Source of the DNA: Bacteroidota bacterium
GTDB taxonomy: Bacteria; Bacteroidota; Ignavibacteria; UBA10030
Direction of reading: 5' to 3'
DNA length: 62,797 nt
NCBI GenBank assembly: GCA_016928255.1
Contig: JAFGLB010000013.1
Coordinates: forward strand, 1 to 62,797
The position numbers were made by a program, and so were the translations under genes. Within the stretch, counting starts at the first letter, position 1. Every line of letters starts with the position of its first letter. Positions 1-62,797 of this stretch are shown here, piece after piece. The notes below the pieces were generated by a model. The model had not been told where the DNA came from and made no database searches. It saw only the letters and a list, made by a program, of their open reading frames with translations.

Positions 1-690
1 AGCGAGTACCTGAAGGACAAGCACCAGAATATAACCAAAGGCGACTATGTCTGTATCGAAGTGTCGGATACCGGTCAAGGAATGAGCGAAGCCGTGCGTA
101 AACGGATTTTCGAACCTTTTTTTACGACAAAAGAGATCGGGAAAGGAACTGGATTGGGTCTGTCGGTTGTTTTCGGCGTGGTTCAGTCGCATAACGGATT
201 TATCGATGTTGAAAGCGAAGAAGGAAAAGGGACTTCATTTAAAATATTCCTTCCGATGTCGTCTACAATTATACCGGTGAAAGAGAAAAAAGCGGAAACA
301 TATGAAGATATTTCGGGCGGCCATGAAACACTCCTTGTTGTGGAAGATGAAGAAGCTCTCCTTACTTCTCTTCAAATGATGCTGGATGAAAAAGGATATA
401 AGGTTTTAACAGCCGGGGACGGTTTAACGGCAATAAATATTTTCAAAGAAAAGAAAAATGAAATAGACCTTGTAGTAACGGATTTCGGTCTGCCGGGAAT
501 GACCGGACTTGAGGTCAGCCGCCAGACTAAAAACATTAAACCGGAACAGCTCGTTATCCTTGCCACCGGTTATCTGGATCCGGAAATGAAATCTGAATTG
601 CAAAGGGCCGGCGTTATGCATTTTTTGTTTAAGCCGTACGACGTGGTTGAAGTGCTGAAAACGGTGAGAGAAGTGATTGATAAGAAATGA
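1..690 (+). CDS. Hybrid sensor histidine kinase, C-terminal fragment (HATPase_c + REC receiver); 5' end lies outside the window
   Basis: Frame 1 is open from nt 1 (SEYLKDKHQNITKGDYVCIEVSDTGQGM...), so the GTG at 61 is internal. ATP-lid motifs DTGxGM and GKGTGLGLS are present. A receiver follows (LLVVEDEE...VVTDFGLPGMTG...KP). It is paralogous to the C-termini of the kinases ending at 17916 and 46124. Confidence 0.85.
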   Translation, partial: SEYLKDKHQNITKGDYVCIEVSDTGQGMSEAVRKRIFEPFFTTKEIGKGTGLGLSVVFGVVQSHNGFIDVESEEGKGTSFKIFLPMSSTIIPVKEKKAETYEDISGGHETLLVVEDEEALLTSLQMMLDEKGYKVLTAGDGLTAINIFKEKKNEIDLVVTDFGLPGMTGLEVSRQTKNIKPEQLVILATGYLDPEMKSELQRAGVMHFLFKPYDVVEVLKTVREVIDKK

Positions 691-1203
691 TCTTTTTTCT
701 TAATAATACATTTAGTAAATCCTTTCGACCGAAGACGGTAAATAATTAATTCTGTTATTTTGATATGGAAGGTCTGATTAGACGGCCGGATTTTGAGACT
801 TTTCAATATCTGCACTTAGACGTATTCCTATCTCTTTAATTCTCTTTTATAATAGAATTCCGGAAGTATATATAAATCCATCGATTGTCAGATTGATTTT
901 CGCGGTATGAAATGATTGAACCAAATACTACAAAAAACCGGGAGTAGAAATAGGAATGTACTGACACGATAATGATGACAGGCGGTTTGTTATAATACGG
1001 CAGATTTTATATTTGCAGCTTTATAAGTTTAAATAGATTTGTGAGGATTATTGGACAGGATAAAAATGAACGGCGCTAAAAACATAGAGAGGAGGACTAT
1101 GAACCTGCAAAATACTGCCGCATCAGCGAGAAGTTATTTCAATTTTCGACATAATAAATAAAGACGCCATGAACACTGTGTAACAGAAAGGAAGGAACTG
1201 ACT

Positions 1204-1698
1204 ATGGAAAGCGAAAAAAAAGAGATAGTTAAACAGTATATCGAGAATATCCTGAATACCGGCGATGCCGAAAAAATATCGAAATTCATCTCACCTCACT
1301 ATACAGAAATCCTTAATAACAAAAGATACCGTTTGGGACTCAAAGGTATTGAGAAAAAAATTGCCGGCATACGTGAAATATATCCGGACTTAAAGTTGTC
1401 TATCGATTTGCAGATTACTGAAGGAGATTGGGTTATAACAAGTTATGTAATGAACGGAACACGACTCGGAAGCTGCATGGGTATCAAACCCACTGGCAAA
1501 CCTGTTGAAGTCCGCGGAATCAACATAAACAGGGTTGTCGACGGAAAAATAACAGAACATGGGAGCAGTACCGATCTTCTCGATCCTTTAATAGAAACCA
1601 GTCAGCATTCTAAAAACTGGATTCAAGATACTCTGCACAAGAGAATTTTTATGGCCAATGAAGAGGCTGCTGCGATATGTGAAGCCGGCGCCGTTTGA
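1204..1698 (+). CDS. SnoaL-like / predicted ester cyclase family protein
   Basis: 164 aa. The N-terminal pattern (KQYIENILNTGDAEKISKFISPHYTE ... GDWVITSYVMNGT ... ITEHG) is typical of SnoaL_2/ester-cyclase folds. An intrinsic terminator follows. Confidence 0.55.
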   Translation: MESEKKEIVKQYIENILNTGDAEKISKFISPHYTEILNNKRYRLGLKGIEKKIAGIREIYPDLKLSIDLQITEGDWVITSYVMNGTRLGSCMGIKPTGKPVEVRGININRVVDGKITEHGSSTDLLDPLIETSQHSKNWIQDTLHKRIFMANEEAAAICEAGAV

Positions 1699-1720
1699 CT
1701 AATAAAGTATTCCTTCCAAA

Positions 1721-1752
1721 GAGGTGTCTGCGAAAGCGGACACCTCTTTTTT
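1721..1752 (+). terminator. Rho-independent terminator
   Basis: gaggtgtctgc-GAAA-gcggacacctc forms an 11-bp stem including one G-U pair, with a GAAA tetraloop. It is followed by tttttt and lies 23 nt after the stop at 1698. Confidence 0.7.
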
Positions 1753-1986
1753 GTTCAACAGCTGTTAATCCATCTTTTTCAGATAAAATAATTCTACTCT
1801 GAAAAAACACGGCAAATATTCTTAGTATATAGAATGTACTACGTATTAATCCTGCTATATATCTTGTTTTGCATTAGGTGCTATGTTTATCGTATTGTTT
1901 GTGACAGATGGTATTGCATTTTATGTCTAATATTCTAACCTTTGTTTCAAATTACTGTTGTCTATTCATAATTAGGAGCAACTGCA

Positions 1987-3816
1987 ATGAGAATAACAGC
2001 ATTTCTATTTTTATTTTCGTTTTCGTATCTACTCATAATTTCAGGATGCAGCGGAGACAGTGATTTAATTTTGCCTGTTAATATACCTGTCAGCGGGGGA
2101 ATATGGTATTGGCAGAATCCTCTACCTCAAGGGAACACCTTATGTGCAGTGAAATTTATTAATGCTGATATCGGTTATGCTTCAGGGGTATCAGGAACAA
2201 TTCTCCGAACAACCGACGGGGGAACTAATTGGGTTATACAAGAAATCGGAGAAGAGCGCACGCTGTACGATTTCTCATTCGTAGATGCAAATATTGGTAC
2301 CCTGGTTGGTTCTGATGGAACCATTTTACGTACAATAGACGGGGGAACAAGTTGGAATGCGCAAAAAAGCGGAACCACTTATGACTTGTATTGTGTTTCA
2401 TTTACAGACGTAAATAATGGCATTGCGGCCGGTGCTAACGGAACAATACTCCGAACCACAAATGGGGGAGCTGACTGGATAGGTCAAATTAGCGCAACGG
2501 CCGAAATCTTATATGATATTCACTTCTCTGATGCAAATAGCGGCACTGCAGTTGGAGGTAAAGGAGTTATAATCCGAACGACAAATGGAGGAACAAGCTG
2601 GAATGCACAGGCAAGCGGAACAACAGAGACGCTGAGGAGTGTATCTTTTTCAGGCGCAAATATCGGCATCGCATTTGGTGATGAAACGACTGTTCTCCGT
2701 ACAACGAACGGAGGAACAGAATGGACTGCCCAAACGGGTGTGCTGAGATCTGACTATTATTGTTTTACTTTCACAGATGCGTACGAAGGTACTGCAGTCG
2801 GCTCCAATGGAGCTATAATCCGAACAACGAACGGGGGAACAAGCTGGACGACTCAACAATTCGGCACATCAGATCGACTATACAGCGTTTCGTTTATTGA
2901 CGGAAGTAAAGGCTTTGCAGTCGGTGCGTATGGAGTGATAATTGGAACTACAAACGGAGGAACAAGCTGGACCCAGAAATCAAGCGGATACACAGATGAT
3001 TTAAATGATGTATCGTTTGCCGATGCAAATAACGGAATTGCAGTAGGTAATAAAGGATTAATACTTAAAACAACAAATGGAGGAACAAGCTGGAGCTCCC
3101 AATCAAGCGGGATCGGCGTTGATTTGAGCGGCATCTGTCTGATAGATGCAAACACCGGCACTGCAGTAGGCAGGAACGGTGTTATTCTGCGTACCGTCGA
3201 CGGAGGAGAAAACTGGTTGACTCAAACAAGCGGGACAACAAGAGATTTGCTTGAAGTTAAATTTATAGATTCAAATAACGGCACTGCAGTTGGCCACAAC
3301 GGGACTATTCTCCGAACGGTAAACGGAGGGTCGAACTGGACTACACAGACAAGCGGAGTAAATAATTCGTTTTATGCAGTTTCATTTTCAGATGCAAATA
3401 ATGGCAATGTAGCAGGTACGGGAGGCATAATTCTCCGTACAATCAATGGTGGAACCAATTGGTTTGCACAAACAAGCGGAACGACAAATCTTTTATACGG
3501 TTTATCGTTTGCAGATGCAAACAACGGCACAGCGGCAGGCTTAAATGGCGAGATTCTGCATACAACAGACGGAGGTACGAACTGGGTTGCACAAACAAGC
3601 GGAACGGGAAGTGCATTATACTCTGTTGATTTTTTAGATATAAATAATGGTATTATAACCGGCCAAAGCGGTACAATACTCAGAACATCAGACGGCGGAA
3701 GTAATTGGGTGCCGGAAAAAAGCTTTTCAATATCCAGTTTAAATGCTGTTTCGTTTATTGATTTAAGCAATTCTACCGCGGTGGGTTATAAGGGAACAAT
3801 TCTGCGCAGGAAGTAA
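1987..3816 (+). CDS. Lipoprotein with about 14 BNR/Asp-box (Ycf48-like) beta-propeller repeats
   Basis: A lipobox is present (LLIISG|C). There are 13 full copies of G(T/A)ILRT(T/V)(D/N)GG(T/S)xW spaced about 39-40 aa apart, plus a truncated 14th copy (GTILRRK) at the C-terminus. Confidence 0.75.
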   Translation: MRITAFLFLFSFSYLLIISGCSGDSDLILPVNIPVSGGIWYWQNPLPQGNTLCAVKFINADIGYASGVSGTILRTTDGGTNWVIQEIGEERTLYDFSFVDANIGTLVGSDGTILRTIDGGTSWNAQKSGTTYDLYCVSFTDVNNGIAAGANGTILRTTNGGADWIGQISATAEILYDIHFSDANSGTAVGGKGVIIRTTNGGTSWNAQASGTTETLRSVSFSGANIGIAFGDETTVLRTTNGGTEWTAQTGVLRSDYYCFTFTDAYEGTAVGSNGAIIRTTNGGTSWTTQQFGTSDRLYSVSFIDGSKGFAVGAYGVIIGTTNGGTSWTQKSSGYTDDLNDVSFADANNGIAVGNKGLILKTTNGGTSWSSQSSGIGVDLSGICLIDANTGTAVGRNGVILRTVDGGENWLTQTSGTTRDLLEVKFIDSNNGTAVGHNGTILRTVNGGSNWTTQTSGVNNSFYAVSFSDANNGNVAGTGGIILRTINGGTNWFAQTSGTTNLLYGLSFADANNGTAAGLNGEILHTTDGGTNWVAQTSGTGSALYSVDFLDINNGIITGQSGTILRTSDGGSNWVPEKSFSISSLNAVSFIDLSNSTAVGYKGTILRRK

Positions 3817-3871
3817 TAAATTTATATCGGCATTTTTCTGGATTATGATAATTATTTCCGGAATATAATTT

Positions 3872-5014
3872 ATGAAAAGAGTTATTTTACTGCTGGAAAC
3901 TTCGCGTGCCTTCGGAAGGCAGTTAATTTCAGGTGTTGCCAGATACTCCCGGCTTAATACTACCTGGACTTTTTTTAAAGAGCCGATAGATCTGAAATCG
4001 TCAATTCCGAATTTAACAAAATGGAAGCCTGACGGTATTATAATGCGCGATACATTGATTACAAAAGAAATGCTGAAATTGAAAGTCCCGACGATTTTTG
4101 CTCCTCATTTTATCAACTATCCTAAAAACATACCGATAATAATCACGGATTCCTCTTCAACCGCGAGGATGGCAAGCAGGCATTTTATTGAAAAAGGATT
4201 CAAGAACCTCGCGTATTGCGGTTTCGACGGTATAGTATGGTCTGAAGAACGCGAATTTTATTTTGACCGATTTAACAGTGAGTGCGGTATTAAAACTCAT
4301 CATTATATCCCGTTAAAAAGAAACATACCGGGCGGCTGGGAAAAGGAACAGCAGCATATTTGTAAATGGATCAAAAAACTGCCGAAACCTGTGGGAATAC
4401 TTGCCTGCAATGACGACCGGGGGCAGCATATACTGGAAGTCTGCAAATTGACAAATATTAAAGTCCCGGAAGAGGCAGCAGTCTTAGGTGTTGATAACGA
4501 TGAAATAGTCTGCGAATTTGCGGACCCGCCTCTTTCCAGTATTGCCCTGAATGTTGAAACAGCGGGATTTGAGGCGGCAAAGCTACTGGATAAAATGATG
4601 AGTACCGGAAAAAAAATTAACAGCAGGCAAATAGTTGCCATGCCGAGTCATATTGTCCAGAGGCAATCGTCGGATATACTTGCAGTAGACGATCAAGAGG
4701 TCGCTCGTGCAATTCAGTATATAAAGAATAACGCAAAGAATAAGATTATGGTTAAAGATGTCGTGGATGCTACCAGCAGCGGCAGGCGGGCATTGGAAAA
4801 GAAGTTCAACGAGACTATCCACAGAACAATTTATAATGAAATTCAGCAGGTTCGCGTTGAGCTGATTTCAAAATTACTTATAGAAACAAACATGCCTGTT
4901 TCCCAGATAACCTCCCTTTTCAATTTTACCGATGTTGAGCATATTTCCCGTTTTTTTAAAAAGGAAAAGGGAATCGGCCTGCGTGAATTCCGTAAAATTC
5001 ATAAACCCCACTGA
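3872..5014 (+). CDS. xylR: XylR-family regulator (periplasmic-binding-protein-like sugar sensor + AraC-type HTH)
   Basis: 380 aa. It aligns by eye with E. coli XylR along its length (KRVILLLETSRAFGRQLISGV...; GILACNDDRGQHILEVCKLTNIKVPEEAAVLGVDNDE...; C-terminal AraC HTH). A paralog lies at 25962-27104. Confidence 0.75.
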   Translation: MKRVILLLETSRAFGRQLISGVARYSRLNTTWTFFKEPIDLKSSIPNLTKWKPDGIIMRDTLITKEMLKLKVPTIFAPHFINYPKNIPIIITDSSSTARMASRHFIEKGFKNLAYCGFDGIVWSEEREFYFDRFNSECGIKTHHYIPLKRNIPGGWEKEQQHICKWIKKLPKPVGILACNDDRGQHILEVCKLTNIKVPEEAAVLGVDNDEIVCEFADPPLSSIALNVETAGFEAAKLLDKMMSTGKKINSRQIVAMPSHIVQRQSSDILAVDDQEVARAIQYIKNNAKNKIMVKDVVDATSSGRRALEKKFNETIHRTIYNEIQQVRVELISKLLIETNMPVSQITSLFNFTDVEHISRFFKKEKGIGLREFRKIHKPH

Positions 5015-5023
5015 TATTACATA

Positions 5024-5087
5024 GTGCGTTATTTGGTTACTCTTTAGCTAATAATGGCTGGTAAAGTAAATTCTTACATTATATATT
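5024..5087 (+). promoter_or_regulatory. Conserved intergenic box, copy 1 (GTGCGTT..TGGTTACT..CTAA...TGGCT, then ATTATATATT); candidate promoter/operator
   Basis: The 36-nt core at 5024-5059 matches 5363-5398 at 28/36 positions without gaps. The GCTAATnnTGGCT and ATTATATATT sub-boxes recur on the minus strand at 25904-25948. Confidence 0.35.
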
Positions 5088-5207
5088 AAACCAATCTTGT
5101 TCGGTATATCGTAACTTTCAAGAACACTGCAATTAATTTTCAGTATGGAAGTTAGCTATGTTGGATAAGGTTATTTGCGTAATTAATCTTCTTCATATTA
5201 CTCTAAG

Positions 5208-5242
5208 GCGAACCGGTTAAACAGCCGGTTCGCTTTTTTTTT
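5208..5242 (+). terminator. Orphan Rho-independent terminator (no annotated gene ends here)
   Basis: gcgaaccgg-ttaaacag-ccggttcgc gives a 9-bp stem followed by T9. It lies about 195 nt downstream of the xylR stop. The arms are nearly identical to those of the terminator at 7763-7799. Confidence 0.6.
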
Positions 5243-5362
5243 AATCTGTTGTATAACTTCGCTTGAAAAATTTTTGGCAGCGATAATACGGCCTTTTTGC
5301 CTGATGTAATGGGCTCAATCAGCGTTGATCAATAAAGCCCAAAAATCCTGCTGTAATTATTT

Positions 5363-5398
5363 GTGCGTTTTCTGGTTACTATTTGTCTAAATTTGGCT
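5363..5398 (+). promoter_or_regulatory. Conserved intergenic box, copy 2
   Basis: 28/36 identity to 5024-5059. It is followed by tatatttatttc and lies about 590 nt upstream of the GH11 start codon. Confidence 0.35.
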
Positions 5399-5987
5399 AT
5401 CTACTCTAGAGCTTCATTTCTATATTTATTTCAAAGTTCATCCCCGATTTTCAGAAGTGCTCTATCGTAGTTTATAAGATGACATGTAAAATGGATTTGA
5501 AACGTTTATCATATTTGTTTTGATGATTCTTTCAGTTCGATGAATGTGTTAATGCATAAACTACCGGTAGAAACAGAGATATTTTGAATAAATCTACCAT
5601 TGTGAAATAAAATATTTTTCAACTGTAACCGTATTATTGTACAAAAGTTGGACAGGAGCAGTACTGCACGCATATTGTGTATCCGAGAAATAAAGACTGC
5701 TCGAAGAAGTAACAGGCGCGTAAATTCATAAGTTGAAATAAAAAAATATACTGTTGAATTAAGAACGAATCCTTAATATTTATTTAAAAGGATACGGTTG
5801 TGCTTCTAAAACCGACTAAATGTTGTCTGCAGATAGGAGATTGTTTTCAGCATACCCCGGTATTGTACGTTCGCTGTACAGGCCCGCCTGTAACTCTTAT
5901 ACCTGAAGAAAATTCACAAATTAAATCTTTTTTTAAAGGTAATTCCTAATCAACAAAATATTCACTTAACTGAAAGGTGGTATATTT

Positions 5988-7742
5988 ATGAGGCTCAATA
6001 TTACAATAACATGTGTATTAGCTGTGCTGTTGATAGCGGCGTTCGGGCAGGAATCCAATGCCCAGACTATAACCTCTAATCAGACCGGCACCAATAACGG
6101 CTTTTACTATTCATATTGGAAGGATGGTGGGTCAGCATCCATGACTTTGGGATCTAATGGCAATTATAGTGTCAATTGGAATTTGGGTAATTCCTATAAT
6201 TTTGTCGGCGGTAAAGGCTGGAGTACCGGATCATCATCCAGGGTAATAAGCTACAATGCCGGTGTCTGGTCACCGTCCGGTAATGCATATTTGTGTCTCT
6301 ATGGATGGACGAGAAACCCGCTTATAGAATATTATGTTGTTGATAGCTGGGGCAGCTGGAGGCCGCCTGGAGCATCGTCATCAGGCACCGTCAGCAGTGA
6401 CGGCGGTACATATGACTTATACCGGACCCAGAGAGTCAACCAACCTTCTATTGATGGCACTCAAACTTTTTATCAGTACTGGAGTGTCCGGACGTCGAAA
6501 AGAGGTACGGGAAGCAGCGCCAGTATCACTTTTAGCAATCACGTTAACGCATGGAAAAATAAAGGCTGGAATCTTGGGGGGCATGTTTACCAGATAATGG
6601 CAACAGAGGGATATCAAAGTAGCGGGAACTCTAACGTAACGGTGTGGGAAGGCGGCAGCAGCAGCTCAAGCAGCAGCAGCTCAAGCAGCAGTTCGTCATC
6701 AAGCAGTAGCAGCAGCGGCGGTTCCAACACGATTGTTGTAAGGGCCCGCGGAACAGCTGGAAGCGAAAGCATTCAGTTACGTGTGAATAACAGCACCATT
6801 GCTACATGGACATTAAGCACCAGTATGTCAAACTATACTGCGTCAACAAATTCAACCGGCGGTATTACGGTGAATTTCACTAACGATCAAAGCGGACGCG
6901 ACGTACAGATCGATTATATAACAGTAAACGGCAGTACACGTCAGGCTGAAAACCAGAGCACAAATACCGGTGTATGGCAGAATAACAAGTGCGGCGGTTC
7001 AAACAGTGAATGGCTGCATTGTAACGGGTATATCGGATTCGGCGATGTTTCCGGCAGCAGCAGCTCGAGCAGCAGTTCAAGCAGCTCATCGTCCAGCAGC
7101 AGCGGCGGTTCCAATACTATCGTTGTAAGGGCACGCGGAACAAGCGGCCAGGAACATATTAGGGTAACTGTCGGCGGGACTGAATACGGCTCATGGACTA
7201 TTGGTACCGGTTATGGGAATTGGTCTTGCACAACAAGTGCAACCGGCGGCATCAATGTTTATTTTGATAATGATGCCAGCGGACGCGATGTCCAGATTGA
7301 CTATATTACCGTAAACGGAAGCACTCGTCAGGCTGAAAACCAGGGAACAAATACCGGTGTATGGCAAAACAATAAATGCGGCGGTTCAAACAGTGAATGG
7401 CTGCATTGCAACGGATATATCGGATTTGGCAATGTTGCAAAATCCGGGAAAGAGGAAACAGCTCAACTGCTTATTCCGAAAGGTTATACTCTAGAACAGA
7501 ACTATCCAAATCCGTTCAATCCAACTTCAACTATCACGTTTACGATACCGGAGAATAATTATGTTTCGTTGAAGGTGTATAACTCCCTCGGGCAGGAAAT
7601 TACCGAACTGGCCGGGAGAGAGTATTCAGCCGGACGGCATTCAGTAATATTCAATGCCGCCAATCTGGCAAGCGGAGTGTATTACTACGCTATTAAAGCG
7701 GGAGAGTTTAACATGGTTGAAAAGATGATACTGCAGAAGTAA
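5988..7742 (+). CDS. Secreted GH11 endo-1,4-beta-xylanase with two tandem carbohydrate-binding modules and a T9SS-type C-terminal sorting domain
   Basis: A signal peptide is present. The GH11 hallmarks are [41 protein letters not shown] and [17 protein letters not shown]. Two poly-Ser linkers (about 6651-6723 and 7051-7108) each precede an approximately 110-aa module (IVVRARGT...[20 protein letters not shown]...[14 protein letters not shown]). These modules may be CBM36/60-like. The CTD ([14 protein letters not shown]...VYYYAIKAG) spans about 7491-7739. Confidence 0.9.
6651..7434 (+). repeat. Tandem in-frame duplication (period 387 nt) of the poly-Ser linker + CBM module
   Basis: 6891-7043 and 7278-7430 (153 nt each) align without gaps. 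By eye they are roughly 85-90% identical, and the differences fall mostly at third codon positions. Confidence 0.85.
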
Positions 7743-7762
7743 TCCGGTCTGTATTAATCTGA

Positions 7763-7799
7763 GGCGAATCGGCCGGCAAACCGGTTCGCCTTTTTTTTT
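7763..7799 (+). terminator. Rho-independent terminator of the xylanase gene
   Basis: ggcgaatcgg / ccggttcgcc forms a 10-bp stem with one G-U pair, followed by T9. It lies 21 nt after the stop codon. Confidence 0.75.
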
Positions 7800-7971
7800 A
7801 TTCTTTTTTGATTAATCGATTCATAACATTGTTAAAATGCTATGACGGAAAAAAAACTGTCTTTCCGGTCTAGTGACATTTATTCGCTTCGCACACAGTA
7901 TTTTATTCCTTTTACTTTCAGAAAATTAATACGAAATTCATAAATAATAACAAGACGGAATTTATAGAGCT

Positions 7972-9327
7972 ATGCAAAAGAAAACCGATAAGCCAAAGAT
8001 GATCCTGCCTAAATCTCCGACTTCGATGACTATCAACTGGATTGCTGTATTTGTTTTTATCTACAGCCTTTCCCAGATTAAGAATTTCAACTTATCCGAA
8101 GTGGAAGCGGCGGTATTATCCATGCTCGCGCTGGCTCTGCCGATAATTCTTCTTGAATATGTATTTTTGAAAACGTACAGCCGGCCTTCGACGGGATTGA
8201 ATTTTAAAATCAGGAATACAATCGATTTAAAAAGAGTAACAATCGGGGTAACCGGTTTGTACGGTACGATTGGATTTGTTGCGCTCGTCTACTGGTTGTT
8301 TCCTGTTTACAATTCGGATCCATTCTTTGATAATTATTGGATTTTTGCCAAATATGTCGCCGTCATTCTGCTTGCAGGAGGTATTCCATATTTTATTGTT
8401 CTTGATAAATTCATGGTTGAGCCCCGCGACAGCTACTGGCATTTTGGAATGTTTATTTTAGGCCAGTGGAAGAAAGCTGATATTAAAACAGTCAGGCAGC
8501 ATATACTGGGATGGACTGTAAAACTGTTCTTTCTTCCGCTGATGTTTTCCTATCTGATTAATAATCTTAATTTTATCAAGACTATGGATTTTTCAGAGGC
8601 GAAACAGTATTTCCCTTATATGTATGATTATCTTTATAATCTCATATTCACTGTCGACCTGGCGTTTGTAAGCGTAGGGTATTTGATGACAATGAAAATT
8701 TTTGATTCCCAGATACGTACGGCTGAACCTACCATACTGGGCTGGATTGTGGCACTGCAATGCTACCAGCCGTTCTGGGGTTTTTCATCGGGTAATTATC
8801 TGCGGTATGATGATGATTACCATTGGGTGCATTTGTTTAACGAGAATGAATTATTATATACTTTTTGGGGAGTGTCTATACTGATTTTATTGTTTATTTA
8901 TGTCTGGGCATCAATCGTCTTCGGCCTGCGCTTCTCCAATTTGACCAATAGAGGGATCCTGACAAATGGCCCCTACAGGTTTTGTATGCACCCGGCTTAT
9001 GTGAGCAAGAATCTTTCCTGGTGGTTGGTTTCCATCCCTTTTATATCACAGGCAGGCCCCTGGGAAGCAATTCGGCATTCAGCGCTGTTACTTCTTCTGA
9101 ATATAATCTATTATATCAGGGCTGTCACTGAAGAACGGCATTTATCCCAGGATCCGAATTATGTAAAGTACGGCCTGGCTATGAACAAACTGAGCGTGTT
9201 CAGAAAACTCTTTAGAATATTCCCATTTTTAAAATATAATCCGGAAAAATATTTGGGACAATTAGAAGACTATTCTAGTTTCACTGTTCCTAAATCGGCG
9301 GCGGTGCGAGAGAGGGTTAATAATTGA
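7972..9327 (+). CDS. Polytopic membrane protein with a C-terminal ICMT/PEMT-like methyltransferase domain
   Basis: 451 aa with many hydrophobic segments. The C-terminal motifs (GILTNGPYRFCMHPAYVSKNL ... TEERHLSQDPNYVKYG) resemble the isoprenylcysteine carboxyl / phospholipid methyltransferase family. Confidence 0.5.
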   Translation: MQKKTDKPKMILPKSPTSMTINWIAVFVFIYSLSQIKNFNLSEVEAAVLSMLALALPIILLEYVFLKTYSRPSTGLNFKIRNTIDLKRVTIGVTGLYGTIGFVALVYWLFPVYNSDPFFDNYWIFAKYVAVILLAGGIPYFIVLDKFMVEPRDSYWHFGMFILGQWKKADIKTVRQHILGWTVKLFFLPLMFSYLINNLNFIKTMDFSEAKQYFPYMYDYLYNLIFTVDLAFVSVGYLMTMKIFDSQIRTAEPTILGWIVALQCYQPFWGFSSGNYLRYDDDYHWVHLFNENELLYTFWGVSILILLFIYVWASIVFGLRFSNLTNRGILTNGPYRFCMHPAYVSKNLSWWLVSIPFISQAGPWEAIRHSALLLLLNIIYYIRAVTEERHLSQDPNYVKYGLAMNKLSVFRKLFRIFPFLKYNPEKYLGQLEDYSSFTVPKSAAVRERVNN

Positions 9328-9346
9328 TCTGAAATAATTTCGGTAT

Positions 9347-10039
9347 TCAATTTCCCTGAGTTCCGAAAATCGTGATTTTAACTTCCACGGCGGTATGATC
9401 CTTATAATCCGTTATTATATATAAAGCTTCGTTGACAAGTCCCGGCTTTTCAGGTGTTATGGTCAGATCTACGTTCAGGGTGTCATCGGGCCTGAGATAT
9501 TTTTTATCCATTCTAACGGTAATTGATGATGAAGATGTACTGTCGCGGTGAATGACGATCGGCGATCCGGAAATATTTTTCAACGATATCTTTTTTGCGG
9601 CAGGATTTTTAATCACCGCGTTTTCAATTAAATATATATGGTTCGAGCCGGCAGTCGACAGCAGCGTTTCCTTAATATCTGCAGATATTTTTATATCGAG
9701 AGATTTTGCACCGGGATCATTTGTTTCAACGTTGATATATTTTTCCGCCTTTTCAGGAGAACCGAAAAGTCTGAACACGTATTCGATGTAATCAGATTCG
9801 CCCGGCCTGAGAAATTCCTTGGGCTTTTTTACAGTTGTGCACCCGCAGGATGATCCCACATATTCTATGTGCAGCGGTTCATTGCCCGTATTCTTTATTA
9901 TTATTTTTCCGGTTCTTTTATCTCCGCTGTATAATGTTCCAAGATCGATTTCATGTTTATCGATAAAAACCTTCGGCTGCGAGAAAGCAATACCGGCGAT
10001 TAAAAATATTGCTGCAATGGATTTAAAAACAAGTTTCAT
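9347..10039 (-). CDS. DUF1573 domain-containing secreted protein
   Basis: A signal peptide is present. The DUF1573 signature is LGTLYSGDKRTGKIIIKNTGNEPLHIEYVGSSCGCTT. Confidence 0.75.
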   Translation of the reverse strand: MKLVFKSIAAIFLIAGIAFSQPKVFIDKHEIDLGTLYSGDKRTGKIIIKNTGNEPLHIEYVGSSCGCTTVKKPKEFLRPGESDYIEYVFRLFGSPEKAEKYINVETNDPGAKSLDIKISADIKETLLSTAGSNHIYLIENAVIKNPAAKKISLKNISGSPIVIHRDSTSSSSITVRMDKKYLRPDDTLNVDLTITPEKPGLVNEALYIITDYKDHTAVEVKITIFGTQGN

Positions 10040-10406
10040 AGTTCTAAATCTGATATATATGCAGATAAAAATGTTTCAAATATTAACACTAAGAGAAACA
10101 TATTAAACGGAATTTAAAAAAACAACACGATAATTCTCCGGCACTGCGAGATACCATCCGATTTAAATTCGTAAGTAGAAAACCGGGGATGAATACTTAA
10201 ACAGTAAATGATACTGTTAGGATGAATGTATTGAATTTTCTCGATAGATCATTAGATCAACAGTATATGATACAAACAACAATAAAAATGTGTTATTTTC
10301 ATTTTTTTACTATTAATAGCTTGATTACACAGAAAATCATAGGTAAACTCCTCACGTAAGATTTTTTAGATAGGGACTAAACCATCTATATCCGACAAAC
10401 GTCCTC

Positions 10407-11009
10407 ATGATAAGAGAAAAGAGAGGACGTATGGAACAACAAACTATCGCAATGACCGAAGTATTCAGGCCGGAAAAGCAGCAATTCCTCAGCGATCTTG
10501 ATATTGTTCACCGGGCGGTAACAGGTGACTCGGAGGCATTTCTCGGACTGTATAAACAGAACCTTCCCCGGATTTACGCTGTTTGTCTGCGTATTACGGC
10601 TGACCGGGAAGAAGCTGATGAAGTAACACAGCAGGCATTGGTCAGAACGTGGGAGATGCTTGATACCTACCGCGGCGAGAGTCCGCTTTCTGCATGGATT
10701 CATCGTATTGCTGTTAATGTCACGCTTGATTATCTGCGGTCACGTCACAATCTCAATAAGCGTATTCAGTTTACAGACGACCTTGAGATATATGATAATT
10801 CAGATACGTCCTCTTCTCGTGAAATTCAAATAGACATCGAACAAGCTATTGCTACTCTGCCTGCCCAGGCACGCGCAGTAATTGTTCTCCATTATATTGA
10901 AGGATATTCGCACAGCGAAATTTCCGGCTTGCTCGGAATTGCAATCGGCACATCAAAGGCCCATTTGCACGCTGCGAGAAGACTCTTAAAGGAGGTATTA
11001 GGACGATGA
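10407..11009 (+). CDS. ECF-type RNA polymerase sigma-70 family factor
   Basis: Region 2 is (DEVTQQALVRTWEMLDTYRGESPLSAWIHRIAVNVTLDYLR) and region 4 is (LPAQARAVIVLHYIEGYSHSEISGLLGIAIGTSKAHLHAARRLLK). An alternative start is the ATG at 10431. The stop overlaps the next gene as ATGA. Confidence 0.85.
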   Translation: MIREKRGRMEQQTIAMTEVFRPEKQQFLSDLDIVHRAVTGDSEAFLGLYKQNLPRIYAVCLRITADREEADEVTQQALVRTWEMLDTYRGESPLSAWIHRIAVNVTLDYLRSRHNLNKRIQFTDDLEIYDNSDTSSSREIQIDIEQAIATLPAQARAVIVLHYIEGYSHSEISGLLGIAIGTSKAHLHAARRLLKEVLGR

Positions 11010-13438
11010 ATAAAAAACATGTTTTTCATCTCATAGATGATTATATCGACGGCACGCTGGCCGCCGAAGATAGAAAAAAAGTAGAGCTGCACTTGAAGGA
11101 ATGCCCGCAGTGCAGAAAGAAGGTTTCGGAAATTGAATCGGTTGTGCACGATTTGCATCGCTTGCCTAAATCTATCGAACTGCCGGAGAAATTACAAAAA
11201 GCGATTGATAATAAACTGCTTGAGTACGGCACGAATCATCATACGCCGCAGCGTAAAAGAACACAAGTATGGAATCTTTTCGAACCTAAATCGATCATTC
11301 GATTGGCGGCAGGATTTGCGGTTCTGATTGGTGCCGGAATCATAATATGGCTGTATCTGCGGGATAATACTCACATAGAGAGAACTACAGTTCAGCAAAT
11401 TGAAGCATTACCGTCGACTGATTCTATCCGGCAGGAATATTTGCCGGAGCAGAAAATAAATGCAGACGCAAATAAAAAAACACTTAAAAAAGAACCAAAA
11501 CCTTTATTAGCTGAAAAAGTAAAAATTGATAGTAGTTCAAGAATAAATATTGAGGTAGAAAAGATTCCGGTTAAAGTCAGTATAAAAAAGCAAAATACTG
11601 AACAGGGTGAAATTTATGGTGTAGTAACGGATTCATTAGATGGTGAACCACTTATCGGAGTGAATATTATTCTTGAAGGAACTTCTATCAGAACATTTAC
11701 AGGCATAAATGGTGAATTTCAATTTAAAAATGTACCGGAAGGTCTTTATAAAATTAAAGTAAGCTATATCGGTTATCGGTCACAGACTATTGGCAATGTT
11801 TCAATAAAACCTGATATATCTCATCGAATGGACTTTAAGTTGTACCCTCAGTCATTTGCAGCAGGAGAAGTAGTAGTCACTGCTCAAATGCGTGCACTGA
11901 AATATACTATTAACTCGCAGCTTTCTTCGAATACGATCAGTAGTATGCGCGGTGTGGAATCAAATTATAAAGCTGCTCGACTATACGGTGATAATTTGTC
12001 GGATAGGTTAGATCCATCCTTTAACACAGAAGCATATAGTAAAATTAATGAAAACGAATTTAAGGATGCTTTAACAAATCCGCTTTCAACTTTTTCGATC
12101 GATGTTGATGCTGCATCTTACAGCAATATCCGCCGCTTTATTAACAGCGGTTCGCTTCCGCCTATAGATGTAGTTCGGATTGAAGAGATGATAAATTATT
12201 TTAAATATGATTATCCTCAGCCGGCTAATCAGCACCCATTTTCTGTCAATACAGAGGTCTCGGTATGTCCCTGGAATGCCGACAATTCTTTGCTGCTAAT
12301 CGGATTGCAGGGGAAGAATATCAATACTGAAAATATACCGCCGTGCAATCTTGTATTTCTTCTGGATGTTTCGGGTTCGATGGATGAGCCCGAAAAGCTT
12401 CCGTTGGTAAAATCCGCATTTCGTCTATTAGTGAATCAGCTTAGAAGTGTCGACAGAGTAGCAATTGTAGTCTATGCAGGAAATGCAGGCCTAGTACTTC
12501 CCTCGACTTCAGGCGATGAAAAAGAAAGAATTCTTAAAGCAATCGATAATCTTGAAGCGGGTGGTTCAACCGCGGGCGGACAGGGAATAATACTTGCATA
12601 TAAGACTGCAAAAGAAAATTTCCTTAAAGACGGAAATAACCGGGTTATACTTGCAACCGACGGTGATTTTAATGTCGGTGTTTCAAGCGATTCTGAGATG
12701 GAACGCTTGATCGAGGAAAAGCGTAATGACGGAATATATCTGTCAGTGCTCGGCTTCGGAACGGGGAACTATAAAGACTCAAAAATGGAGAAGCTGGCAG
12801 ATAAAGGAAATGGAAATTATGCTTATGTAGATAATATACAGGAAGCCCGCAAGGTGTTCGGCGAGCAATTGGCCGGAACGCTGTACACGATCGCGAAGGA
12901 TGTAAAGATCCAGATTGAGTTCAATCCTGCAATAATAAAATCATACCGCCTGATAGGATATGAAAACCGCCTTCTCAATAAAGAAGATTTCAAAGACGAC
13001 AAAAAAGATGCCGGCGAACTTGGATCGGGCCATACTGTTACCGCTCTTTATGAGCTTGTTCTTAACGATCAAGAGACAAATATCCAGAATATCGATTCTC
13101 TAAAATACCAGACGATCGTAGTGAAGCCGGAATCTTTCAATGCAGATGAAATGCTGACGGTAAAACTACGGTATAAATTACCCGAAGAGTCTACAAGCAA
13201 TCTAATCACAAAGCCAGTAAGAAAATCAATTAAGCGCTTCGATGATGCTTCAAGAAATTTACGGTTTGCGTCTTCTGTAGCAATGTTCGGAATGATGCTT
13301 AGAGATTCAAAGGAAAAAGGCGATTCAAGTTATGATCTTATTCTAGAAAATGTTAAAAGATCCCTGGGAGCTGATAAAGAAGGCTATAATTCAGAGTTTG
13401 TAAGGCTTGTTGAGATTTGCAGGCAGCTTGATGATTGA
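11006..13438 (+). CDS. Anti-sigma factor (zf-HC2) fused to a TM segment, a CarboxypepD_reg-like domain and a YfbK-type von Willebrand A domain
   Basis: The N-terminus has HLKECPQCRKK and a TM segment (IIRLAAGFAVLIGAGIIIWLY). The CarboxypepD_reg-like region reads GVVTDSLDGEPLIGVNIILEGTS...GEFQFKNVPEGLYKIKVSYIGY. The YfbK-like region reads NPLSTFSIDVDAASYSNIRRFIN... and carries a MIDAS motif (LLDVSGSM...GGSTAG...ATDGDFN). There is a 4-nt overlap with the sigma gene. Confidence 0.8.
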   Translation: MNKKHVFHLIDDYIDGTLAAEDRKKVELHLKECPQCRKKVSEIESVVHDLHRLPKSIELPEKLQKAIDNKLLEYGTNHHTPQRKRTQVWNLFEPKSIIRLAAGFAVLIGAGIIIWLYLRDNTHIERTTVQQIEALPSTDSIRQEYLPEQKINADANKKTLKKEPKPLLAEKVKIDSSSRINIEVEKIPVKVSIKKQNTEQGEIYGVVTDSLDGEPLIGVNIILEGTSIRTFTGINGEFQFKNVPEGLYKIKVSYIGYRSQTIGNVSIKPDISHRMDFKLYPQSFAAGEVVVTAQMRALKYTINSQLSSNTISSMRGVESNYKAARLYGDNLSDRLDPSFNTEAYSKINENEFKDALTNPLSTFSIDVDAASYSNIRRFINSGSLPPIDVVRIEEMINYFKYDYPQPANQHPFSVNTEVSVCPWNADNSLLLIGLQGKNINTENIPPCNLVFLLDVSGSMDEPEKLPLVKSAFRLLVNQLRSVDRVAIVVYAGNAGLVLPSTSGDEKERILKAIDNLEAGGSTAGGQGIILAYKTAKENFLKDGNNRVILATDGDFNVGVSSDSEMERLIEEKRNDGIYLSVLGFGTGNYKDSKMEKLADKGNGNYAYVDNIQEARKVFGEQLAGTLYTIAKDVKIQIEFNPAIIKSYRLIGYENRLLNKEDFKDDKKDAGELGSGHTVTALYELVLNDQETNIQNIDSLKYQTIVVKPESFNADEMLTVKLRYKLPEESTSNLITKPVRKSIKRFDDASRNLRFASSVAMFGMMLRDSKEKGDSSYDLILENVKRSLGADKEGYNSEFVRLVEICRQLDD

Positions 13439-13514
13439 ATAGAAAAAAATGGTAAGATCTATTTTGTGCTGCAACCTGCTGTATTTAGTGATAAAGCGTC
13501 TTCGAATCTTATTC

Positions 13515-13545
13515 AGAATCCCCGTTAAGGGGATTCTTGTTTTAA
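13515..13545 (+). terminator. Rho-independent terminator
   Basis: agaatcccc-gttaa-ggggattct gives a 9-bp stem, followed by the T-rich tgttttaaagtgtttttgtttt. Confidence 0.6.
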
Positions 13546-13782
13546 AGTGTTTTTGTTTTAAGACTGAATATTTTAACAGGTTGGTAATACTGCCGGATTT
13601 GCCAGGATTTTTCGTAGTCAAGACTGAGGAGATATGATTTTCCCCTTTAATATCCGGCATATTCTGTCTTTTGCTTGTTGTCATTGCGCAAGAACGCGAA
13701 AACTTATAAATTATACCCAATTACTACCGGTTGCTTTTGTCATGTCTTGTCGAATAGGAGAGCGGTGATAAAGGAATCACTT

Positions 13783-16700
13783 ATGCTGATTAACCTGATC
13801 AGATCCTGCCCGATTATATTATATACTGTTTTAATTTCGATTAATACTTGTCTACTGCATTCTCAAAAACAGAACATCCGGTTTGAACATCTTTCCAATG
13901 AGCATGGATTATCGCAGAATTCCGTCCCCTGTATTGTGCAGGATAAAAAAGGTTTTTTATGGTTCGGCACATATGAGGGATTAAACAGATACGACGGTTA
14001 CAAATTTAAGATCTATAAATCAGAAAGGGATAATCCTGAAAGTCTCTGCCATAATACCGTGCAGTTCCTTTATGAGGATCACGACGGGATTCTATGGATA
14101 GGTACCGATGGCGGTCTCGATCAATATGACCGCCAGAAGGATAAATTTGTACATTATAAATATAATCCGGAAGACACCGCCAGCTTAAGCAATAATAGAA
14201 TTCGATGGATATGTGAAGATCAGGCCGGTACGCTTTGGATAGGCACATATGGCGGCGGCCTGAACAGGTTGGACCGGGAAAGAAAAAAATTTTTACGGTA
14301 TCAGAATAATCCGGCAGATCCAAACAGTATCATCAATGACAATATCGCATGTGTTTGTATTAGTTTGAGCGGAGATATCTGGATTGCCGCACATGCCGGA
14401 CTTTCAATGTTCGATCCTAAGAAGAATGTATTTTACTGGTATGTGCATGATCCAAAAAATCCAAACAGCTTAAGCGGGAACGACATTTACAGAGTATATG
14501 AAGATCAAAGGGGATTTCTCTGGGTCGCAGTCTGGAACGGCAATCTTGAACGGTTTGATCCGCTGAAAAACCGTTTTATTCATTATAGAAATCGGACCGG
14601 CGATCCTTACAGCATAAGCAGTAATATAGTTCAGTCGTTTTACGAAGACAGGACCGGGTGTTTCTGGATGGGAACATGGGGCGGAGGTGTTAATATATAC
14701 GACCGTGAAAAGGATCGGTTTATTCATTATGAATCCGATCCGAACGACATGAACAGCATAAGCAACAATTCAGTGCTTTCGATATACGAGGATCGAACCG
14801 GTATTATTTGGATAGGCACGGATTTTGGAGGTATCAATAAATATAACCGCGGCAGAATGAAATTTAAACATTATAAAAAGGATCCGAACAAAGCCAGTAC
14901 TTTGAGCGATAACACGATTTATTCCATCGCTGAAACTAACGAAGAAAATAAAAAAAATCTTTGGATAGGAACACAGGCCGGAGGGCTGGATAAATTTGAT
15001 AAAGAGAAAAACAGATATACTAATTACAAAAATGATCCCCAGGATCCTTTCAGCCTTATTAATAACAGCGTAAGAGTAATTCTTCCGGATCGAGCCGGGC
15101 GGATCTGGATTGGAACAAACAAAGGATTGAACCTGCTGGACCGGCGCAGCGAAAAGTTTACATTATATATACCTGATATTGGCACGATAGGCAGGACGAA
15201 TAACGATGTGTTTTCTCTCTGCAAAGATAAACAGGGATATATCTGGATAGGAACATACGGAAGAGGCCTTTACAGATTGGATCCGGATAAAAAGAAATTT
15301 ACATCCTTTATCAACGAATCTGAAGATCCGCAAAGTCTCAGTGATAATATTATTCGCTCGATACTGGAGGATCGTTACGGAACAATCTGGATCGGGACCG
15401 ATAACGGCGGCCTGAACCGGTTGAATGCAGATAACAACAGTTTTACACATTATAAAAACGATCCTGAAAATTCCAAAAGCCTCAGCAGCAATAAAGTATT
15501 ATGCATATATGAAGATCAATCCGGAGCTCTCTGGCTGGGAACGACTATAGGTTTGAATAAACTTGAGCGGTCTGACAGCAGTTTTATTCATTACACTGAA
15601 GCTGACGGCCTGCCGAGCAATGCAATTCAATCTATACTTGAAGACGGGAGAGGCAATTTATGGCTCGGGACACAAAAAGGACTTTCAAAATTCGATCCGG
15701 GCACTAATAGATTTAAAAATTTTAAAATAAGCGACGGGCTCCAAAGCAACGAATTCACCGTAAACGCCTGCCTTAAAAGCCGGGACGGCGAAATGTTCTT
15801 CGGCGGCACGAACGGGTTCAACTCTTTCCATCCCGACAGTATCAGCACCAACTTATTGATTCCTCCGGTTGTTATTGAAAGTTTTCATGTATTCAATAAA
15901 AGCGTTTCTGCCGGAGAAGATATTGACGGCCATGTAATATTGGAAAATTCAATAATAGAGAGCAGTGAACTATCATTGACATATAGAGAAAACAGTTTTG
16001 CTTTTGAATTTGCATCCCTCGATTTTACTTCTCCGGAAGAAAACAAATATGCTTATATGATGGAAGGATTTGATGAAAAGTGGAATTATACGGATGCAGA
16101 CAGGCGGTTTGCATCGTACACAAATATGAGCGGGGGAGATTATGTATTTCGTGTAAAAGGATCGAACAATGACGGCATATGGAATGATGGAGGAACATCT
16201 ATTCATGTTGCAATTGAATCGCCGTTCTGGAAGACCTTATGGTTTTATGCTCTCTGTATCATTGTGGTTGTCTCCGCCGGAGCCAGCGCATATCGGTACA
16301 GGATGTATCGTGTACGTATGATAGAGAGGAATTTGAAGAAGAAGGTGGATGAGAGGACACGGGAGCTTGCTCGTGAAGTTGCCGAACATCGAAGAGCCGA
16401 GGAAGCTTTATTATTGTTGGATACAGCTATAGAATCTGCAGCTAATGCAATCGTGATAACAGACCGGGATGGAAAGATAATTTCAGTCAATCAGGCTTTT
16501 ACCAGAATTACCGGCTATACTCCGGAAGATGCTATAGGCCAAAAAACAAATATACTTAATTCAGGCAGACATCCTGATTTATTCTTCCAAAATATGTGGG
16601 AGACCATTTTATCCGGAGAAGTGTGGAAGGGAGAAATTGAGAACAAGCGTAAAGACGGCAGTTTGTATACCGAAGAAATGACCATCACTCCGGTCCGTCA

Positions 16701-17916
16701 GGCGGGCGGAGAAATTTCGCATTTTATTGCAATCAAACAGGATATAACAGAACAAAAGAAACTTCAGAGCCAGATACTCCAATCGCAAAAAATCCAAAGC
16801 ATAGGAACGCTGGCCGGGGGCATTGCGCATGATTTCAATAATATACTCAGTATTATTCTGGGATATGCGTCTCTGCTGGAGACTCGCCTGGAAAAAAATA
16901 AAAAACTTCTTTCCAATATAAAGACTATTGAACAGGCCGCTGATCGGGGCACTGCATTGGTGCGTCAGATTTTGACGTTTGCCCGGAAAACCAATGTTTT
17001 GTTTGAATCTTTGGATATATCCGAATCGGTTCATGAACTGATCTCTATGCTTCAGCAGACTTTTCCCAGAACGATCACATTTAGGGTGCAGATTGAAGAC
17101 TCCATTCCTTTAATATGGGCCGATCGCTCGCAGATACATCAATTACTTCTGAATCTGTATCTTAACGCCCGAGATGCAATGCCGGACGGCGGAACAATCA
17201 CTTTATCTGCAGTACGAAAAACCCGTGCCCAGGTACAGGAACGTTTTCCGGCAGCAGGCCGGAAGGCATATGTCTGCGTAAGTATCTCGGATACGGGTGA
17301 GGGAATACCCAAGGAAATGCAGCGGCGCGTGTTTGATCCTTTCTTTACGACAAAAGACCAGGGAAAAGGCAGCGGCCTCGGCTTGTCTGTTGTCTTTGGA
17401 ATCGTCGAAGCGCATCATTCCTTCATTGATATAGAAAGCGAATCAGGACTTGGCACAACATTCCATATCTATTTTCCAGTTTCAGAAATCGAAGAACAAC
17501 CGGCTGAGAAAGGTGTGTTTGATAAAAACAGGAAAAAAGGAGGTACCGAGACGGTTCTTCTTGTTGAGGATGAAGAATCTATTCTGAATATGTTTTATAT
17601 AACACTTAAATCCGGAGGATATACGGTATACAGCGCTTCAGATGGAATTAAGGCGATAGAAATTTACCAAAAACATATGCAGGAAATCGCGCTGGTGATT
17701 ACTGATATGGGATTGCCTGAAATGTCAGGCGAAAATGAATTTAAAAAACTGAGAGAAATTAATGCGAATGTGAAAGTGATCCTTGTCAGCGGTTTTTGGG
17801 AACCGGAGACAAAATCACGGCTGGTAGAAGCCGGTGCAGATGGAATTCTTCAAAAGCCCTGCAAACCCGATGAGATACTCGGCTTAGTCCGCCAGGTACT
17901 GGATAAAACAAGTTAA
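13783..17916 (+). CDS. Hybrid sensor kinase: periplasmic Reg_prop beta-propeller repeats + Y_Y_Y domain, TM, PAS, HisKA, HATPase_c, REC (no DNA-binding output)
   Basis: The ORF opens at a TTG at 13675, but the ATG at 13783 starts a signal/TM segment (MLINLIRSCPIILYTVLISINT). Repeated motifs (GLSQNSV...D..G.LWIGT..GLNR.D) are present, along with Y_Y_Y (YAYMMEGFDEKWNY...GDYVFRVKG). After the TM come PAS, the H-box ([11 protein letters not shown]), the G-boxes and a receiver (LLVEDEE...ITDMGLPEMSG). Confidence 0.85.
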   Translation: MLINLIRSCPIILYTVLISINTCLLHSQKQNIRFEHLSNEHGLSQNSVPCIVQDKKGFLWFGTYEGLNRYDGYKFKIYKSERDNPESLCHNTVQFLYEDHDGILWIGTDGGLDQYDRQKDKFVHYKYNPEDTASLSNNRIRWICEDQAGTLWIGTYGGGLNRLDRERKKFLRYQNNPADPNSIINDNIACVCISLSGDIWIAAHAGLSMFDPKKNVFYWYVHDPKNPNSLSGNDIYRVYEDQRGFLWVAVWNGNLERFDPLKNRFIHYRNRTGDPYSISSNIVQSFYEDRTGCFWMGTWGGGVNIYDREKDRFIHYESDPNDMNSISNNSVLSIYEDRTGIIWIGTDFGGINKYNRGRMKFKHYKKDPNKASTLSDNTIYSIAETNEENKKNLWIGTQAGGLDKFDKEKNRYTNYKNDPQDPFSLINNSVRVILPDRAGRIWIGTNKGLNLLDRRSEKFTLYIPDIGTIGRTNNDVFSLCKDKQGYIWIGTYGRGLYRLDPDKKKFTSFINESEDPQSLSDNIIRSILEDRYGTIWIGTDNGGLNRLNADNNSFTHYKNDPENSKSLSSNKVLCIYEDQSGALWLGTTIGLNKLERSDSSFIHYTEADGLPSNAIQSILEDGRGNLWLGTQKGLSKFDPGTNRFKNFKISDGLQSNEFTVNACLKSRDGEMFFGGTNGFNSFHPDSISTNLLIPPVVIESFHVFNKSVSAGEDIDGHVILENSIIESSELSLTYRENSFAFEFASLDFTSPEENKYAYMMEGFDEKWNYTDADRRFASYTNMSGGDYVFRVKGSNNDGIWNDGGTSIHVAIESPFWKTLWFYALCIIVVVSAGASAYRYRMYRVRMIERNLKKKVDERTRELAREVAEHRRAEEALLLLDTAIESAANAIVITDRDGKIISVNQAFTRITGYTPEDAIGQKTNILNSGRHPDLFFQNMWETILSGEVWKGEIENKRKDGSLYTEEMTITPVRQAGGEISHFIAIKQDITEQKKLQSQILQSQKIQSIGTLAGGIAHDFNNILSIILGYASLLETRLEKNKKLLSNIKTIEQAADRGTALVRQILTFARKTNVLFESLDISESVHELISMLQQTFPRTITFRVQIEDSIPLIWADRSQIHQLLLNLYLNARDAMPDGGTITLSAVRKTRAQVQERFPAAGRKAYVCVSISDTGEGIPKEMQRRVFDPFFTTKDQGKGSGLGLSVVFGIVEAHHSFIDIESESGLGTTFHIYFPVSEIEEQPAEKGVFDKNRKKGGTETVLLVEDEESILNMFYITLKSGGYTVYSASDGIKAIEIYQKHMQEIALVITDMGLPEMSGENEFKKLREINANVKVILVSGFWEPETKSRLVEAGADGILQKPCKPDEILGLVRQVLDKTS

Positions 17917-18353
17917 GAAGAAAGTTTTTATACGGTACGTAAATCTCCCGACGGTATTATGGTTATGAATAAAGATTCGTATCGTTATTCAGCTGAGTTA
18001 GAGTCGAATGCCTTTTGGCATTTATTTAAACGGTAAAGATGCTATGCTGTACAAATTATTTTTCCGAACCGGTAAAGGTATACCCGAACAGATATTCTTA
18101 ATGAGAATGCTTTTTTGCCGTCAAATTTTATAAGCGTGGACTGACAGTATCATAGGCAGTTTCAATATTTCTCCTCATAGCAATCAGGATAATTCTTAAT
18201 CTGCCACCTATCATGTCGGCGCTCTTCTGCATAAACTAGTAATTGCTGTTTGCGATACTAACTTGAATAGTCAATGACCGTTTTTTCTACTGAATGAATC
18301 CGGATAAGGAAATTATTCAGAGCTTTATATTTCCGCATATTGTCTCAGAATTG

Positions 18354-20315
18354 TTATTCTCTTGCCGGGACTTTAATAACGAAACCGCCATGGGGACGCA
18401 TATCCAGTTTATCCGATCCTGTAATTGTCATGTTCCTTTTGATTAAATCATTTGTGTCGGCAGAATCGGTAATAAGAATGCCTTTGGCAGATTTTTTAAT
18501 GAATGGGAGATCTAAGGTCACTGTACGATGAGAATTTTCCCCGTTTATACCTGCTATATACCACACATCTCTTTTTTTCCGCGCCAGTATTACATACTTG
18601 CCCGGAATACCGTCGATGAATTTCACGTCATCCCAACATTCTGGTAATGCCTTCATATATTCTATGACGAAATCCTTTTGAGACGCCATTCCGGTTGGTG
18701 TTTCAGCAATATGTTGAATGCCCGAAGTAAACAATACCGACAGTGCTATTTCAAAACCGCCTGTTGTTTTTCGCAGAATATTCGGTATGCCCGAGAAATT
18801 TACCGGTGTAAAATCCATAGGATCGAAGAGATTTCTTGTAAACGGAATGACCGTGCAATGGACAGGCTGCTGATCGGCGTTATACTGCCCGAAGGTCACG
18901 TATTCCTCTCCTTTGATGGCTTCCATGCTTACTAAGTTTGGATAAGTCCTTGACCACCCGCGCGGGTATGTAGAGCCGTGGAAATTTACCGCAAGATTAT
19001 ATTTTGCAGCATCTTCCAAGATATTGATATAATATTTCATCATCGACTGCCCGTCACCGCCGAAGAAATCAACTTTGATTCCGGCAACACCGATTTCTTT
19101 CAACTTCTGAAACTCGGCCGATCTGGATTTATTTGAGATCATTTTATCACGGGGGGTGAGCGTTGTCGTATTCCAGTCACCCGCCGAATTGTACCATAAA
19201 AGAATTTTTACATTTTTACTTCTTGCATAATCTGCGAGCTGTTTGATTTTTTCGTATCCGATTTTGGTATCCCAGAAAGCATCGATAAGACAATACCTCC
19301 AATTCATAGAAGCGGCAAAATCGATATAACGCTGTTGAGCTTCATACACAGTTGAATCGTCTTTAAGAATAACCCAGCTCCATGATGCAATTCCCGGCTT
19401 CAGCCATGACGATACATCATATTTTGCCGGAACAGCCAGATCGGTTGCCAATGTAGATTCTATCAAACCTGCAAGATTATCGGAGAGAGCAATAATTCGC
19501 CATGGAGTATACCACGGCGTTGTCGATTCAGGCAAAACCGGTCCATCCGGCCTGCCTTCCTGCGGCTGGGGAAATTGAACCGAATATTCACCATCCGGTG
19601 AAAACTGGCTCAAGCGCGATCCGCAGTAATTTGTATCAACGGCAGTCTCTGTAATGCATATCCAATACTTGCCGTAATTGAAAAGCGCGGGCATTACCCA
19701 TCCGGCCTGATAGGGTGATACCATCCCAACGGGCATGTTGATATTGTAGAATTCTTCATAAGAAGGTTGTGTGAAGCACCATCCCGTTCGTGCATCCGGA
19801 CATGGCTGTAAAAATGCTTTTGTCGAAGGATCGAAGTGATAAGATGTTTCTTCTTTGAAGATTTTTATAATTGTATCCTTTTTATCCGGAAAAAAATACC
19901 TGAATGCAACTCCGTTATCGGATACCTGGAAAATGATTTCCATCCTTTTTGAATTTAAATTCTTCATGTAAAAAACCTGCTTGTTTCCCGTGTATTGACA
20001 ATCCAATCGCTTGCCATGAAGCATAGTATACTTATCGGACACTGGAATTACATTTGAGACTGAATCAAGAATCAGATTGGCTGAAAAATCCTCGTCGCTT
20101 CTGATAATTCCTAACCTCGACTCCTTGATAACATCCGAGCCGGAATGAGATACAGAGTAGACTATTTTACCGCCGGGAGCAATCCTTAAGTGTACAGAAA
20201 GTTTTGTGTCCGGACTTTTTAACATGTAATTTTCCGTACACATGGCATCGGCAGAGAAAACCACCGTAAGAAGAAATAATAGTGACCTAAGATGTTTTAT
20301 CATTTTAGTATCCAT
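18354..20315 (-). CDS. Glycoside hydrolase family 97 (alpha-glucosidase/alpha-galactosidase type)
   Basis: 653 aa with a signal peptide. The N-terminus is GH97-typical (LKSPDTKLSVHLRI..GGKIVYSVSHSG). The catalytic-barrel motif is GVAGIKVDFFGGDGQSMMKYY. Confidence 0.8.
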   Translation of the reverse strand: MDTKMIKHLRSLLFLLTVVFSADAMCTENYMLKSPDTKLSVHLRIAPGGKIVYSVSHSGSDVIKESRLGIIRSDEDFSANLILDSVSNVIPVSDKYTMLHGKRLDCQYTGNKQVFYMKNLNSKRMEIIFQVSDNGVAFRYFFPDKKDTIIKIFKEETSYHFDPSTKAFLQPCPDARTGWCFTQPSYEEFYNINMPVGMVSPYQAGWVMPALFNYGKYWICITETAVDTNYCGSRLSQFSPDGEYSVQFPQPQEGRPDGPVLPESTTPWYTPWRIIALSDNLAGLIESTLATDLAVPAKYDVSSWLKPGIASWSWVILKDDSTVYEAQQRYIDFAASMNWRYCLIDAFWDTKIGYEKIKQLADYARSKNVKILLWYNSAGDWNTTTLTPRDKMISNKSRSAEFQKLKEIGVAGIKVDFFGGDGQSMMKYYINILEDAAKYNLAVNFHGSTYPRGWSRTYPNLVSMEAIKGEEYVTFGQYNADQQPVHCTVIPFTRNLFDPMDFTPVNFSGIPNILRKTTGGFEIALSVLFTSGIQHIAETPTGMASQKDFVIEYMKALPECWDDVKFIDGIPGKYVILARKKRDVWYIAGINGENSHRTVTLDLPFIKKSAKGILITDSADTNDLIKRNMTITGSDKLDMRPHGGFVIKVPARE

Positions 20316-20496
20316 TTATTAATTGATGAATTCAGGCAGCACAGTGCCGGCGTATTGATAATAGACACCGGTACAGCTGCAGGATTTTTTATGAACATTG
20401 CATTGTAATATACATTCCAGGTACCATTAGTATATATAAAAACTTGATCAGAACTGCATAAATGATATTACAGTTTTTTATCCAGGTGCGTTTATA

Positions 20497-22962
20497 TTAT
20501 TGCTGATCCGAAAAGAGATATTTCTCTCCGAATTTTGTTTCTATGTCATATAAATAAGTTTTTTCTAGTTTAACCGTTTCCAGTTTTGCTTTGGCAGAGA
20601 TCAGAGGCTTTTTTATTTTTGGTTCCTCGTAAAATGGATTATTATTCTCATCTTTGGCTTGAACGAGCATTTTATTGTTTTCGGTAATTAAAGGTGAGTA
20701 GGAACGTATACGGCAATTCCCTCCCAGTCCTGACATAATTATGAGTTTTGTAACTTTCCCGTTTTTCCATTCCATATTTTCAATTATGAATCCTCCGTGG
20801 GCTCGAAGGCCTGTTATACTTCCATTCTTCCACACATCAGGCAAGGCAGGAAGCACAAAGATCGCCCCGTCGTCGCTTTGCAGAAGCATTTCGGCAATAC
20901 CGGCAGTAAAACCAAAATTCCCATCGATTTGAAACGGAGGGTGAGCATCGAACATGTTCGGATATGTTCCGCCTTTTTCGAATCCTGGTTTATCGACGAG
21001 CTTTATTTGATCCGTTATCAGTTTATATGCATGATTACCGTCGAGAAAATGAGCCCACAAATTGATCTTCCAATTCATCGACCAGCCTGTAGAAGGATCT
21101 CCCCGGAAAATCAGCGACTTTCGCGCAGCACTGAAAAGTTCCGGCGTGCGATGCGAAGAAATCTGGTTCGACGGAAATACTCCATACAAGTGTGAAACAT
21201 GTCTGTGTTTATCTTCCGGATTATCCCAATCTTCAATCCACTCCTGTAGTTGACCATATTGACCGATCTGCATCGGTGGTAATCGTTTCAGGGCATTACT
21301 TATTTGAGAAGTAAAATCTTTATCTATTTTCAGAATTTCTGCTGCTTTCATTGTCTTTGTAAAAAGATCGAAGAGCAGTTGATTATCCATCGTTGTTCCG
21401 GCTGAGATGGATGATTCAGGATGGCAGGACGGAGAATTTTCGGGCGAAACAGACGGACATACTACAAGCCAGTCGTGTCCAGGATATTCTACTAAGAAAC
21501 TTAAATAAAACTCTGTTGCGCTTTTCAGAATGGGATAGACGGACCTAAGGTATTCTTTATCGCCGCTGAATGAATACTTTTCCCAAAGATGCTGGCTGAG
21601 CCATGCGCCGCCCATCGGCCACATTCCCCAGTATGAGCCGTCTACCGGTCCGTTAATCCGCCAGATATCTGTGTTGTGATGCAGTACCCATCCCTTTGCA
21701 CCGTACATTTCTTTTGCAGTTTGCTGGCCTGTCTCGGAAAGCTCTTTTATCATCTGGATTAAAGGTTCATTCATTTCGCTCAGGTTGGTGCTTTCGGAAG
21801 GCCAGTAATTCATTTCCGTATTTATATTGACCGTATATTTACTGTCCCAGGGAGGATAAAGCTGATTGTTCCATAATCCCTGCAGTGTCGCAGGTTGTCC
21901 TCCGGGCTGTGAGCATGAAATGAGAAGGTAACGGCCGAATTGGAAATAGAGTGCTGCTAACTGCGGGTCGTTTCCACCCGCAAATTCAGCAATACGAACG
22001 TCGGTAGGTTTTTTTACGGAATCAGTTACTCCCAGATCAATACTAACACGATTGAAATATCTTTGATATGCAGAAATATTATCATTTAAAGCTTCTTCAT
22101 ATTTTTTTTTCAAAGCATTCTGAAGAAAAGCATCTGCTTTTGCACCGGCATCGGCGCTGATATCGGCATAATTCCTAAAGCTTGAAGCGATAGAGACATA
22201 GATCGTAGCAGCATCGGAGTTTGTTACCGACAGCGAGGTATCGGTTGCACTAATTGAACCGCCTTCGGAAAGGATTTTTACCCGTGTCTGAAATATTACT
22301 TTTCCCTTTATCGAATCACAGTCGCCTGTTACACCGGACATTATGAGTTCACTGCCGCTTTTTGTTGATATATCGACTTTCGAAGGTCTCTCCATTGAAG
22401 CTGAGAAATTGATTGAGCCCAATTTATCCCCGGTGATCCGGACAATAATAACCTGATCCGGGATAGATGCAAATACTTTGTATTGATAATTTATTCCTGC
22501 GGTTTTAAAACGGGTTGTTGTTACGGCCCTGGCTATATCGAGTTCCCTGTAATAATCGGAATATTTTTCATGTCCCGGAAATGACAGGTTAAGCTCTCCG
22601 ACCGTCTGGTAAGGCATTCCATGTGAATTTTTGCCTATCATTTTTTGATTGGCCAAATCCTGAGCTTCTTTATACCTGCCTTTAAAAATCAAGTCCCTGA
22701 CTTTCGGCAGTGCTTCTCTGGCATCAGGATTATCATTTCGATTTGGCTGGCCGGCCCAGACCGTATATTCATTAAGCTGAATTTTTTCCCTGCAAGGATC
22801 TCCATATACCATAGCACCCAAACGGCCGTTTCCAACCGGCAAAGCTTCGACCCATCGTCCGGCAGGATGATCATACCAAAGTTTTAATAAAGTATCATTT
22901 TGAGCAGTTAAGTTTTGTGCGGCCGAAATAATGGCCAGAAAAAGAATCAGTTTTGTTTTCAT
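20497..22962 (-). CDS. Glycoside hydrolase family 95 (alpha-L-fucosidase / alpha-L-galactosidase type)
   Basis: The N-terminal motif is GH95-like (LWYDHPAGRWVEALPVGNGRLGAMVYG...IQLNEYTVWAG). The longest ORF reaches 23007. The ATG at 22962 begins the signal peptide MKTKLILFLAIISA and is the likelier start. Confidence 0.85.
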   Translation of the reverse strand: MKTKLILFLAIISAAQNLTAQNDTLLKLWYDHPAGRWVEALPVGNGRLGAMVYGDPCREKIQLNEYTVWAGQPNRNDNPDAREALPKVRDLIFKGRYKEAQDLANQKMIGKNSHGMPYQTVGELNLSFPGHEKYSDYYRELDIARAVTTTRFKTAGINYQYKVFASIPDQVIIVRITGDKLGSINFSASMERPSKVDISTKSGSELIMSGVTGDCDSIKGKVIFQTRVKILSEGGSISATDTSLSVTNSDAATIYVSIASSFRNYADISADAGAKADAFLQNALKKKYEEALNDNISAYQRYFNRVSIDLGVTDSVKKPTDVRIAEFAGGNDPQLAALYFQFGRYLLISCSQPGGQPATLQGLWNNQLYPPWDSKYTVNINTEMNYWPSESTNLSEMNEPLIQMIKELSETGQQTAKEMYGAKGWVLHHNTDIWRINGPVDGSYWGMWPMGGAWLSQHLWEKYSFSGDKEYLRSVYPILKSATEFYLSFLVEYPGHDWLVVCPSVSPENSPSCHPESSISAGTTMDNQLLFDLFTKTMKAAEILKIDKDFTSQISNALKRLPPMQIGQYGQLQEWIEDWDNPEDKHRHVSHLYGVFPSNQISSHRTPELFSAARKSLIFRGDPSTGWSMNWKINLWAHFLDGNHAYKLITDQIKLVDKPGFEKGGTYPNMFDAHPPFQIDGNFGFTAGIAEMLLQSDDGAIFVLPALPDVWKNGSITGLRAHGGFIIENMEWKNGKVTKLIIMSGLGGNCRIRSYSPLITENNKMLVQAKDENNNPFYEEPKIKKPLISAKAKLETVKLEKTYLYDIETKFGEKYLFSDQQ

Positions 22963-23173
22963 ATTGTTTAAATTGAAGAAGTAATAAAATAATTTAATCA
23001 ATTTCATTGCGGTTGTCCTAAGTGTTTACTCATTTTTAAAACAAGCGTTGTGATGTATTTGTAAGATATTACTTGCTGATGATTAACAATGAAATTGTAA
23101 CGGCTTTCTTTTTCATGATGGACTTGATCTATTGAAATAAGATATTAAACAATTGAAATATCGCCGATTGCAA

Positions 23174-24070
23174 TTAATTATCTTTTTTAATTTTTAAATC
23201 TTTTAACCATTTGAATAAAGGATCCATCCAGCCCGGATGTCTGAATACGAAACCGTGGCCGCCTTTTTGATAAATATGGAGCTCGGCAGGAATACTATAA
23301 TGCCGTAATTTTTCAAAATAAAAAATGCTGTTATCGACATCAACCAGTTTATCATCGCCGGCGTGAGTCAAATACGCGGGCGGGGTATCTTTATCGACTT
23401 GCATTTCATTCGAGAACAGGTCGATTATGTCTTTCGATGGATTCCTGCCCAGCAGCTGTGTTCTTGAATCAGGATGTGTCAAGTTGTCCTGCATGCTTAT
23501 CACAGGGTATACGAGAATTTGAAAATCAGGGCGCAGGTTTGTGTTGTTGTCGTTTTTGATGAGGGATTTTTTGAAATGGGTCGCTGCGGTGGAAGCTAAA
23601 TGACCGCCGGCCGAAAATCCCATAATTCCTATTCTATTTTTATCGATTCCCCATTGTTCTGCATGCTCCCGAACAATTTTTATTGCCTGTTGAGCATCCT
23701 GCAAAGGGCCGATTTTCTTATCCAGCATTGTCGAATCATCAGGTATACGGTATTTTAGCACAAAAGCCGCAATTCCGTTCTTTGCAAACTCTTTAGCAGT
23801 CGTTACACCCTCTCCCTGATAAACAATCACGCTGTAACCTCCGCCGGGACAAATAACTATTGCCGGCCCTGCAGCTTTTCCTTTTTCAGGCAGAAATATT
23901 TCCAGTGTGGGCGTTGTGACGTATCTGATTAAACCGGATGTACTGGTCTCCTTTAAACCTGTTTGTTTTGAATTTGGTACGGCTTCCGGATATAAGTTGA
24001 TGATTTCCTGGGCGTTTAGTTCTAAAGAAATTACCAGGGTTAAAACAAAAAGATTTTTTATAATATTCAT
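23174..24070 (-). CDS. Secreted alpha/beta-hydrolase carbohydrate esterase (acetyl-xylan / feruloyl esterase-like)
   Basis: A signal peptide is present. The oxyanion region is ICPGGGY, the nucleophile elbow is GFSAGGH and the C-terminal motif is GGHGF. The gene sits between GH51 and GH95. Confidence 0.65.
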   Translation of the reverse strand: MNIIKNLFVLTLVISLELNAQEIINLYPEAVPNSKQTGLKETSTSGLIRYVTTPTLEIFLPEKGKAAGPAIVICPGGGYSVIVYQGEGVTTAKEFAKNGIAAFVLKYRIPDDSTMLDKKIGPLQDAQQAIKIVREHAEQWGIDKNRIGIMGFSAGGHLASTAATHFKKSLIKNDNNTNLRPDFQILVYPVISMQDNLTHPDSRTQLLGRNPSKDIIDLFSNEMQVDKDTPPAYLTHAGDDKLVDVDNSIFYFEKLRHYSIPAELHIYQKGGHGFVFRHPGWMDPLFKWLKDLKIKKDN

Positions 24071-24137
24071 AAACAGTCCTTAATAGGTTTCGGTATCCAA
24101 TAAACTCGCTCTCCTAAGAGCGTTAGTGTTTGAGAGC

Positions 24138-25673
24138 TCAATTTTGCTTTTTGGCTCCAGCTTTTATCTGCGTAAATGAATGAGCCGGGAATGAACACAA
24201 TATTTTATTTTCTTTGATTTCAATTTCCTTAACAGCCGGTTTGTATTCTTCCCGCTTGTCGAATTTAAACGGTTCATCCAGTGCATTACAATTGATTAAA
24301 CACGCCTCGGCTTTGCCGCTGAATGAACCCGAATTGCAGATTATTTCCGCCGTAATGTCATTGTCCTTGTGCCGGTTAACGACATTGATGATAACTGTCT
24401 CGGTTTCTTGCGAATGCACTGCTGTAACATCAAGATACGGGATTCCCTTATACTTTTCAGTGCTGAAAGTGTCGCATTCAACGTATGTATCAATTGAATT
24501 GCCCAGGCAGTTGTTTGAGAATAACTTGAAAGTATAAAACAACGGAGATTTGTAAGTACCCTTTTCTCTATCACTCGACAGCAGGGATGTGAGCATGGTA
24601 AAATTCGCCATTTTGACAACATCTGCATGACGTATAAAAGAATTGAGGCACTGTGCTATCGGCAGAACATTCAGAAAATTCATTCCGAAAGATCCCCATT
24701 CATCTACCGAAATATTGATAGGATTTTCAAAATCTTTCATTGCTTTTACGAGTTGAATTTCAGCAGCCGGGATTTTAATCTTTTCTTCAAAGTCCATTGC
24801 ACCCTGTCCCATGTGGGTATAATAATCACGTGAACTCTCCCAGTAGCGATGAATAGATAAATATTCTATCATGTCTCCAAGTCCTGCAAGCACCTCCCGG
24901 TTCCAATCGATCCACTTTCCGGTACTCTCGTAGTATGACGACCCTGAGGCCACAAACTTAATACTATTGTCTACAGATCGCATGGCCTTAGCGGCCTCTC
25001 GGGCGATCTTTACATAATCTTCGGCATTCTTGTAACCAAGCTCCCATGGTGCACCGTCAACTTCATTGCCCAGATCCCATATTTTTATATTGTACGGCTT
25101 TTCGTGTCCATTTTTGGCACGGATATCCGAATAATACGTTCCTTTTTTACAGTTACAGTATTCAACCCAGTAGCAGGCGTCCTGTATTGTAGCGAGGCCG
25201 AGATTTACGCAGACGATGTTCTCGCTTCCAATTGCTTTGTTTAATTCGACCCATTCATCTGTACCTACGTGATTATTGTCAATTCCTCCCCAGGCAAGAT
25301 TTATGCGAACGGGCCGCTGTCTCTTAGGTCCGATTCCGTCCTGCCAGTTATAACCCATAACAAAATTTCCGCCCGGCCAGCGCATGTTTGTTATTTTCAG
25401 CTCTTTCATCGCCTCGATATAGTCTTTTCTGAATCCGGTTTTGTCTGCAAGCGGCGAGGATGGATCATATAAATTTCCGTAGAGTGTATTGAAGCTCACG
25501 GTGTCGGGCAATCCCATTCTTTTTCCGCTAAAATGGATAGGTTCCATAAATACACCGTAGATTTTTGGATCGATCTTTCCAATTATTCTGTCTGTATCGA
25601 TTTTTATTTTTGCTGTCTGAGCATATGAGATAAGAGGCAGGAGTATTACTGCTGCAAGAAATATTTTTTTCAT
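24138..25673 (-). CDS. abfA: GH51 alpha-L-arabinofuranosidase
   Basis: 511 aa. GH51-typical motifs are IDPKIYGVFMEPIHF, NMRWPGGNFVMGYNWQDGIGP, WDLGNEVDG and SVDEWG. Confidence 0.85.
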   Translation of the reverse strand: MKKIFLAAVILLPLISYAQTAKIKIDTDRIIGKIDPKIYGVFMEPIHFSGKRMGLPDTVSFNTLYGNLYDPSSPLADKTGFRKDYIEAMKELKITNMRWPGGNFVMGYNWQDGIGPKRQRPVRINLAWGGIDNNHVGTDEWVELNKAIGSENIVCVNLGLATIQDACYWVEYCNCKKGTYYSDIRAKNGHEKPYNIKIWDLGNEVDGAPWELGYKNAEDYVKIAREAAKAMRSVDNSIKFVASGSSYYESTGKWIDWNREVLAGLGDMIEYLSIHRYWESSRDYYTHMGQGAMDFEEKIKIPAAEIQLVKAMKDFENPINISVDEWGSFGMNFLNVLPIAQCLNSFIRHADVVKMANFTMLTSLLSSDREKGTYKSPLFYTFKLFSNNCLGNSIDTYVECDTFSTEKYKGIPYLDVTAVHSQETETVIINVVNRHKDNDITAEIICNSGSFSGKAEACLINCNALDEPFKFDKREEYKPAVKEIEIKENKILCSFPAHSFTQIKAGAKKQN

Positions 25674-25903
25674 ATATAACCTTTGTATAAAATTTTCAGG
25701 ATGTTTGTTAAATGAAGTACTAACGATTTCGTCATTTAAGCGTTCTTAGGCCGAGACTCTATTGTTTTCGCTCTAATGTTAAATCCAAATAAAGTGAAAA
25801 AATACAAGTGCTTAGTATTTCTAATTCTATGATACATTAGCAGCACTGAGCGAGAAAGATTCTATATTTTAAGGATTAATTTAAATAAATATATGGATCG
25901 TTG

Positions 25904-25948
25904 AATATATAATGGTAACCATTTTTATTCAAAAAGAAGCCAATTAGC
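25904..25948 (-). promoter_or_regulatory. Conserved box, copy 3 (GCTAATTGGCT ... GGTTACC-ATTATATATT on the minus strand), candidate promoter/operator of the GH51 operon
   Basis: The minus strand reads gctaattggct-N24-attatatattcaac. Compare gctaataatggct-N18-attatatattaaac at 5047-5090. It lies just downstream of the second xylR stop and about 230 nt upstream of abfA. Confidence 0.3.
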
Positions 25949-25961
25949 GAAATCAACTATT

Positions 25962-27104
25962 TTAGTGAGGTTTATGGATTTTACGGAATTCACGCAAACC
26001 GATTCCTTTTTCCTTTTTAAAGAAACGGGAAATATGCACGGCATCAGTGAAATTGTAAAGTGAATTGATCTGGGATATGGGCAGGTTAGTCTCGATAAGC
26101 AGCTTTGATATTGATTCAATGCGGACCTGCTGAATTTCGCTGTGTATCGATCTGTGAATAGTCTCTCTGAATCTTTTTTCCAGCGTCCTTCTGCTGACAC
26201 CGGCCGCATCTACGACATCTTTAACCAGTATTTTATTGTTTGCATTATCCTTTATAAATTTTATTGCGAGCCTGACCTCCTTATCGTCCACTGCGAGGAT
26301 ATCTGAGGACTGTCTCTGAACAACGTGGCTTGCTGAAACGACAATTTTTTTCCCGTTCATCTTTTTCCCGGTCGTTATCATCTTATCAAGCAGTCTGGCG
26401 GATTCGTAACCTGCTGATTCAACATTTAATGCAATACTTGACAGGGGCGGATCGCCGAATTCACAGAACATCGGATCGTTATCAACACCCAGTACGGCAA
26501 TATCCTCCGGAACTTTTAAGTTCAATAATTTGCACACTTCCAGTATATGCTGCCCCCGGTCGTCGTTGCAGGCAAATATCCCGATTGGCTTCGGTAAGTC
26601 CTCAATCCATCTGCATACGTGCCTCTGTTCTTTTTCCCAATTATTTGTACTTATTTTATAGGATGAGGCATAATTGTATGTTCTAAGACCGCTTTTACTG
26701 TTGAACCGGTTGAAGCAGGATTTGCGTTCTTCAGACCATACGATACCATGGAAACCGCAATATGCAAGGTTCTTGAATCCTTTCTGTATAAAATGCTCGC
26801 TTGCCATCTTGGCAATGGAAGATGAATCGGTCGTTATCACCGGTATATTCTTTGGGCAACGGGTATAATGGAGAGCGAAGATAGTAGGGACTTTCAATTT
26901 GAGCAGTTCTTTCGTTATCATCGTATCGCGCATTATGATACCATCAGGCTTCCAATTCGTCAGATGAGGGACAGATGATTTTAAATCGGTCGGTTCTTTG
27001 TAAAAACACCAGGGAGTGTTGAGTTTTGAATAACGGAGAATGCCTGTGATCAATTCCCTCCCGAATGAGCGTGATGTTTCAAGGAGTAAAATTATTCTTT
27101 TCAT
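25962..27104 (-). CDS. xylR: XylR-family regulator, paralog of 3872-5014
   Basis: It has the same length (380 aa) as 3872-5014 and is collinear with it. Identity by eye is roughly 70% or more. The C-terminus is identical (FFKKEKGIGLREFRKIHKPH). Confidence 0.75.
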   Translation of the reverse strand: MKRIILLLETSRSFGRELITGILRYSKLNTPWCFYKEPTDLKSSVPHLTNWKPDGIIMRDTMITKELLKLKVPTIFALHYTRCPKNIPVITTDSSSIAKMASEHFIQKGFKNLAYCGFHGIVWSEERKSCFNRFNSKSGLRTYNYASSYKISTNNWEKEQRHVCRWIEDLPKPIGIFACNDDRGQHILEVCKLLNLKVPEDIAVLGVDNDPMFCEFGDPPLSSIALNVESAGYESARLLDKMITTGKKMNGKKIVVSASHVVQRQSSDILAVDDKEVRLAIKFIKDNANNKILVKDVVDAAGVSRRTLEKRFRETIHRSIHSEIQQVRIESISKLLIETNLPISQINSLYNFTDAVHISRFFKKEKGIGLREFRKIHKPH

Positions 27105-27622
27105 AGGCTTTTTTCAGAATAAGTAAAATCAATATCTCTCATAACATCTGCCCAAAAAATCTATTCATAATAAATTAGAGAAAAGAAAATTGCGGTCAAA
27201 GCAGAATAAAAATAGGTAAAAAATGGCATATATTTACAGTTTAAATATTAGATGAAGAGATGTTAGATTCTCTTTACACGACGATTACGAAATCATCCTG
27301 CCGGCGGCACAGAAAAACCTCGTTTCGTAATTCTTTCATTTTCTGCGACACTTAATGCTTCGTATCCATATAATTCTCAAATATCGCCGTTTTTTGTATT
27401 ATTGTTAAAAAAAACGTCCGGAATCATGTTTCAGGACGATTTTGGTGCCTGATTCTATTTAATTGTAAACAAAAAAAAGCTGCCGGTTTACCCGACTTCC
27501 AATATTGTTGTTGAACCTCCAACAATTTAAAAAAATGCCGATAGTTGTTGGGATGAAGTTGGTCAGGCCGGCGGTTTTAATGAGTAACTGATTGACCCGG
27601 CAATTGGTTTAAATTAAAAAAT

Positions 27623-27901
27623 ATGAAAGCAGGTTTGATAAAGACGAAAATTTTATATGCATCGGAGAAGGATGACGGATTTGGTAAAATAGAAGTATAT
27701 ATCGATCTGGAAGAAAAAGGGAAATGGATACTCGACGAAGAAAAGGATTCCGACTCTGAATTGCCGGAAGGTCTTCCTAAAATATCACAGGAAGGAAAAT
27801 TTTTGTTTTACAGTCCCAAAAGAAACGGCAAAGGAAGTATTTGCACAATTGATGTACATTCCATAGTAAAATCAATAAAAAGTAATCTGAATATCGTGTA
27901 A
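27623..27901 (+). CDS. Hypothetical small acidic protein
   Basis: This 92-aa ORF sits in an otherwise empty 1.1-kb spacer. There is no recognisable motif and no clear SD. Confidence 0.25.
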   Translation: MKAGLIKTKILYASEKDDGFGKIEVYIDLEEKGKWILDEEKDSDSELPEGLPKISQEGKFLFYSPKRNGKGSICTIDVHSIVKSIKSNLNIV

Positions 27902-28238
27902 TATTATTTGCTGGACAGTAGATAAAAGGTAATACTGACGAATACCATTTGTCACTGTTCAGCCGGTTATGTGAAGGAAATGTTCTTGAGTGCAACAGGA
28001 AGAATTACGGAGGTTGAAATCCTTGAGACAGTCAAATGGGGCGGCAAAAAATGCAGTTTTAAAGTAACTGTTACCTGATTTTTTAAAGTGACTAAAAGGC
28101 TGATGTTGTTTCTATAATAAACCTGCAGCCGGGAATAAGCCGGCTTGATCTTGTATATTTATTTTTTGTAAAGAATCCAGTATAAAAGTCCGCCTAACAG
28201 CAGGTTTACCGGATTTTTTTTGTATCGTTTTACTGCTT

Positions 28239-30293
28239 TCATAGTTTTCGTTTTTCGTTTGCAAATACACGGACCGGAAGTACCATACAATTCATAGCTG
28301 CAAATTGAAGCCGCCGCTGAATAGCATAAGCTGTTTCATTGTGTAGAATTTTCTGGTACCACTTTTCACGTTCGAAAACAAGTTTTCCGGCAAAGAAAAT
28401 GGAACGGGGGCATTCCTTTATTATTTGTGCTGAAAGTTTTTCCATTTCTTCAATAACATCAGTGCCTTCAGCAATACGATAAAATGAGCCAAAGCCAAGC
28501 TGGTTTGCAAGGGTAGTATATTTTATCAAATGTTTTTTTTGGTCCTCTCTGAGTTCGTCAAGTTCATTCTTGCCTTTTAATGTGCTGGCATCGACATTAA
28601 CGACAGAGATGAATAAAATGTTTTTAAATTGATTCGGAAAAAGCCGCAAAACAGATAAAAGTGTATGGATACCGAATCCGTTATATTCTTTTACCATAAG
28701 TACTGCAGTATGCTGCTGCGGGTCGAACGTTACTGTTCTTTGACTATCCAAACCGGGGATATCTGCAAGGATATCATCCAGACGTTTGAGCTGGTTATTG
28801 ACTTTATTATAGTGGCGTTTTACTCTCCAGCATAATGAAATCAATGCAACAGTTATTACCAGAGTCACCCATCCGCCTATGGTGAATTTTTCATAAATAT
28901 TGACGATAAGAATAGAAAGACACAAGACCAGCCCTATCAGATGAATGATGATATGTTTTGACCAGTCTGGAAAGTCTGTCCGGTGTTTGATCCAGTAGCG
29001 CACCATACCCATCTGCGATAATGAAAAGGTTAGAAAAACATTTATAGAGTACATCAATACCAACGTTGTGGTATCCCCGCGTGTAAAAACTAAAATTCCA
29101 ATTGCTGCAGTAGCTATAATTATAACGCCATTCTGCATTGTCAGCCGTTCAGAAAGAGTCGCAAACCGTCTGGGCAGCCAGGAATCGACAGCCATATTTG
29201 CCATTACGCGCGGTCCATCGATGAAGCCTGCCTGTGCCGCCACAAAAAGAAGAGCTGCCTCCGAACCAAGTGTTATGACTACAAATAGCCAGCCGGCAGG
29301 AATTCCGTCGATAATCCAGCCGCCGGCGAAATTGTTGAGCAGTACTGCATTCATGGTTTTTCCGGGTACGGGAGTTACGTTATAAAGTAAATAGCATATC
29401 ATAATGCCTGCGGCCGTAATGGACAGGGAAACTGCCATATAAAGCATGGTCTTTTTTGCGGTTTCTATTTTTGGCTCGCGCATAATCTGTACACCGTTTG
29501 AGACTGCTTCGATTCCTGTGTAAGTTCCCGCCCCCATGGAATATGCCCGGGCAAATATCCCAAGCATCCCGACTAAACCAAGTGCGGCTAATCCATTCGA
29601 GAATCCGTTTTTCATTTCACCGGCAACCCGTCCAGCTTCCGTAATATGTGAGCCTATTCCGCCAAATATTAAAATGACATGTGTTACTAAAAAAACAAGA
29701 AATATGGGCAGCAAAACTGTTACCGATTCTTTGACGCCGCGCAGATTTAATATCATCAGCAGGAAGATAACTGCTGCTACAATAACCATTTTATATTGAT
29801 GCCAATGAGGAGGAAGCACACTGAAGACCTGATCTGCGCCGCTGGCGATTGATACGGAAATTGTAAGGACATAATCCACCAATAAAGCTGAACCTGAAAT
29901 TACGCCGAATTGGGGGCTCAACAGACGGCTCGCTACAACATACCCGCCGCCTCCAGATGGGAAATGTTCTATAATTCTCGAATAAGAATATGAGATTATA
30001 AAAACAGTAAACGCGGTCGCTAATGCCAGCATAACCGCAAGATAGGTGTGGTGTTCCAAAGCACGAAAAGATTCATCCGGACCGTAGGCTGATGAAGATA
30101 ATCCGTCAGCACCCAATCCGACCCATGCCAGGAAAGCAATAAGTGAAATCCTATGAAATACTCCCGGATCTTTTATACTTCGAGGAGCGCCTAGAATAGC
30201 GTGTTTAATTTTCTCGGTAAAGCGTTTTTCTGAATTTTCTCCGATCAGTGATGGGTCACCTTCTGATGATGAATTATTACTATTGGATTCCAT
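28239..30293 (-). CDS. APC-superfamily permease with a roughly 190-aa cytoplasmic C-terminal domain (possible KimA-like K+ importer)
   Basis: 684 aa with about 12 TM segments. The conserved N-terminal motif is GLGADGLSSSAYGPDE. A soluble tail follows residue 490. The gene is divergent from the kdp operon. Confidence 0.6.
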   Translation of the reverse strand: MESNSNNSSSEGDPSLIGENSEKRFTEKIKHAILGAPRSIKDPGVFHRISLIAFLAWVGLGADGLSSSAYGPDESFRALEHHTYLAVMLALATAFTVFIISYSYSRIIEHFPSGGGGYVVASRLLSPQFGVISGSALLVDYVLTISVSIASGADQVFSVLPPHWHQYKMVIVAAVIFLLMILNLRGVKESVTVLLPIFLVFLVTHVILIFGGIGSHITEAGRVAGEMKNGFSNGLAALGLVGMLGIFARAYSMGAGTYTGIEAVSNGVQIMREPKIETAKKTMLYMAVSLSITAAGIMICYLLYNVTPVPGKTMNAVLLNNFAGGWIIDGIPAGWLFVVITLGSEAALLFVAAQAGFIDGPRVMANMAVDSWLPRRFATLSERLTMQNGVIIIATAAIGILVFTRGDTTTLVLMYSINVFLTFSLSQMGMVRYWIKHRTDFPDWSKHIIIHLIGLVLCLSILIVNIYEKFTIGGWVTLVITVALISLCWRVKRHYNKVNNQLKRLDDILADIPGLDSQRTVTFDPQQHTAVLMVKEYNGFGIHTLLSVLRLFPNQFKNILFISVVNVDASTLKGKNELDELREDQKKHLIKYTTLANQLGFGSFYRIAEGTDVIEEMEKLSAQIIKECPRSIFFAGKLVFEREKWYQKILHNETAYAIQRRLQFAAMNCMVLPVRVFANEKRKL

Positions 30294-30436
30294 TTGTTTT
30301 CCGGTTAGTTGAACATAGAAACTCTATTATAAAAGTACTAAGTATTCTGGCGAAGGAATAGAATTTATCTCGCAAAATATCAAGGATAATCCTAAAGAAT
30401 TCCTTTTTTGCGTGAAATAAGGCAGGTGTTAAAATT

Positions 30437-30464
30437 TTTATATTTTCTTTATATGTATTTTCGA
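30437..30464 (+). promoter_or_regulatory. Candidate KdpE operator: TTTATA-N5-TTTATA-N5-TTTCGA direct repeats
   Basis: Hexamers lie at 30437, 30448 and 30459 in 11-bp phasing. This has the same form as the E. coli KdpE site (TTTATA-N5-TTTACA). Two further TTTATA copies lie at 30484 and 30505. The site is about 150 nt upstream of kdpC. Confidence 0.35.
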
Positions 30465-30597
30465 TCGTTTCTATAAAAAAGTTTTTATAAATCTGTCCTT
30501 TTTCTTTATATCCGCTTCATTGTGCCTTCCCTTTAGTTTCATCAATTTAATGCTATCATTTTAAAAGAATATAAGAATAGCAGGAAATTAATTTAAG

Positions 30598-31173
30598 ATG
30601 TTACTAAAACCATTACGGCCGGCATTGGTGCTTTTGATTATAATGACCATATTAACCGGAATAATATATCCCTTTATCATCACCGGATTAGCACAGCTGT
30701 GCTTTCCTGCAAAAGCAAACGGAAGCTTTATGATTAATAAAGGGAAAGTGATTGGTTCAGAATTGATTGGTCAAAAATTCATCAGCCCGAAATATTTCTG
30801 GACCCGTCTGTCAGCAACAAGTCCGTTACCCTATAATGCCACAGCATCGACGGGATCGAATTATGGACCGCTTAATCCGGCATTGCTAAAAGCAGTGACA
30901 AAAAGAATTGACGATTTAAAGGGTATGGATTCCTTAAACAACAAACCAATCCCTGTTGATCTTGTGACTTCCTCTTCCAGCGGACTCGATCCGCATATAA
31001 GTGTTGCGTCAGCTCAATATCAGGTACCGAGGATTGCTCGCTCACGAGGAATAGGAGAAAAACAAATTCAGTTATTGATAGAAAAATATACTGAAGGGCG
31101 AACCCTAGGAATATTAGGTGAACCACGCGTCAATGTGTTGAAATTAAATTATGCGCTTGATGAATTCAAATAG
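30598..31173 (+). CDS. kdpC: Potassium-transporting ATPase subunit C
   Basis: 191 aa. It is collinear with E. coli KdpC (LRPAL...TGIIYPFIITGLAQLCFPAKANGS...GSELIGQKF...VDLVTSSSSGLDPHIS...PRVNVLKLNYALDE). Confidence 0.9.
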   Translation: MLLKPLRPALVLLIIMTILTGIIYPFIITGLAQLCFPAKANGSFMINKGKVIGSELIGQKFISPKYFWTRLSATSPLPYNATASTGSNYGPLNPALLKAVTKRIDDLKGMDSLNNKPIPVDLVTSSSSGLDPHISVASAQYQVPRIARSRGIGEKQIQLLIEKYTEGRTLGILGEPRVNVLKLNYALDEFK

Positions 31174-31181
31174 AAATCATT

Positions 31182-31292
31182 ATGGATGACTTCATTTATA
31201 TAGGTATCACGATCGTGTTCTTTGCTACCGCCTTTGGATTGGTGAAACTATGCGAAGCTTTAGATAAAAATAAAAAAAGTGGTGCACAATGA
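31182..31292 (+). CDS. Hydrophobic 36-aa micro-ORF inside the kdp operon (unassigned)
   Basis: The product is MDDFIYIGITIVFFATAFGLVKLCEALDKNKKSGAQ, with one predicted TM helix. Its stop overlaps the kdpF start as ATGA. It begins 8 nt after kdpC. Confidence 0.4.
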   Translation: MDDFIYIGITIVFFATAFGLVKLCEALDKNKKSGAQ

Positions 31293-31381
31293 ACTGGCTA
31301 TATATAATAACAGGAATAATTGCCGCTGCTCTTCTTGTCTACCTGTTTGCTGCGTTATTAAAACCGGAGATATTCGAATGA
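31289..31381 (+). CDS. kdpF: Potassium-transporting ATPase subunit F
   Basis: The product is MNWLYIITGIIAAALLVYLFAALLKPEIFE. It has the KdpF-typical ...YL..ALL.PE.F ending. ATGA overlaps occur on both sides. Confidence 0.75.
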   Translation: MNWLYIITGIIAAALLVYLFAALLKPEIFE

Positions 31382-33120
31382 CAGCGAACGGAATTTTTCA
31401 AATTATTCTTTATTTATTCGTGCTGCTCTTGACCGTGAAACCGCTTGGTTTATTTATGGCGAAAGTATTTCAACGAGAGAGGACATTTCTTGATCCTATT
31501 TTTGGGCCGGTTGAACGGTTGATTTATCGAATCGCAGGTATTAATCCGGACGATGAAATGGATTGGAAGCAGAATGCTATTGCTATGCTCATTTTTAATT
31601 TTTTTGGCCTGATTATCGTTTATGCAATACAACGATTACAGCAATTTTTCTTTTTGAATCCACAAGGGATGTCTGCTGTCTCACCCGATTCGTCGTTTAA
31701 TACTGCCGTAAGTTTTACATCCAATACGAACTGGCAAGGCTACAGCGGTGAAATGACAATGAGCTATCTTACTCAAATGCTTGCACTTACTGTTCAGAAT
31801 TTCGTCTCATCTGCGACGGGCATTGCAATCCTTGTCCTCTTCATCCGTGGATTAGCGCGTCATTCGGCAACGACTCTCGGAAATTTTTGGATTGATATGA
31901 CAAGAAGCATTCTCTATATTTTACTTCCACTATCTATAGTTCTTGCACTTCTGCTTATTTCGCAAGGCGTTGTGCAAAATTATTCTCCATCTGTGGAGAT
32001 TCCCCTTCTTGAGCCAACCAGGGACGTTTCCGGTACGACCGTAACCAATCAGGTTATAGTCATGGGACCTGCAGCATCACAGATTGCTATCAAACAACTT
32101 GGAACAAATGGCGGAGGATTTTTTAACGGGAATTCTGCGCATCCTTTTGAAAACCCGACACCGCTTTCAAACTTTTTAGAAATGCTCTCAATTTTGCTTG
32201 TTGCTGCGGCCTTATGTTATACCTACGGAGTGATGGTAAAGGATACCAGACAGGGTTGGGCTATTCTTGCAGCCATGCTGATTATTTTCATTCCGGTTGT
32301 ATTCTGTACCTACAATGCAGAAATATCCGGAAATCCGAAATTGTCTGCCTCTGCGATCGACCAAAAAACATCCGATATAAATCCTGGCGGGAATATGGAA
32401 GGCAAGGAAGTTCGGTTCGGAATAGCTAATTCCGCTTTATGGGCTATTGCAACGACATCAGCATCGAACGGTTCAGTTAATTCAATGCACGATTCGTTTA
32501 CGCCCATAGGAGGATTAGCAGCGCTTGTGATGATGCATCTTGGTGAAGTTGTGTTTGGTGGAGTCGGTTCAGGACTTTATGGAATTGTAATATTTGTTAT
32601 CGTTGCTGTATTTGTTGCTGGATTATTAGTCGGGCGCACACCGGAGTATCTTGGTCATAAGATAGAAACATATGAAATGAAGATGGCGTCGTTGTTAATT
32701 CTTATAATGCCATTGACCGTTTTATTCCTTACAGCTCTTGCTGTTATTACCACGGCGGGAAAGGCGGCTGTGTTCAATACGGGTCCGCATGGATTAAGTG
32801 AGATTCTTTATGCATTTACATCCCAAGGGAATAATAATGGCAGTGCTTTTGCGGGACTCAGTGTCAACAATCCGTTCTATAATGTTACCGGCGGTATTGC
32901 TATGCTGATAGGTCGTTATTGGCTTGCAGTGCCAACGCTAGCTCTTGCTGGTTCGTTGGTAAGAAAGAAATTGGTTCCGCCAAGTGAAGGTACGTTACCA
33001 ATCCATACGCCGTTGTTTATTTTCTGGCTTATTGCAATAATTATAATTGTTGGTGTATTAAATTTTTTACCTGCATTGGCACTCGGGCCTCTTGTTGAAC
33101 ATTTATTAATGGTTCAATGA
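31378..33120 (+). CDS. kdpA: Potassium-transporting ATPase subunit A
   Basis: The longest ORF starts at 31279. The conserved KdpA N-terminus (MTANGIFQIILYLFVLLLTVKPLG) starts at the ATG at 31378, which overlaps the kdpF stop. Confidence 0.9.
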   Translation: MTANGIFQIILYLFVLLLTVKPLGLFMAKVFQRERTFLDPIFGPVERLIYRIAGINPDDEMDWKQNAIAMLIFNFFGLIIVYAIQRLQQFFFLNPQGMSAVSPDSSFNTAVSFTSNTNWQGYSGEMTMSYLTQMLALTVQNFVSSATGIAILVLFIRGLARHSATTLGNFWIDMTRSILYILLPLSIVLALLLISQGVVQNYSPSVEIPLLEPTRDVSGTTVTNQVIVMGPAASQIAIKQLGTNGGGFFNGNSAHPFENPTPLSNFLEMLSILLVAAALCYTYGVMVKDTRQGWAILAAMLIIFIPVVFCTYNAEISGNPKLSASAIDQKTSDINPGGNMEGKEVRFGIANSALWAIATTSASNGSVNSMHDSFTPIGGLAALVMMHLGEVVFGGVGSGLYGIVIFVIVAVFVAGLLVGRTPEYLGHKIETYEMKMASLLILIMPLTVLFLTALAVITTAGKAAVFNTGPHGLSEILYAFTSQGNNNGSAFAGLSVNNPFYNVTGGIAMLIGRYWLAVPTLALAGSLVRKKLVPPSEGTLPIHTPLFIFWLIAIIIIVGVLNFLPALALGPLVEHLLMVQ

Positions 33121-33136
33121 TTAAAGAAGAAATCTC

Positions 33137-35242
33137 ATGACAACTCAATCATTAGATCAATTGAAACGACCCATCGGACTTACCGGGAGTATGTATATGC
33201 ATGCTCTCTTTTATTCCCTGAAAAAATTTAATCCGATTTTGATGGTTCGCAATCCAGTGATGTTTGTTGTAGAAGTTGTGAGTGTTTTATGCACTGTCCT
33301 TTGGATTCAAGCATTAATCGGATACGGGGAAGCACCGGCATGGTTTATCGGCAGCATATCTGCCTGGCTCTGGTTGACAGTATTATTTGCAAATTTCTCC
33401 GAAGCGCTCGCAGAGGGGCGTGGAAAGGCCCAGGCCGATGCTTTGCGTAAATCGAGGCGAGATGCATCTGCGAAACTTTTAAATGAACCGACATATGGTT
33501 CATTATACAAGACTGTCTCTTCTATAGACTTGAAGAAAGGAGATGTATTACTTGTTGAAGCGGGGGAGATTATAGCATCAGATGGTGAAGTGATAGAAGG
33601 TATTGCATCAGTAGATGAAAGTGCTATCACAGGTGAAAGTGCGCCGGTGATTCGCGAATCCGGGGGAGATCGAAGTGCCGTGACAGGTGGAACACGTGTA
33701 CTTTCCGATTGGTTGGTTATTCGTGTAACGGTGGATATGGGAGGTGGATTCCTTGATAGAATGATTCACATGATTGAAGGAGCAAAGCGTCAGAAAACTC
33801 CTAATGAAATCGCTTTAAATATTCTTCTTGCAGCGTTTACTATAATATTCCTCGGTGTGTGCGTATCTCTTTTACCGTTTTCGCTATATAGTATAGAAGC
33901 AGCGGGACAAGGCAATCCTATAACCGTCACCGTTTTGATTGCATTGCTTGTATGTCTTATTCCTACTACGATTGGTGGATTACTTTCTGCGATCGGTATT
34001 GCAGGTATGGATCGGATGATACGGCACAACGTCATTGCTACATCCGGGCGAGCAATTGAAGCTGCTGGCGACGTCGATGTCTTGCTTCTCGATAAAACAG
34101 GAACAATCACGATGGGGAATCGCATGGCCACTGAATTTACTTCTGCTCCGGGTATTTTAAAAGAACGACTTGCTGATGTAGCACAACTTGCTTCTCTTGC
34201 AGACGAAACACCGGAAGGTAGATCAATTGTTATTCTGGCAAAGGAAAAATATGGTCTGCGCGGACGTGACGTGCATGATATACATGCTCATTTTATTCCT
34301 TTCAGTGCACAGACCCGGATGAGCGGAATTAATATTCAGCCTGAGGGAAAAAATGGCAAACGGATTATCCGTAAAGGTGCTGCTGATGCAATACGGATGT
34401 ATGTCGTGGAAATTGGCGGTTCGTTTCCATCAACTGTGAATCTGATGGTTCAGGAAATAAGCCGTTTGGGTGCGACACCTCTTGTCGTTGTCGAAAACAA
34501 GGAGGTGCTCGGAGTAGTTCATTTAAAAGATATAGTAAAAGGTGGTATTAAAGAACGATTTTCTCGTCTGCGTAAAATGGGTATTAAAACAGTGATGATC
34601 ACCGGCGATAACAGACTTACTGCAACCGCTATTGCGGCTGAGGCTGGTGTTGATGATTTCCTCTCAGAGGCAAAACCAGAAGATAAATTAAAGCTCATAC
34701 GAGAGTACCAAAAAGGCGGCCGCCTTGTCGCAATGACCGGCGATGGAACGAATGATGCACCGGCACTCGCACAAGCCGATGTTGCCGTTGCTATGAATAC
34801 CGGTACTCAGTCAGCACGAGAAGCTGCAAATATGGTCGACCTTGACAGCAATCCTACCAAGCTGTTAGAAATTGTTGAGATCGGCAAACAGCTTCTTATG
34901 ACACGCGGTACGCTGACAACCTTCAGCATAGCCAATGATGTAGCAAAGTACTTTGCAATTATCCCCGCAGCATTTGCGACAACGTATCCTGCACTCGATA
35001 TATTAAATATCATGAAATTGACAACACCGGAAAGTGCAATCCTTTCAGCTGTTATCTTTAACGCATTAATTATAACAGCCCTTATACCGCTTGCTTTAAA
35101 AGGTGTCGGATATCGAGCAATGAGCGCTGCCCAACTTTTAAGGAGGCATTTACTTATTTACGGGATTGGCGGAGTAATAACACCTTTTATAGGAATTAAA
35201 TTGATCGATATGCTGCTTATATTCATGGGAGTTTGCCAATAA
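33137..35242 (+). CDS. kdpB: Potassium-transporting P-type ATPase subunit B
   Basis: P-type ATPase motifs are present: DKTGTIT, TGDN and [15 protein letters not shown]. The N-terminus is KdpB-specific. Confidence 0.95.
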
Positions 35243-35268
35243 TGTTTTAATTATTATAAGGAACGAGT

Positions 35269-35547
35269 ATGAATAGAAAAATGCAGGATTCATTTGATGA
35301 AACGGTAAATGGAAAATATGTAATTATTAAAATTCCGCGTGAATCAATTAAAAAAAATATTTTTTCATATTTTTTTGTAGATACTTCTTTAGCAGGTTTT
35401 CGTAGAGCTGTATGGATTTTTTTATGTCTTCTTTTTTTACTCGTTGGAATGGTTTTAGGGGCTTTTTTACACAATTATTTACTTCATGAATCCACGGATA
35501 AACCGGTTTGGAAAAGTTCATCATTGACAATACCTAGCAATCATTAA
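35269..35547 (+). CDS. Hypothetical single-pass membrane protein between kdpB and kdpD
   Basis: 92 aa with one TM segment (VWIFLCLLFLLVGMVLGAFL). An SD-like aaggaacgagt precedes the ATG. No family was recognised. Confidence 0.35.
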   Translation: MNRKMQDSFDETVNGKYVIIKIPRESIKKNIFSYFFVDTSLAGFRRAVWIFLCLLFLLVGMVLGAFLHNYLLHESTDKPVWKSSSLTIPSNH

Positions 35548-35591
35548 CTCGTTTTCTGAAATTCGAATAAGGAATTTGTATATTACAGGAG

Positions 35592-38258
35592 ATGAAAAAC
35601 AACGCTGAACATAGGCCGGATCCCGAGACGCTTATCCGGCTTCTTAAAAAAGAAGAAGAGAAGGAAAAGAGGGGAAAACTAAAAATATTTTTCGGTATGT
35701 GTGCAGGTGTGGGAAAGACATATGATATGCTGAAGGACGCTCAGGTTGCACTTTCAAAAGGTATCGATGTTGTTATAGGATATATTGAAACACATAAACG
35801 AGTTGAAACTGAAGCTCTCCTCATCGGATTGCCGACTATACCGCGTAAAAATATCGATTATCGTGGAACAAATCTTGAAGAAATGGATTTAGATGCAGTT
35901 ATCTCACGAAAACCGCAACTTGTTTTAGTTGACGAGCTTGCCCACACGAATGCTCCAACCAGCCGACATACAAAGCGATATCAAGATGTTCAAGAATTGC
36001 TGAACAATGGAATTGATGTATTTACTACGCTGAATGTTCAACATCTCGAGAGCCGTGCTGAAACTGTTGCTCAGATTACCGGCAGCATTGTTCGGGAAAC
36101 CGTGCCAGATTCTATCTTTGAAACCGCAGACGAGGTAGAAGTGATAGACATTGCCCCGGACGAACTACTTAAACGTCTGGCAGAAGGAAAGGTGTATACG
36201 CCTGAACGGTCGAAACGCGCCATAGAGAATTTTTTCCGACTGGGGAATTTAACCGCGTTGCGGGAGATGTCTCTTCGAATTACAGCAGAACGTGTTGATC
36301 GCCAACTACGCGAGTATAAACATTCAAAGCAAATTTCCGAAACGTGGAAATCCGGCACTCATTTCATAGTTGGTATCAATCAAAATCCGCATTCTATTTC
36401 GCTTATTCGCTGGGCTCGGAGGACATCTTATGCGATGGATACATCATGGGCGGCGGTGTTTGTAGAAACATCTCAAAAACTTACAGCGAAGGAAACTGAA
36501 CAACTTGCCAAAAATATAAAACTTGCAGGTGAGCTTGGTGCAGAAGTTATTACGACCTCGGACGAAGATATTGCAGGAGCGTTACTTCGTACTGCCCAAT
36601 CCCAGAATGCAACACAGATTTTTATCGGTAGACCTGCAAAAAGAAAATTCTTCCGATCGACAGATATTGTCGATTCACTTCTCCAACGTGCTTATAATAT
36701 TGACATTTATATAGTCGGGCGAAAAGATGAACAAGCAAATGCGCCTTCTCGAGAGTGGTTGCCCGTTATTCAATCTGGTTTACCGCAATATATGGTTTCA
36801 TCTATTCTTATTATCGCTGTTGCGTTCATTTGTTTTCCATTCACCGAAATCATAGGATACCGTACGGTATCTATGATTCTGCTATTTGCCGTTTCATTGC
36901 TGCCGCTGCGTCTCGGCCGCGGACCTGTGTTATTAAGTGCGGCGCTTGCCGCATTGGTATGGAACTATTTCTTTATTCCACCCCTTTTTACCCTCTATAT
37001 CAAACACCCGGAAGATATTTTAATGCTTGGTGTATTTTTCATTGTCGCAGCGGTTTCCGGAACGCTCTCTGCACGTGTTCGTGCACGTGAATTAGCTGTG
37101 CGCCAACGTGAAATGCGTGCATCGGCGCTTTATGCTTTAACAAAAGATCTCTCTTCGGCTCATTCACAGGAAGAAGTTGTAAAAGCCGCCGTATCGAATA
37201 TAAAAAAATATTTTAATTCAGAGGTAGCGATATATCTTGGTGATGCAGATGGAGATATGAGTCCTTTACTGCATCCTGCCAGTTCCTGGCAATCTGATGA
37301 AAAAGAACACAGCGTTGCAGCATGGACGTATTGGAATGAAAAAAAAGCAGGCAGAAATACTGATACTCTGCCATTTGCACAGGCAACTTATATTTCTATG
37401 TCGGGACCTCGTTATCCCCTTGGAGTTATTGGAATAAAACTTCCGCCGTATCAAAAACTTACACTTGATCAGGAATCACTGCTGGATAATTTTATTGCTC
37501 AGATTGCATCGGCAATTGAACGTGAGCTGTTAAATGATGTGGCAAAAAAGTCTATTATTGTTTCGGAATCTGAGCGATTATACAAAACATTGTTCAACTC
37601 CATTTCTCATGAATTGCGAACTCCTATTTCTGCTATCATGGGCGCCTCAGAAAATCTCTTAATGATGGCGCAGGATAGGGCTATTTCAATCAGGGAACTA
37701 TACTCAGAAATTCACATTGCGGCTGAAAGGCTGAATCGCTTGGTTGCTAATCTTTTGGATATGTCCCGCCTTGAATCCGGAATGATTAAGCCTAAGCTTG
37801 ATTGGTGTGATGTTCAGGACATTTTCAATCAAAGCATTCAGGGATTAGAACAAGAAAATGAGGACCATTTTATTAAAACAGATGTACCGGAAGAGTTTCC
37901 GTTGGTGAAATTGGATTTTGGATTAATCGAACAGGCAATTACTAATCTTATTTATAATGCTATTATCCATACTCCGGCCGGAACTTCCATTACGGTTAAG
38001 GCAAAAATTGAAAACACTCATACTATTATTACCGTCGCTGACGACGGTCCGGGGATTCCAAAGGATGAAATAAAAAAAATATTTGAAAAATTTTATCGTA
38101 TAGAAGGATCGGTAACCGGGGGCACTGGACTCGGATTGCCCATCGCAAAAGGATTTATAGAGGCCCACCATGGAATCCTTTCTGTCAAAAAACTTATTCC
38201 ACACGGAACGGAATTTATTCTTGAAATTCCGCTCGATCTCGAACCAAAATCCTTATGA
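35592..38258 (+). CDS. kdpD: Sensor histidine kinase KdpD
   Basis: The N-terminal KdpD domain has a Walker-like motif (GMCAGVGKTYDML). It is followed by a Usp-like region, 4 TM segments, the H-box (SHELRTPISAIMG) and the HATPase G-boxes. Confidence 0.9.
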   Translation: MKNNAEHRPDPETLIRLLKKEEEKEKRGKLKIFFGMCAGVGKTYDMLKDAQVALSKGIDVVIGYIETHKRVETEALLIGLPTIPRKNIDYRGTNLEEMDLDAVISRKPQLVLVDELAHTNAPTSRHTKRYQDVQELLNNGIDVFTTLNVQHLESRAETVAQITGSIVRETVPDSIFETADEVEVIDIAPDELLKRLAEGKVYTPERSKRAIENFFRLGNLTALREMSLRITAERVDRQLREYKHSKQISETWKSGTHFIVGINQNPHSISLIRWARRTSYAMDTSWAAVFVETSQKLTAKETEQLAKNIKLAGELGAEVITTSDEDIAGALLRTAQSQNATQIFIGRPAKRKFFRSTDIVDSLLQRAYNIDIYIVGRKDEQANAPSREWLPVIQSGLPQYMVSSILIIAVAFICFPFTEIIGYRTVSMILLFAVSLLPLRLGRGPVLLSAALAALVWNYFFIPPLFTLYIKHPEDILMLGVFFIVAAVSGTLSARVRARELAVRQREMRASALYALTKDLSSAHSQEEVVKAAVSNIKKYFNSEVAIYLGDADGDMSPLLHPASSWQSDEKEHSVAAWTYWNEKKAGRNTDTLPFAQATYISMSGPRYPLGVIGIKLPPYQKLTLDQESLLDNFIAQIASAIERELLNDVAKKSIIVSESERLYKTLFNSISHELRTPISAIMGASENLLMMAQDRAISIRELYSEIHIAAERLNRLVANLLDMSRLESGMIKPKLDWCDVQDIFNQSIQGLEQENEDHFIKTDVPEEFPLVKLDFGLIEQAITNLIYNAIIHTPAGTSITVKAKIENTHTIITVADDGPGIPKDEIKKIFEKFYRIEGSVTGGTGLGLPIAKGFIEAHHGILSVKKLIPHGTEFILEIPLDLEPKSL

Positions 38259-38947
38259 CGAAATCTCCGACCATACTTATTATCGATGATGAGGCTCAAA
38301 TTCGACGTTTGTTGCAATTGACACTTGAACCGGCTGGATATTCAATGAAGTTTGCTGCGAATGGCAATGATGGAATTATCATGGCCGGCAATGAGCGGCC
38401 TGAATTGATTATCCTGGATCTCGGGCTGCCTGATATGGAAGGCGTTGAAGTGCTCAAAAGAATACGGGAATGGGCAACTGTCCCGACAATTATACTATCA
38501 GTTCGCAGTTCAGAAGGAGATATTATTTCCTGCCTGGATGCAGGTGCCGATGATTACTTGATTAAACCGTTTCGTACCGGAGAATTATTAGCACGCGTCC
38601 GCACCGCTTTACGCCATCGGCCAAAGATTCATGAGAAGGAAATATTTACAACGAATAATCTTACAGTTGATTTGAATTTACGAATAGTAAAAAAGGGAAA
38701 AGATGTACTCAAACTCACTTCTATCGAATATTCATTGCTGACTTTATTTGTCAGGAATGCAGGGCGGGTGCTGACGCATAAATATATTCTTGAACAGGTG
38801 TGGGGCCCGACTTTTGCAGAGGAGGCTCAGTATACACGTGTTTATGTCGGACAATTGCGGAAAAAAATCGAAGATGATCCTGCTAAGCCCAAAATTCTTA
38901 TTACCGAATCAGGTATAGGGTATAGATTGAATTTGGAAGAGAATTGA
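38255..38947 (+). CDS. kdpE: OmpR-family response regulator KdpE
   Basis: The receiver motifs are ILIIDDE and IILDLGLPDMEG. A winged-helix output domain follows (ESGIGYRL). There is a 4-nt overlap with kdpD. Confidence 0.9.
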   Translation: MTKSPTILIIDDEAQIRRLLQLTLEPAGYSMKFAANGNDGIIMAGNERPELIILDLGLPDMEGVEVLKRIREWATVPTIILSVRSSEGDIISCLDAGADDYLIKPFRTGELLARVRTALRHRPKIHEKEIFTTNNLTVDLNLRIVKKGKDVLKLTSIEYSLLTLFVRNAGRVLTHKYILEQVWGPTFAEEAQYTRVYVGQLRKKIEDDPAKPKILITESGIGYRLNLEEN

Positions 38948-38950
38948 ATC

Positions 38951-40102
38951 CTACATTGCCTGCTGGAGTATCTGAGTCAGTTTCTCTTCAGTTAACTCCA
39001 TCGGATTTCCTTTTGTACTGCTTGAATTTTTTGCCTGCCTAACTATTTCAGGTATGTGACTTTCCTTCAGGCCGATGTCTTTCAATGCCGGGATTTTCAT
39101 TTCAAGGCATATTTTCGTAATCCAATTAACGGCATCTATTGCTTTTGCCTTAATATTATCCGTAAGAATTTGTGCTGCGGTTTCGAAACGGTTTAATGAA
39201 TCGGAGGGACGGCCGTTTTCTAATAATGAGTTAACGTTGGCTTCAATCACAAACGGCAGGAGTCTTGCGCATATCAAGCCATGCGGCGCGGAGAGCAGGC
39301 CTCCCAGAGGCGCGGCTAGTCCATGTACCGCTCCCAGTTTTGCGTTCGCTAATGCCAGGCCGCTGAATAAACTGGCAACGCACATATCTTCTCTGGCAGA
39401 TTTTTCGCCGGATTTATATGCAAGAGAAAGCGAACGGCCTGCCCTTTTCAATCCCTCAATGCAAATGCCGTCCGTCAACGGATTGGCTTTGTTTGAAACA
39501 TAAGCTTCTATTAACTGCGTAAGTGCATCAAGTCCGGTGCTTACGGTTATTTCCGGAGGCATCGAATATGTCAGCTCGGGATCGACTATAGCAATTCGCG
39601 GGTACATGAAAGGACTTCGCATGCTGACTTTTACTTTGTGTTCAGGCGATGCGATTACCGCATTGCGTGTTACTTCAGCGCCTGTTCCGGCAGTGGTCGG
39701 TATCGCTATGTACGGAGCCGGCGTCTTGGTAATATTTTTTCCCTCTCCAATCACTTCAAGGTATTCTGATAATTCACCATGATTGGTAATCATTGCAGAA
39801 ATAACTTTGCCGGCATCTATTACACTGCCGCCGCCGATACCGATAACTAAATCGCAAGCCTTTGAGCGGGCTTCATGAATCCCCTGCATTACTAAAGGAA
39901 TAGTTGGTTCGTTAGGCACATTGAATATCGATGTTTTTACGCCGGAGCTATTTAAAATATCTACGATAGAATCACTTCGATCGTTTTTTTTGCCGCAGAC
40001 TAGCAATGCATTTCTGCCTAACGGTTTTACACAGCCCGGCAGCTGCTTGATCGAGCCGTTTCCGAAAATTATGCGTCCTGTTGTTGAAAATTCAAAATTC
40101 AT
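38951..40102 (-). CDS. Iron-containing (group III) alcohol dehydrogenase
   Basis: 383 aa. Fe-ADH motifs are GIGGGSVIDAGK, PTTAGTGAE and the conserved His cluster (GAVHGLAAPLG...PHG). Confidence 0.8.
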   Translation of the reverse strand: MNFEFSTTGRIIFGNGSIKQLPGCVKPLGRNALLVCGKKNDRSDSIVDILNSSGVKTSIFNVPNEPTIPLVMQGIHEARSKACDLVIGIGGGSVIDAGKVISAMITNHGELSEYLEVIGEGKNITKTPAPYIAIPTTAGTGAEVTRNAVIASPEHKVKVSMRSPFMYPRIAIVDPELTYSMPPEITVSTGLDALTQLIEAYVSNKANPLTDGICIEGLKRAGRSLSLAYKSGEKSAREDMCVASLFSGLALANAKLGAVHGLAAPLGGLLSAPHGLICARLLPFVIEANVNSLLENGRPSDSLNRFETAAQILTDNIKAKAIDAVNWITKICLEMKIPALKDIGLKESHIPEIVRQAKNSSSTKGNPMELTEEKLTQILQQAM

Positions 40103-40149
40103 AAATTAACCTGTCCATTTTTTATGAAGGAATATTTCTCCCCGGCTTA

Positions 40150-40455
40150 TTACCATCCATTTTCGCCAGGGAAAACATTATTGTATTTGAAGCTGGATCT
40201 CGGTTCTGCCATCATAGGAGCCGCTATATCCCTCCATTTCTGATAATGCGCAGTCTCCTTGTGTCGTGCAGGATCTTCGGCAGTACGATATACTTCAATA
40301 AGAACAAACTTTGTAGTGTCATCCTGACTTTGCATAACATCGAAACGGGCGATGCCCGGCTCTTTAATACTGTTTTGCGCATTTTCGGCCGATGCTTTCT
40401 TAAAAGCCTCAACCTGGTCCGGTTTTACATGAGCATGGACAAGAACGATATACAT
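40150..40455 (-). CDS. Antibiotic-biosynthesis-monooxygenase (ABM) domain protein
   Basis: 101 aa. The ferredoxin-like ABM pattern is [19 protein letters not shown]...[10 protein letters not shown]...D...F.L.EVY...A...H..T.H. Confidence 0.7.
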
Positions 40456-40557
40456 TAGCGTATCTCCTCATAATGAATTTTGGACATCTTTCAAGTGTCG
40501 AATATTTTAATATAATTACTTTTTTATTTTTTTTTGTTATATACACAACAATAACAT

Positions 40558-41820
40558 TTACATCTTATCGGTTGTCTTTTCTGCTTCACGATAAGTCTTA
40601 TATTTCCTTGCTGTTTCCATCACATTTGCAGGAGGCTGTTTTTTCGCCAATTCATCGCTCATGAATTGCATATAGGGATGGATATAAGAAAAGAACGTCT
40701 TATATGCACTGCAGAGGCAGTTGAGTCCCGGTTCACCGTCCGGAGAAATTTCAAACCTGTGCTTTGGACATCCGCCATGGCATGCAAACAGGTATTCACA
40801 TCTGGTGCAGTATGAAGGAAGGGTTAAAAGTTTATTCTGCCCGAACTTCATTTGCCGGTCTGATCGAGCCATATCTTTTAAGTGTGTATATTTGATATTG
40901 CCTAACCGGTATTCCGGGTAGACATAATGATCGCACGAATACAGATCGCCGTTATGTTCCAGCACCATAGCGCTGCCGCATGTTTTGTCGAACACGCAGA
41001 GGCCCGGAGATTCGCCTGCCCAGTTTGCCAGCGTTGTATCAAAAAGCTGGACAAAGATCCTGCCTACATCATTACGCACCCATTCATCAAAAATTGTGAT
41101 AAGAAATTTTCCGTAATTTTCAGGATTTACCGAGCACTCGGTAACAGAAGTATTCGTTTTACATTCAGGAGTTACCAGGCACAGTTCTTTATCTTTAGCA
41201 CTATGATTTATTCTTTCCACTAGAGGCATGAATTGCATATATCTGCTGCCGATCGTTTTTAAAAAACTATATACCTCAAGAGGGAAACCGGCATTATGCC
41301 GGCCTACGACAGTAAGCGTATTAAATTCGACCTGATGATTTTTCAACTGCTCGATTGTTTTCATCACATCATCGAAATAAGTTTTGCCGGTCCTGTCAAT
41401 ACGGTACTTATTGTGAATTTCCATCGGACCATCTATTGAAATACCGACCAAGAAATTATTATTATGAAAAAATTTGCACCAGTCCGTATTCAGCAGAATT
41501 CCATTGCTTTGGAATGTATTTTCTATGTTTTTCCCATTGCGGTATTTGTTTTGAAGGTTAACTACTTTTTTAAAAAAATCGATGCCCAGTAAAGCGGGCT
41601 CTCCGCCCTGCCAGCCGAATGTTACAGTCGGTGCATCTTGCGATTCGATATATTGCCGGATGAAATCTTCGAGTAATTCATCACTGATAATAAAATCGTG
41701 CACGCCGGGATAAAGCTTTTTCTTCTCAGTATAGTAGCAATAGGTGCAATCGAGATTGCAGATCGGGCCGTGCGGTTTGATTATCAGGTGAAAGTCTGTG
41801 GGATTTTTACGTGAATACAT
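40558..41820 (-). CDS. Radical SAM/SPASM enzyme, anaerobic sulfatase-maturating enzyme (anSME) family
   Basis: The CxxxCxxC motif occurs in the anSME-typical context (IKPHGPICNLDCTYCYY). C-terminal Cys clusters are present (CTRCEYLFACHGGCPKHR). Confidence 0.75.
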   Translation of the reverse strand: MYSRKNPTDFHLIIKPHGPICNLDCTYCYYTEKKKLYPGVHDFIISDELLEDFIRQYIESQDAPTVTFGWQGGEPALLGIDFFKKVVNLQNKYRNGKNIENTFQSNGILLNTDWCKFFHNNNFLVGISIDGPMEIHNKYRIDRTGKTYFDDVMKTIEQLKNHQVEFNTLTVVGRHNAGFPLEVYSFLKTIGSRYMQFMPLVERINHSAKDKELCLVTPECKTNTSVTECSVNPENYGKFLITIFDEWVRNDVGRIFVQLFDTTLANWAGESPGLCVFDKTCGSAMVLEHNGDLYSCDHYVYPEYRLGNIKYTHLKDMARSDRQMKFGQNKLLTLPSYCTRCEYLFACHGGCPKHRFEISPDGEPGLNCLCSAYKTFFSYIHPYMQFMSDELAKKQPPANVMETARKYKTYREAEKTTDKM

Positions 41821-42230
41821 ATAAATAGATATAACCGGAATTAGTAACGTGATTTCAAATCAGGCTCGCCAGCAAAATGCCGATTCATAACAAGTTAGAA
41901 AAAAGTATATGATGGGTCAAAGGAGAAAAGGAGAATACTGCCAGGATATTATGCTATTCAATCCGTATGGGCCGCAAAGTATGATACTTTTTCGGTTGTT
42001 TATTTACTGCCTTTTCCGGCTGAATTGGCAAAATATTTCACTTTTGACAGACTTAATTGGAACAGTATATGCTCAAATGGAATCAGGATTTGTTTTTTAT
42101 GGATGACAATAATAACTTAAGTAGAGTTAAGCAAATGGAAGAACTTCTCCTGCAAGAAGTAAGACGCTGTATATGTTCTTGATTTTAATGCCATTTAGTC
42201 AGGCTTGAAGTATTTTGGAGGGTTATCATC

Positions 42231-45200
42231 ATGACTGATAATAGGAAGACTAAATCTGAACTGAATAAAGAAACCGCCTCGTTACGTAAGAAGTTAAAAA
42301 CTAAAAAAACTGACCGCAAGCCTGCCGATATAAAAAAATCCCGATCCAAGAAAATTCTCGCTGAAAGCGAAGAAAAATATAAAACACTTTTTAATAATGC
42401 ACCAATAGGCATAGCAATATCATCAATCGGCGGCAGGATTATCGAGGTAAATAAAACCCAGGCGGAGATGATAGGGTATGCAATAGATGAATTAAAAGGG
42501 ACGAATGAAAGCCGATATTATCGCAATCCTGAAAAAAGAAATGAAATGATTCAGGCATTTAAGAAAACCGGCAGGGTTAGAGATTTTGAGATGCAGCTGC
42601 GAAGGAAAGACGGCAGAATTATAACCGAACTTATTAATGCGGATAAAGTTAATATACGCGGCAAAGAGTATTTATTGACTGCCGGCATAGATGTCACAGA
42701 TATAAAGCATATTGGCAGTTTGCTGTTTGAGAATGAAATGACATTTCGCGCATTGGTTGAGAACAGTGCCGATGTAGTATCGCTTTTAAATGCCGACGGC
42801 AAAATTATTTATGACAGTCCGGCATACAGCAGGCTATTGGGTTATCCGACAGAAGAACGGATCGGCAAAAGTACATTTGATCTTGTTCATCCTGATGATC
42901 GTAAGAATTTACTCAGTCTATTCGCGGACATACTTAAGAAACCGGATATAATTCCGATACCGCCGACCCGTGTCAGGCATAAAAACGGTTCATGGATTTG
43001 GATTGAGGGAACTGTAAAAAATCTATTAAATGAGCCGGGAATAAATGCTCTTGTGGTCAATTTCCGCGATATAACAAATCGTAAGGCGGCTGAAGAGGCT
43101 TTGCAGGCAAGCGAAGAAAAATTCAAATATATATTTGATAATTCCATAATTGGAAAATCTATTACGCTTGCTACGGGCGAGTTGAATATCAATAAAGCAT
43201 TTTCCGATATGCTTGGCTATTCCCAGGAAGAGCTTAATAAACGCAGGTGGCAGGATATTACACATCCGGATGATGTCGCTTTAAACCAGAAGGTTATTGA
43301 TTCAATAATCTCCGGTGAAAAAGAATCGATGAGATTTTTGAAAAGGTACATCCATAAGGATGGTTCTATCGTGTGGGGTGATGTAAGCACGTCCTTGCGT
43401 CGTGATCAGAACGGCAAACCACTTTATTTTATCACTTCTGTAAATGATATAACAGAGCGCAAGCGGGTGGAGGAGGCGCTGAACGATCGTGACAACCTGT
43501 ACCGGAAATTATCCAGTAACGTTCCCGGAATGATATATCAGTTTTTAAGAAAACCTGACGGGAGCTATTGCGCGCCGTTTTGTACAGAAGCAATTAAGGA
43601 TATCTTCGGATGTTCTCCTGAAGACATACGCGCGGATTTTTCTCCGATAACCAGGGTAGTATTACCGGAGGATTTCGGCAAGCTTGTAGAATCAATCGAA
43701 AATTCAGCCAAACACCTGACACTGTGGCAATGTGAGTACCGTGTACAGATTCCCGGGCAGCCGGTCAGATGGTTGTTCGGTCAATCAACGCCCGAGAAAT
43801 TGGCTGACGGCAGCGTGATTTGGTACGGCTTCAATACTGATATTACCGAGGTTAAAAATATACAAGAAGCCCTTCAGCAAAGTCAGGATGATTACAAGAG
43901 ATTGTTTGAAGAGCATTCGGCTGTCAAACTGCTTATCGATCCCGATACAGGATCAATAGTTGATGCAAATCCGGCTGCAGTTGAATATTATGGCTGGTCT
44001 CGTGAAGAGTTAAAACAGATGAATATTTTTCAAATCAATACGCTCTCTGCCGAAGGAATAAAACATGAGATGGAAAAGGCGAGGACCGGAAAGGAAAAGC
44101 ATTTCGAATTTCAGCATAGGCGCGCCGATGGTTCTATTAGAAATGTCGATGTATACAGCAGCAGGATCAAAATAAGAGGAAAAGATGTGCTTCATTCGAT
44201 TATCCACGACGTAACAGAGCGCAAGCAGGCTGAGGAAGCTTTGCGCGAGAGTACTAACCGGCTGCAGACTGTTGTAACAGGTGCGCCGATTGTTCTCTAC
44301 AGTTTCGATTGTAACGGTATTTTCACGCTATCCGAGGGTAAGGGCATTGTGGGCCTGGGTGTTAAACCCGGCGAAATAGTAGGCAAAACCATCTACGAAG
44401 TCTACGGTGACCAGCCTGAAGCAATAGCCAACCTGCGACGTGCATTATCCGGGGAGACCTTTACGGTCGAGCAGTCGTTCCCGAGCGGGTTCTTATATGA
44501 GATTTCCCATATTGCAATGCGTGACGAGAACGGGGAGTACAGCGGCACTATCGGTTTGCTGGTGGATATCACAGAGCGAAAGCGCGCAGAAGAAGCACTG
44601 CGGGAAAAAGAAAAGGAACTTTTGGAAGCTCAGGCGATTTCGCATATCGGTAACTGGAAAGTTGTCTTCGGCAAAAATGGAAAGGAAAACTGGACAGGTT
44701 CTGCCGAACTGCGGCGTATTTATGGCTATCCTTTGGACATGGCAATAAATGGTATTGTCCGATTTGATAAAATTTATCCTGATGATCGTGAAGAAGCGCA
44801 AAAGAACTGGTTGGACTATATACAGGGAAAAGGATCCGATGAATGGGAATGCCGGATTATCGTTGATGAAAAAATCAAATGGATCCATGTCCGTGCAAAC
44901 CGCAAATATGATGAGTCGGGCAGACTAATAAGCATAGAGGGGACTGATCAGGAAATTACTGAGCAGAAAACTGTCCAGCAGGAAATAATACAAATGCAAA
45001 AAATGCAGAGCATCGGAACACTTGCCGGCGGCGTTGCGCATGATTTTAATAATATTCTCGGCATAATTCTCGCGTACAGCTCCTCATTAGAAAGACAGAT
45101 AGAAAACAAGGATAAAATTCTGGAATACGGCAGGATAATAACGCAGGCAGTAGACCGCGGTGCGGCGCTTGTTCGCCAGATCCTTACATTTGCCCGGCAA

Positions 45201-46124
45201 ACAGATATTCATATTGCGCTGATGAATGTAACTGAAATGATTCAAGAACTTCTCTCTATGCTTAAACAAACATTTCCAAAGATTATAACTTTCATAGAGA
45301 ATATTGATGAAAACGCTCCTTTTATTAATGCCGACCGTGCACAGATCTATCAGGCATTGTTGAATCTCTGCGTTAATGCAAGAGATGCCATGCCAAACGG
45401 GGGTTCTATAATAATTAGAATAAAAAAACAGACAATGAATCAGGTAAAAGAAAAGTTTTCTGCTGCTGATCAAAGGTTATATTTATTGATCAGTATTACC
45501 GATACGGGAATAGGAATGGACGAGGAAACACGCCTGAGGATATTTGATCCGTTCTTTACAACAAAGGAAAAAGGAAAAGGCACGGGACTTGGTCTGGCAG
45601 TTGTTTATGGAGTTGTTCAGGCTCATCGGGGTTTTATGGATGTTGAAAGCAAGCTGAATCACGGTACGACATTTAATCTCTATTTCCCTTGTCCTTACGA
45701 AAGTTATAATATTGAATATATCCCTTCAGCTGCAGGATCCTATGAAAAAGGCGGTACTGAGACAATACTGTTCGTCGAAGATGAAGAAGCACTGACCGAG
45801 ATGGTGTGTAATCTGTTAAAATCTAAAGGGTATAAGGTATATAAAGCGAAAGATGGGATTGAAGCAGTACAGGAATTTGAGAACCATAAAGAGAATATAG
45901 ATATTGTTATTTCAGATATGGGTCTTCCGAATATGACGGGAGTAGAAGTCTTTAGAAAATTAAAAGAAATAGATAAAAATGTTTTTGTAATTTTAGCTAG
46001 CGGATTTTTCGAGCCTGATATAAAATCTGAGCTATTCAAAGCAGGAGCGAAAGGCTTCATACAAAAGCCGTATAAACCTCATGAAGTCCTGCATGAACTC
46101 AGGAGAGTGCTGGAAATAAAATAA
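42231..46124 (+). CDS. Cytoplasmic multi-PAS (about 7 PAS/PAC) hybrid sensor histidine kinase with a C-terminal receiver
   Basis: 1297 aa. Seven PAS modules are separated by recurring D(I/V)TERK(R/Q)AEEAL linkers. These are followed by the H-box ([11 protein letters not shown]), the G-boxes and REC (LFVEDEE...[11 protein letters not shown]). Confidence 0.85.
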
Positions 46125-46230
46125 AATCAGACGGCTGAAGACAAAAATACCGGCTCTTCTTACTAATTTTCAAATCAATAAATATGACGTTCCCTCCGGG
46201 CGGCTCAACTTTATACGGACTTTTTCGCGT

Positions 46231-47832
46231 TTACTCTAAGCTCATTACCTTCCACCATAACTCTCTTCCTTTCCTTGCGCCGAAAGCTAGATGTTTTCCG
46301 TCAGGACTTATATGAAGATATGGTGTGCCCGAGTATTCGTTTCCGAAAATTACGACACTGGTACCAATTGATTCTCCCACATCGAGCATTAATTGTCCTT
46401 TGGATGGCTGGATTCTCAAGGAAATTCCGAGTCCGTTGTTCGCAACCGCTCCTCCTATAAAATCAAATTCTTCGCTGATTATTCCGTTTACCGCTGCATA
46501 ATATCCGGTGCCTTTAAGGCATATGTATACGATCTTTTTTAAACTCGCACTGAAAAGAACAGCATTGTCTCTTGTAATTTTTATATGATATTGATCTATC
46601 GGAATTTCTCTCGGAAGAATCCCATGAAGAGCCGAATATTTTTCTCCATCAACAACCACAGACCATTTATCTTCTTCTTTTACACCATAAGCGGCAATTT
46701 TACTGTCGGGACTGAAATAAGGAATACTAATATCTCCGTATCTTTCACTCTTTTTGCCGTCAATAACCGTAAAAGAACTATCGTCTTCCCTGGCCCAGTA
46801 ACCGAATCTTTTACTGTCAGGACTGAAGCAGGGAATACTGACATCATCGTATCTCTCGCCTTCTTTTTCATCGATAACCGTAAACCAGCTTTTATCAACA
46901 ACAACCATCAGCCACTTATCGCCTTCCTTTGCACCGTAAGCGATTGTTTCGCCGTCAGGACTAAAATGAGGCTCCCTGACACCGTAATATTTCTTGCATT
47001 TTTTTTCGTCGATAACCATAAACGATTTATTGCCCTGTCTTACACCGTAGGCAACTCTTTTACTGTCATGACTGAATTGAGGCTCTCTAAACTCGTCATA
47101 TTTTTCGCTTTTTTTGTCATCTACAACCAGTAACCATTTGTCGCCTTCCTTTGCCCAATATGCAATTCTTTTGCTGTTGGGACTGAAGTGAGGATCCCTG
47201 ACCCAATCATATTTATCACCCTTCTGGTCGTCAACAACTATACACCATTTATTCTCTTCTTTATCTTTGTTTGCACGGTATGCGATCCTTCTGCCGTCGG
47301 GACTGAATTGAAGTGCCTCAATTTTGTCGTACTCTTCGCCCTTTTTATCGTCGATAACTGTAAACCACTTATTATCTTTTTTTGCGCAGTATGCAATTCT
47401 GCTGCCGTCGGGACTGAAGTGAGGGCAATCAATCTCATCATACTTCTCCGATTTCCTATCGCCTATAACCATAATCCAAGTACTGTCTACCCTTGCCTTA
47501 TATGCTAAGATTTTTCCGTCGGGACTGAAATGCGGCGGGCCAACTTCATCATACTCAATGCCTGCTGAATCGTTTACAGCTACAGCTGCTTTGTTTCCTT
47601 TTTTTAAAATGTAGGCAACACTCCTGCCGTCAGGACTGAACACATGCTTATCCAAATCTTCATCCTTGAAATTTTTTGGCAGGTCGGCAAGAAGTTTTTC
47701 TTTAAAACTTACCTTGCATTCGATTTTTTGGACTAAGGTCTCTTCTTCCTTTTGTTGAAGATATACATTTAAACCGATTACTAAAAGCAAGAGTGTTAGA
47801 ATTACAGCCAGATATTTTATTTTGCCTTTCAT
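46231..47832 (-). CDS. Membrane-anchored/secreted protein built of about 10-11 PD40/TolB-like repeats of roughly 37 aa
   Basis: An N-terminal hydrophobic anchor is present. The repeat HFSPDG..IAY.AK..DKW..V(V/I)D.KK.E.YD.I..P recurs, and the periodicity is visible at the DNA level from 46700 to 47500. Confidence 0.65.
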   Translation of the reverse strand: MKGKIKYLAVILTLLLLVIGLNVYLQQKEEETLVQKIECKVSFKEKLLADLPKNFKDEDLDKHVFSPDGRSVAYILKKGNKAAVAVNDSAGIEYDEVGPPHFSPDGKILAYKARVDSTWIMVIGDRKSEKYDEIDCPHFSPDGSRIAYCAKKDNKWFTVIDDKKGEEYDKIEALQFSPDGRRIAYRANKDKEENKWCIVVDDQKGDKYDWVRDPHFSPNSKRIAYWAKEGDKWLLVVDDKKSEKYDEFREPQFSHDSKRVAYGVRQGNKSFMVIDEKKCKKYYGVREPHFSPDGETIAYGAKEGDKWLMVVVDKSWFTVIDEKEGERYDDVSIPCFSPDSKRFGYWAREDDSSFTVIDGKKSERYGDISIPYFSPDSKIAAYGVKEEDKWSVVVDGEKYSALHGILPREIPIDQYHIKITRDNAVLFSASLKKIVYICLKGTGYYAAVNGIISEEFDFIGGAVANNGLGISLRIQPSKGQLMLDVGESIGTSVVIFGNEYSGTPYLHISPDGKHLAFGARKGRELWWKVMSLE

Positions 47833-48348
47833 TTCTTATCCTTATTTGTTGTTAAAAAACCTGGTGCTTATTGGATTTGCTTTCTCAATTGTGACTGCTG
47901 AATCCGGCTTTTTTCCCGGAATCTGATTTTAATAAAATTCCAGCAGATTTTCGGAATTTCCGACCTTGCTGCTGCAACTTATTGAAGCTCAAGCAGTATA
48001 ATAAGAATATAATAATTATTGATAAATAAATATCCAAAGTTTGAATATCTTTAAAAAAGGTAATTGCGTATAGGGCGGATATTTAATCCCGCCGGTAAAC
48101 TTAGAAAAATAGAAGCAATGAAAGCGGGGACTGTCTAACAGAAAGAGTGTGGAGTGAGAATATTGATGTAATTTTGGTATAACGGATTCTATTGAATATA
48201 CAGCGTTAATTATTTAATATAAGTTTGTTTATTATTATTCTTTCTTATATTTTTCATCTAGCGTCTTCACCCAAGGATTTATTTGCTTTTCTATTTTACT
48301 TAAAGGCATATAAATGCTTTATATTTACTGACTACAGGCCTATTAGTT

Positions 48349-51156
48349 ATGGACTTAATTTTATTGATACAGAACTTTTCTAGTATAAAATCTCTTAAGT
48401 TCAAATTTATTAGCATTTTATTAGTTATTCCCTTGTCTTTAATTTTATTTTCCTGTAATCAGGAAGAAAAAAACAAAGAATTACCAATAATTATTCTAGA
48501 TTCTACCAAAGCCGGTTTTGAAATCAGTATAAAAGAATGGCAAATACTGGGACCATTTCCTGATGATACTACACGATTTACTCAAAGTGATTTATCGACA
48601 GAAAATCCTGGTCTATTCTGCGATTATCTAAAAGATTTCAGATTATCGGAAGGATGCATCGAAGCTTCCGATATTGTTTCTATTAGTAAATCCAAGTCTA
48701 CTCATGTTGAACAACTAACAAATGAATTCACAAACAGATCTGTAAATGATACAAATAGATATTTTTATTTTTCAAATATTTTTAAAAGAAAGGAAAACAC
48801 AACATGCTATGCATTTTGTGAAATATATAGCCCCAAAGAACAAGATGTTTTGTTTGTGGCTGGCATGGATGATGGAATGATTGCCTGGTTAAATAATAAA
48901 GTAATTATTAGCAAAGCTAAAATGGGGGGTATATTGGAATATCAATATATGGTAGTGGCCCATTTAAACAAAGGAAAAAATTTGTTCTATGCAAAAGTAT
49001 ACAATATTCACTACGATTGGGGGATGTTTATAAATATATACAGCTTGACGGCTGCTAAGGATATATTAAGCAAAAACAATTCTTTAAAAATACTGGACAA
49101 TTGGATTTACCACACAGGAGATTCTCTTAACTTCAATATTGCTTTATTCGCCTCTCCATCTCAAAAATGCAAATTAATAATAAGCGACCATCTAAAGAAT
49201 ATCGTATTAATAAAAAATGAAAAAGAAAAGAGAATCTTAAACATTAATATGTTTCAATTTAAAAAGGGAGTATATTCAGCGAAAATATGTACGGACACAA
49301 TTAATTATGAACAATCATTTTATTACGGTAATGACGCTGACTCGTTATTACCGGGGTATATTTCTAAAAGTCGGCAATATAAAGATGAAAAAACAAAGAT
49401 AAATCTTAATGCTTTAATAATACGTTATAAACATTTAATAGATCCTGAAAACAAAAAATTAGAAGATCCTACATGGCAAAGTAAATTAGTTTTCGTAATT
49501 CAAGAACTTGAAGATGTGTTTAATGATTTAGAGCATAGAAAGGATGCTTTTAAACATAAAATAGGCAAACACCTTAGAGGATTTCTCAGCGAAATAGACA
49601 ATCAGGAGCAATTTTACAAAATTTACATACCTCATAAATATGGAAATGGATCTAAACCTCTTCCGGTTGTTGTTTTTGTCCCTTTTGAAACAGCTCCAAC
49701 CAGACCATTTCTGAAAAGTTTTCATGTTGCCAATCTTAATATTGAACAGGAACAGATTCAAGCTTCAGAAAAATATGGATGCATCCTGTTGTGGATAAAT
49801 TCTCGCGGCGGTTACTCACTGGAAAATCCAATTGAGACAACTGATTATTTTGAAGTACTTAAAGCCGTTCGAGAAGATTATAATATTGATGAAAACAGGA
49901 TCTATCTGACTGGAATGTGCAGCGGCGGACTGTCTTCATTAACATTGGGAATGCGTTATCCATCACTTTTTGCAGCAATCGGAATATTCTCTCCGATAAC
50001 CCATCTTAATAAAGTAGCAAAGTCTTTCCTTCCTATTCAAAATGAAACAGCAGATGTATGGTTCGAACAAAATACTCCATTAAGATTTACTGGGAATTAT
50101 TTAAACCTGCCTATCTACATTCTTCATGGAAATAAAAGTGAAGTACCTGAAAAACAATCCTTAGAATTTGTTGATAACTGCAGAAAGAATAATGTCAATC
50201 CATACTTCAAAATAACGTATGATGATAAAAATCCCGAGATCACAAGCACAGATTATACAGTATTTGATTTTTTCAAAGAAAAGCAAAGAAATTCCAATCC
50301 AAAAATTATCGATTTTTCGACTACACAGTTAAAATATAACCGGGCATACTGGGTCACAATCGAGCGGCTGATATCATTTTCTGAAAAAGCCAAAATACGT
50401 GCCGAATATGAACAAAATAACACAATAAAGGTCGAAACTAGAAATATAGCTAAAATCAGCATACAGCTTACGGATTTAGGAATAAACAGAACCAGACCGG
50501 TCAAAGTAATAGCGAATGGAAAGACTGTTTTTAATCAGCTAGCAAAAAATAATAGTATCTCTGTGGACATAACCCCTGAAACAAGCGACTATGATTTGTA
50601 TAAAAATCATGATATAGAAGGTCCTGTTATGCATGCATTTTCTAAAGGCTTTATACTTGCGGACTGCGAAAATTCGATCATTTCGGGAAAAGATAAAATG
50701 AGCGCTCCCTGCGATTCTATTTATTGTGCATGGAAAAGAGATTATTTTGTAGAAGGATGTCGTTATAAAAAGGCCGCGCAAATAAATCAAGAAGATATTA
50801 ATAAATTAAATTTAGTCTTAATAGGTAATCCTGAAAACAATAGTTTAATCAAGAATGTTATTACAAATATTCCGCTTAAGTTTTATGCTGATAGTATTGT
50901 TCTGTGCGGCAAAGTATACAAAGGCAGGGATCTTGGAATAGAAATGATTTACCCTAATCCTCTCAATAGAAGAAAATACATCGTGATGGTCGGATCCAAT
51001 AATTGGGAGAATTTTACTATACCGCAAACTAATTTATCTACGGAAGGTTGGTACGATTTTGTGATTTTTGAAAAAGCATCAGATCAATTGTGGAATATTA
51101 TAGATGTTGGATATTTTGATAATAACTGGCAACATTTAATATCTCTTGTAAATTAA
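48349..51156 (+). CDS. Large lipoprotein with a C-terminal alpha/beta-hydrolase (dienelactone-hydrolase/esterase-like) domain
   Basis: A lipobox is present (LILFS|C). Residues about 430-620 read PLPVVVFVPF...LLWINSRGG...RIYLTGMCSGGLSS...PIYILHGNKSE. GMCSGG fits the G-x-C-x-G-G nucleophile elbow of dienelactone hydrolases. The N-terminal half is unassigned. Confidence 0.5.
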   Translation: MDLILLIQNFSSIKSLKFKFISILLVIPLSLILFSCNQEEKNKELPIIILDSTKAGFEISIKEWQILGPFPDDTTRFTQSDLSTENPGLFCDYLKDFRLSEGCIEASDIVSISKSKSTHVEQLTNEFTNRSVNDTNRYFYFSNIFKRKENTTCYAFCEIYSPKEQDVLFVAGMDDGMIAWLNNKVIISKAKMGGILEYQYMVVAHLNKGKNLFYAKVYNIHYDWGMFINIYSLTAAKDILSKNNSLKILDNWIYHTGDSLNFNIALFASPSQKCKLIISDHLKNIVLIKNEKEKRILNINMFQFKKGVYSAKICTDTINYEQSFYYGNDADSLLPGYISKSRQYKDEKTKINLNALIIRYKHLIDPENKKLEDPTWQSKLVFVIQELEDVFNDLEHRKDAFKHKIGKHLRGFLSEIDNQEQFYKIYIPHKYGNGSKPLPVVVFVPFETAPTRPFLKSFHVANLNIEQEQIQASEKYGCILLWINSRGGYSLENPIETTDYFEVLKAVREDYNIDENRIYLTGMCSGGLSSLTLGMRYPSLFAAIGIFSPITHLNKVAKSFLPIQNETADVWFEQNTPLRFTGNYLNLPIYILHGNKSEVPEKQSLEFVDNCRKNNVNPYFKITYDDKNPEITSTDYTVFDFFKEKQRNSNPKIIDFSTTQLKYNRAYWVTIERLISFSEKAKIRAEYEQNNTIKVETRNIAKISIQLTDLGINRTRPVKVIANGKTVFNQLAKNNSISVDITPETSDYDLYKNHDIEGPVMHAFSKGFILADCENSIISGKDKMSAPCDSIYCAWKRDYFVEGCRYKKAAQINQEDINKLNLVLIGNPENNSLIKNVITNIPLKFYADSIVLCGKVYKGRDLGIEMIYPNPLNRRKYIVMVGSNNWENFTIPQTNLSTEGWYDFVIFEKASDQLWNIIDVGYFDNNWQHLISLVN

Positions 51157-51231
51157 CAATATACTGACGAATATAAAACATAGCTGTCACTTGTAATTAT
51201 CATTAAAACCTAGTTTTATAAAAATCACTTA

Positions 51232-53733
51232 TTAATATTCTTCCCTTTCGCTTAACGATTTGTATTCATTGGCTTTCATAATATTCCCCTGCTTTGAGTA
51301 TAACTCTGATAGATGTTCATAAATATTTGAAAGCTTGATGTTCATGGAGCAATAACTCAAAAATCCATCGGGAATTAAATAATTATTTAATATCGATCTT
51401 TGATCTTTACAAGTAAAATTGTACATAGCACTTGTTTTACTTGCATGGAAAGAATGTTGAATTAATGAAGCCGAAATAACATTCTTATAATATTTTATTG
51501 CCTCACTAACTTGATTATGTTGTTCATAATATTCGCCTAATCGTAATGCTGGATATAAATCAGCTTGATCAAGCAGAGCTGCCTTCTGATAACAACGCAG
51601 CATTTCATTCGTATCTGTAAATTGATAAAGATCGCCGAGATAAAGCCATGGGCGCGGAAGATTAGGTAAAGTGCTAGTTACAGATTTCAATAATATTTTA
51701 GATTTTTCATATTCTTTGCAAAACAAATACAATTTTGCAAGTCGAGCGCCTGCTAATGGATCATTTTTCAAAGTATATATATTTTCTAAGCTATCTATAC
51801 TGTGACGTACTAATATGACTGATTTGTCCGGGAATCGCTTTTGCAAATCACAATAAAATGGCGAATCCAATATGCTGGGCTGCTGCTGAATGGCCTGTCC
51901 GTATTCTATAAAAGCAGAATCTATGTTTCCGACATACTCATAAAACATTCCTAAACCAATATGATAAACAGGAATACTGTGATTCAATTGTATGGCATAT
52001 TGAAAGTAATATTCTGATTTATTAATAGCTTTATTGAATAAATATAACCACCCAAGATTATAGTAAAACTCATCATCCGATGGATTAATCATAACAGCTT
52101 GTCTATAATAATTAATACTCGCTTCAATATGCCTGACTTCTGTTTCATTAAATACATAATTATGTGCTAAGAATGTATCTACATTAAATATTCTATCAAT
52201 CAATCTTTCCTCTGTCAATCCATCGGAAGATAAATAATAGGCATTATTCGGAGCCAACCGAATTGCGGATTCTATATTTTCTTTTGCTCGGATATAATTA
52301 TTATGGTTTATACTTTCAATATAATCGAGATAATAACTTTCTGCTTTTTCCTTTTTTAAAGAATTTATTGCTATAATTAAAAATATTAAGCCGAACAATA
52401 AAAAAGGGATTATGATTTTTAATTTTGAATAAAGGGTAATATGTCTGGGTTCTTTTTTCCCATAAGGTGATTGTGTGTTATGAGCAAATATGAACCAGAT
52501 AAGAAGATGTGCCCCTTTATTATACAAAATTGAAGAATAACTTAAATCCCGAACAAGAATTGCCGCGAAAGCGCTCATCATTAAAATCACAGAAGCTTTT
52601 TCATTCCATTCTTTTAAGTATTTTATTTTACGATGAGAAACATAAAAGAACGAAATAATTAAAAAACAATATGCAGCAATCCCTGGCAATCCTTTTTCAA
52701 CAGCAAGCTGTAAAAAGAAATTAAAAATCCTTCCTGCAAATGGAGCATTGTCGTTTTGATCCTTATACTTTCCATATTCGATGGCAAAATTATTTGATCC
52801 GATGCCAGTCAGTGGATGTTCTTTTATCATCATAAAGCCTGTCTTCCATAAATTTTCTCTTCCTTCATAACTCCGGATCTGTGATGTTGTACGGAACATA
52901 GAAGCTGTTGATAAAACAGAATCGCGAACCGGTGAAATTAAAAATATTATTGCTAATGGAAGAATAATTGCTGCATTAAAAAACAATACTATTTTAAGCG
53001 ATGATAACTTATATATAATAAATAATATACTTGCCACGACAAAAAAAGCTGCAATTGCTATGTACATTCCTCTGAAACAGGAGATGACTGGAATTACTAA
53101 AATTATTATTGGCAACAATAAATATAAAGTTGAAACAAAAGGCTGTTCTTTTTTATACTTAATAAAAAACAACATGATAGAAAAGGGAAGACATACGAGA
53201 TACAAAGTGCTCCATTCTGCTGTAGGAGTACCAATTGGAGCACCAAAAGAAAACGCATTCTTAAAATCATTGATATTTGATAAACCGGCAGACAACATTT
53301 GGGAATAGTTAGAAGAAAAGCCTATAATTCCATCAATGAAAAGAAATACACCTAGCACAGTAATAAAAATATAAATAGCCCTTATTTGATATTCATGTTT
53401 TAGATTAAATTTAATCCAGTAATAGAATAGAATAAAGTAGCTGATATCGGCAATACTATAATAACTATTTTCTCTATAAATTGATGTTAAATAACTTATT
53501 ACTTCTACAACAGCGATCATTGCTATTGCAATATCAAACAAAGTAAACTGATATGTATCTGACGCTAAATCAACATCTAGGATGTGTTTTGACGAGAAAA
53601 GAAAGAATACAACAAGTAAGAATAGACCTGAATTAAAAAATCCGTAAATCGTTAGGAATATTATTAAACAAGTTATTACAATAAAGGAATTGTCAAAAGC
53701 TTTCCTAAGTTCTTCCAATCTCCCTGAAAACAC
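51232..53733 (-). CDS. O-antigen-ligase-like (Wzy_C) polytopic membrane protein fused to C-terminal TPR repeats
   Basis: 833 aa with about 12 or more TM segments. The Wzy_C-type loop is HPLTGIGSNNFAIEYGKY. The C-terminal region of about 380 aa has TPR-like repeats (AIRLAPNNAYY..., YYRQAVMINPSDDEFYYNLGWLY, YFQYAIQLNHSIPVYHIGLGMFY...). Confidence 0.65.
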   Translation of the reverse strand: MFSGRLEELRKAFDNSFIVITCLIIFLTIYGFFNSGLFLLVVFFLFSSKHILDVDLASDTYQFTLFDIAIAMIAVVEVISYLTSIYRENSYYSIADISYFILFYYWIKFNLKHEYQIRAIYIFITVLGVFLFIDGIIGFSSNYSQMLSAGLSNINDFKNAFSFGAPIGTPTAEWSTLYLVCLPFSIMLFFIKYKKEQPFVSTLYLLLPIIILVIPVISCFRGMYIAIAAFFVVASILFIIYKLSSLKIVLFFNAAIILPLAIIFLISPVRDSVLSTASMFRTTSQIRSYEGRENLWKTGFMMIKEHPLTGIGSNNFAIEYGKYKDQNDNAPFAGRIFNFFLQLAVEKGLPGIAAYCFLIISFFYVSHRKIKYLKEWNEKASVILMMSAFAAILVRDLSYSSILYNKGAHLLIWFIFAHNTQSPYGKKEPRHITLYSKLKIIIPFLLFGLIFLIIAINSLKKEKAESYYLDYIESINHNNYIRAKENIESAIRLAPNNAYYLSSDGLTEERLIDRIFNVDTFLAHNYVFNETEVRHIEASINYYRQAVMINPSDDEFYYNLGWLYLFNKAINKSEYYFQYAIQLNHSIPVYHIGLGMFYEYVGNIDSAFIEYGQAIQQQPSILDSPFYCDLQKRFPDKSVILVRHSIDSLENIYTLKNDPLAGARLAKLYLFCKEYEKSKILLKSVTSTLPNLPRPWLYLGDLYQFTDTNEMLRCYQKAALLDQADLYPALRLGEYYEQHNQVSEAIKYYKNVISASLIQHSFHASKTSAMYNFTCKDQRSILNNYLIPDGFLSYCSMNIKLSNIYEHLSELYSKQGNIMKANEYKSLSEREEY

Positions 53734-53739
53734 TCCTAT

Positions 53740-54450
53740 TTATCTCCCCATCATTAACTGCATATTTTCGGATAAAAGACCAACCGCAAATTGGAACCCA
53801 ACGCCCCAAAACCAAACAGATGTAACTAAAACAGCAGATTTCCATTTTTTAAGCTGACAAATTACAGACATTCCAATTGTAAGTACGACTACGTACCATA
53901 CAGAAAATACGTTGAAGTTGTTTAAGAAATTAAAAAGAAGAACATTCTGCGATTTGTCAGCAAGGAAAAAGTCTAACCCTATTATTGTATGCAAATCGGT
54001 TAAGTTGCTTACTGCATCTACACCCTTGATGAGTATGAGCAATACATTAATGATTCCCATGAGTGCCAAAATAAATTCTGAATAAACAACAACCGCATAA
54101 AGAGTTTTAAAGTTGTTTTTTTGTGCATCAAAAAGTATTGCACCTAAATATAAAAACGAAGAAATGAACAACCATTTTAGCAGGAAGGTTATTGGTATAA
54201 GAAGACGCATAAACATTCTATATCTTGACGTTGTAGATGCAACTTTTTGTGCCTGTTCTTCGCTCATTTTGACTGTAAATGTTTCCTCCATTATTTTTTG
54301 GATAAATGGAAGCATAAAATACCCACATATGAGACTCACAGCACAAATGATTAAAAATGCCACAGGCCATTTAGGCGTTTTCTTTATATTTTCAAAAACA
54401 TCTGTTGGAGTTGCAAAAATGTTGATAATGTTAGATAACGCTACAGCCAT
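53740..54450 (-). CDS. Yip1-domain integral membrane protein
   Basis: 236 aa. The N-terminus is Yip1-like (IFATPTDVFENIKKTPKWPVAFLIICAV) and 5 TM segments follow. It overlaps the upstream ABC gene by 10 nt. Confidence 0.6.
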   Translation of the reverse strand: MAVALSNIINIFATPTDVFENIKKTPKWPVAFLIICAVSLICGYFMLPFIQKIMEETFTVKMSEEQAQKVASTTSRYRMFMRLLIPITFLLKWLFISSFLYLGAILFDAQKNNFKTLYAVVVYSEFILALMGIINVLLILIKGVDAVSNLTDLHTIIGLDFFLADKSQNVLLFNFLNNFNVFSVWYVVVLTIGMSVICQLKKWKSAVLVTSVWFWGVGFQFAVGLLSENMQLMMGR

Positions 54451-55229
54451 GACAATTTCCCTTTTTGTTTATCTTCGCTTTTATTCGCAACAACATCAAT
54501 AAATATTTCTTCTAACGATTGATACGTTTCTTGCGTAATCTCATTTTTAATCTTGCTGCGTATATCCTCTGTTTTGGATTGAAAAACTAATTTGCCTTTA
54601 TTAATTATTGCAATTTCGTCACACAGTTTTTCTATTGTATCAAGAACGTGCGAAGTAATTAATACTGTTGTGCCATTTTGCACCATTTGTTTTAAAACAT
54701 CTTTAATTCTTTTGGCTGAGATAGGGTCAATGCCTTCTAACGGTTCGTCTAATATTAATAACTTTGGTTTGTGTATAATTGCTGCGGCAAGAGAGACTTT
54801 TTTCTTCATTCCAGCAGAATATTTTTCTATCCATTCATTTTGTTTCTCGCTCAATTCAAGAAATTCGATAAGCTCTTGTGCGCGTTTTTTTATTTCGTTT
54901 TTCTCAATATCATACATAGAACCGGCAAATTCCAAATATTCCTTAACCGTGAGCTTTTCGAAGTAAGTTGGGCGCTCTAATACGAAACCTACTTGTCGTT
55001 TATATTCATAGTCTCCATCTTTTATTTCTTGGTTACGAAAATATACTTTCCCTGTATCTTTTTTGACCAACCGAGCAATTATATTAATTGTTGTTGACTT
55101 TCCAGCACCGTTAGGGCCTAAAAAACCGAAAATACTATTTTCACTTACCGATAAGTTGAGGTCATCTAAAGCTAATTTTTTAGCAAATAAATATTTTTTA
55201 GAAATATCTTCAAGTGTGAGTACGTTCAT
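54441..55229 (-). CDS. ABC transporter ATP-binding protein (ABC-2/immunity-type)
   Basis: Walker A is GPNGAGKST, the signature is YSAGMKKKVSLA, Walker B is LLILDEP and the H-loop is TSHV. An ATGA overlap joins it to the upstream membrane gene. Confidence 0.9.
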   Translation of the reverse strand: MNVLTLEDISKKYLFAKKLALDDLNLSVSENSIFGFLGPNGAGKSTTINIIARLVKKDTGKVYFRNQEIKDGDYEYKRQVGFVLERPTYFEKLTVKEYLEFAGSMYDIEKNEIKKRAQELIEFLELSEKQNEWIEKYSAGMKKKVSLAAAIIHKPKLLILDEPLEGIDPISAKRIKDVLKQMVQNGTTVLITSHVLDTIEKLCDEIAIINKGKLVFQSKTEDIRSKIKNEITQETYQSLEEIFIDVVANKSEDKQKGKLSWL

Positions 55230-55879
55230 GTTAACTCGATTATCTTATAAATATTTTTAGATAGTTGTTTTGCTGAAACTGGAATTGAAATGTAACGCCA
55301 TAAAAATAGCATGATAAGTATGTATGGATAACAATACACGACAGTATTAAAAATAATTTTGATAACGAAATATGGAATTGAAAATAATATAATAGCAAAG
55401 ATGCTAATGACTATATTTATAAATGCATATTTTAAAGAATTATTTTTTGTAGGACGAGAAGATGTTATATTGCGAAGCATAATAAATGGAAAAACAATTG
55501 TTAAGCCATATGTAAATGCTAAGAATACTTTATAGGTCGTAAGTTGAAACATGAAAAACACAATAAACGAAAACAGTAACAAACAGAATATTGTAACAAA
55601 GGCTGCTGCGAGATTTTTCGCAATTACCAAAGATTGGAAGTGAATAGGGAATAGTTGATATTTCATAAATTCATTATTAGTAATGTCAAAAAGACTATTA
55701 ATTTTATTTTCAAATATGCAAAAGAACAAAATGAATAGAGGTATTACAGTTTGCACTGCAATACTTTGATATAATAATAATAATTTCATGGAGGCAACTA
55801 TTAAGCCTAAGAATAAAGGGGCGACTATAATCTGTCTATACTTTATGAGAAGGATTATTTGAAAAATAATCATTTTCAT
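55226..55879 (-). CDS. Polytopic membrane protein (putative ABC-2 permease component)
   Basis: The product is very hydrophobic with about 6 TM segments. The longest ORF reaches 55930. The ATG at 55879 (MKMIIFQ...) overlaps the upstream stop as TAATG and is the likelier start. Confidence 0.55.
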   Translation of the reverse strand: MKMIIFQIILLIKYRQIIVAPLFLGLIVASMKLLLLYQSIAVQTVIPLFILFFCIFENKINSLFDITNNEFMKYQLFPIHFQSLVIAKNLAAAFVTIFCLLLFSFIVFFMFQLTTYKVFLAFTYGLTIVFPFIMLRNITSSRPTKNNSLKYAFINIVISIFAIILFSIPYFVIKIIFNTVVYCYPYILIMLFLWRYISIPVSAKQLSKNIYKIIELT

Positions 55880-56619
55880 TAAATATATTTTTTTGACACT
55901 ACGTATCCAGAATAAAAAGCCAAAAAACATAAAAGTAATAATAAGCCAAGATATGCAAAAGACAGAAAAACATTATTTTCTTTAGCCGCCAGTAAAAACA
56001 TTATCGGCAAATTCACTACTGGAATATGTAAGCTATAATATTGGGCATTCAACCACATTATTGGGAACCAACTTAAGGAAAGAAATGCAGAAATCTTAGC
56101 ATTTGTGGTTACGGATAATTGCTCTCTAAAAAAAAATATTGCTGCGAACACAATTTCAAAGAAAATCAAGCATAAGATTACAGCTAATGTGAAAATAATA
56201 ACTAATAAGTCAGAGAAGCCTAATAATTTAATTACAATTATTAATGGCACTATACCGTTAAAATATAGTAATATTCGAAAGTCGACAAATGAAATTTTAA
56301 AAAAAAGGAAAAACATCTGGAAAGGTGAATATGGGAAACGATTGATCTTAAAAAAAGAAATACTGAAATGATTGCGATACCTATAATCCAATATTACAAA
56401 ATTTAAGAATATTAAACTAGTAAAGAACATCATCCAAGACTTATAAAACTCTTGCCCTAAAACCATCTTTTGAAAAACGAACCGACCATAGCTAATTCCA
56501 AATACAACAAGACAACCAACACCAATCACCACACTATATCGAAGATTCCATTGCAAAAAACGACGTAAAAGCATTCTATTTAGATCGAACAATATTTTCA
56601 TTCCCTTAGAAGTTCCCAT
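55879..56619 (-). CDS. Polytopic membrane protein (putative ABC-2 permease / immunity component)
   Basis: 246 aa with about 6 TM segments. It is the first gene after the precursor-peptide hairpin. No family was recognised. Confidence 0.55.
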   Translation of the reverse strand: MGTSKGMKILFDLNRMLLRRFLQWNLRYSVVIGVGCLVVFGISYGRFVFQKMVLGQEFYKSWMMFFTSLIFLNFVILDYRYRNHFSISFFKINRFPYSPFQMFFLFFKISFVDFRILLYFNGIVPLIIVIKLLGFSDLLVIIFTLAVILCLIFFEIVFAAIFFFREQLSVTTNAKISAFLSLSWFPIMWLNAQYYSLHIPVVNLPIMFLLAAKENNVFLSFAYLGLLLLLCFLAFYSGYVVSKKYI

Positions 56620-56658
56620 ATATTCTTAATAATAGATACTTATCCAATAAATATATTG

Positions 56659-56700
56659 GGGCTGCTTAAAAACATTCTTTTTTAAGCAGCCCTTTTTTTT
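56659..56700. terminator. Strong hairpin (14-bp stem) flanked by A8/T8, directly downstream of the precursor-peptide gene; probable partial terminator or mRNA stabiliser
   Basis: ggctgcttaaaaa(56659-56672)-cattct-tttttaagcagcc(56679-56692), with T8 on the plus side. On the coding (minus) strand the stem is followed only by CAAUAUAUUUAUU. Confidence 0.5.
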
Positions 56701-56706
56701 AGATCA

Positions 56707-56979
56707 TCAGCAAGCTTCAGATTTCCAACCATTATATAATGCACCAATTGCGCATCCAGCAAGCCCTCCGTAAAACCCAAAATAAGAACCAGCACAGCCG
56801 CCCATGAATCCTCCATATGCTATATCACCTAAGCAAGCCCACCCATCCCAACCACCAACAGATTGCATCATCTGGGTGTCAGTCATTTTTACAGAGCTAT
56901 TTTGTGTGCTAGGCATGGCAGAAACAGTCACTACCAAAACCAAAGATAGAACTAGAATACACGAAATTACCTTTTTCAT
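56707..56979 (-). CDS. Gly/Cys-rich bacteriocin-like precursor peptide carrying a Sec-type signal and an internal double-glycine site
   Basis: The 90-aa product is MKKVISCILVLSLVLVVTVSA|MPSTQNSSVKMTDTQMMQSVGG|WDGWACLGDIAYGGFMGGCAGSYFGFYGGLAGCAIGALYNGWKSEAC. A perfect SD (AAGGAGG) ends 4 nt before the ATG. The 47-aa core has 13 Gly in GxxxG arrays and 4 Cys, resembling Blp/lactobin-type class II bacteriocins. Confidence 0.7.
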   Translation of the reverse strand: MKKVISCILVLSLVLVVTVSAMPSTQNSSVKMTDTQMMQSVGGWDGWACLGDIAYGGFMGGCAGSYFGFYGGLAGCAIGALYNGWKSEAC

Positions 56980-57061
56980 AAATCCTCCTTAAAGGTATGT
57001 TTTTTTGTTTAGTTATTAAAGTTCCCGCCCACTGCGGCCTGTCTGTCAACAATAAACTCCA

Positions 57062-57097
57062 ATACTTCACTTTGGCGGCCGAGCCAAAGTGAAGTAT
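57062..57097. promoter_or_regulatory. Perfect 15-bp inverted repeat (6-nt spacer) between the C39 gene and the precursor gene
   Basis: atacttcactttggc-ggccga-gccaaagtgaagtat was verified base by base. No U-tract follows on the coding strand. A TTGACA hexamer lies about 15 nt downstream on the minus strand. Confidence 0.5.
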
Positions 57098-57137
57098 CTT
57101 CATTCATAATCAACAAACCAGCAGGCAAGGATTATTT

Positions 57138-57677
57138 TTACTTGCTTTCTTTAAACACCAAGGTTTCACCTTTCCATATTTCGCACAATTCTTTTTTCCC
57201 GATCTTCATTCTTCCCATCGCTGGATTACGATAATAAAGAGTATCTTCTCTTACGCTATCAGCAACTATAAAGTGATTATTATTAACATAGAGGATAGAA
57301 GGAAATGAGGAGCACGTAAAATCATTAAACGTAAACCTCCAGCCTTCCGCTTTTAGGCCGTTTTTCTCCGCAATCTTTTTTAAGTCCAGCATAGAAGTGC
57401 CTTTATCAGTAAGCGTTATGCCAGTTTCAATTTTCTTCAGCGATATAGGAATATCGTAATAATCAAATATCATTTTTAATGCACACGGCCCGCATTCATT
57501 TGTGTTCATTTGGAAAACAACTCCATAATTACCGAGATATTCTCCAGGCGTCTTCCAAAATGCATGTTGATCATTTTTTCCTGAGTTATGGGATTCTAAT
57601 CCAAAAACAATAAAAGCAACAACAATCAATACCATTACAATTAAACCAAAGAGAGCATATTTTTTCTTTTTATTCAT
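57138..57677 (-). CDS. Stand-alone, N-terminally membrane-anchored C39-family (bacteriocin-processing) cysteine peptidase domain protein
   Basis: 179 aa. An MNKKKK segment plus a TM helix precedes the domain. The C39 motifs are QMNTNECGPCALKMIFDYYDIP (Gln/Cys) and NNNHFIVADSV (His), with Asn at His+16 where Asp is usual. No ABC transporter is fused. Confidence 0.75.
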   Translation of the reverse strand: MNKKKKYALFGLIVMVLIVVAFIVFGLESHNSGKNDQHAFWKTPGEYLGNYGVVFQMNTNECGPCALKMIFDYYDIPISLKKIETGITLTDKGTSMLDLKKIAEKNGLKAEGWRFTFNDFTCSSFPSILYVNNNHFIVADSVREDTLYYRNPAMGRMKIGKKELCEIWKGETLVFKESK

Positions 57678-58243
57678 AAATGTTTTATTCCCGCATCTTG
57701 ATTGTTGTTTTTAAATTGTAAAAAGGCTTTTTGCAATTGAACCACACTTTGAGTGCTTACTATAAATCTAACCATCTGAAAATCCTTATTGAGGAAATAT
57801 ATCACTGGAATTGGTAGAACATGAAAAGCATCTTTTGCTTTATTCTTTAAGTCTAAATACACAGGAAAGACAACATTCATCTCTTTGATGAAATCAATTG
57901 TTTCTTCTTTACCATCGATAGAAATACAGAATATATCGATAGAATCATCGATTAATGGCTTCAACAAGAGTAAGTTTTTCATTCCATCTTTACAATGAGA
58001 ACAACCTGTGGAAAAGAATAGAATGATCGTTTTCTTGTTAATAAGGGATCTTATCGCAACATCTTTTCCATCTAAAGTCTGAACTTCTGCAGGCGGTACA
58101 GTATCGCCAATGGCAAGCGGTTGAACAATAAAATTATTCTGTATATAAAGATATCCAAAACAACCGGCAATTATTATAAATGCAATTATGGACAACGCGA
58201 TTGCTTTACGTGAATGAAGTGGTATCCTATCCGTTTTACCCAT
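57674..58243 (-). CDS. Membrane-anchored TlpA/ResA-like thioredoxin-fold protein (CxxC)
   Basis: 189 aa with an N-terminal TM anchor. The motif FFSTGCSHCKDG sits in an AhpC/TSA-TlpA-like context. An ATGA overlap joins it to the C39 gene. Confidence 0.75.
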   Translation of the reverse strand: MGKTDRIPLHSRKAIALSIIAFIIIAGCFGYLYIQNNFIVQPLAIGDTVPPAEVQTLDGKDVAIRSLINKKTIILFFSTGCSHCKDGMKNLLLLKPLIDDSIDIFCISIDGKEETIDFIKEMNVVFPVYLDLKNKAKDAFHVLPIPVIYFLNKDFQMVRFIVSTQSVVQLQKAFLQFKNNNQDAGIKHL

Positions 58244-58496
58244 TACTATGCCTAGAATGATTTACATTTCTTCTGATAAGAAAAACAATTCAAATAGGCT
58301 TGGCGCTAATATACTTTTACATAATGCGTTAGCTTGATTTATATTAAATAATCTTCACAATAAAGTCAAATCTTTTAAATAAATAAAATGAATTATGATA
58401 AAGTCAGTTATTGTGGCAACTTTTTGAACGACAGAGTGTGTATGTTTTGCAGATCGTTCAAAGTCTATAGAACAAACCGCGGATACCCTGTATATT

Positions 58497-59144
58497 GTGA
58501 AAGGGACTGAAAAAGCATTGCTCATAGATACAGGAGCCAGATTTAAGAATCTCGATACAGTTATCAGCGGTATCACCAAAAAACCTCTTATGGTAGTAAT
58601 CACGCATGCGCATGGCGATCATGCCGGGAATATAGATTTTTTTGATGAGATATGGATGCATCCTGCCGACACTATTATATTGCCAAGTTACGAAGGCAAG
58701 GTTAATTTTGTAAAAGACGGAGATATTTTTGATCTGGGAGGGACAAAAATCGAAGTAAGCCATATGCCCGGCCATACTCCGGGTTCCATAGTTCTTCTCG
58801 ATAGAAAAACAGGCAACTGCTATTCCGGTGATGCTTTCGGCGCGAATCATGTGTGGCTGCAGCTTAAGCCGCTTTCGCCGATGCAGACATATGTAAATTC
58901 ATGCATTAAAATGGAAAAGCTTATGGACAGCGGAATTACAAAAGTCTATTGCGGTCATTATGTTTACGCAAAAAAGCCTTATGATAAATCTTACATAACA
59001 ACAATGCGTCAGCTGGCCGAAGGTCTTATCAACGGTACTGCTCCGGAAGCCCAGCCTTATTCCAATAAATCGGGCTGTTCTAATCCTATGTCGGTAACAA
59101 GCGGTCCCGCCACAATTGTTTTTGATCCGGACAATCTGAAATAA
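58497..59144 (+). CDS. Metallo-beta-lactamase-fold hydrolase (start uncertain; possibly 5'-truncated)
   Basis: The motif HAHGDH is present, along with later His/Asp ligands (MPGHTPGS, GDAF, CGH). The only in-frame start after the TGA at 58425 is the GTG at 58497. Homology-like sequence (IEQTADTLYIV) continues upstream of that GTG. Confidence 0.7.
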   Translation: MKGTEKALLIDTGARFKNLDTVISGITKKPLMVVITHAHGDHAGNIDFFDEIWMHPADTIILPSYEGKVNFVKDGDIFDLGGTKIEVSHMPGHTPGSIVLLDRKTGNCYSGDAFGANHVWLQLKPLSPMQTYVNSCIKMEKLMDSGITKVYCGHYVYAKKPYDKSYITTMRQLAEGLINGTAPEAQPYSNKSGCSNPMSVTSGPATIVFDPDNLK

Positions 59145-59178
59145 GAGACGGATTAATAAATAAAGAATAAATGTTTTT

Positions 59179-59390
59179 GTAGCCGTGATCGTTGATCACG
59201 GCCGTCAGAAGGCCGATGTCAACGACATCGGCTACAGAGTTGATCATGGCTTGCGAGAATCCGACGTCAACGGCGACGGCTACAGAGAATTTGTAAATTT
59301 ACAATTTTCAATTTTCAATTTACCATTTGAAATTTGCCATTCTCAGGACGCCGGTCTCGGCTGCAGAGCAACATCGGCTGCAGATGTACA
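59179..59390. repeat. REP-like cluster of short palindromes and direct repeats in an intergenic region
   Basis: Hairpins are gccgtgatc-gtt-gatcacggc (59182-59202) and gccgatgtc-aac-gacatcggc (59212-59232). The tag GGCT(A/G)CAGAG recurs four times. The palindrome ttgtaaatttacaa, the tandem (caatttt)n repeat and the direct repeat aatttaccatt/aaatttgccatt are also present. Confidence 0.6.
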
Positions 59391-59553
59391 AAAAGGATTA
59401 ATTACTTTATCATCCTTTTGGGCGATTCCCGTTAGCGTAAATCATTTGTATCCTGATACAAATTCTGAGGGAGAAATCAACCATTTCACTCCGGAAGAGG
59501 AAGAATTATATATATGTAAAGTATAATAATTCTAACGTTAAGAAAGATAATTT

Positions 59554-59865
59554 GTGAACTGGGATCGCTTAGAAGGACAATGGAAGCAGAGGAGGGGAAA
59601 AGCCGTCTATCATTGGGGAAGAATGATGAATGACGAACTTTCGGCAATTTTGGGCAGGTATGAAGAGCTTGTTGGAAAGCTTCAGGAGAAATACGGAATA
59701 GCCAAAGATGAAGCAAATCATAATGTAGATGAATACAAAATTATTGTTAATAAGCTTAAAGATGCCAACGGCGAGTTAATAAGGTTGCATAGAACTTTAA
59801 ATAAAAAGAATAAATCTGCCAAGAGAAAAACGAAATTAGATGCATCGTCAAGGAAAAGAAAATGA
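59554..59865 (+). CDS. csbD: CsbD-family general stress protein with a Lys-rich C-terminal extension
   Basis: It has a GTG start. The CsbD signature is LEGQWKQRRGKAVYHWGRMMNDELSAILGRYEELVGKLQEKYGIAKDEA. Confidence 0.7.
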   Translation: MNWDRLEGQWKQRRGKAVYHWGRMMNDELSAILGRYEELVGKLQEKYGIAKDEANHNVDEYKIIVNKLKDANGELIRLHRTLNKKNKSAKRKTKLDASSRKRK

Positions 59866-59903
59866 TGCAGGGATGAGCTGAATCAGCGAGGAACACTTCT
59901 TTA

Positions 59904-62201
59904 ATGACAGATAATACAGTTGGATCAAAAATTAATCGTATTGCATTTATTGGCAATTACCTGCCGCGCCAGTGCGGAATTGCCACTTTTACTACTGATT
60001 TATGCGAGGCTGTTGCTTCGGTATATATAGAAACTACATGTATTGCCCTGCCGGTAAACGATATTGAAGCTGGTTATGAATATCCTTCTCGGGTTCGCTT
60101 TGAGCTGACGGAGAAAGACATCCATTCGTACACACGTGCAGCAGATTTTCTAAATATCAACAATGTCGATCTTGTATGCCTGCAATTCGAATATGGAATA
60201 TTCGGTGGGAAATCGGGCAGCCACATTCTGACGCTGTTGCGTGATCTGCGAATGCCGATAGTCACAACACTGCACACCATACTCAACTCCCCAACTCCTG
60301 ACCAGCGATTGGTACTGGAAGAAGTTGCCGCTCTCTCAGACAGGCTGGTTGTCATGAGCGAACGCGGATCTGAATATTTGCAAAAAATTTATCATGTTCT
60401 GCCGGGAAAGATCGATCTAATTCCGCACGGCATTCCCGATGTGGCGTTTGTTGATCCGAGTTTCAATAAAGACCTTTTTGGCGTCGAGGGTAAAACCGTT
60501 TTACTTAGTTTTGGTTTACTCTCAGCGAACAAAGGAATTGAGAATGTTATTTCAGCCCTGCCGGATATTGTTGCCCATTATCCAGACATTGTTTATATAA
60601 TCGTTGGAGCGACACATCCTCAAGTTATTCAGCATGAGGGCGAAACGTACCGGCTCTCTCTTCAAAGGTTAGCTCAACAGAAGGAAATAGAAAGTCATGT
60701 AATCTTTTACAACCGTTTTGTCAGTTTGGAAGAGCTTGTGAAGTTCATCGGAGCCGCTGATATCTATATTACACCCTATCTTAACGAGGCACAGATCGTT
60801 TCTGGAACACTTGCTTATACGGTAGGAGCGGGTAAGGCGGTCATCTCTACACCATATTGGTACGCACAAGAAATGCTTGCCGATAAACGAGGTGTGCTTG
60901 TTCCGTTCCGTGATCCCGCGGCCCTGGCTGAGCAAGTGATAAACTTGCTGGGTAATGAAGCTGAGCGTCACGCAATGCGCAAACGTGCATACATGTTTGG
61001 AAGAGCAATGATTTGGCCTGAAGTGGCGAAACGCTATATGGAAAGTTTTGAACGCGCCCGGACAGAACGTCGTCATTATATACCGCCGGGATTTATTTCG
61101 AGAGCACTTGATAAATATCCGAGTGAATTACCCCCGCTCCAATTGAATCATTTACATGTTATGACAGATGAAACAGGAATTTTGCAGCATGCTCTTTTTA
61201 CTGTACCTAACTATTCTCACGGGTATACAACCGATGACAATGCACGCGCCCTTCTGGTGAGCATGCTCTTAGATGAACTGGGGAACAAGGAGAGTGAAGG
61301 ATTAGCTTCCCGCTATCTCGCTTTCCTTGGATTTGCATTTAACTCTCAGAATAAACGTTTTCGAAATTTCATGAATTATCAACGTACGTGGTCAGAAGAT
61401 GCCGGCTCGGACGATAGTCATGGACGAGCGCTGTTGGCGTTAGGAACCGTGTTGAGTCATTCTGCGACACCGTCGTTCAATAGTATGGCCGGCTGGTTGT
61501 TTGAACAGGCCCTTCCTTCTATCCTTGACACAACGAGCCCGCGTGCCTGGGCATTTGCGCTTATCGGTATTTCCAAGTATTCACAAAAATATTCCGGTGA
61601 TCGGAGGGCTAATCAGGTCAGTGAAGAATTGGCTGGCCGGCTTTTAAGATCATATCAAGACAATCGTTCTGAAGATTGGTGCTGGTTCGAAAAAAAGCTT
61701 ACGTATTGCAATGCGGCCCTGTCTCATGCTCTCCTAATTTGCGGCAGATCAATTCCGAATAGCGCAATGATTAATGCCGGATTGGAGTCGTTACATTGGC
61801 TGTCTGTTTTGCAATGCTCAAGTGAGGGACATTTTGTTCCAATAGGATCAAATGGATTTTATGAATTTGGAAAAGAACATGCCCGCTTTGATCAGCAGCC
61901 GGTCGAAGCACAGACGACGGTTTCGGCTTGTCTCGAAGCATTTAAAATTACAGGAGACAAACGCTGGAACAAAGAAGCACAGCGGGCATTTGAATGGTTC
62001 CTCGGGCGGAACGATTTGAAGCTTCCTTTGTATGATGCAACAACAGGCGGCTGCCGCGACGGTTTGCACCCTGATCGGCCTAACGAAAATCAGGGAGCAG
62101 AGTCTACTCTGGCATTTCTTCAGTCGTTATTGGAATTGCGTTTAGCCGAACAAACACAGTTATCTACGGAGGTATTATTAAAAAGAACAATCAACATTTA
62201 G
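59904..62201 (+). CDS. GT4-family glycosyltransferase fused to a roughly 380-aa C-terminal alpha-helical domain of unknown function
   Basis: 765 aa. The N-terminus is RIAFIGNYLPRQCGIATFTTDL. The GT-B C-terminal motif region is (YITPYLNEAQIVSGTLAYTVGAGKAVISTP). The second half (HVMTDETGILQHA...TTDDNARALL...) looks alpha/alpha-toroid-like. Confidence 0.75.
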   Translation: MTDNTVGSKINRIAFIGNYLPRQCGIATFTTDLCEAVASVYIETTCIALPVNDIEAGYEYPSRVRFELTEKDIHSYTRAADFLNINNVDLVCLQFEYGIFGGKSGSHILTLLRDLRMPIVTTLHTILNSPTPDQRLVLEEVAALSDRLVVMSERGSEYLQKIYHVLPGKIDLIPHGIPDVAFVDPSFNKDLFGVEGKTVLLSFGLLSANKGIENVISALPDIVAHYPDIVYIIVGATHPQVIQHEGETYRLSLQRLAQQKEIESHVIFYNRFVSLEELVKFIGAADIYITPYLNEAQIVSGTLAYTVGAGKAVISTPYWYAQEMLADKRGVLVPFRDPAALAEQVINLLGNEAERHAMRKRAYMFGRAMIWPEVAKRYMESFERARTERRHYIPPGFISRALDKYPSELPPLQLNHLHVMTDETGILQHALFTVPNYSHGYTTDDNARALLVSMLLDELGNKESEGLASRYLAFLGFAFNSQNKRFRNFMNYQRTWSEDAGSDDSHGRALLALGTVLSHSATPSFNSMAGWLFEQALPSILDTTSPRAWAFALIGISKYSQKYSGDRRANQVSEELAGRLLRSYQDNRSEDWCWFEKKLTYCNAALSHALLICGRSIPNSAMINAGLESLHWLSVLQCSSEGHFVPIGSNGFYEFGKEHARFDQQPVEAQTTVSACLEAFKITGDKRWNKEAQRAFEWFLGRNDLKLPLYDATTGGCRDGLHPDRPNENQGAESTLAFLQSLLELRLAEQTQLSTEVLLKRTINI

Positions 62202-62797
62202 AACTTTTTCATCGTCATAACCTTAATCCTATTCTCATATCCGCCGATTGGCCGTATCCAATTAACAGCGTCTTTAATCCCGGCGCAACTTTATTGGCGG
62301 ATGGAACAACCCTCTTATTATGTCGTGCGGAGGATCGGCGCGGGCATTCGCATCTCTGTGCTGCCCGCTCGGCAAACGGTGTGGATGATTGGAAGATTGA
62401 TTCTCACCCAACGTTCATGGCGGATCCTGAACATTTCCCTGAAGAACTCTGGGGTATAGAAGATCCGCGTATTACGTTTGTACCGGAATTAAAAAAATTT
62501 GCAGTCGTGTATACCGCCTACACGCGCGACGGTCCCGGTGTAGCCCTGGCGCTCACGGAAAATTTTAATACCTTCGAGCGTTTTGGATTGATAATGCAGC
62601 CGGATGACAAAGATGCTGCCTTGCTGCCGCATCGAATCGGTGATTATTGGGCCTTGATCCATCGCCCCGTGAGTGCTCAGGGTGCTCACATGTGGATATC
62701 ATATTCGCCCGACCTGCGTCACTGGGGCAGCCACAAACCAATGTTGAAAGCCCGGAAGGGTTCGTGGTGGGATGCAAATAAAATTGGTCTTTCACCT
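62177..62797 (+). CDS. GH130-family glycoside phosphorylase/hydrolase (partial; 3' end outside the window; start codon non-canonical or absent)
   Basis: Frame 2 is open from 62084 to the window end. It encodes LFHRHNLNPILISADWPYPINSVFNPGATLL...GIEDPRITF...DKDAALLP...WWDANKIG, which is GH130-typical. There is no ATG, GTG or TTG before the conserved N-terminus. GGAGG (62168-62172) precedes ATT ATT (62174, 62177). Confidence 0.7.
   Translation, partial: MKKNNQHLELFHRHNLNPILISADWPYPINSVFNPGATLLADGTTLLLCRAEDRRGHSHLCAARSANGVDDWKIDSHPTFMADPEHFPEELWGIEDPRITFVPELKKFAVVYTAYTRDGPGVALALTENFNTFERFGLIMQPDDKDAALLPHRIGDYWALIHRPVSAQGAHMWISYSPDLRHWGSHKPMLKARKGSWWDANKIGLSP

Follow-up and report, generated by a model that had tools for sequence, protein, structure and literature searches.

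A Bacteroidota locus predicted to direct Sec-dependent export and extracytoplasmic maturation of a double-glycine-leader peptide

In Bacillus subtilis, the SDP cannibalism toxin SdpC is exported via Sec, loses its signal peptide, gains a disulfide and undergoes further trimming outside the cell. SDP is processed by SdpAB and lacks both a double-glycine leader and a C39 peptidase, and protection is provided by YknWXYZ, in which the Yip1-family protein YknW acts with an ABC transporter. Thioredoxin-fold (Trx) proteins, sometimes with a MauE partner, serve the extracytoplasmic disulfides of one Cys-rich substrate in MauD/MauE, which mature the small subunit of methylamine dehydrogenase, and in the bacteriocin-dedicated oxidoreductases BdbA/BdbB (sublancin) and PedC (pediocin); to our knowledge, the oxidoreductase is neither paired with nor fused to a C39 peptidase in any of them. 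Double-glycine leaders are found in class II bacteriocins and class II microcins whose exporters are peptidase-containing ABC transporters (PCATs: PCAT1, ComA, LahT, and CvaB), in which a fused C39 domain forms part of the exporter and cleaves on the cytoplasmic side. In bacteroidetocins (class IIf; Coyne et al. 2019, PMC6671954) the leader is 15 aa long, there is no signal peptide and export uses a fused C39-ABC protein; their clusters need a dedicated thiol oxidoreductase. The stand-alone C39 peptidase FapD, from the Fap amyloid system of Pseudomonas, carries a Sec signal, and its periplasmic action has been demonstrated by experiment; it serves amyloid secretion and has no identified substrate, canonical leader, or Trx partner (PMC5557850).

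In the window, by which we mean the whole 62,797-nt stretch of Bacteroidota DNA analyzed (GCA_016928255.1 JAFGLB010000013.1:1-62797), eight ORFs lie on the minus strand at 51232-58243, in the order Trx, C39 peptidase, precursor peptide, two polytopic membrane proteins (TM1 and TM2), ABC ATPase, Yip1, and Wzy_C-TPR. This gene set and its domain content had been proposed in a sequence-only reading, and both were borne out by the ORF coordinates and by a Pfam search, which returned AhpC-TSA, Peptidase_C39, ABC_tran, Yip1, Wzy_C, and TPR and gave no family for the precursor or the two polytopic proteins. The genes had also been described as tightly coupled. This holds for five junctions read from the sequence, namely ATGA overlaps at Trx/C39 and TM2/ABC, TAATG at TM1/TM2, a 10-nt overlap at ABC/Yip1, and a 6-nt gap at Yip1/Wzy_C-TPR, but not for the precursor gene, which is separated by 158 nt from the end of the C39 gene and by 87 nt from the start of TM1. 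The TAATG junction places the start of TM2 at 55879 and not at 55930, the start of a longer ORF. A conserved structured RNA is contained in the spacer between C39 and the precursor, and a 14-bp hairpin in that between the precursor and TM1; these flanking elements had been overlooked in the sequence-only reading.

The C39 double-glycine peptidase (57138-57677, minus strand; 179 aa; Pfam Peptidase_C39, 6e-30) is a separate membrane-anchored protein, as had been claimed, with its own ORF and an N-terminus composed of a Lys/Arg-rich segment (MNKKKK) and one TM helix, for which an N-in/C-out orientation is predicted. This stand-alone type comprises about 120 clusters at 50% identity. Alignment of the family revealed conservation of Q56, C62, H135, and N/D151, with the catalytic Cys62, His135, and Asn/Asp151 invariant. 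An AF2 model (mean pLDDT 83) has a helix at residues 2-31 joined by a linker to a globular domain, and its best fold matches are LahT150, PCAT1-PEP, and ComA-PEP, in agreement with sequence comparison. The window C39 thus has the same peptidase fold and catalytic residues as PCAT systems, yet is separate and signal-anchored rather than fused to an exporter. Relatives of this C39 on plasmids and phages are all fused PCATs with at most 34% identity. The likeness to FapD lies in being a stand-alone C39, although FapD is soluble whereas the window protein is anchored.

Topology was assigned from hydropathy, the positive-inside rule, and gene fusions. A signal anchor made of a K/R-rich N-terminus and a single helix holds across the family for both C39 and Trx. 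Natural single-chain TM-Trx-C39 fusions have no helix separating Trx from C39, which places the two domains on the same side of the membrane, and a fusion of Lnt, an extra TM, and C39 likewise points to an extracytoplasmic C39; the fusion loci also contain the leader RNA and/or a signal-plus-leader peptide. Both C39 and Trx are predicted from these features to be extracytoplasmic, as the sequence-only reading had proposed.

The Trx gene (57674-58243, minus strand) encodes a 189-aa membrane-anchored thiol-disulfide oxidoreductase with a K/R-rich N-terminal segment, one TM helix, and a CSHC active site (Pfam AhpC-TSA/Thioredoxin_8, 6e-13). Its nearest solved structures are ResA, StoA, and Etrx; the ResA/TlpA fold class is typically reductive, so the Trx could hold the catalytic thiol of C39 reduced instead of oxidizing the peptide. 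A CxHC motif is present in 42 of 45 distinct Trx partner sequences of the family, and we take this motif, as opposed to CxPC, to be of the oxidizing DsbA/PDI-like type. MauE genes are absent from the window itself, but occur in four related loci (L007, L008, L026, and L030) and in many metagenome loci, a point of likeness to MauD/MauE. Most peptide cores contain Cys in even numbers (four in 20, two in seven, and six in five of the 37 peptides counted). Even Cys counts, the CxHC motif, and the recurrence of MauE support the prediction that disulfides are formed in the peptide, and we infer the direction of the Trx reaction accordingly as oxidizing.

The precursor (56707-56979, minus strand) is a 90-aa peptide with a hydrophobic N-terminal signal (aa 1-21, 56917-56979), a double-glycine leader (aa 22-43, 56851-56916) with GG at residues 42-43, and a 47-aa core (aa 44-90, 56710-56850) that holds all four Cys. 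It was the only ORF of its type in a scan of the window, and no family in Pfam or NCBIfam covers it. The claim that a Sec-type signal precedes the GG site stands: the signal-plus-leader N-terminus is uniform at 40-43 aa in about 60 peptides, with a leader consensus of L/M at -12, E/Q at -8, M/L at -7, I/V at -4, G at -2, and G/A/S at -1, and a Shine-Dalgarno sequence is found before the first ATG in the window and in related peptide genes too. The precursor is the sole gene of the operon with a strong one. The cores are mutually unrelated across loci, hypervariable, hydrophobic, and low in charge; the window leader and its counterpart in the related locus L001 share 70% identity, yet their cores are unrelated, and comparison of core peptides with known bacteriocin families gave no match above threshold. 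PCAT-system precursors are similar in their leader consensus ending in GG and in their small, hydrophobic, Gly-rich, Cys-containing cores, but differ in that the window precursor has a Sec signal before the leader. At L002 a leaderless 48-aa peptide lies behind the same leader RNA, so the two-step leader model does not fit every locus.

Folding and covariation analysis revealed that the leader RNA (57023-57131, minus strand; P1, P1b, P2, and P3) is pseudoknotted, with the apical loop (57077-57081) pairing with the 3' internal loop (57035-57039). It is roughly 110 nt long, with an MFE of -55.3 kcal/mol (z = -7.5), and RNAalifold identified compensatory changes in 28 of 30 pairs. Over 50 distinct sequences pairing holds for 91.8% of cells, compared with about 41% in slid controls, and none of 500 shuffles did as well; for the pseudoknot helix the figure is 95%, and compensatory changes are seen there too. 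A covariance model matches the window with 110 bits (57012-57133), and there is no match in Rfam. All 26 high-scoring metagenome instances sit downstream of C39, and all but that of L049, whose contig ends too soon, lie 29-57 nt upstream of a signal-plus-GG peptide gene. Judged from sequence, this is a previously unknown structured RNA, exclusive to the peptide system. The 14-bp hairpin (56659-56692, minus strand), found by a terminator-like scan right after the precursor stop codon, is a candidate attenuator or 3'-stabilizer; in 31 of 38 loci a strong hairpin, unrelated in sequence, stands at the equivalent place (median z = -4.1).

TM1 (55879-56619, minus strand; at least four hydrophobic segments) and TM2 (55226-55879, minus strand; assigned by coupling and homology) are putatively the first and second halves of an ABC permease. 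The positional counterpart of TM1 in other loci is an 'a' permease gene or the N-terminal half of a fused 511-529-aa permease, with 23-30% identity to the counterparts in L059, L062, and L080, while TM2 has homologues in the 'b' genes of L006, L026, and L002; these genes are in turn connected by L019_b with the C-terminal half of the fused permease in L030. The ABC ATPase (54441-55229, minus strand; DrrA/ABC-2 type; Pfam ABC_tran, 8e-31) is bare, with no membrane or peptidase domain fused. Its best NCBIfam matches are DrrA, GldA, and a lantibiotic-protection ATPase, all below equivalog cut-offs, and its identity among ABC-type loci is 52-79%. Unlike PCAT systems, the window therefore has an ABC-2-type ATPase with separate permeases. 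The Yip1-family protein (53740-54450, minus strand; YknW-like; Pfam Yip1, 3e-17) recurs in most related loci, in both architectures. SDP and the system predicted here are alike in a Sec-exported precursor, a disulfide, trimming outside the cytoplasm, and putative Yip1/ABC protection, although the window Yip1 scores 82 bits against the NCBIfam YknW_fam cut-off of 110. The permease halves are, alongside the core peptide, the least conserved proteins of the locus, and the ABC/Yip1 module may serve immunity, export, or both. Bacteroidetocins have no Yip1, ABC-2 module, or leader RNA, but they too occur in the FCB group, and they resemble the window system in combining a GG leader and some four Cys with a gene for a dedicated thiol oxidoreductase and an accessory protein with multiple TMs (PMC6671954).

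About 65 related loci, all in MAGs or on metagenome contigs, were found in Bacteroidota, Ignavibacteriota, and Acidobacteriota MAGs and in metagenomes, with a common core of anchored CxHC Trx, stand-alone C39, peptide gene, and Yip1. The Trx-C39-peptide arrangement recurs in 40 species-representative genome loci, and the Trx-C39 pair is present in 34 of these 40, usually with Yip1, the remainder being mostly cut by contig ends. A further 26 metagenome loci, located by the leader RNA sequence alone, have the same gene set. Conserved across several phyla, the arrangement far exceeds what chance would give. Wzy_C-TPR (51232-53733, minus strand; an O-antigen-ligase-like membrane protein; Pfam Wzy_C, 7e-17, plus TPRs) is restricted to the window, the P0003 contig, L001, and L002; it lies 6 nt from Yip1, but the conserved core excludes it. 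A convergent 935-aa alpha/beta-hydrolase (48349-51156, plus strand; S9/PHB-depolymerase-like; Pfam Esterase_PHB and Peptidase_S9) has syntenic counterparts in the P0003 contig, L001, and L002. Over 47.8-58.5 kb GC is about 0.31, against about 0.41 on either side. By this distribution neither Wzy_C-TPR nor the esterase is a core component; both are neighbours specific to a clade and lie within a low-GC island, and the association of the esterase with the peptide system is uncertain.

The gene set, active-site residues, peptide architecture, RNA structure, co-occurrence, and fusions make it probable that this is a system for a double-glycine-leader peptide exported through Sec and matured outside the cytoplasm, the product being most likely a bacteriocin-like toxin accompanied by self-protection genes. 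The 90-aa precursor would be translated at a high level, with its own strong RBS, pseudoknotted 5' leader RNA, and 3' hairpin. Its N-terminal signal would take it through Sec and then be cut after VSA21 or retained as a membrane anchor, leaving the 22-aa leader exposed in the periplasm. The anchored C39, with its active site facing the periplasm, would cleave after Gly42-Gly43 to give the 47-aa Gly/Ala-rich core, and the co-translated anchored CSHC Trx would make or shuffle two disulfides among the four Cys, helped by MauE in many relatives. The TM1/TM2 permease, ABC ATPase, and Yip1 would pump the hydrophobic peptide out of the producing cell's inner membrane, as immunity, onward export, or both. 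A route across the outer membrane and an antibacterial activity are presumed; the window encodes no outer-membrane export component, and a DUF5686/CarboxypepD_reg OMP-like gene is present in some relatives only.

The same machinery might instead serve non-toxin peptides, either disulfide-stabilized hydrophobic signals (pheromones) or Fap-like envelope or fibre components. FapD provides a precedent, as a periplasmic C39 needed for Fap secretion in a non-toxin system (PMC5557850), and the NCBIfam models for FapD and FilB do match the window C39, weakly (2.4e-9), although bacteriocin-exporter peptidase domains match it better (1.7e-22). The cores match no bacteriocin family, the antibacterial activity is a presumed one, and at L016 the leader RNA precedes a 360-aa lipoprotein gene. 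A conserved leader with unrelated, fast-changing cores is, however, the signature of diversifying toxins and not of structural subunits; the cores are free of repeats and of amyloid-like Q/N motifs, the related loci have no consistently adjacent sensor kinase or regulator, and the ABC-2 ATPase, fast-evolving permease, and YknW-like Yip1 suit self-protection, making non-toxin peptides rather improbable. Unlikely, too, is a Trx that does not oxidize the peptide but keeps or switches the catalytic Cys of C39 reduced and active. Such redox control would agree with the almost universal, sometimes fused, Trx-C39 pairing, with the reductive fold class, and with the need to protect a cysteine protease in an oxidizing compartment, and in 6 of the 18 aligned family members, those of the window and the five nearest to it in the alignment, the catalytic Cys is part of a CGPC motif that could form an inactivating disulfide. 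Against this, the second Cys of CGPC is not kept across the family, and the presumably oxidizing CxHC motif, the co-occurrence of MauE, partner of MauD in periplasmic disulfide formation, and the mostly even Cys numbers favour peptide oxidation. FapD, moreover, functions without a Trx partner (PMC5557850). The two roles of Trx can coexist, and the CGPC motif in the window's clade hints at redox control of the protease.

Were the start codon mis-called, initiation at Met22 would yield an ordinary 22-aa double-glycine leader and cytoplasmic cleavage, and Met22-Gly43 alone is a classical leader in length and consensus. We consider this highly improbable: the first ATG is preceded at 5 nt by AAGGAGG, with nothing comparable ahead of Met22, the signal segment is kept in about 60 peptides, most without an internal Met there, C39 itself bears a signal anchor, the locus has no PCAT-type exporter, its ABC protein being a bare ATPase, and an independent gene caller likewise predicted the 90-aa ORF. 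That the eight genes are mere neighbours in a horizontally acquired island, sharing no pathway, is almost certainly wrong. The entire block is compositionally distinct and Wzy_C-TPR and the esterase are limited to the closest relatives, but the core genes overlap or abut, co-occur in several phyla, and are fused in some genomes, and a scan with the RNA only returns the same gene set. This reading is contradicted for the core genes and applies at most to Wzy_C-TPR and the esterase.

The sequence-only reading knew of no described system with this combination, and we found no prior description of such a peptide system in the literature. Sec export followed by trimming and disulfide bonding outside the cytoplasm, the layout predicted here, appears to be new for this kind of peptide.

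The eight minus-strand open reading frames of the operon, at window positions 51232-58243, were borne out exactly at the coordinates proposed by the sequence-only reading. HMM searches against Pfam and NCBIfam agreed with its domain calls, revealing AhpC-TSA/Thioredoxin_8, Peptidase_C39, ABC_tran (DrrA-like), Yip1, and Wzy_C plus TPR domains; no family in either collection was matched by the 90-aa precursor ORF or by TM1 and TM2, the putative permease halves. The genes had also been described as tightly coupled, which holds for most of the operon: the junctions between the membrane-anchored thioredoxin-fold protein (Trx) and C39, and between TM2 and ABC, both read ATGA, the TM1/TM2 junction reads TAATG, thus placing the TM2 start at 55879, the ABC and Yip1 genes overlap by 10 nt, and 6 nt separate Yip1 from Wzy_C-TPR. 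The exception is the precursor gene, which is an expression unit of its own. It lies 158 nt past C39 and 87 nt ahead of TM1, it alone in the operon has a strong Shine-Dalgarno (SD) sequence (AAGGAGG, 5 nt upstream of the first ATG), and it is flanked on both sides by strong structures, a leader RNA and a 3' hairpin.

As the sequence-only reading had held, C39 is a separate protein of 179 aa with an N-terminal signal anchor and no fused ABC exporter. It scored 104 bits against PF03412 (cut-off 22), covering profile positions 2-131 of 133, and its active site, with C62 and H135 fully conserved, Q56 conserved almost throughout, and N or D at position 151, aligns to the active-site motifs of LahT150. 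In an AF2 model, a helix spanning residues 2-31 and a disordered linker precede a confident globular domain (pLDDT ~90) with the papain-like C39 fold, whose best Foldseek matches were 6mpz (LahT150), PCAT1-PEP, and ComA-PEP, with target-normalised TM scores of 0.75-0.83 for the isolated peptidase-domain entries; a sequence search against solved structures returned the same best C39 relatives. Against the NCBIfam equivalogs for peptidase-containing ABC transporters (PCATs), the protein scored 79 bits versus a cut-off of 853, and the only ABC protein at the locus is a 262-aa ATPase with no fused peptidase. As its peptidase is not fused to an exporter, the window system falls outside the PCAT/AMS class, in which C39 is fused to the N-terminus of the TMD and NBD and is cytoplasmic, whereas the window C39 is separate and signal-anchored. 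Its predicted substrate is the adjoining peptide, which has a canonical GG site. When 1.84 billion representatives were searched exhaustively with a profile, the stand-alone family proved to be small, with ~120 clusters at E <= 1e-30, nearly all of 165-235 aa and with members of ~180 aa, while in plasmid and phage collections the C39 relatives were all fused PCATs and no cultured carrier of the stand-alone family was found. The catalytic Cys62 lies within a CGPC motif of thioredoxin-like spacing (residues 62-65; 57485-57496, minus strand), shared by the window C39 and the five proteins nearest to it in the alignment; in more distant members the last of these four positions is S, A, or N. The motif may allow the protease to be redox-controlled.

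We infer that C39 and Trx are oriented extracytoplasmically, in agreement with the earlier prediction. Members of both families have a short K/R-rich start followed by one strongly hydrophobic helix, the pattern of a signal anchor. Natural fusions that join TM, Trx(CxHC), and C39 in one chain of 308-345 aa (C39-family relatives P0075, P0106, P0136, P0146, P0164, and P0178; loci L083 and L084) have no hydrophobic segment between the domains, and both activities would therefore reside in one compartment; the same leader RNA and/or a signal-plus-GG peptide gene lies alongside these fusions. A further relative, P0184 (703 aa), consists of Lnt (apolipoprotein N-acyltransferase) extended at its C-terminus by a further TM helix and then a C39 domain of the stand-alone family. 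The C-terminus of Lnt is cytoplasmic, and the additional helix would thus place this C39 outside. FapD is a C39 peptidase able to work in the periplasm, the location predicted here, and has no known substrate or leader (PMC5557850).

Genomic contexts were compared for the loci of three C39 members and for 40 loci from species-representative genomes. The search for conserved neighbourhoods proposed with the sequence-only reading found the Trx-C39-peptide arrangement kept across the 40 genome loci and in metagenome loci. Nearly all loci that are not truncated by a contig end have Trx immediately ahead of C39; most of the 40 genome loci have Yip1, and about a dozen encode an ABC ATPase. The relatives of the operon are all uncultured, and those in genomes are all MAGs from Bacteroidota, Ignavibacteriota, Acidobacteriota, or Aminicenantia. 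The core Trx-C39-peptide...Yip1 occurs in two architectures. In the first it is joined by a secreted ~175-aa protein and often also by an OMP-like protein with DUF5686; in the second, to which the window belongs, it comes with an ATPase and either two permease genes or one fused gene (511-529 aa), to whose product the TM1/TM2 pair is equivalent. The permeases have no Pfam family and the permease halves are the least conserved proteins of the locus; TM1 was assigned by position and weak (23-30%) matches because similarity to most counterparts was undetectable. The best NCBIfam match of the ABC ATPase was TIGR01188, at 227 bits versus a cut-off of 312, and Yip1 scored 63.5 against Pfam (cut-off 28.6) and 82.4 against the NCBIfam YknW_fam (cut-off 110). 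The conserved secreted ~175-aa protein, which has no Pfam family, is encoded after the peptide gene, or in some loci before it, in loci without the ABC module (L008 1279-1812, L007 10261-10779, L016 1823-2362, L044, L056, L071, and L077). An 800-aa CarboxypepD_reg plus DUF5686 OMP-like protein (L016 3162-5573, L048, and L077; also L011 and L032) is a candidate outer-membrane exit route in some loci; no OMP-like or MauE homologue was found in the window.

The Wzy_C-TPR gene and a convergent esterase gene were found only in the window, on the 89%-identical contig of C39 relative P0003, and at L001 and L002. In the window both lie within a low-GC block at 47.8-58.5 kb (~0.31 versus ~0.41) that spans the whole operon as well as the esterase gene, a composition suggestive of horizontal acquisition. 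Its edges showed neither a tRNA nor an integrase nor long flanking repeats, only one AT-rich 14-mer. This sequence, ATTATTTAATATAA, has just two copies in the window, at 48209-48222 (plus strand) and 58339-58352 (minus strand), which lie upstream of the esterase gene, ~127 nt from its ATG, and of the Trx gene, ~96 nt from its ATG, and are oriented alike with respect to the two genes; in 4 of 100 shuffles, two or more matches arose, and the 14-mer may be a shared regulatory site or a product of chance. A radical-SAM/SPASM gene at 40558-41820 (minus strand) was set aside as a typical anaerobic sulfatase maturase (533 bits in NCBIfam, cut-off 484) unrelated to the operon.

The peptide gene directly follows C39 in nearly every locus, with a ribosome binding site (RBS) of the GGAGG or GGGGG type. 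The encoded precursors begin with Lys or Arg residues and a hydrophobic segment of 12-20 residues, which in many cases closes with a small-x-small motif (VSA, for example), followed by a leader of 20-30 residues. Judged by their sequences, these leaders follow the classical double-glycine consensus: among 37 peptides, L/M is found at -12 in 26, E/Q/D at -8 in 24, M/L at -7 in 27, and I/V at -4 in 17, with G at -2 and G/A/S at -1 in all 37. The window leader, M-T-D-T-Q-M-M-Q-S-V-G-G, fits at -12, -8, -7, -2, and -1 and has Ser at -4. Rather than forming the extreme N-terminus, the leader is preceded by a signal of ~21 aa in ~60 peptides, consistent with the Sec-type signal that had been proposed ahead of the GG site, and signal and leader together span 40-43 aa in most peptides. 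The cores belong to several unrelated families and are hydrophobic, low in charge, and often Gly/Ala-rich, with four Cys in 20 of the 37 peptides, two in 7, and six in 5; between the window and L001, the leaders are 70% identical and the cores unrelated. A profile of signal plus leader retrieved only 25 database proteins, all of 62-97 aa and all unannotated, while a single-sequence search with the window precursor returned only the query, and ten precursors and cores matched no curated family in Pfam or NCBIfam (PF10439, TIGR03949, and others), with sub-threshold leader matches at E 0.02-0.08. A match to BLB8/JUQZ-1, an unrelated Brevibacillus bacteriocin, spans the signal peptide only and was rejected. 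At L002 (10765-10911; the same locus as L003 and L010, on the Ignavibacteriota MAG chromosome OY969585), a 48-aa hydrophobic, Cys-containing peptide with neither signal nor leader is encoded behind the same leader RNA and a strong SD sequence, at odds with a two-step leader model.

Trx scored above the cut-offs for PF00578 and PF13905, has one N-terminal TM helix and a CSHC active site, and has ResA and StoA as PDB neighbours, consistent with an anchored protein of the TlpA/ResA-type fold; at the equivalog level it scored 61.8 against NCBIfam ResA, below the cut-off of 170. The CxPC motif is found in ResA, TlpA, and thioredoxin, while CPHC is of the DsbA type and CGHC of the PDI type. Instead of the reductase-type CxPC, 42 of 45 distinct Trx sequences carry CxHC, including CSHC (17), CPHC (10), CEHC (5), and CGHC (4). 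Genes for MauE-family membrane proteins close many related operons of both architectures (L007 11538-11999, L008 2622-3071, L026 13949-14428, L030 14141-14638, and many metagenome loci). Together, the CxHC motif, the MauE genes, and the even Cys counts favour a role for Trx in oxidative folding of the peptide, the function argued for the dedicated oxidoreductase of bacteroidetocin producers in Bacteroides, which lack general Dsb machinery (PMC6671954). An alternative or additional role, in which Trx keeps the protease thiol reduced, is suggested by the tight coupling of Trx and C39 and by the CGPC motif around the catalytic cysteine in the clade of the window.

Directly upstream of the precursor gene lies a pseudoknotted leader RNA of ~110 nt (57023-57131, minus strand) with strong covariation. 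It also occurs in the related loci L001-L083, with one copy to each precursor gene, and it was found in this gene system only. The window RNA folds at -55.3 kcal/mol (z = -7.5), and RNAalifold analysis of a MAFFT alignment predicted a four-helix rod in which 28 of 30 pairs show compensatory changes; 88.5% of cells were paired versus ~41% with slid partners, and none of 500 shuffles reached the observed values. The apical loop is complementary to the 3' internal loop through at least 8 different sequence pairs, including CGGCC/GGCCG, CGGGC/GCCCG, CUGUCC/GGACAG, and GGCUCC/GGAGCC. This pseudoknot, which was absent from the covariance model that built the alignment, was 93-95% paired in register, compared with 14-49% after sliding, and three of its five pairs show compensatory changes; these in-register counts replaced a test of the longest complementary run, which was dropped as not discriminating (5.4 versus 4.4 in shuffles). 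A metagenome scan with the two strands of helix P1 as the sole query returned 38 loci, 26 of which scored 83-116 bits with the covariance model, whose E-values are rough, and were exactly the loci with C39 upstream; a signal-plus-GG peptide gene lies 29-57 nt downstream in all of these except L049, where the contig end is too near. The remaining 12 matches scored at most 14 bits, had no C39 or peptide nearby, and were discarded as false positives. In loci with a gene inserted after C39 and ahead of the peptide gene, the RNA remains next to the latter, and L016 carries three copies, two preceding peptides and the third (8643-8756) preceding the gene for a 360-aa lipoprotein (8802-9884).

A search of the window against Rfam 15 gave no match at the gathering threshold, and sub-threshold matches of the window element and six other loci to MicX, sbrA, rli40, and sR24 (E <= 1) were at chance level. 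In the open-access literature we found no description of this RNA or of an RNA motif near C39, the "C39" in Weinberg 2017 being the ldcC motif. From comparative analysis, we therefore regard the leader RNA as a new family, for which a conserved pseudoknotted fold and a 5'-UTR position are established. The RBS is not sequestered in the folded RNA and no U-tract follows P1. The RNA could act as a translational switch, offer a binding site for a protein, or serve as an element for processing or stability, working with the 3' hairpin to produce an abundant small mRNA. The 3' hairpin, of 14 bp, follows the precursor stop codon (56659-56692, minus strand), and 31 of 38 related loci also have a strong hairpin there, of unrelated sequence; stable structures thus stand on both sides of the precursor mRNA. 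At L029 (~10417-10600) and L036 (~2833-3005), which lack the leader RNA motif, the C39-peptide spacers share a different conserved hairpin, GGURUGUCCUrA...UyAGGACAuUGG, which may be an alternative leader element.

The best-supported model for these data, which we consider probable, is a five-step pathway of Sec export and periplasmic maturation. The precursor would be exported by Sec, exposing the double-glycine leader in the periplasm, where C39 would cut after G42-G43 and the CSHC protein would form disulfides, while TM1/TM2-ABC-Yip1 would clear the hydrophobic product from the membrane of the producer. A mis-called precursor start, with translation from Met22 leaving no signal ahead of the leader, is highly improbable, being contradicted by the SD sequence before the first ATG and by the signal common to ~60 peptides, and was rejected. 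That the eight genes are mere neighbours is likewise contradicted by the data, in which the Trx-C39-peptide arrangement recurs from locus to locus, and is scarcely credible.

As the leader is conserved, the core is variable, and an immunity-like module is present, we infer that the product of this maturation pathway is probably antibacterial; a peptide with a non-toxin role appears rather unlikely. A more ambitious version of the pathway is doubtful, although conceivable: that this is the first recognised case of a distinct way of maturing ribosomal peptides in diderm bacteria, in which Sec export is followed by cleavage of a double-glycine second leader by a membrane-anchored periplasmic C39 and by dedicated CxHC-thioredoxin/MauE oxidative folding, with the ~110-nt pseudoknotted RNA representing a new riboswitch or self-processing class that gates precursor production, for example by envelope or redox status.

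Each part of the system is already known (the C39 peptidase, the double-glycine leader, the dedicated oxidoreductase, and the putative immunity module of ABC-2 type), while their arrangement appears to be new, with a peptidase that is unfused and a leader that is not N-terminal and is predicted to be removed outside the cytoplasm. Searches of the open-access literature for a stand-alone or periplasmic C39, for C39 together with Yip1 and thioredoxin, for MauE with C39, and for a Sec signal with a double-glycine leader found no description of this system. Bacteroidetocin (class IIf) clusters comprise four genes, encoding a 5-TM protein, a peptide with a 15-aa GG leader, a thiol oxidoreductase, and a PCAT (PMC6671954). 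The oxidoreductase and the GG site are common to these clusters and the window, and nothing else is shared: bacteroidetocins have a PCAT and a 15-aa leader, whereas the window has no PCAT and a signal peptide ahead of the leader.

Double-glycine leaders are textbook export signals of the cytoplasm, where the ABC exporter itself recognises them and cuts them off. If the proposed pathway is correct, such a leader behind a Sec signal can serve purely as a pro-sequence, and there would be a clear substrate set for periplasmic C39 peptidases, of which FapD is, to our knowledge, the only one so far. A further gain would be the leader RNA, a new pseudoknotted structured RNA with good support, and as its genomic context is unusually specific, its function should be experimentally approachable. 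The pathway would further reveal a pool of unannotated peptides in soil and sediment Bacteroidota, Ignavibacteriota, and Acidobacteriota, all labelled "hypothetical protein" and having no Pfam domain, which genome-mining tools keyed to PCATs may miss.

Follow-up and report, generated by a model that had tools for sequence, protein, structure and literature searches.

C39 double-glycine peptidases are known chiefly as the cytoplasmic domains of bacteriocin exporters. To our knowledge, the few that are periplasmic (FapD and NapP) have no defined substrates. Peptidase-containing ABC exporters (PCATs) process class II microcins and two-peptide class IIb bacteriocins, such as MccV/CvaB, lactococcin G, Blp and the lactobin A/cerein 7B type, in which a double-glycine (GG) leader precedes a small core. 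In these systems the C39 peptidase is located in the cytoplasm, as the exporter's N-terminal domain. Other bacteriocin-like peptides depend on Sec, among them those of the enterocin P type and the Bacillus subtilis SDP peptide, which derives from SdpC through further extracytoplasmic processing and against which YknWXYZ gives protection. Bacteroidetocins (class IIf) are encoded by a four-gene set comprising a 5-TM protein, a GG peptide, a thiol oxidoreductase and a PCAT, where the PCAT is needed and the leader is 15-16 aa long and carries no Sec signal (PMC6671954). FapD, from the Pseudomonas Fap amyloid system, has been described as an active periplasmic C39 peptidase (PMC5557850), while for NapP, encoded on the nap island of Neisseria, periplasmic cleavage of GG peptides has been proposed (PMC11798529). 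These two, NapP only indirectly, were all that was found in the literature on standalone, membrane-anchored or periplasmic C39 peptidases.

The precursor gene described here lies in a 62,797-nt stretch of Bacteroidota DNA (the window), at positions 56707-56979, and encodes 90 aa from an ATG start. An earlier note made from the sequence had given exactly these limits, to which the minus strand, common to all features located below, has now been added. The AAGGAGG Shine-Dalgarno sequence that it reported is present at 56984-56990, 4 nt 5' of the ATG, and comparable sequences precede the homologous precursors. The translation consists of a signal (MKKVISCILVLSLVLVVTVSA), a leader (MPSTQNSSVKMTDTQMMQSVGG) and a core (WDGWACLGDIAYGGFMGGCAGSYFGFYGGLAGCAIGALYNGWKSEAC), and no second open reading frame (ORF) of this type occurs elsewhere in the window. 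When homologues of the peptide were sought with a word index, it matched only itself; a phmmer search against 1.84 billion representatives returned 17 other proteins at E<=1e-3, with a bipartite leader in all 15 short relatives fetched. In 80 metagenome loci anchored on C39 homologues, about 60 precursors of the same layout were found downstream of the C39 gene, in which MKK is followed by a long hydrophobic stretch, then an AXA-like site and finally a GG leader, and about 60 related loci keep the combination of thioredoxin, C39 and precursor. Loci collected through C39 are biased towards a C39 link; six reciprocal checks starting from the peptide placed a C39 gene directly upstream in five. 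Taken together, the phmmer relatives, the precursors next to C39, this reciprocal link and the lack of another such ORF in the window confirm, at the level of sequence, that the 90-residue gene is real and more than a chance reading. The family is widespread, bacteriocin-like and, apparently, undescribed. At two loci (L005 and L006), a leaderless 48-aa peptide occupies the precursor position beside C39, an arrangement that the model favoured below does not explain.

Residues 1-21 (56917-56979) have the appearance of a Sec-type signal, a heuristic pattern check having found MKK, 18 uncharged hydrophobic residues and a putative signal peptidase I site, VSA, before M22. Low-confidence AlphaFold2 (AF2) modelling places a helix at residues 2-20. 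Among the roughly 60 family members, the n-region carries a charge of +1 to +3 (mostly +2), small residues recur at -3 and -1, and the hydrophobic region is uncharged and long, typically around 20 residues in the window's subgroup. Given this length (18-22 residues), the region may stay in place as an anchor and not be removed as a signal. The following residues, 22-43 (56851-56916), form the GG leader MPSTQNSSVKMTDTQMMQSVGG, which ends in QSVGG. In leaders of this kind, the cleavage site is GG (or GA/AG), positions -4, -7 and -12 are hydrophobic and position -8 is acidic; the window peptide has GG43, M at -7 and M at -12, with Q at -8 and S at -4. The hydrophobic residue had already been described as displaced from its usual position, and V does stand at -3. 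With S-4 and Q-8 the leader is weaker than a canonical one, which counts against the favoured model. The family pattern is L/M(-12), E/D/Q(-8), M/L(-7), I/V/L/A/S(-4) and GG, many of the approximately 60 precursors carrying the canonical L(-12)..E(-8)M(-7)..I(-4)xGG, and by this comparison the S at -4 is a quirk of the window's subgroup, the wider family having the canonical I, V or L there. Mean identity among family precursors is 51% in the leader and 27% in the core, with conservation stopping at the GG.

The proposal in the earlier note that a Sec n-h-c signal and a genuine GG leader coexist in one precursor is therefore supported by a pattern that recurs throughout the family. Its further idea of dual targeting holds insofar as both signals appear to be present, and fails in its frame, since serial use is most likely and not a choice between alternative routes. 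Unlike a leader cleaved in the cytoplasm by a PCAT, this one is not the extreme N-terminus, the 21-residue n-h-c signal coming first. As the operon lacks a peptidase-containing ABC exporter and a standalone anchored C39 peptidase lies beside a similarly anchored thioredoxin, the two signals would act in series, most likely with Sec export first and periplasmic GG cleavage afterwards.

The 47-aa core (residues 44-90; 56710-56850) is a hydrophobic peptide rich in GxxxG motifs and cysteines, as had been claimed, and a recount agrees on 13 Gly and on Cys at core positions 6, 19, 33 and 47. Seven overlapping GxxxG pairs are present (13-17, 14-18, 17-21, 21-25, 25-29, 28-32 and 32-36). The suggested match to Blp, lactobin A and cerein 7B was not borne out, the resemblance being one of composition only. 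No bacteriocin family in NCBIfam matched the full precursor at E<=0.1 or the pro-peptide and core at E<=10; this covers the TIGR03949- and TIGR01847-type models, to which alignment had been suggested and both of which we take to be within the release. A Pfam scan of precursor and core likewise gave no bacteriocin family and no Bacteriocin_IIc. The cysteines delimit arms of 13 and 14 residues in the window core, while across the family Cys counts are nearly always even and arm lengths are equal in 9 of 21 four-Cys cores (combined p ~0.006). AF2 places helices at residues 44-63 and 67-82 in a helix-turn-helix arrangement, weakly (pLDDT ~50, and 56 for the whole precursor), so that the model is usable for secondary structure only. 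The core is predicted to be a disulfide-stapled helical hairpin. Family cores are hypervariable, and cannot be aligned even where the neighbouring C39 proteins are 89% identical, the leaders then being 77% identical.

The genes are arranged, tightly packed or overlapping, in the order thioredoxin-fold protein, C39, precursor, memA, memB, ABC ATPase, Yip1/YknW-like protein and Wzy_C-TPR protein. The first encodes a membrane-anchored thiol:disulfide oxidoreductase of 189 aa (57674-58243; Pfam AhpC-TSA 6e-13, Thioredoxin_8), with an NCBIfam match to ResA (7.5e-17) that is below cutoff, and its stop and the start of C39 share 4 nt. Thioredoxins of the ResA/TlpA type work outside the cytoplasm. Its CSHC active site is, to judge from the motif, a DsbA-like CxHC, which occurs in 28 of 41 distinct C39-adjacent thioredoxin homologues (CPHC in 14, CSHC in 8 and other CxHC in 6). 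The C39 gene (57138-57677) encodes a standalone peptidase of 179 aa that begins with MNKKKK and a 21-aa transmembrane anchor and matches Pfam Peptidase_C39 at 6e-30 (104 bits, cutoff 22), its best solved relatives being LahT150 (6mpz, 1e-15) and PCAT1 (4ry2). Among 18 homologues Cys62, His135 and Asp140 do not vary and Gln56 hardly does, by which the peptidase is catalytically intact, and it is encoded 158 nt upstream of the precursor. Since the N-terminal KKKK is followed by a transmembrane anchor, the C39 domain is predicted, by analogy under the positive-inside rule, to lie outside the cytoplasm; in 16 homologues with a detected hydrophobic segment, the charge preceding it is mostly +3 or +4 (range +1 to +4). 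Weak NCBIfam matches to FapD (NF058616) and FilB (NF050078), at 2.4e-9 each, amount to 36.8 and 37 bits where the cutoffs lie at 330 and 475, and do not make it a member of either; no Fap genes surround it, and we infer only an extracytoplasmic location in common with them. A search of a collection of genome contigs with C39 matched only distant Pseudobutyrivibrio PCATs. No PCAT was found in the operon or among the larger window ORFs examined.

Downstream of the precursor lie memA (55879-56619; 246 aa), a polytopic membrane protein matching nothing in Pfam or NCBIfam and a candidate transmembrane subunit of the ABC system, and memB (55226-55930), also polytopic. The memB ORF has 234 aa, and the 215-aa version held in the database suggests that the true start is near 55873; its AF2 model, built on a 3-sequence alignment (pLDDT 52), is too poor to use. 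No similarity is detectable between memA and memB. Homologues of memA occur at the same position in loci L007, L010, L011 and L087, and in L004 and L090 memA and memB form one fused protein of about 525 aa. The ABC transporter ATPase (54441-55229; 262 aa) is of the DrrA/ABC-2 type (Pfam ABC_tran 8e-31), with NCBIfam matches under cutoff to drrA (4e-67) and to lantibiotic-protection ABC proteins (5.5e-52). It is followed by a Yip1/YknW-like membrane protein of 236 aa (53740-54450; Pfam Yip1 3e-17; NCBIfam YknW_fam 3e-23, 82 bits, under the cutoff of 110), for which sequence comparison gave no solved relative. This is the most widely kept partner after thioredoxin and C39, present in nearly all loci that reach far enough. 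The last gene encodes an 833-aa membrane protein combining an O-antigen-ligase-like Wzy_C domain (7e-17 in Pfam) with TPR repeats (51232-53733), and only the closest relatives (the P0003 contig, L004, L005 and L026) retain this gene. The ABC ATPase and memA/memB accompany only Gly/Ala-rich hydrophobic cores, while in loci with Cys-rich CCLDLW cores their place is taken by a secreted protein of about 170 aa.

The 5' UTR of the precursor contains a conserved structured RNA of about 117 nt (57015-57132), with four stacked helices, 35 bp and strong covariation. RNAalifold detected compensatory changes in 27 of the 35 pairs, and pairing holds in 92.6% of cells, against 39-49% for slid partners and with none of 500 shuffles reaching that level; the minimum free energy fold has z = -6.9. 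A covariance model (CM R1) scores 102.9 bits at the window locus and finds one match per locus in 57 loci, in addition to all four independent loci (61 in total). Rfam 15 gave only noise (E>=0.12) on window positions 56600-57300, and no Rfam family reached the gathering score on seven loci. Another motif that can lie close to C39A genes, the ldcC RNA, whose reported context is polyamine-related decarboxylase genes (PMC5737381), is an unlikely identity for the element, as that context differs and the Rfam scans returned no family. Intergenic "ORFs" with apparent protein conservation (e.g. ...NEKEALGWPL...) were rejected as coding, because L005 has a frame-breaking indel and the conservation tracks base pairing. 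The element is thus a candidate for a new cis-regulatory class tied to these precursor genes, and may sense a ligand or a protein. A GC-rich hairpin detected by a terminator scan at 56659-56692, 15 nt past the precursor stop, is terminator/attenuator-like on both strands, and a comparable hairpin lies 3' of the peptide gene at L005.

When compared to the PCAT-processed class II microcins and class IIb bacteriocins, the locus has in common the -4/-7/-12 GG leader, the Cys/His/Asp of C39, a small Gly-rich GxxxG core, disulfides (predicted here), a leader that is conserved while the core behind it is hypervariable, and nearby immunity-type membrane proteins. It differs in the Sec-type signal that precedes the GG leader, in a C39 peptidase that is standalone, anchored and predicted to face the periplasm rather than forming an exporter domain, in having no PCAT, MFP or TolC, and in the lack of a match to curated bacteriocin HMMs. 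With enterocin P and SDP it would share Sec export and, in the case of SDP, a second processing step, a disulfide and protection by a Yip1-family (YknW) protein and an ABC transporter; those peptides have neither GG leader nor C39 and come from single-membrane hosts, whereas the present host has two membranes, as a T9SS substrate is encoded. Bacteroidetocins likewise come from two-membrane hosts of the FCB group, and their clusters, too, encode a GG-leader peptide containing 2-4 Cys, a thiol oxidoreductase dedicated to the cluster and a polytopic accessory membrane protein, although the cores are unrelated (PMC6671954). Here the PCAT of their gene set is absent and the leader region extends over 43 aa with the Sec signal, and the ABC ATPase, Yip1-like protein and RNA element have not been described for them. 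FapD and NapP resemble the present C39 in being detached from an ABC transporter and in acting, or being proposed to act, in the periplasm, and Nap peptides are also bacteriocin-like with a GG motif (PMC5557850; PMC11798529). In contrast to the locus described here, the FapD substrate has no canonical GG leader (PMC5557850), both systems have a FapF-type outer-membrane channel and no thioredoxin partner, and Sec signals have not been described for Nap peptides, for which a holin-like inner-membrane route has been speculated (PMC11798529).

We consider it moderately probable that the precursor is a Sec-exported, periplasm-matured, membrane-active bacteriocin-like peptide which is cleaved by C39 and then oxidised, with immunity provided by the ABC and Yip1-like proteins. 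In this model, the n-h-c segment would direct the precursor to Sec, leaving it across or anchored in the inner membrane, probably with a signal peptidase I cut after VSA21. The outward-facing, anchored C39 would then cut the 22-residue pro-region after G43. The co-translated, anchored CxHC thioredoxin-fold protein would oxidise the four cysteines, most likely to C6-C47 and C19-C33, and these disulfides would hold the 47-residue glycine-zipper core as a stapled hairpin of antiparallel helices. The most likely role of the ABC ATPase, its two putative membrane subunits and the Yip1/YknW-like protein is to shield the producer or to clear the peptide from the producer's membrane, and the 5'-UTR RNA, together with the hairpin after the stop codon, probably sets the level or stability of the precursor mRNA.

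Several other readings have to be weighed against this model. The same maturation route could yield a product that is not an inter-bacterial toxin, acting instead on the producer itself or as a structural element (Nap-like autolysis or death, or a fibre, amyloid or pilus subunit as for FapD and FilB) or as a signal. We regard this as rather unlikely, though it draws on the weak FapD and FilB matches of C39, on Nap peptides whose GG motifs and standalone C39 go with autolysis and not with the killing of competitors (PMC11798529), on the ability of Gly/Ala-rich hydrophobic peptides to self-assemble and on the operon itself, in which no outer-membrane export component is visible, a point that weighs against the favoured model too. 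The same operon, however, contains neither a FapF/NapF-like channel nor a neighbouring sensor kinase or regulator, the immunity-type genes co-vary with the type of core, and core sequences are hypervariable to the point of being non-homologous in close relatives, which is typical of conflict systems and not of structural subunits. It is also conceivable, if improbable, that Sec processing alone matters, the GG being incidental and C39 acting elsewhere, which would leave a 69-residue M22-C90 product or a small membrane-anchored protein. The deviations of the window leader at -4 and -8, the leaderless peptide adjoining C39 in L005 and L006 and the fact that the real substrate of FapD is still unknown (PMC5557850) are compatible with that reading. 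It does not readily account for a GG whose distance from the N-terminus is almost constant, for the canonical -12/-8/-7/-4 pattern before it in many divergent precursors, for sequence conservation that ends exactly there, or for a C39 gene adjoining the precursor in essentially every locus, peptide-first ones included.

A classical cytoplasmic GG-leader bacteriocin, with its peptidase-ABC exporter encoded elsewhere and the hydrophobic stretch as an unusual leader extension, appears very improbable. The GG leader and GxxxG core do resemble those of class IIb bacteriocins and class II microcins, and an ABC ATPase is present within the operon; that ATPase, however, belongs to the DrrA/ABC-2 type with separate membrane subunits and no fusion to C39 or an exporter TMD, the C39 peptidase stands alone behind a transmembrane anchor, MKK, the hydrophobic stretch and the AXA-like site are kept family-wide, and the operon and the larger ORFs examined yielded no PCAT. 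A structural glycine-zipper outer-membrane lipoprotein of the Gly-zipper/17-kDa-antigen type is scarcely credible. Pfam Gly-zipper_Omp (PF13488) is indeed the top match of the core (E=0.15), yet its 12.4 bits fall far under the 25-bit cutoff, and neither the tight C39/ABC linkage nor the hypervariable cores fit such a protein. The form of this scenario raised in the earlier note, a lipoprotein unlinked to C39 or ABC genes, is excluded by that linkage. A lipoprotein reading of Cys7 was also rejected, for there is no lipobox, the residue lying where the hydrophobic stretch begins and not being conserved in homologues.

On balance, the Sec-exported, C39-matured peptide remains the preferred reading. 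We see about even chances that Sec, an anchored periplasmic C39, a DsbA-like oxidase and a controlling 5'-UTR RNA, which may sense a ligand or a protein, together make up a widespread maturation pathway of two-membrane bacteria that uncouples cleavage from export and of which no description was found. The pairing of an outward-facing C39 with an obvious Sec and GG substrate makes the question of what periplasmic C39 peptidases cut directly testable, and these would, if the reading is correct, be their first clear enzyme-substrate pairs. Searches for GG peptides that are conditioned on a GG leader at the N-terminus, or on a PCAT in the neighbourhood, will miss the whole class. The family would then also represent a large reservoir of disulfide-stapled hairpin peptides, in which dozens of unrelated hairpin cores behind one leader form a library useful for peptide discovery and engineering.

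The precursor gene lies on the minus strand at positions 56707-56979 and encodes 90 residues from an ATG start, with an AAGGAGG Shine-Dalgarno (SD) sequence (56984-56990, minus strand) placed 4 nt before it, which confirms the reading frame and SD proposed in the earlier note. Its product comprises a signal, MKKVISCILVLSLVLVVTVSA (residues 1-21), a leader, MPSTQNSSVKMTDTQMMQSVGG (residues 22-43), and a core, WDGWACLGDIAYGGFMGGCAGSYFGFYGGLAGCAIGALYNGWKSEAC (residues 44-90). When recounted, the core has 13 Gly, with Cys at positions 6, 19, 33 and 47, and the leader carries V at -3 relative to the double-glycine (GG) site, all as that note had counted; the GxxxG pairs of the core, which overlap, number seven, and S occupies -4, a deviation flagged there that is accounted for by the window's subgroup, which has A or S at this position. 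An ORF search found no second ORF of this design elsewhere in the window. The peptide had been placed with Blp/lactobin A/cerein 7B-type bacteriocins, an assignment that was dropped because NCBIfam and Pfam scans gave no match to any bacteriocin family.

The gene is the third of a tightly packed minus-strand operon. Upstream of it are genes for a ResA/TlpA-like thioredoxin-fold protein (57674-58243) with AhpC-TSA and Thioredoxin_8 matches, an N-terminal anchor and a CSHC active site, and for a standalone Peptidase_C39 protein of 179 aa (57138-57677; Pfam 6e-30); the stop of the former overlaps the start of the latter by 4 nt, and a spacer of 158 nt separates the C39 gene from the precursor. 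Downstream follow two polytopic membrane proteins to which no family is assigned, memA (55879-56619) and memB (55226-55930), an ABC ATPase of the DrrA/ABC-2 type (54441-55229), a Yip1/YknW-like membrane protein (53740-54450) and, as the last gene, an 833-aa Wzy_C (O-antigen-ligase-like) and TPR protein (51232-53733), all on the minus strand. The G+C content is ~31% (range 30-34%) over ~48000-58300 as against ~41% in the remaining window, which suggests an acquired island; this stretch spans the entire operon and a convergent 935-aa esterase/S9-like gene (48349-51156), and no integrase was seen. The window also encodes GH95 and GH97 enzymes, a Reg_prop/Y_Y_Y hybrid kinase and a GH11 xylanase (5988-7742) with CBM60 and a Por_Secre_tail (T9SS) sorting domain, the last of which indicates that the host is an FCB-group bacterium with two membranes. 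Strong SD sequences, as used in this operon, are unusual for Bacteroidia. Some 15 kb from the operon, a 420-aa radical SAM and SPASM-domain protein of peptide-maturase-type architecture is encoded (40558-41820, minus strand).

A word-indexed homologue search with the peptide gave no relatives, while an exhaustive phmmer search of 1.84 billion representatives gave 17 other proteins at E<=1e-3. The 15 short matches that were fetched have in common an N-terminal part of 42-43 residues, followed by unrelated Gly/Ala-rich cores. C39 homologues occupy the same operon in two related loci (L004, L005) and on the contig of the homologue P0003, and among 80 loci from a metagenome scan started with C39 a small ORF almost always lies 3' of the C39 gene. 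Since these loci had been gathered via C39, a reciprocal test was run from the peptide, and C39 was found directly upstream in five of six matches (P0020, P0025, P0028, P0032, P0034), the sixth being flanked by ABC and Yip1 genes on a truncated contig. Throughout the family the n-region is of MKK type (net charge +1 to +3, mostly +2) and is followed by a long uncharged hydrophobic stretch, typically of ~20 residues in the window's subgroup, with small residues at -3/-1 (VSA, ASA, VFA, GFA and similar). After a spacer come leaders such as VQLNSDEMAQISGG or AQLVDQQMTQIVGG, with L/M at -12, E/D/Q at -8, M/L at -7, I/V/L/A at -4 and GG, sometimes AG, at the end; this is the canonical double-glycine pattern. 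In two loci (L005 8765-8911, L006 5266-5412) the precursor is replaced, after the RNA element of this family and an SD, by a 48-aa Gly/Ala/Cys peptide, MSAGCWWAVAGMG...ISGCGG (MSAGCWW...GCGG), which has neither signal nor GG leader. The adjoining C39 protein (P0011) has an aberrant C-terminus, and these loci may reflect either decay of the system or a leaderless variant.

The closest solved relatives of the C39 protein are GG-proteases, namely LahT150 (6mpz, 1e-15), PCAT1 and ComA. Among 18 homologues Cys62, His135 and Asp140 never vary and Gln56 hardly does, and in view of these residues the protein is predicted to be active. It is not fused to an ABC exporter; its N-terminus, MNKKKK, precedes a hydrophobic segment of 21 residues. 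Such a segment (15-24 residues) was detected in 16 homologues, in which net charge is mostly +3/+4 before it (range +1 to +4) and ~0 to +2 after it (range -1 to +3), an asymmetry which, by the positive-inside rule, predicts a catalytic domain facing outward from the cytoplasm. FapD and FilB are periplasmic standalone C39 proteins, and the NCBIfam matches of the C39 protein to them, although weak and far below cutoffs, are consistent with extracytoplasmic placement. The thioredoxin-fold protein is likewise anchored at its N-terminus, and the ResA/TlpA/DsbE family works outside the cytoplasm. Its counterparts carry CPHC (14), CSHC (8) or another CxHC (6) active site in 28 of 41 distinct sequences. 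As CPHC is the DsbA motif, we infer an oxidising, disulfide-forming role for these partners. In two loci a MauE/DoxX membrane protein follows the Yip1 gene (L048 7083-7547, L090 7472-7975). MauE is the partner of thioredoxin-like MauD in the methylamine dehydrogenase system, and by analogy this protein may serve to re-oxidise the thioredoxin-like protein as its redox partner in the membrane.

Sequence conservation ends at the GG, with a mean pairwise identity of 51% for leaders versus 27% for cores, the latter value being inflated by composition. In the peptide homologue P0020, the neighbouring C39 (P0003) is 89% and the leader 77% identical to those of the window, and the core, with 36 aa and 2 Cys against 47 aa and 4 Cys, cannot be aligned. 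Several types of core occur: Gly/Ala-rich hydrophobic ones, as in the window, whose first Cys lies no more than ~6 residues from the N-terminus and whose last Cys is close to the C-terminus; compact four-Cys ones; and Cys-rich ones with 4-8 Cys and a conserved CC(L/I)(D/N)(L/F)W...C motif (L016, L020, L031, L033, L035, L038, L044, L047, L052-L066, L085), which have the leader, C39, thioredoxin and RNA common to the family. Cys counts are almost always even (2, 4, 6 or 8). Nine of the 21 four-Cys cores have two Cys-Cys arms equal within one residue (C-x6-C...C-x6-C, C-x10-C...C-x10-C), with arms of 13 and 14 in the window; the combined p is ~0.006, some of these cores being related to one another. 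Equal arms of ~7, 11 or 14 residues are expected from two nested disulfides across an antiparallel helical hairpin. An AF2 model of the precursor, with helices at 2-20 (signal), 34-41 (leader), 44-63 and 67-82 and a pLDDT of 56, lends weak backing to this predicted fold. In L051, L070, L075, L079 and on the P0028 contig, a single C39 gene is followed by two to four precursor genes in tandem whose cores differ; such arrays could specify several peptides, possibly as two-peptide systems.

Conserved-looking "ORFs" in the spacer between C39 and precursor were rejected as coding because L005 carries a frame-breaking indel. The spacer holds a structured RNA of 117 nt (57015-57132, minus strand; covariance model 102.9 bits, MFE fold z = -6.9), which nhmmer detected in 42 of 62 spacers. 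The fold obtained from 35 distinct aligned copies is a single long, irregular hairpin with four helices and 35 bp, in which compensatory changes affect 27 pairs according to RNAalifold and 29 by a separate pair count. Paired cells make up 92.6% of the alignment versus 39-49% when partners are slid, and the observed values were reached in none of 500 shuffles. That the structure belongs to the sense strand is indicated by its many G-U pairs and by scores of ~100 bits there versus 25 bits for the antisense strand. With the covariance model, one copy per locus was found in 57 sources and no further copy in the window or 556 kb of flanks. Without exception the RNA lies shortly 5' of the precursor, even with ORFs in between (L009, L030), and it was present in all four loci found independently via the peptide. 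No family in Rfam 15 matches it, and it is a candidate for a new cis-regulatory RNA class tied to precursor genes. Since the SD lies outside the structure and no terminator follows, a stability, processing or protein-/ligand-binding leader is favoured over a classical attenuator. A GC-rich hairpin 15 nt past the precursor stop (56659-56692), terminator-like on both strands with flanking A and T runs, has a comparable counterpart after the peptide gene in L005 and may act as an attenuator, increasing precursor transcript relative to downstream transcript.

Together, the logic of the sequence, topology rules and conservation across the family point to a maturation route in which residues 1-21 would direct Sec translocation or anchoring, with signal peptidase I probably cutting after VSA, the outward-facing C39 would cleave after G43, and the CxHC thioredoxin would oxidise the core to C6-C47 and C19-C33. 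This route is considered the most likely one, and reasonably probable. The interpretation in the earlier note was half right: both signals are present and the linkage to C39 and ABC genes stands, while the family assignment and the view of the signals as alternative targets do not. [quoted passage not shown] Sec processing alone, with an incidental GG, is improbable, being contradicted by the conserved position and pattern of the leader. The Gly-zipper lipoprotein without C39 or ABC linkage, which the earlier note had envisaged, is scarcely credible: a lipobox is absent, the HMM scores 12.4 bits versus a cutoff of 25, and the C39 and ABC genes are linked.

It is possible, if rather unlikely, that the same route yields an autolysis, fibre or signal peptide, as in Nap- or Fap-like systems. 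For FapD, a periplasmic C39, activity has been shown by experiment and the substrate is not known (PMC5557850); the paper on it was the only one on standalone, periplasmic or membrane-anchored C39 proteins returned by a full-text literature search of incomplete coverage. The standalone C39 NapP of Neisseria is a proposed periplasmic peptidase for GG peptides, in a system with a FapF-like channel where inner-membrane passage via a holin is speculative (PMC11798529). The window system resembles GG-leader bacteriocins and class II microcins in its working, but lacks their defining cytoplasmic N-terminal leader cut by a PCAT. Bacteroidetocins, from a related phylum, also combine a GG peptide containing Cys with a dedicated thiol oxidoreductase, but have 15-aa leaders and require a PCAT (PMC6671954). 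No bipartite Sec and GG leader was described in the literature searched, an absence of evidence only given its incomplete coverage.

Following maturation by Sec, C39 and thioredoxin, the stapled glycine-zipper hairpin may, by analogy, act on membranes, a toxin function that is judged less likely than the route itself. The genes around the precursor bear on this reading. The thioredoxin and C39 genes lie side by side in almost all loci extending far enough upstream, the precursor is 3' of C39 in nearly all, and Yip1/YknW-like proteins lie downstream in nearly all loci of sufficient reach. YknW is part of B. subtilis YknWXYZ, which protects against the SDP toxin. The ABC ATPase, which resembles lantibiotic-protection ATPases (NCBIfam, below cutoff), occurs with memA/memB only alongside Gly/Ala-rich hydrophobic cores; memA and memB are fused into one ~525-aa protein in L004 and L090, and the Wzy_C-TPR protein is confined to the closest relatives (L004, L005, L026 and the P0003 contig). 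Loci with cores of the CC(L/I)(D/N)(L/F)W type lack ABC and memAB and encode instead a secreted ~170-aa protein (e.g., L048 5871-6380, L063 5972-6493), which may be a periplasmic immunity protein. This tracking of accessory genes with core type has the look of toxin-immunity pairs, and ABC, memAB and Yip1 would, by analogy, give self-protection. It is from the periplasm that class II microcins gain access to their targets (PMC12219008); a peptide matured in the producer's own periplasm would therefore demand strong immunity, and the conserved accessory genes fit such a need.

Follow-up and report, generated by a model that had tools for sequence, protein, structure and literature searches.

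A stand-alone C39 peptidase translationally coupled to a thioredoxin-fold protein, a predicted maturation cassette for Sec-exported double-glycine-leader peptides

In the textbook view, double-glycine (GG) leaders represent export signals that are cleaved on the cytoplasmic side of the ABC transporter dedicated to them. The stretch of DNA analyzed here (62,797 nucleotides from a member of the Ignavibacteria, hereafter the window) raises the question of what function a C39 double-glycine peptidase may perform where it is a protein of its own, encoded together with a thioredoxin-fold protein. The open reading frames of the two form an overlapping pair on the minus strand, and window positions 57674 to 57677 (tcat) give ATGA when read on the minus strand, such that the ATG of the C39 gene overlaps the TGA of the thioredoxin gene; the gene pair and overlap described in an earlier note on this DNA are present at exactly the coordinates given there. 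A metagenome contig of independent origin, with a depth of 109x, has this sequence without variants, and no coverage of the region was obtained in one metatranscriptome from the same study. Of a set comprising 40 related loci and the window (n = 41; termed cassettes here), 31 have the thioredoxin gene immediately upstream of the C39 gene, an overlap of 4 nt being common, and the two-gene layout occurs in dozens of uncultured bacteria. At least 11 proteins (representatives), three of which were confirmed by Pfam, carry an anchor or transmembrane (TM) segment, a CxxC thioredoxin and a C39 domain fused in one chain. The co-occurrence for which the earlier note had suggested a survey is evident both as adjacency and as fusion.

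The C39 gene (57138..57677, minus strand) specifies a stand-alone, signal-anchored C39 double-glycine peptidase of 179 amino acids (aa), as assigned by Pfam, AlphaFold2 and Foldseek. Residues 51 to 178 match Pfam Peptidase_C39 (PF03412; cut-off of 22 bits) with a score of 104.2 bits and E = 6e-30, while the N terminus consists of MNKKKK followed by an uncharged segment of 21 residues. The AlphaFold2 model (mean pLDDT of 83) presents residues 2 to 31 as one helix and the remainder as a C39 fold, in agreement with the sequence and with the previous description of the protein as an N-terminal anchor plus protease domain only. Comparison with known structures gave LahT150 (6mpz; E = 7e-13, TM 0.82) as the best Foldseek match of the model, followed by PCAT1 and ComA, with the C39-like domain of HlyB also among the matches. 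The catalytic positions are kept as Q56 (oxyanion Gln), C62 (catalytic Cys) and H135 (His), a set which about 155 of the 166 C39 family members share. This family is large, with 120 representatives at E < 1e-30 and, among the best 150 representatives at 50% identity, proteins mostly of 165 to 235 aa with one N-terminal hydrophobic segment. The best NCBIfam match of the domain is the NHLP-type PCAT, only the first ~130 positions of the PCAT models being matched (79 bits against a cut-off of 853); the window protein comprises one helix and the C39 domain, with neither an ABC transmembrane nor a nucleotide-binding domain. Scores against the NCBIfam models of FapD and FilB amounted to 36.8 bits (cut-off of 330) and 37 bits (cut-off of 475), respectively.

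Directly downstream of this gene pair, and preceded at a distance of 5 nt by the ribosome-binding site AAGGAGG, is a 90-aa open reading frame (56707..56979, minus strand) which, based on its position, ribosome-binding site and two-part leader, is assigned as the precursor peptide. It corresponds to the four-Cys substrate envisaged in the earlier note, all four Cys being situated after the GG site. Its residues 1 to 21 (56917..56979) make up a Sec-type signal peptide, residues 22 to 43 (56851..56916) a GG propeptide ending in MMQSVGG, and residues 44 to 90 (56710..56850) a Gly-rich, hydrophobic core which harbors the four Cys, all on the minus strand. No significant match to a Pfam or NCBIfam family was obtained for the precursor. 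A possible lipoprotein signal (V-I-S-C, residues 4 to 7) was rejected because its Cys stands before the hydrophobic region. A terminator-like hairpin (56659..56692, minus strand) with a 14-bp stem and a T-rich tail, identified by consensus scan only, is present right after the precursor stop codon. The same hairpin also reads as a plus-strand terminator, with the stronger T run in that orientation, and a match of this kind does not in itself indicate function.

In about 33 related loci, the C39 gene is followed by a sequence for the same two-part leader and a variable core, and the 34 C39-adjacent precursors have in common an MKK start with a hydrophobic, signal-peptide-like segment. Glycine occupies position -1 of the propeptide in 30 and position -2 in 33 of the 34, hydrophobic residues (LIVMF) are found at positions -4 (23/34), -7 (31/34) and -12 (31/34), and E, Q or D is located at position -8 in 26; the window propeptide has M at -12 and -7, S at -4 and V at -3. 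Hydrophobic pockets of LahT150 are known to bind leader positions -4, -7 and -12 (PMC6363468). The profile of the 34 precursors is, accordingly, that of a GG leader, but one which does not begin at the initiator Met, as ~20 signal-peptide-like residues precede the GG propeptide and the total leader length reaches 40 to 43 aa in 26 of the 34. The cores vary in sequence, each contain at least two Cys, in 32 of 34 cases numbering 2, 4 or 6, and correspond to very hydrophobic products. Cleavage after the GG leader is predicted to be a function of the window C39 protein, while a leaderless 48-aa Cys peptide at the precursor position of one related cassette (L001) indicates that C39 may have other substrates.

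Taking the domains, gene order, fusions, leader pattern and Cys parity as established by sequence and comparison, we propose, with moderate confidence, that the cassette represents a dedicated maturation module for a Sec-exported GG-leader peptide, acting at the outer face of the inner membrane. In the scheme that we infer from sequence for topology, the two cleavage events, redox direction and product role, the 90-aa precursor would leave the cytoplasm by Sec via its N-terminal signal peptide, with signal peptidase I probably cutting near VSA|M. The 22-residue GG propeptide would then present the peptide to the periplasm-facing, signal-anchored C39 protein for cleavage after Gly43, and the co-translated C-S-H-C thioredoxin-fold protein would form or shuffle disulfides among the four core Cys. 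The earlier suggestion of a periplasm-facing C39 peptidase coupled to thiol-disulfide chemistry on an adjacent Cys peptide remains a prediction, which is supported by gene adjacency, the fusions, the combined Sec-type and GG leaders and the even Cys numbers. The product is expected to be a hydrophobic, Gly-rich, disulfide-containing peptide resembling class II bacteriocins or microcins.

The genes downstream of the precursor, all on the minus strand, bear on the role of this product. Two overlapping open reading frames (55226..56619) encode polytopic membrane proteins of 246 and 234 aa, which have no significant Pfam or NCBIfam match and are candidate ABC permease partners; the same place in related cassettes is occupied by one protein of 525 to 529 aa or by two of about 225 to 250 aa. 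They are followed by a gene for an ABC ATP-binding protein of the DrrA/lantibiotic-protection type (54441..55229; Pfam ABC_tran, E = 8e-31), whose NCBIfam scores of 227 bits (drrA) and 177 bits (galliderm_ABC) are both below cut-off and whose module is conserved in 14 of the 41 cassettes. A Yip1/YknW-family membrane protein (53740..54450; Pfam Yip1, E = 3e-17; NCBIfam YknW_fam, 82 bits, below the cut-off of 110) is present in 29 of the 41. The final gene (51232..53733) encodes an 833-aa fusion of an O-antigen-ligase-like (Wzy_C) membrane domain (E = 7e-17) with TPR families, and has an equivalent placement in L001/L010, in L003 and in the contig that carries P0002; by sequence comparison, it belongs to the cassette only in the closest relatives of the window. 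For the ABC ATPase, its membrane partners and the Yip1/YknW protein, self-protection or onward transport would be the most plausible function.

The bacteriocin-like role has to be weighed against the reading that processing occurs as proposed but yields a product which is not antimicrobial, being rather an envelope-resident or signaling peptide that the ABC, Yip1 and Wzy_C-TPR proteins handle or modify without conferring immunity. We regard this as unlikely, albeit deserving of serious consideration: no obvious outer-membrane route or exporter is encoded within the window, the very hydrophobic products could stay in the membrane, the Wzy_C-TPR protein is kept in the nearest cassettes, and FapD, a periplasmic C39 protein, serves fiber biogenesis and not bacteriocin production (PMC5557850). 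Against it stand the conserved leader and hypervariable cores, a combination typical of bacteriocins and RiPPs, and the GC content of the cassette, which at 30 to 34% is below that of most of the window (about 38 to 46%) and, for this reason, suggests a mobile accessory island. ABC and YknW-type proteins are, moreover, responsible for guarding Bacillus against its own SDP toxin, and the propeptide gives weak, sub-threshold matches to class IIb bacteriocin leader models. The bacteriocin- or microcin-like product is retained as the preferred expectation.

The thioredoxin gene (57674..58243, minus strand) encodes a membrane-anchored thioredoxin-fold oxidoreductase of 189 aa with a C-S-H-C motif, as assigned from Pfam, structures and the motif itself; its N-terminal anchor, as read from the sequence, consists of MGKTDRIPLHSRK followed by AIALSIIAFIIIAGCFGYLYI. 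Pfam matches were obtained to AhpC-TSA (PF00578; E = 6e-13) and to Thioredoxin_8, and the nearest solved structures are ResA and StoA. The NCBIfam matches all fall below family cut-offs, the best being the ResA subfamily (61.8 bits against 170), with TlpA at 15.8 against 230 and DsbE at 17.8 against 123, and no PedC/BrcD-type accessory model is among the matches at E <= 0.01. The protein shares the fold, the N-terminal membrane anchor and a CxxC with ResA, StoA, TlpA and CcmG but has C-x-H-C in place of their reductase-type C-x-P-C. This C-x-H-C motif is present in 30 of 31 thioredoxin partners, 10 of which have exactly CPHC, the motif of DsbA, and His at that CxxC position has been reported to raise the potential of thioredoxin by 66 mV (PMC4395160). 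Because C-x-H-C is the pattern of DsbA and PDI, the partner is probably an oxidase or isomerase rather than a reductase of the ResA/TlpA type; the previous label of "TlpA-like" is, thus, appropriate for the fold but probably not for the chemistry. A MauE-family membrane protein joins the C39-thioredoxin pair in 16 related cassettes, an arrangement reminiscent of the MauD-MauE pair. The window cassette harbors neither a MauE-like gene nor a CGCF motif, and no reoxidizing partner (MauE, DsbB or VKOR) was found within it.

The thioredoxin partner could, instead of folding the peptide, serve the protease as its reductase or redox switch, maintaining or adjusting the state of the catalytic Cys62 thiol in the oxidizing periplasm, a role which we deem improbable. 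An extracytoplasmic cysteine protease does risk thiol oxidation, the nearest folds are those of reductases, and the occurrence of both domains in a single chain would suit such a function, as would the location of the catalytic Cys of the window clade within C62-G-P-C65, a thioredoxin-like motif found in 7 of 166 family members that could form an inhibitory disulfide. The second Cys of this CGPC motif is, however, missing in the remaining 159 members, yet pairing with thioredoxin is general; furthermore, the near-universal His of the partner motif, which is Pro in ResA, TlpA and CcmG, the even number of Cys in nearly all substrate cores and the recurrent MauE-family partner all argue for peptide oxidation or isomerization. 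The two roles are not mutually exclusive, and the preferred function remains that of disulfide formation or shuffling in the peptide core.

The positive-inside rule, the fusions and the kind of substrate all lead to the prediction that both the C39 and the thioredoxin domain face the periplasm. The helix of the window C39 protein is preceded by MNKKKK and followed by a net negative flank, and across the family the net charge is +2.4 for the N-terminal and +0.8 for the C-terminal flank, the former being the more positive in 79 proteins and the reverse applying in 16; these charges favor an N-in/C-out orientation. Since fused proteins carry both domains in one chain behind a TM segment, the two must reside on the same side of the membrane, and ResA and StoA, the closest relatives of the thioredoxin domain, are extracytoplasmic (PMC2665060). 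FapD provides an example of a C39 protein which was experimentally demonstrated to be periplasmic and active, and which needs its catalytic Cys (PMC5557850). The converse, whereby C39 would face the cytoplasm and, together with the downstream ABC proteins, make up a PCAT-like exporter divided into separate chains, cleaving the peptide before export, is in our estimation very improbable. It would conform to the characterized bacteriocin-processing C39 domains, all of which act at the cytoplasmic face (PMC6363468, PMC5557850), to the ABC ATPase and membrane proteins encoded downstream in the same operon, and to the NHLP-type PCAT as best NCBIfam match. The Sec-type signal peptide that precedes the GG leader would, however, be purposeless for a PCAT substrate, fusion to a ResA-like thioredoxin behind a single TM segment places both domains on one side of the membrane, and the charge bias favors N-in/C-out. 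The ATPase, moreover, is of the DrrA type and a subunit of its own, unlike the half transporters of PCAT systems, and its module is absent from most cassettes. A periplasm-facing pair is the arrangement that we continue to favor.

The Asp expected of Peptidase C39 at His+16 is absent from the window protein, in which residue 151 is Asn (codon AAT, window 57225 to 57227), followed by Pro152. In the family profile this column aligns with the DP of LahT150 and PCAT1, the third triad residue of LahT being Asp117, likewise at His+16 (PMC6363468). This position is informative in 158 family members, being Asp in 154 and Asn in 4, and one further member is truncated there. As Asn is confined to four members, which are 57 to 89% identical, the Cys-His-Asn arrangement is, on sequence comparison, a substitution of the window's own small clade and not a property of the system; the Asn highlighted in the earlier note is real but is a clade quirk, not the headline trait. 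Papain possesses a functional Cys-His-Asn triad with Asn at His+16, and Asn151 is expected to assume the role of the usual Asp in orienting the catalytic His, leaving the enzyme active. That the window protein should be a catalytically dead C39-like domain, binding leaders as a chaperone without cutting, as in HlyB, is extremely improbable, for although the third residue is Asp in nearly all relatives and inactive C39-like domains exist (that of HlyB being among the structural matches), the residue lost in such domains is the Cys and not the third residue, Q56, C62 and H135 are all kept, the GG site is retained in precursors of the Asn clade, and conservation of the surrounding RNPAxGRMK motif at the above identities argues for purifying selection.

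The C39 and precursor genes are separated by a region with a conserved structured RNA of ~112 nt (57018..57131, minus strand), defined by covariation and a covariance model. It folds into four nested helices and a pseudoknot between the apical loop and the 3' junction. In a structure-blind MAFFT alignment, the 34 nested pairs are 90% paired, compared to 39 to 49% in slid controls, and compensatory changes occur at 27 pairs; pseudoknot pair 61/106 is GC in 14, CG in 13 and UA in 3 sequences. The covariance model located the RNA in 32 of the 40 related loci, mostly as one copy but as three in L016, and detected no copies elsewhere in 662 kb. The minimum free energy is -55.3 kcal/mol (z = -7.5). 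No match at gathering threshold to Rfam 15 was obtained anywhere in the window, and the RNA region itself gave only chance-level matches (E > 0.1). A plain terminator was considered and rejected: the apical hairpin is terminator-like, but the enclosing helices and covarying pseudoknot constitute a more elaborate fold. The assignment of the region as a new structured RNA is, thus, well supported by the comparative data.

Several known systems resemble parts of the cassette. The PCAT/AMS proteins (LahT, PCAT1, ComA and CvaB) belong to the same peptidase family, with the same fold and Gln/Cys/His positions, and their substrates likewise have GG leaders in which positions -4, -7 and -12 are hydrophobic (PMC6363468); here, the peptidase is a chain of its own with a single membrane helix, a predicted periplasmic orientation and Asn for the triad Asp, and its substrate carries an additional Sec-type signal peptide. 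FapD, of the Pseudomonas functional amyloid system, and FilB are likewise stand-alone C39 proteins outside the cytoplasm (PMC5557850), but their sequence similarity to the window protein is weak, as apparent from the scores above. The signal peptide of FapD is, moreover, cleavable, where the window protein has an anchor, and FapD has a substrate without a canonical GG leader and no thioredoxin partner. Thioredoxin-fold CxxC proteins aiding correct disulfide formation are encoded in GG-leader and C39 operons in the form of PedC/PapC, BlpG and BdbA/BdbB of the sublancin system (PMC4919988). Those systems are Gram positive and their C39 is a cytoplasmic part of the exporter, whereas here the genes of oxidoreductase and peptidase are coupled in translation and, in some species, encode a single fused chain. 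The similarity to these helpers is one of function only. Class II microcins and bacteriocins such as microcin V are, like the predicted product, Gly-rich, hydrophobic, disulfide-containing GG-leader peptides in an accessory-island context, but the known ones use PCAT/TolC or PCAT and have no Sec signal peptide, and the cassette precursors match no curated family. In a limited literature search for a stand-alone, membrane-anchored or periplasmic C39 protein paired with a thioredoxin, which is no proof of novelty, only FapD was found; as far as could be found, the layout has not yet been described.

We tentatively advance, as a real possibility, that these cassettes constitute a widespread, undescribed route for GG peptides in Ignavibacteriota, Bacteroidota and Acidobacteriota, in which Sec export would be followed by periplasmic leader removal and disulfide formation by a coupled, sometimes fused, C39-thioredoxin pair, with precursor expression under a dedicated new pseudoknotted RNA class (which could be a riboswitch, protein-binding leader or self-cleaving element). 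With a Sec signal placed before the GG leader, and with a predicted location of the peptidase beyond the membrane, the role of the leader would be recognition in the periplasm rather than export. The family would, furthermore, represent predicted periplasmic C39 peptidases with an obvious adjacent substrate, so that the question of what such peptidases cleave becomes directly testable, and the coupled or fused protease-oxidoreductase could provide a compact tool for the production of disulfide-rich peptides in Gram-negative hosts.

Two minus-strand genes occupy positions 57138 to 58243, the interval given in the earlier note: a thioredoxin-fold ORF (57674..58243; 189 aa), in which a basic N terminus and one uncharged 21-residue segment precede a domain carrying a C-S-H-C motif, followed by a C39 peptidase ORF (57138..57677; 179 aa), in which an MNKKKK start and a 21-residue hydrophobic segment precede the Peptidase_C39 domain. 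The ATG of the latter overlaps the TGA of the former as ATGA, and an independent contig (109x depth) carries this sequence without any difference. Residues 51 to 178 of the C39 protein match Peptidase_C39 with 104 bits against a cut-off of 22 (Pfam), and the structure model proposed as a check, an AlphaFold2 model based on 18 homologues (mean pLDDT 83), shows one long helix (residues 2 to 31) joined by a disordered linker to a compact domain whose top structural matches are LahT150 (6mpz, TM 0.82), the PCAT1 peptidase domain, and ComA. The window peptidase is, by sequence and fold, a true C39 enzyme, being neither a PCAT nor an equivalog of FapD/FilB.

The Q...C-G, H, and D-P columns of the family profile align to their LahT150 and PCAT1 equivalents, which places the catalytic positions of the window protein at Q56, C62, H135, and N151-P152. 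The third residue of the LahT triad (Cys27/His101/Asp117) likewise lies at His+16 (PMC6363468), and the Asn reported at this position in the window is genuine. The Cys-His-Asn triad nevertheless loses its prominence when the family is considered. An exhaustive profile search returned 12,500 hits at an E value of <1e-3 (120 at <1e-30), and of those members of the best 150 representatives and the 18 close homologues that retain Cys as well as His, 154 have Asp at the third position and 4 have Asn, with one further protein truncated there. The Asn bearers comprise the window protein and the three proteins closest to it (57 to 89% identity), all of which keep the remaining catalytic residues and the flanking motif, and one base change, the G-to-A transition from GAT to AAT, accounts for the exchange. 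By analogy with papain-type enzymes, in which the His is oriented by Asn or Asp, the Asn151 enzyme is expected to be active, and we regard the "papain-like triad" as a point of minor importance, a local quirk of the window's clade.

To survey the pairing, one genome per species was scanned, which yielded 40 related loci, all from uncultured Ignavibacteriota, Bacteroidota-labelled, and Acidobacteriota genomes, whose neighbouring ORFs were clustered. Across the resulting 41 cassettes (window included), the C39 gene is present in all 41, a thioredoxin-fold gene lies directly upstream in 31, and Yip1 and ABC ATPase genes are found in 29 and 14, respectively; in four of the loci without a thioredoxin gene, the contig breaks off shortly before the C39 gene begins. 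Many loci share the 4-nt overlap. Moreover, the profile hits include at least 11 single-chain proteins of 274 to 345 aa that join a CxxC thioredoxin to a C39 domain (P0050, P0081, P0102, P0111, P0121, P0136, P0139, P0150, P0153, P0155, and P0157); AhpC-TSA plus Peptidase_C39 was confirmed by Pfam in all three that were checked, and most fusions with a complete N terminus start with one transmembrane segment. Several display non-His active-site dipeptides (CSYC, CGFC, CPAC, CRPC, CPSC, and CLKC). The single-chain fusions argue that the two activities would cooperate on the same side of the membrane.

That side is predicted to be the periplasmic one, in agreement with the earlier note. Both window proteins have strongly basic N-terminal flanks and neutral or acidic C-terminal flanks, and among 107 stand-alone family members the mean net charge falls from +2.4 ahead of the hydrophobic segment to +0.8 behind it, the N-terminal flank being the more positive in 79 proteins and the less positive in 16. 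Further cues are the signal peptides on the substrates, the single membrane segment of the fusions, and the extracytoplasmic nature of the nearest thioredoxin relatives, ResA and StoA (PMC2665060). TonB and markers of type IX secretion occur in relatives, which is consistent with two membranes, and "outside" would therefore correspond to the periplasm, in which the C39 protein FapD has been shown to be active (PMC5557850).

The presumed substrate is specified directly downstream of the C39 gene, where in the window and about 33 loci a small ORF preceded by a strong ribosome-binding site encodes a peptide with a two-part leader. The first part (~20 residues) resembles a Sec signal peptide, in which MKK is followed by a hydrophobic stretch and often by a small-x-small site, for example VSA; the second (~22 residues) is a double-glycine propeptide. 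In the 34 propeptides, Gly is found at -1 in 30 and at -2 in 33, E/Q/D at -8 in 26, and a large hydrophobic residue at -4, -7, and -12 in 23, 31, and 31, respectively, the positions that are held by hydrophobic pockets in LahT150 (PMC6363468). The whole leader measures 40 to 43 aa in 26 of 34 precursors. The cores vary widely in sequence yet are hydrophobic and Gly/Ala-rich, with four Cys in 21, two in 6, six in 5, and five in 2. The 90-aa window precursor (56707..56979, minus strand) reads MKKVISCILVLSLVLVVTVSA, MPSTQNSSVKMTDTQMMQSVGG, and a core running from WDGWAC to SEAC; it is the presumed four-Cys substrate of the earlier note. No curated Pfam or NCBIfam family matches these peptides. 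At L001:8765-8911, a locus of an Ignavibacteriota genome, the precursor position is occupied by a leaderless 48-aa Gly/Cys-rich peptide (MSAGCWW...) preceded by a strong ribosome-binding site and the RNA motif described below.

The thioredoxin-fold protein matches AhpC-TSA (E value of 6e-13) and Thioredoxin_8 in Pfam, and its closest solved structures are ResA and StoA. Its designation as TlpA-like holds for this fold but not for family scores, as the top NCBIfam match, the ResA subfamily, reaches 61.8 bits against a cut-off of 170, nor for the active-site motif: 30 of 31 partner proteins have x-His between the active-site Cys residues (10 of them with the exact DsbA motif, CPHC), whereas ResA, TlpA, and CcmG carry Pro at the His position. 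Introducing a His at this position raised the potential of a thioredoxin by 66 mV, context also being of importance (PMC4395160). Sixteen of the 41 cassettes, that of the window not among them, encode a MauE-family membrane protein. MauE partners the thioredoxin-like MauD in maturation of the disulfide-rich subunit of methylamine dehydrogenase. Taken together, the x-His motif, the potential shift, the MauE partners, and the even Cys counts favour a role for the thioredoxin partner as an oxidase or isomerase working on the peptide.

A live alternative is that the partner instead guards or switches the protease thiol. In the window's small clade, Cys65 places the catalytic Cys within a thioredoxin-like C-G-P-C (residues 62 to 65; 57483..57494, minus strand; present in 7 of 166 family members), which could possibly permit redox control of, or act as a switch on, the protease. 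An oxidase or isomerase function remains the favoured reading. The precursors of L004, L009, L011, L016, and L027, although not that of the window, possess a conserved Cys at propeptide position -5 (MSCAVGG, MNCTVGA, and MQCVIGG), and in these the leader itself may engage the oxidoreductase. A MauE/DoxX-family protein with a CGCFG motif, encoded beside the thioredoxin-C39 pair at L030:14141-14638 and in 15 other related loci, may represent a candidate reoxidant of the thioredoxin.

A conserved structured RNA of ~112 nt (57018..57131, minus strand) lies in the intergenic space that separates the C39 gene from the precursor gene. RNAalifold, applied to a structure-blind alignment of 22 loci, returned four nested helices of 34 pairs, 27 of which show compensatory changes; 90% of cells are paired, compared to 39 to 49% with partners slid, and none of 500 shuffles reaches the observed values. 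The apical loop additionally pairs and covaries with the junction 3′ of helix 2 as a pseudoknot (CGGCC/GGCCG, CGGGC/GCCCG, UGGCCC/GGGCCA, CUGUCC/GGACAG, and CGGUCC/GGACCG), the central pair being GC in 14, CG in 13, and UA in 3. With a covariance model, most cassettes show a single copy (32 of 40 related loci, with three copies in L016), just 3′ of the C39 gene on the gene strand and just 5′ of the precursor wherever one was identified, with no other match in 662 kb. G-U pairs are frequent and the reverse strand scores much lower, which indicates an RNA transcribed along the gene strand. For the window copy, the folding energy is -55.3 kcal/mol (z -7.5), and no match was obtained in Rfam 15. 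In most loci, about 38 to 42 nt separate the end of the RNA from the precursor ATG, and a terminator-like hairpin follows the precursor gene; candidate roles of the RNA are a processing or stabilising element of the precursor mRNA, a leader that responds to a ligand or a protein, and a self-cleaving RNA.

Located 3′ of the precursor are genes for two polytopic membrane proteins without a family match, an ABC ATPase of the DrrA/lantibiotic-protection type, and a Yip1/YknW protein. By analogy, the ABC and Yip1 genes may serve immunity or onward transport, an assignment that is the least secure in the model. The cassette ends with a Wzy_C-TPR protein (51232..53733, minus strand; 833 aa, an O-antigen-ligase-like membrane domain plus TPR repeats) that is kept in the closest relatives only. 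The region of ~48 to 58 kb (48001..58000), which includes a neighbouring esterase/S9-peptidase-like gene (48349..51156; 935 aa), has a GC content of 30 to 34%, compared to about 38 to 46% in most of the window, and this suggests that cassette and neighbour form a horizontally acquired island. Many loci, although not the window, encode 3′ of the precursor gene a secreted protein of ~175 aa without a family match (two clusters of 12 and 9 loci; e.g., L004:11024-11575, L027:11054-11587, L024:3494-4048, and about 20 other loci), which could be an immunity or accessory protein. Elsewhere in the window, a 420-aa radical SAM/SPASM-domain protein, an enzyme type that often matures peptides, is encoded ~15 kb away (40558..41820, minus strand). 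A metallo-beta-lactamase-fold ORF (58388..59144, plus strand) has a GTG start inside the domain at profile position 13 and a 40-aa ORF in another frame just upstream, and may thus be frameshifted or N-terminally truncated.

The functionally nearest systems are the Gram-positive class II bacteriocin and sublancin loci, which combine a C39 exporter and a thioredoxin-like helper with one GG-leader peptide (PMC4919988), while FapD provides the precedent for a periplasmic C39 enzyme; no description of the present arrangement was found in the literature searched. The proposed maturation mechanism as a whole is advanced with moderate confidence, since all of its steps beyond domain identity and gene context are inferred. 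Three aspects appear to be new: GG processing would be moved to the periplasm, with a Sec-exported precursor; peptidase and oxidoreductase are tightly coupled or fused; and the cassette carries a dedicated RNA.
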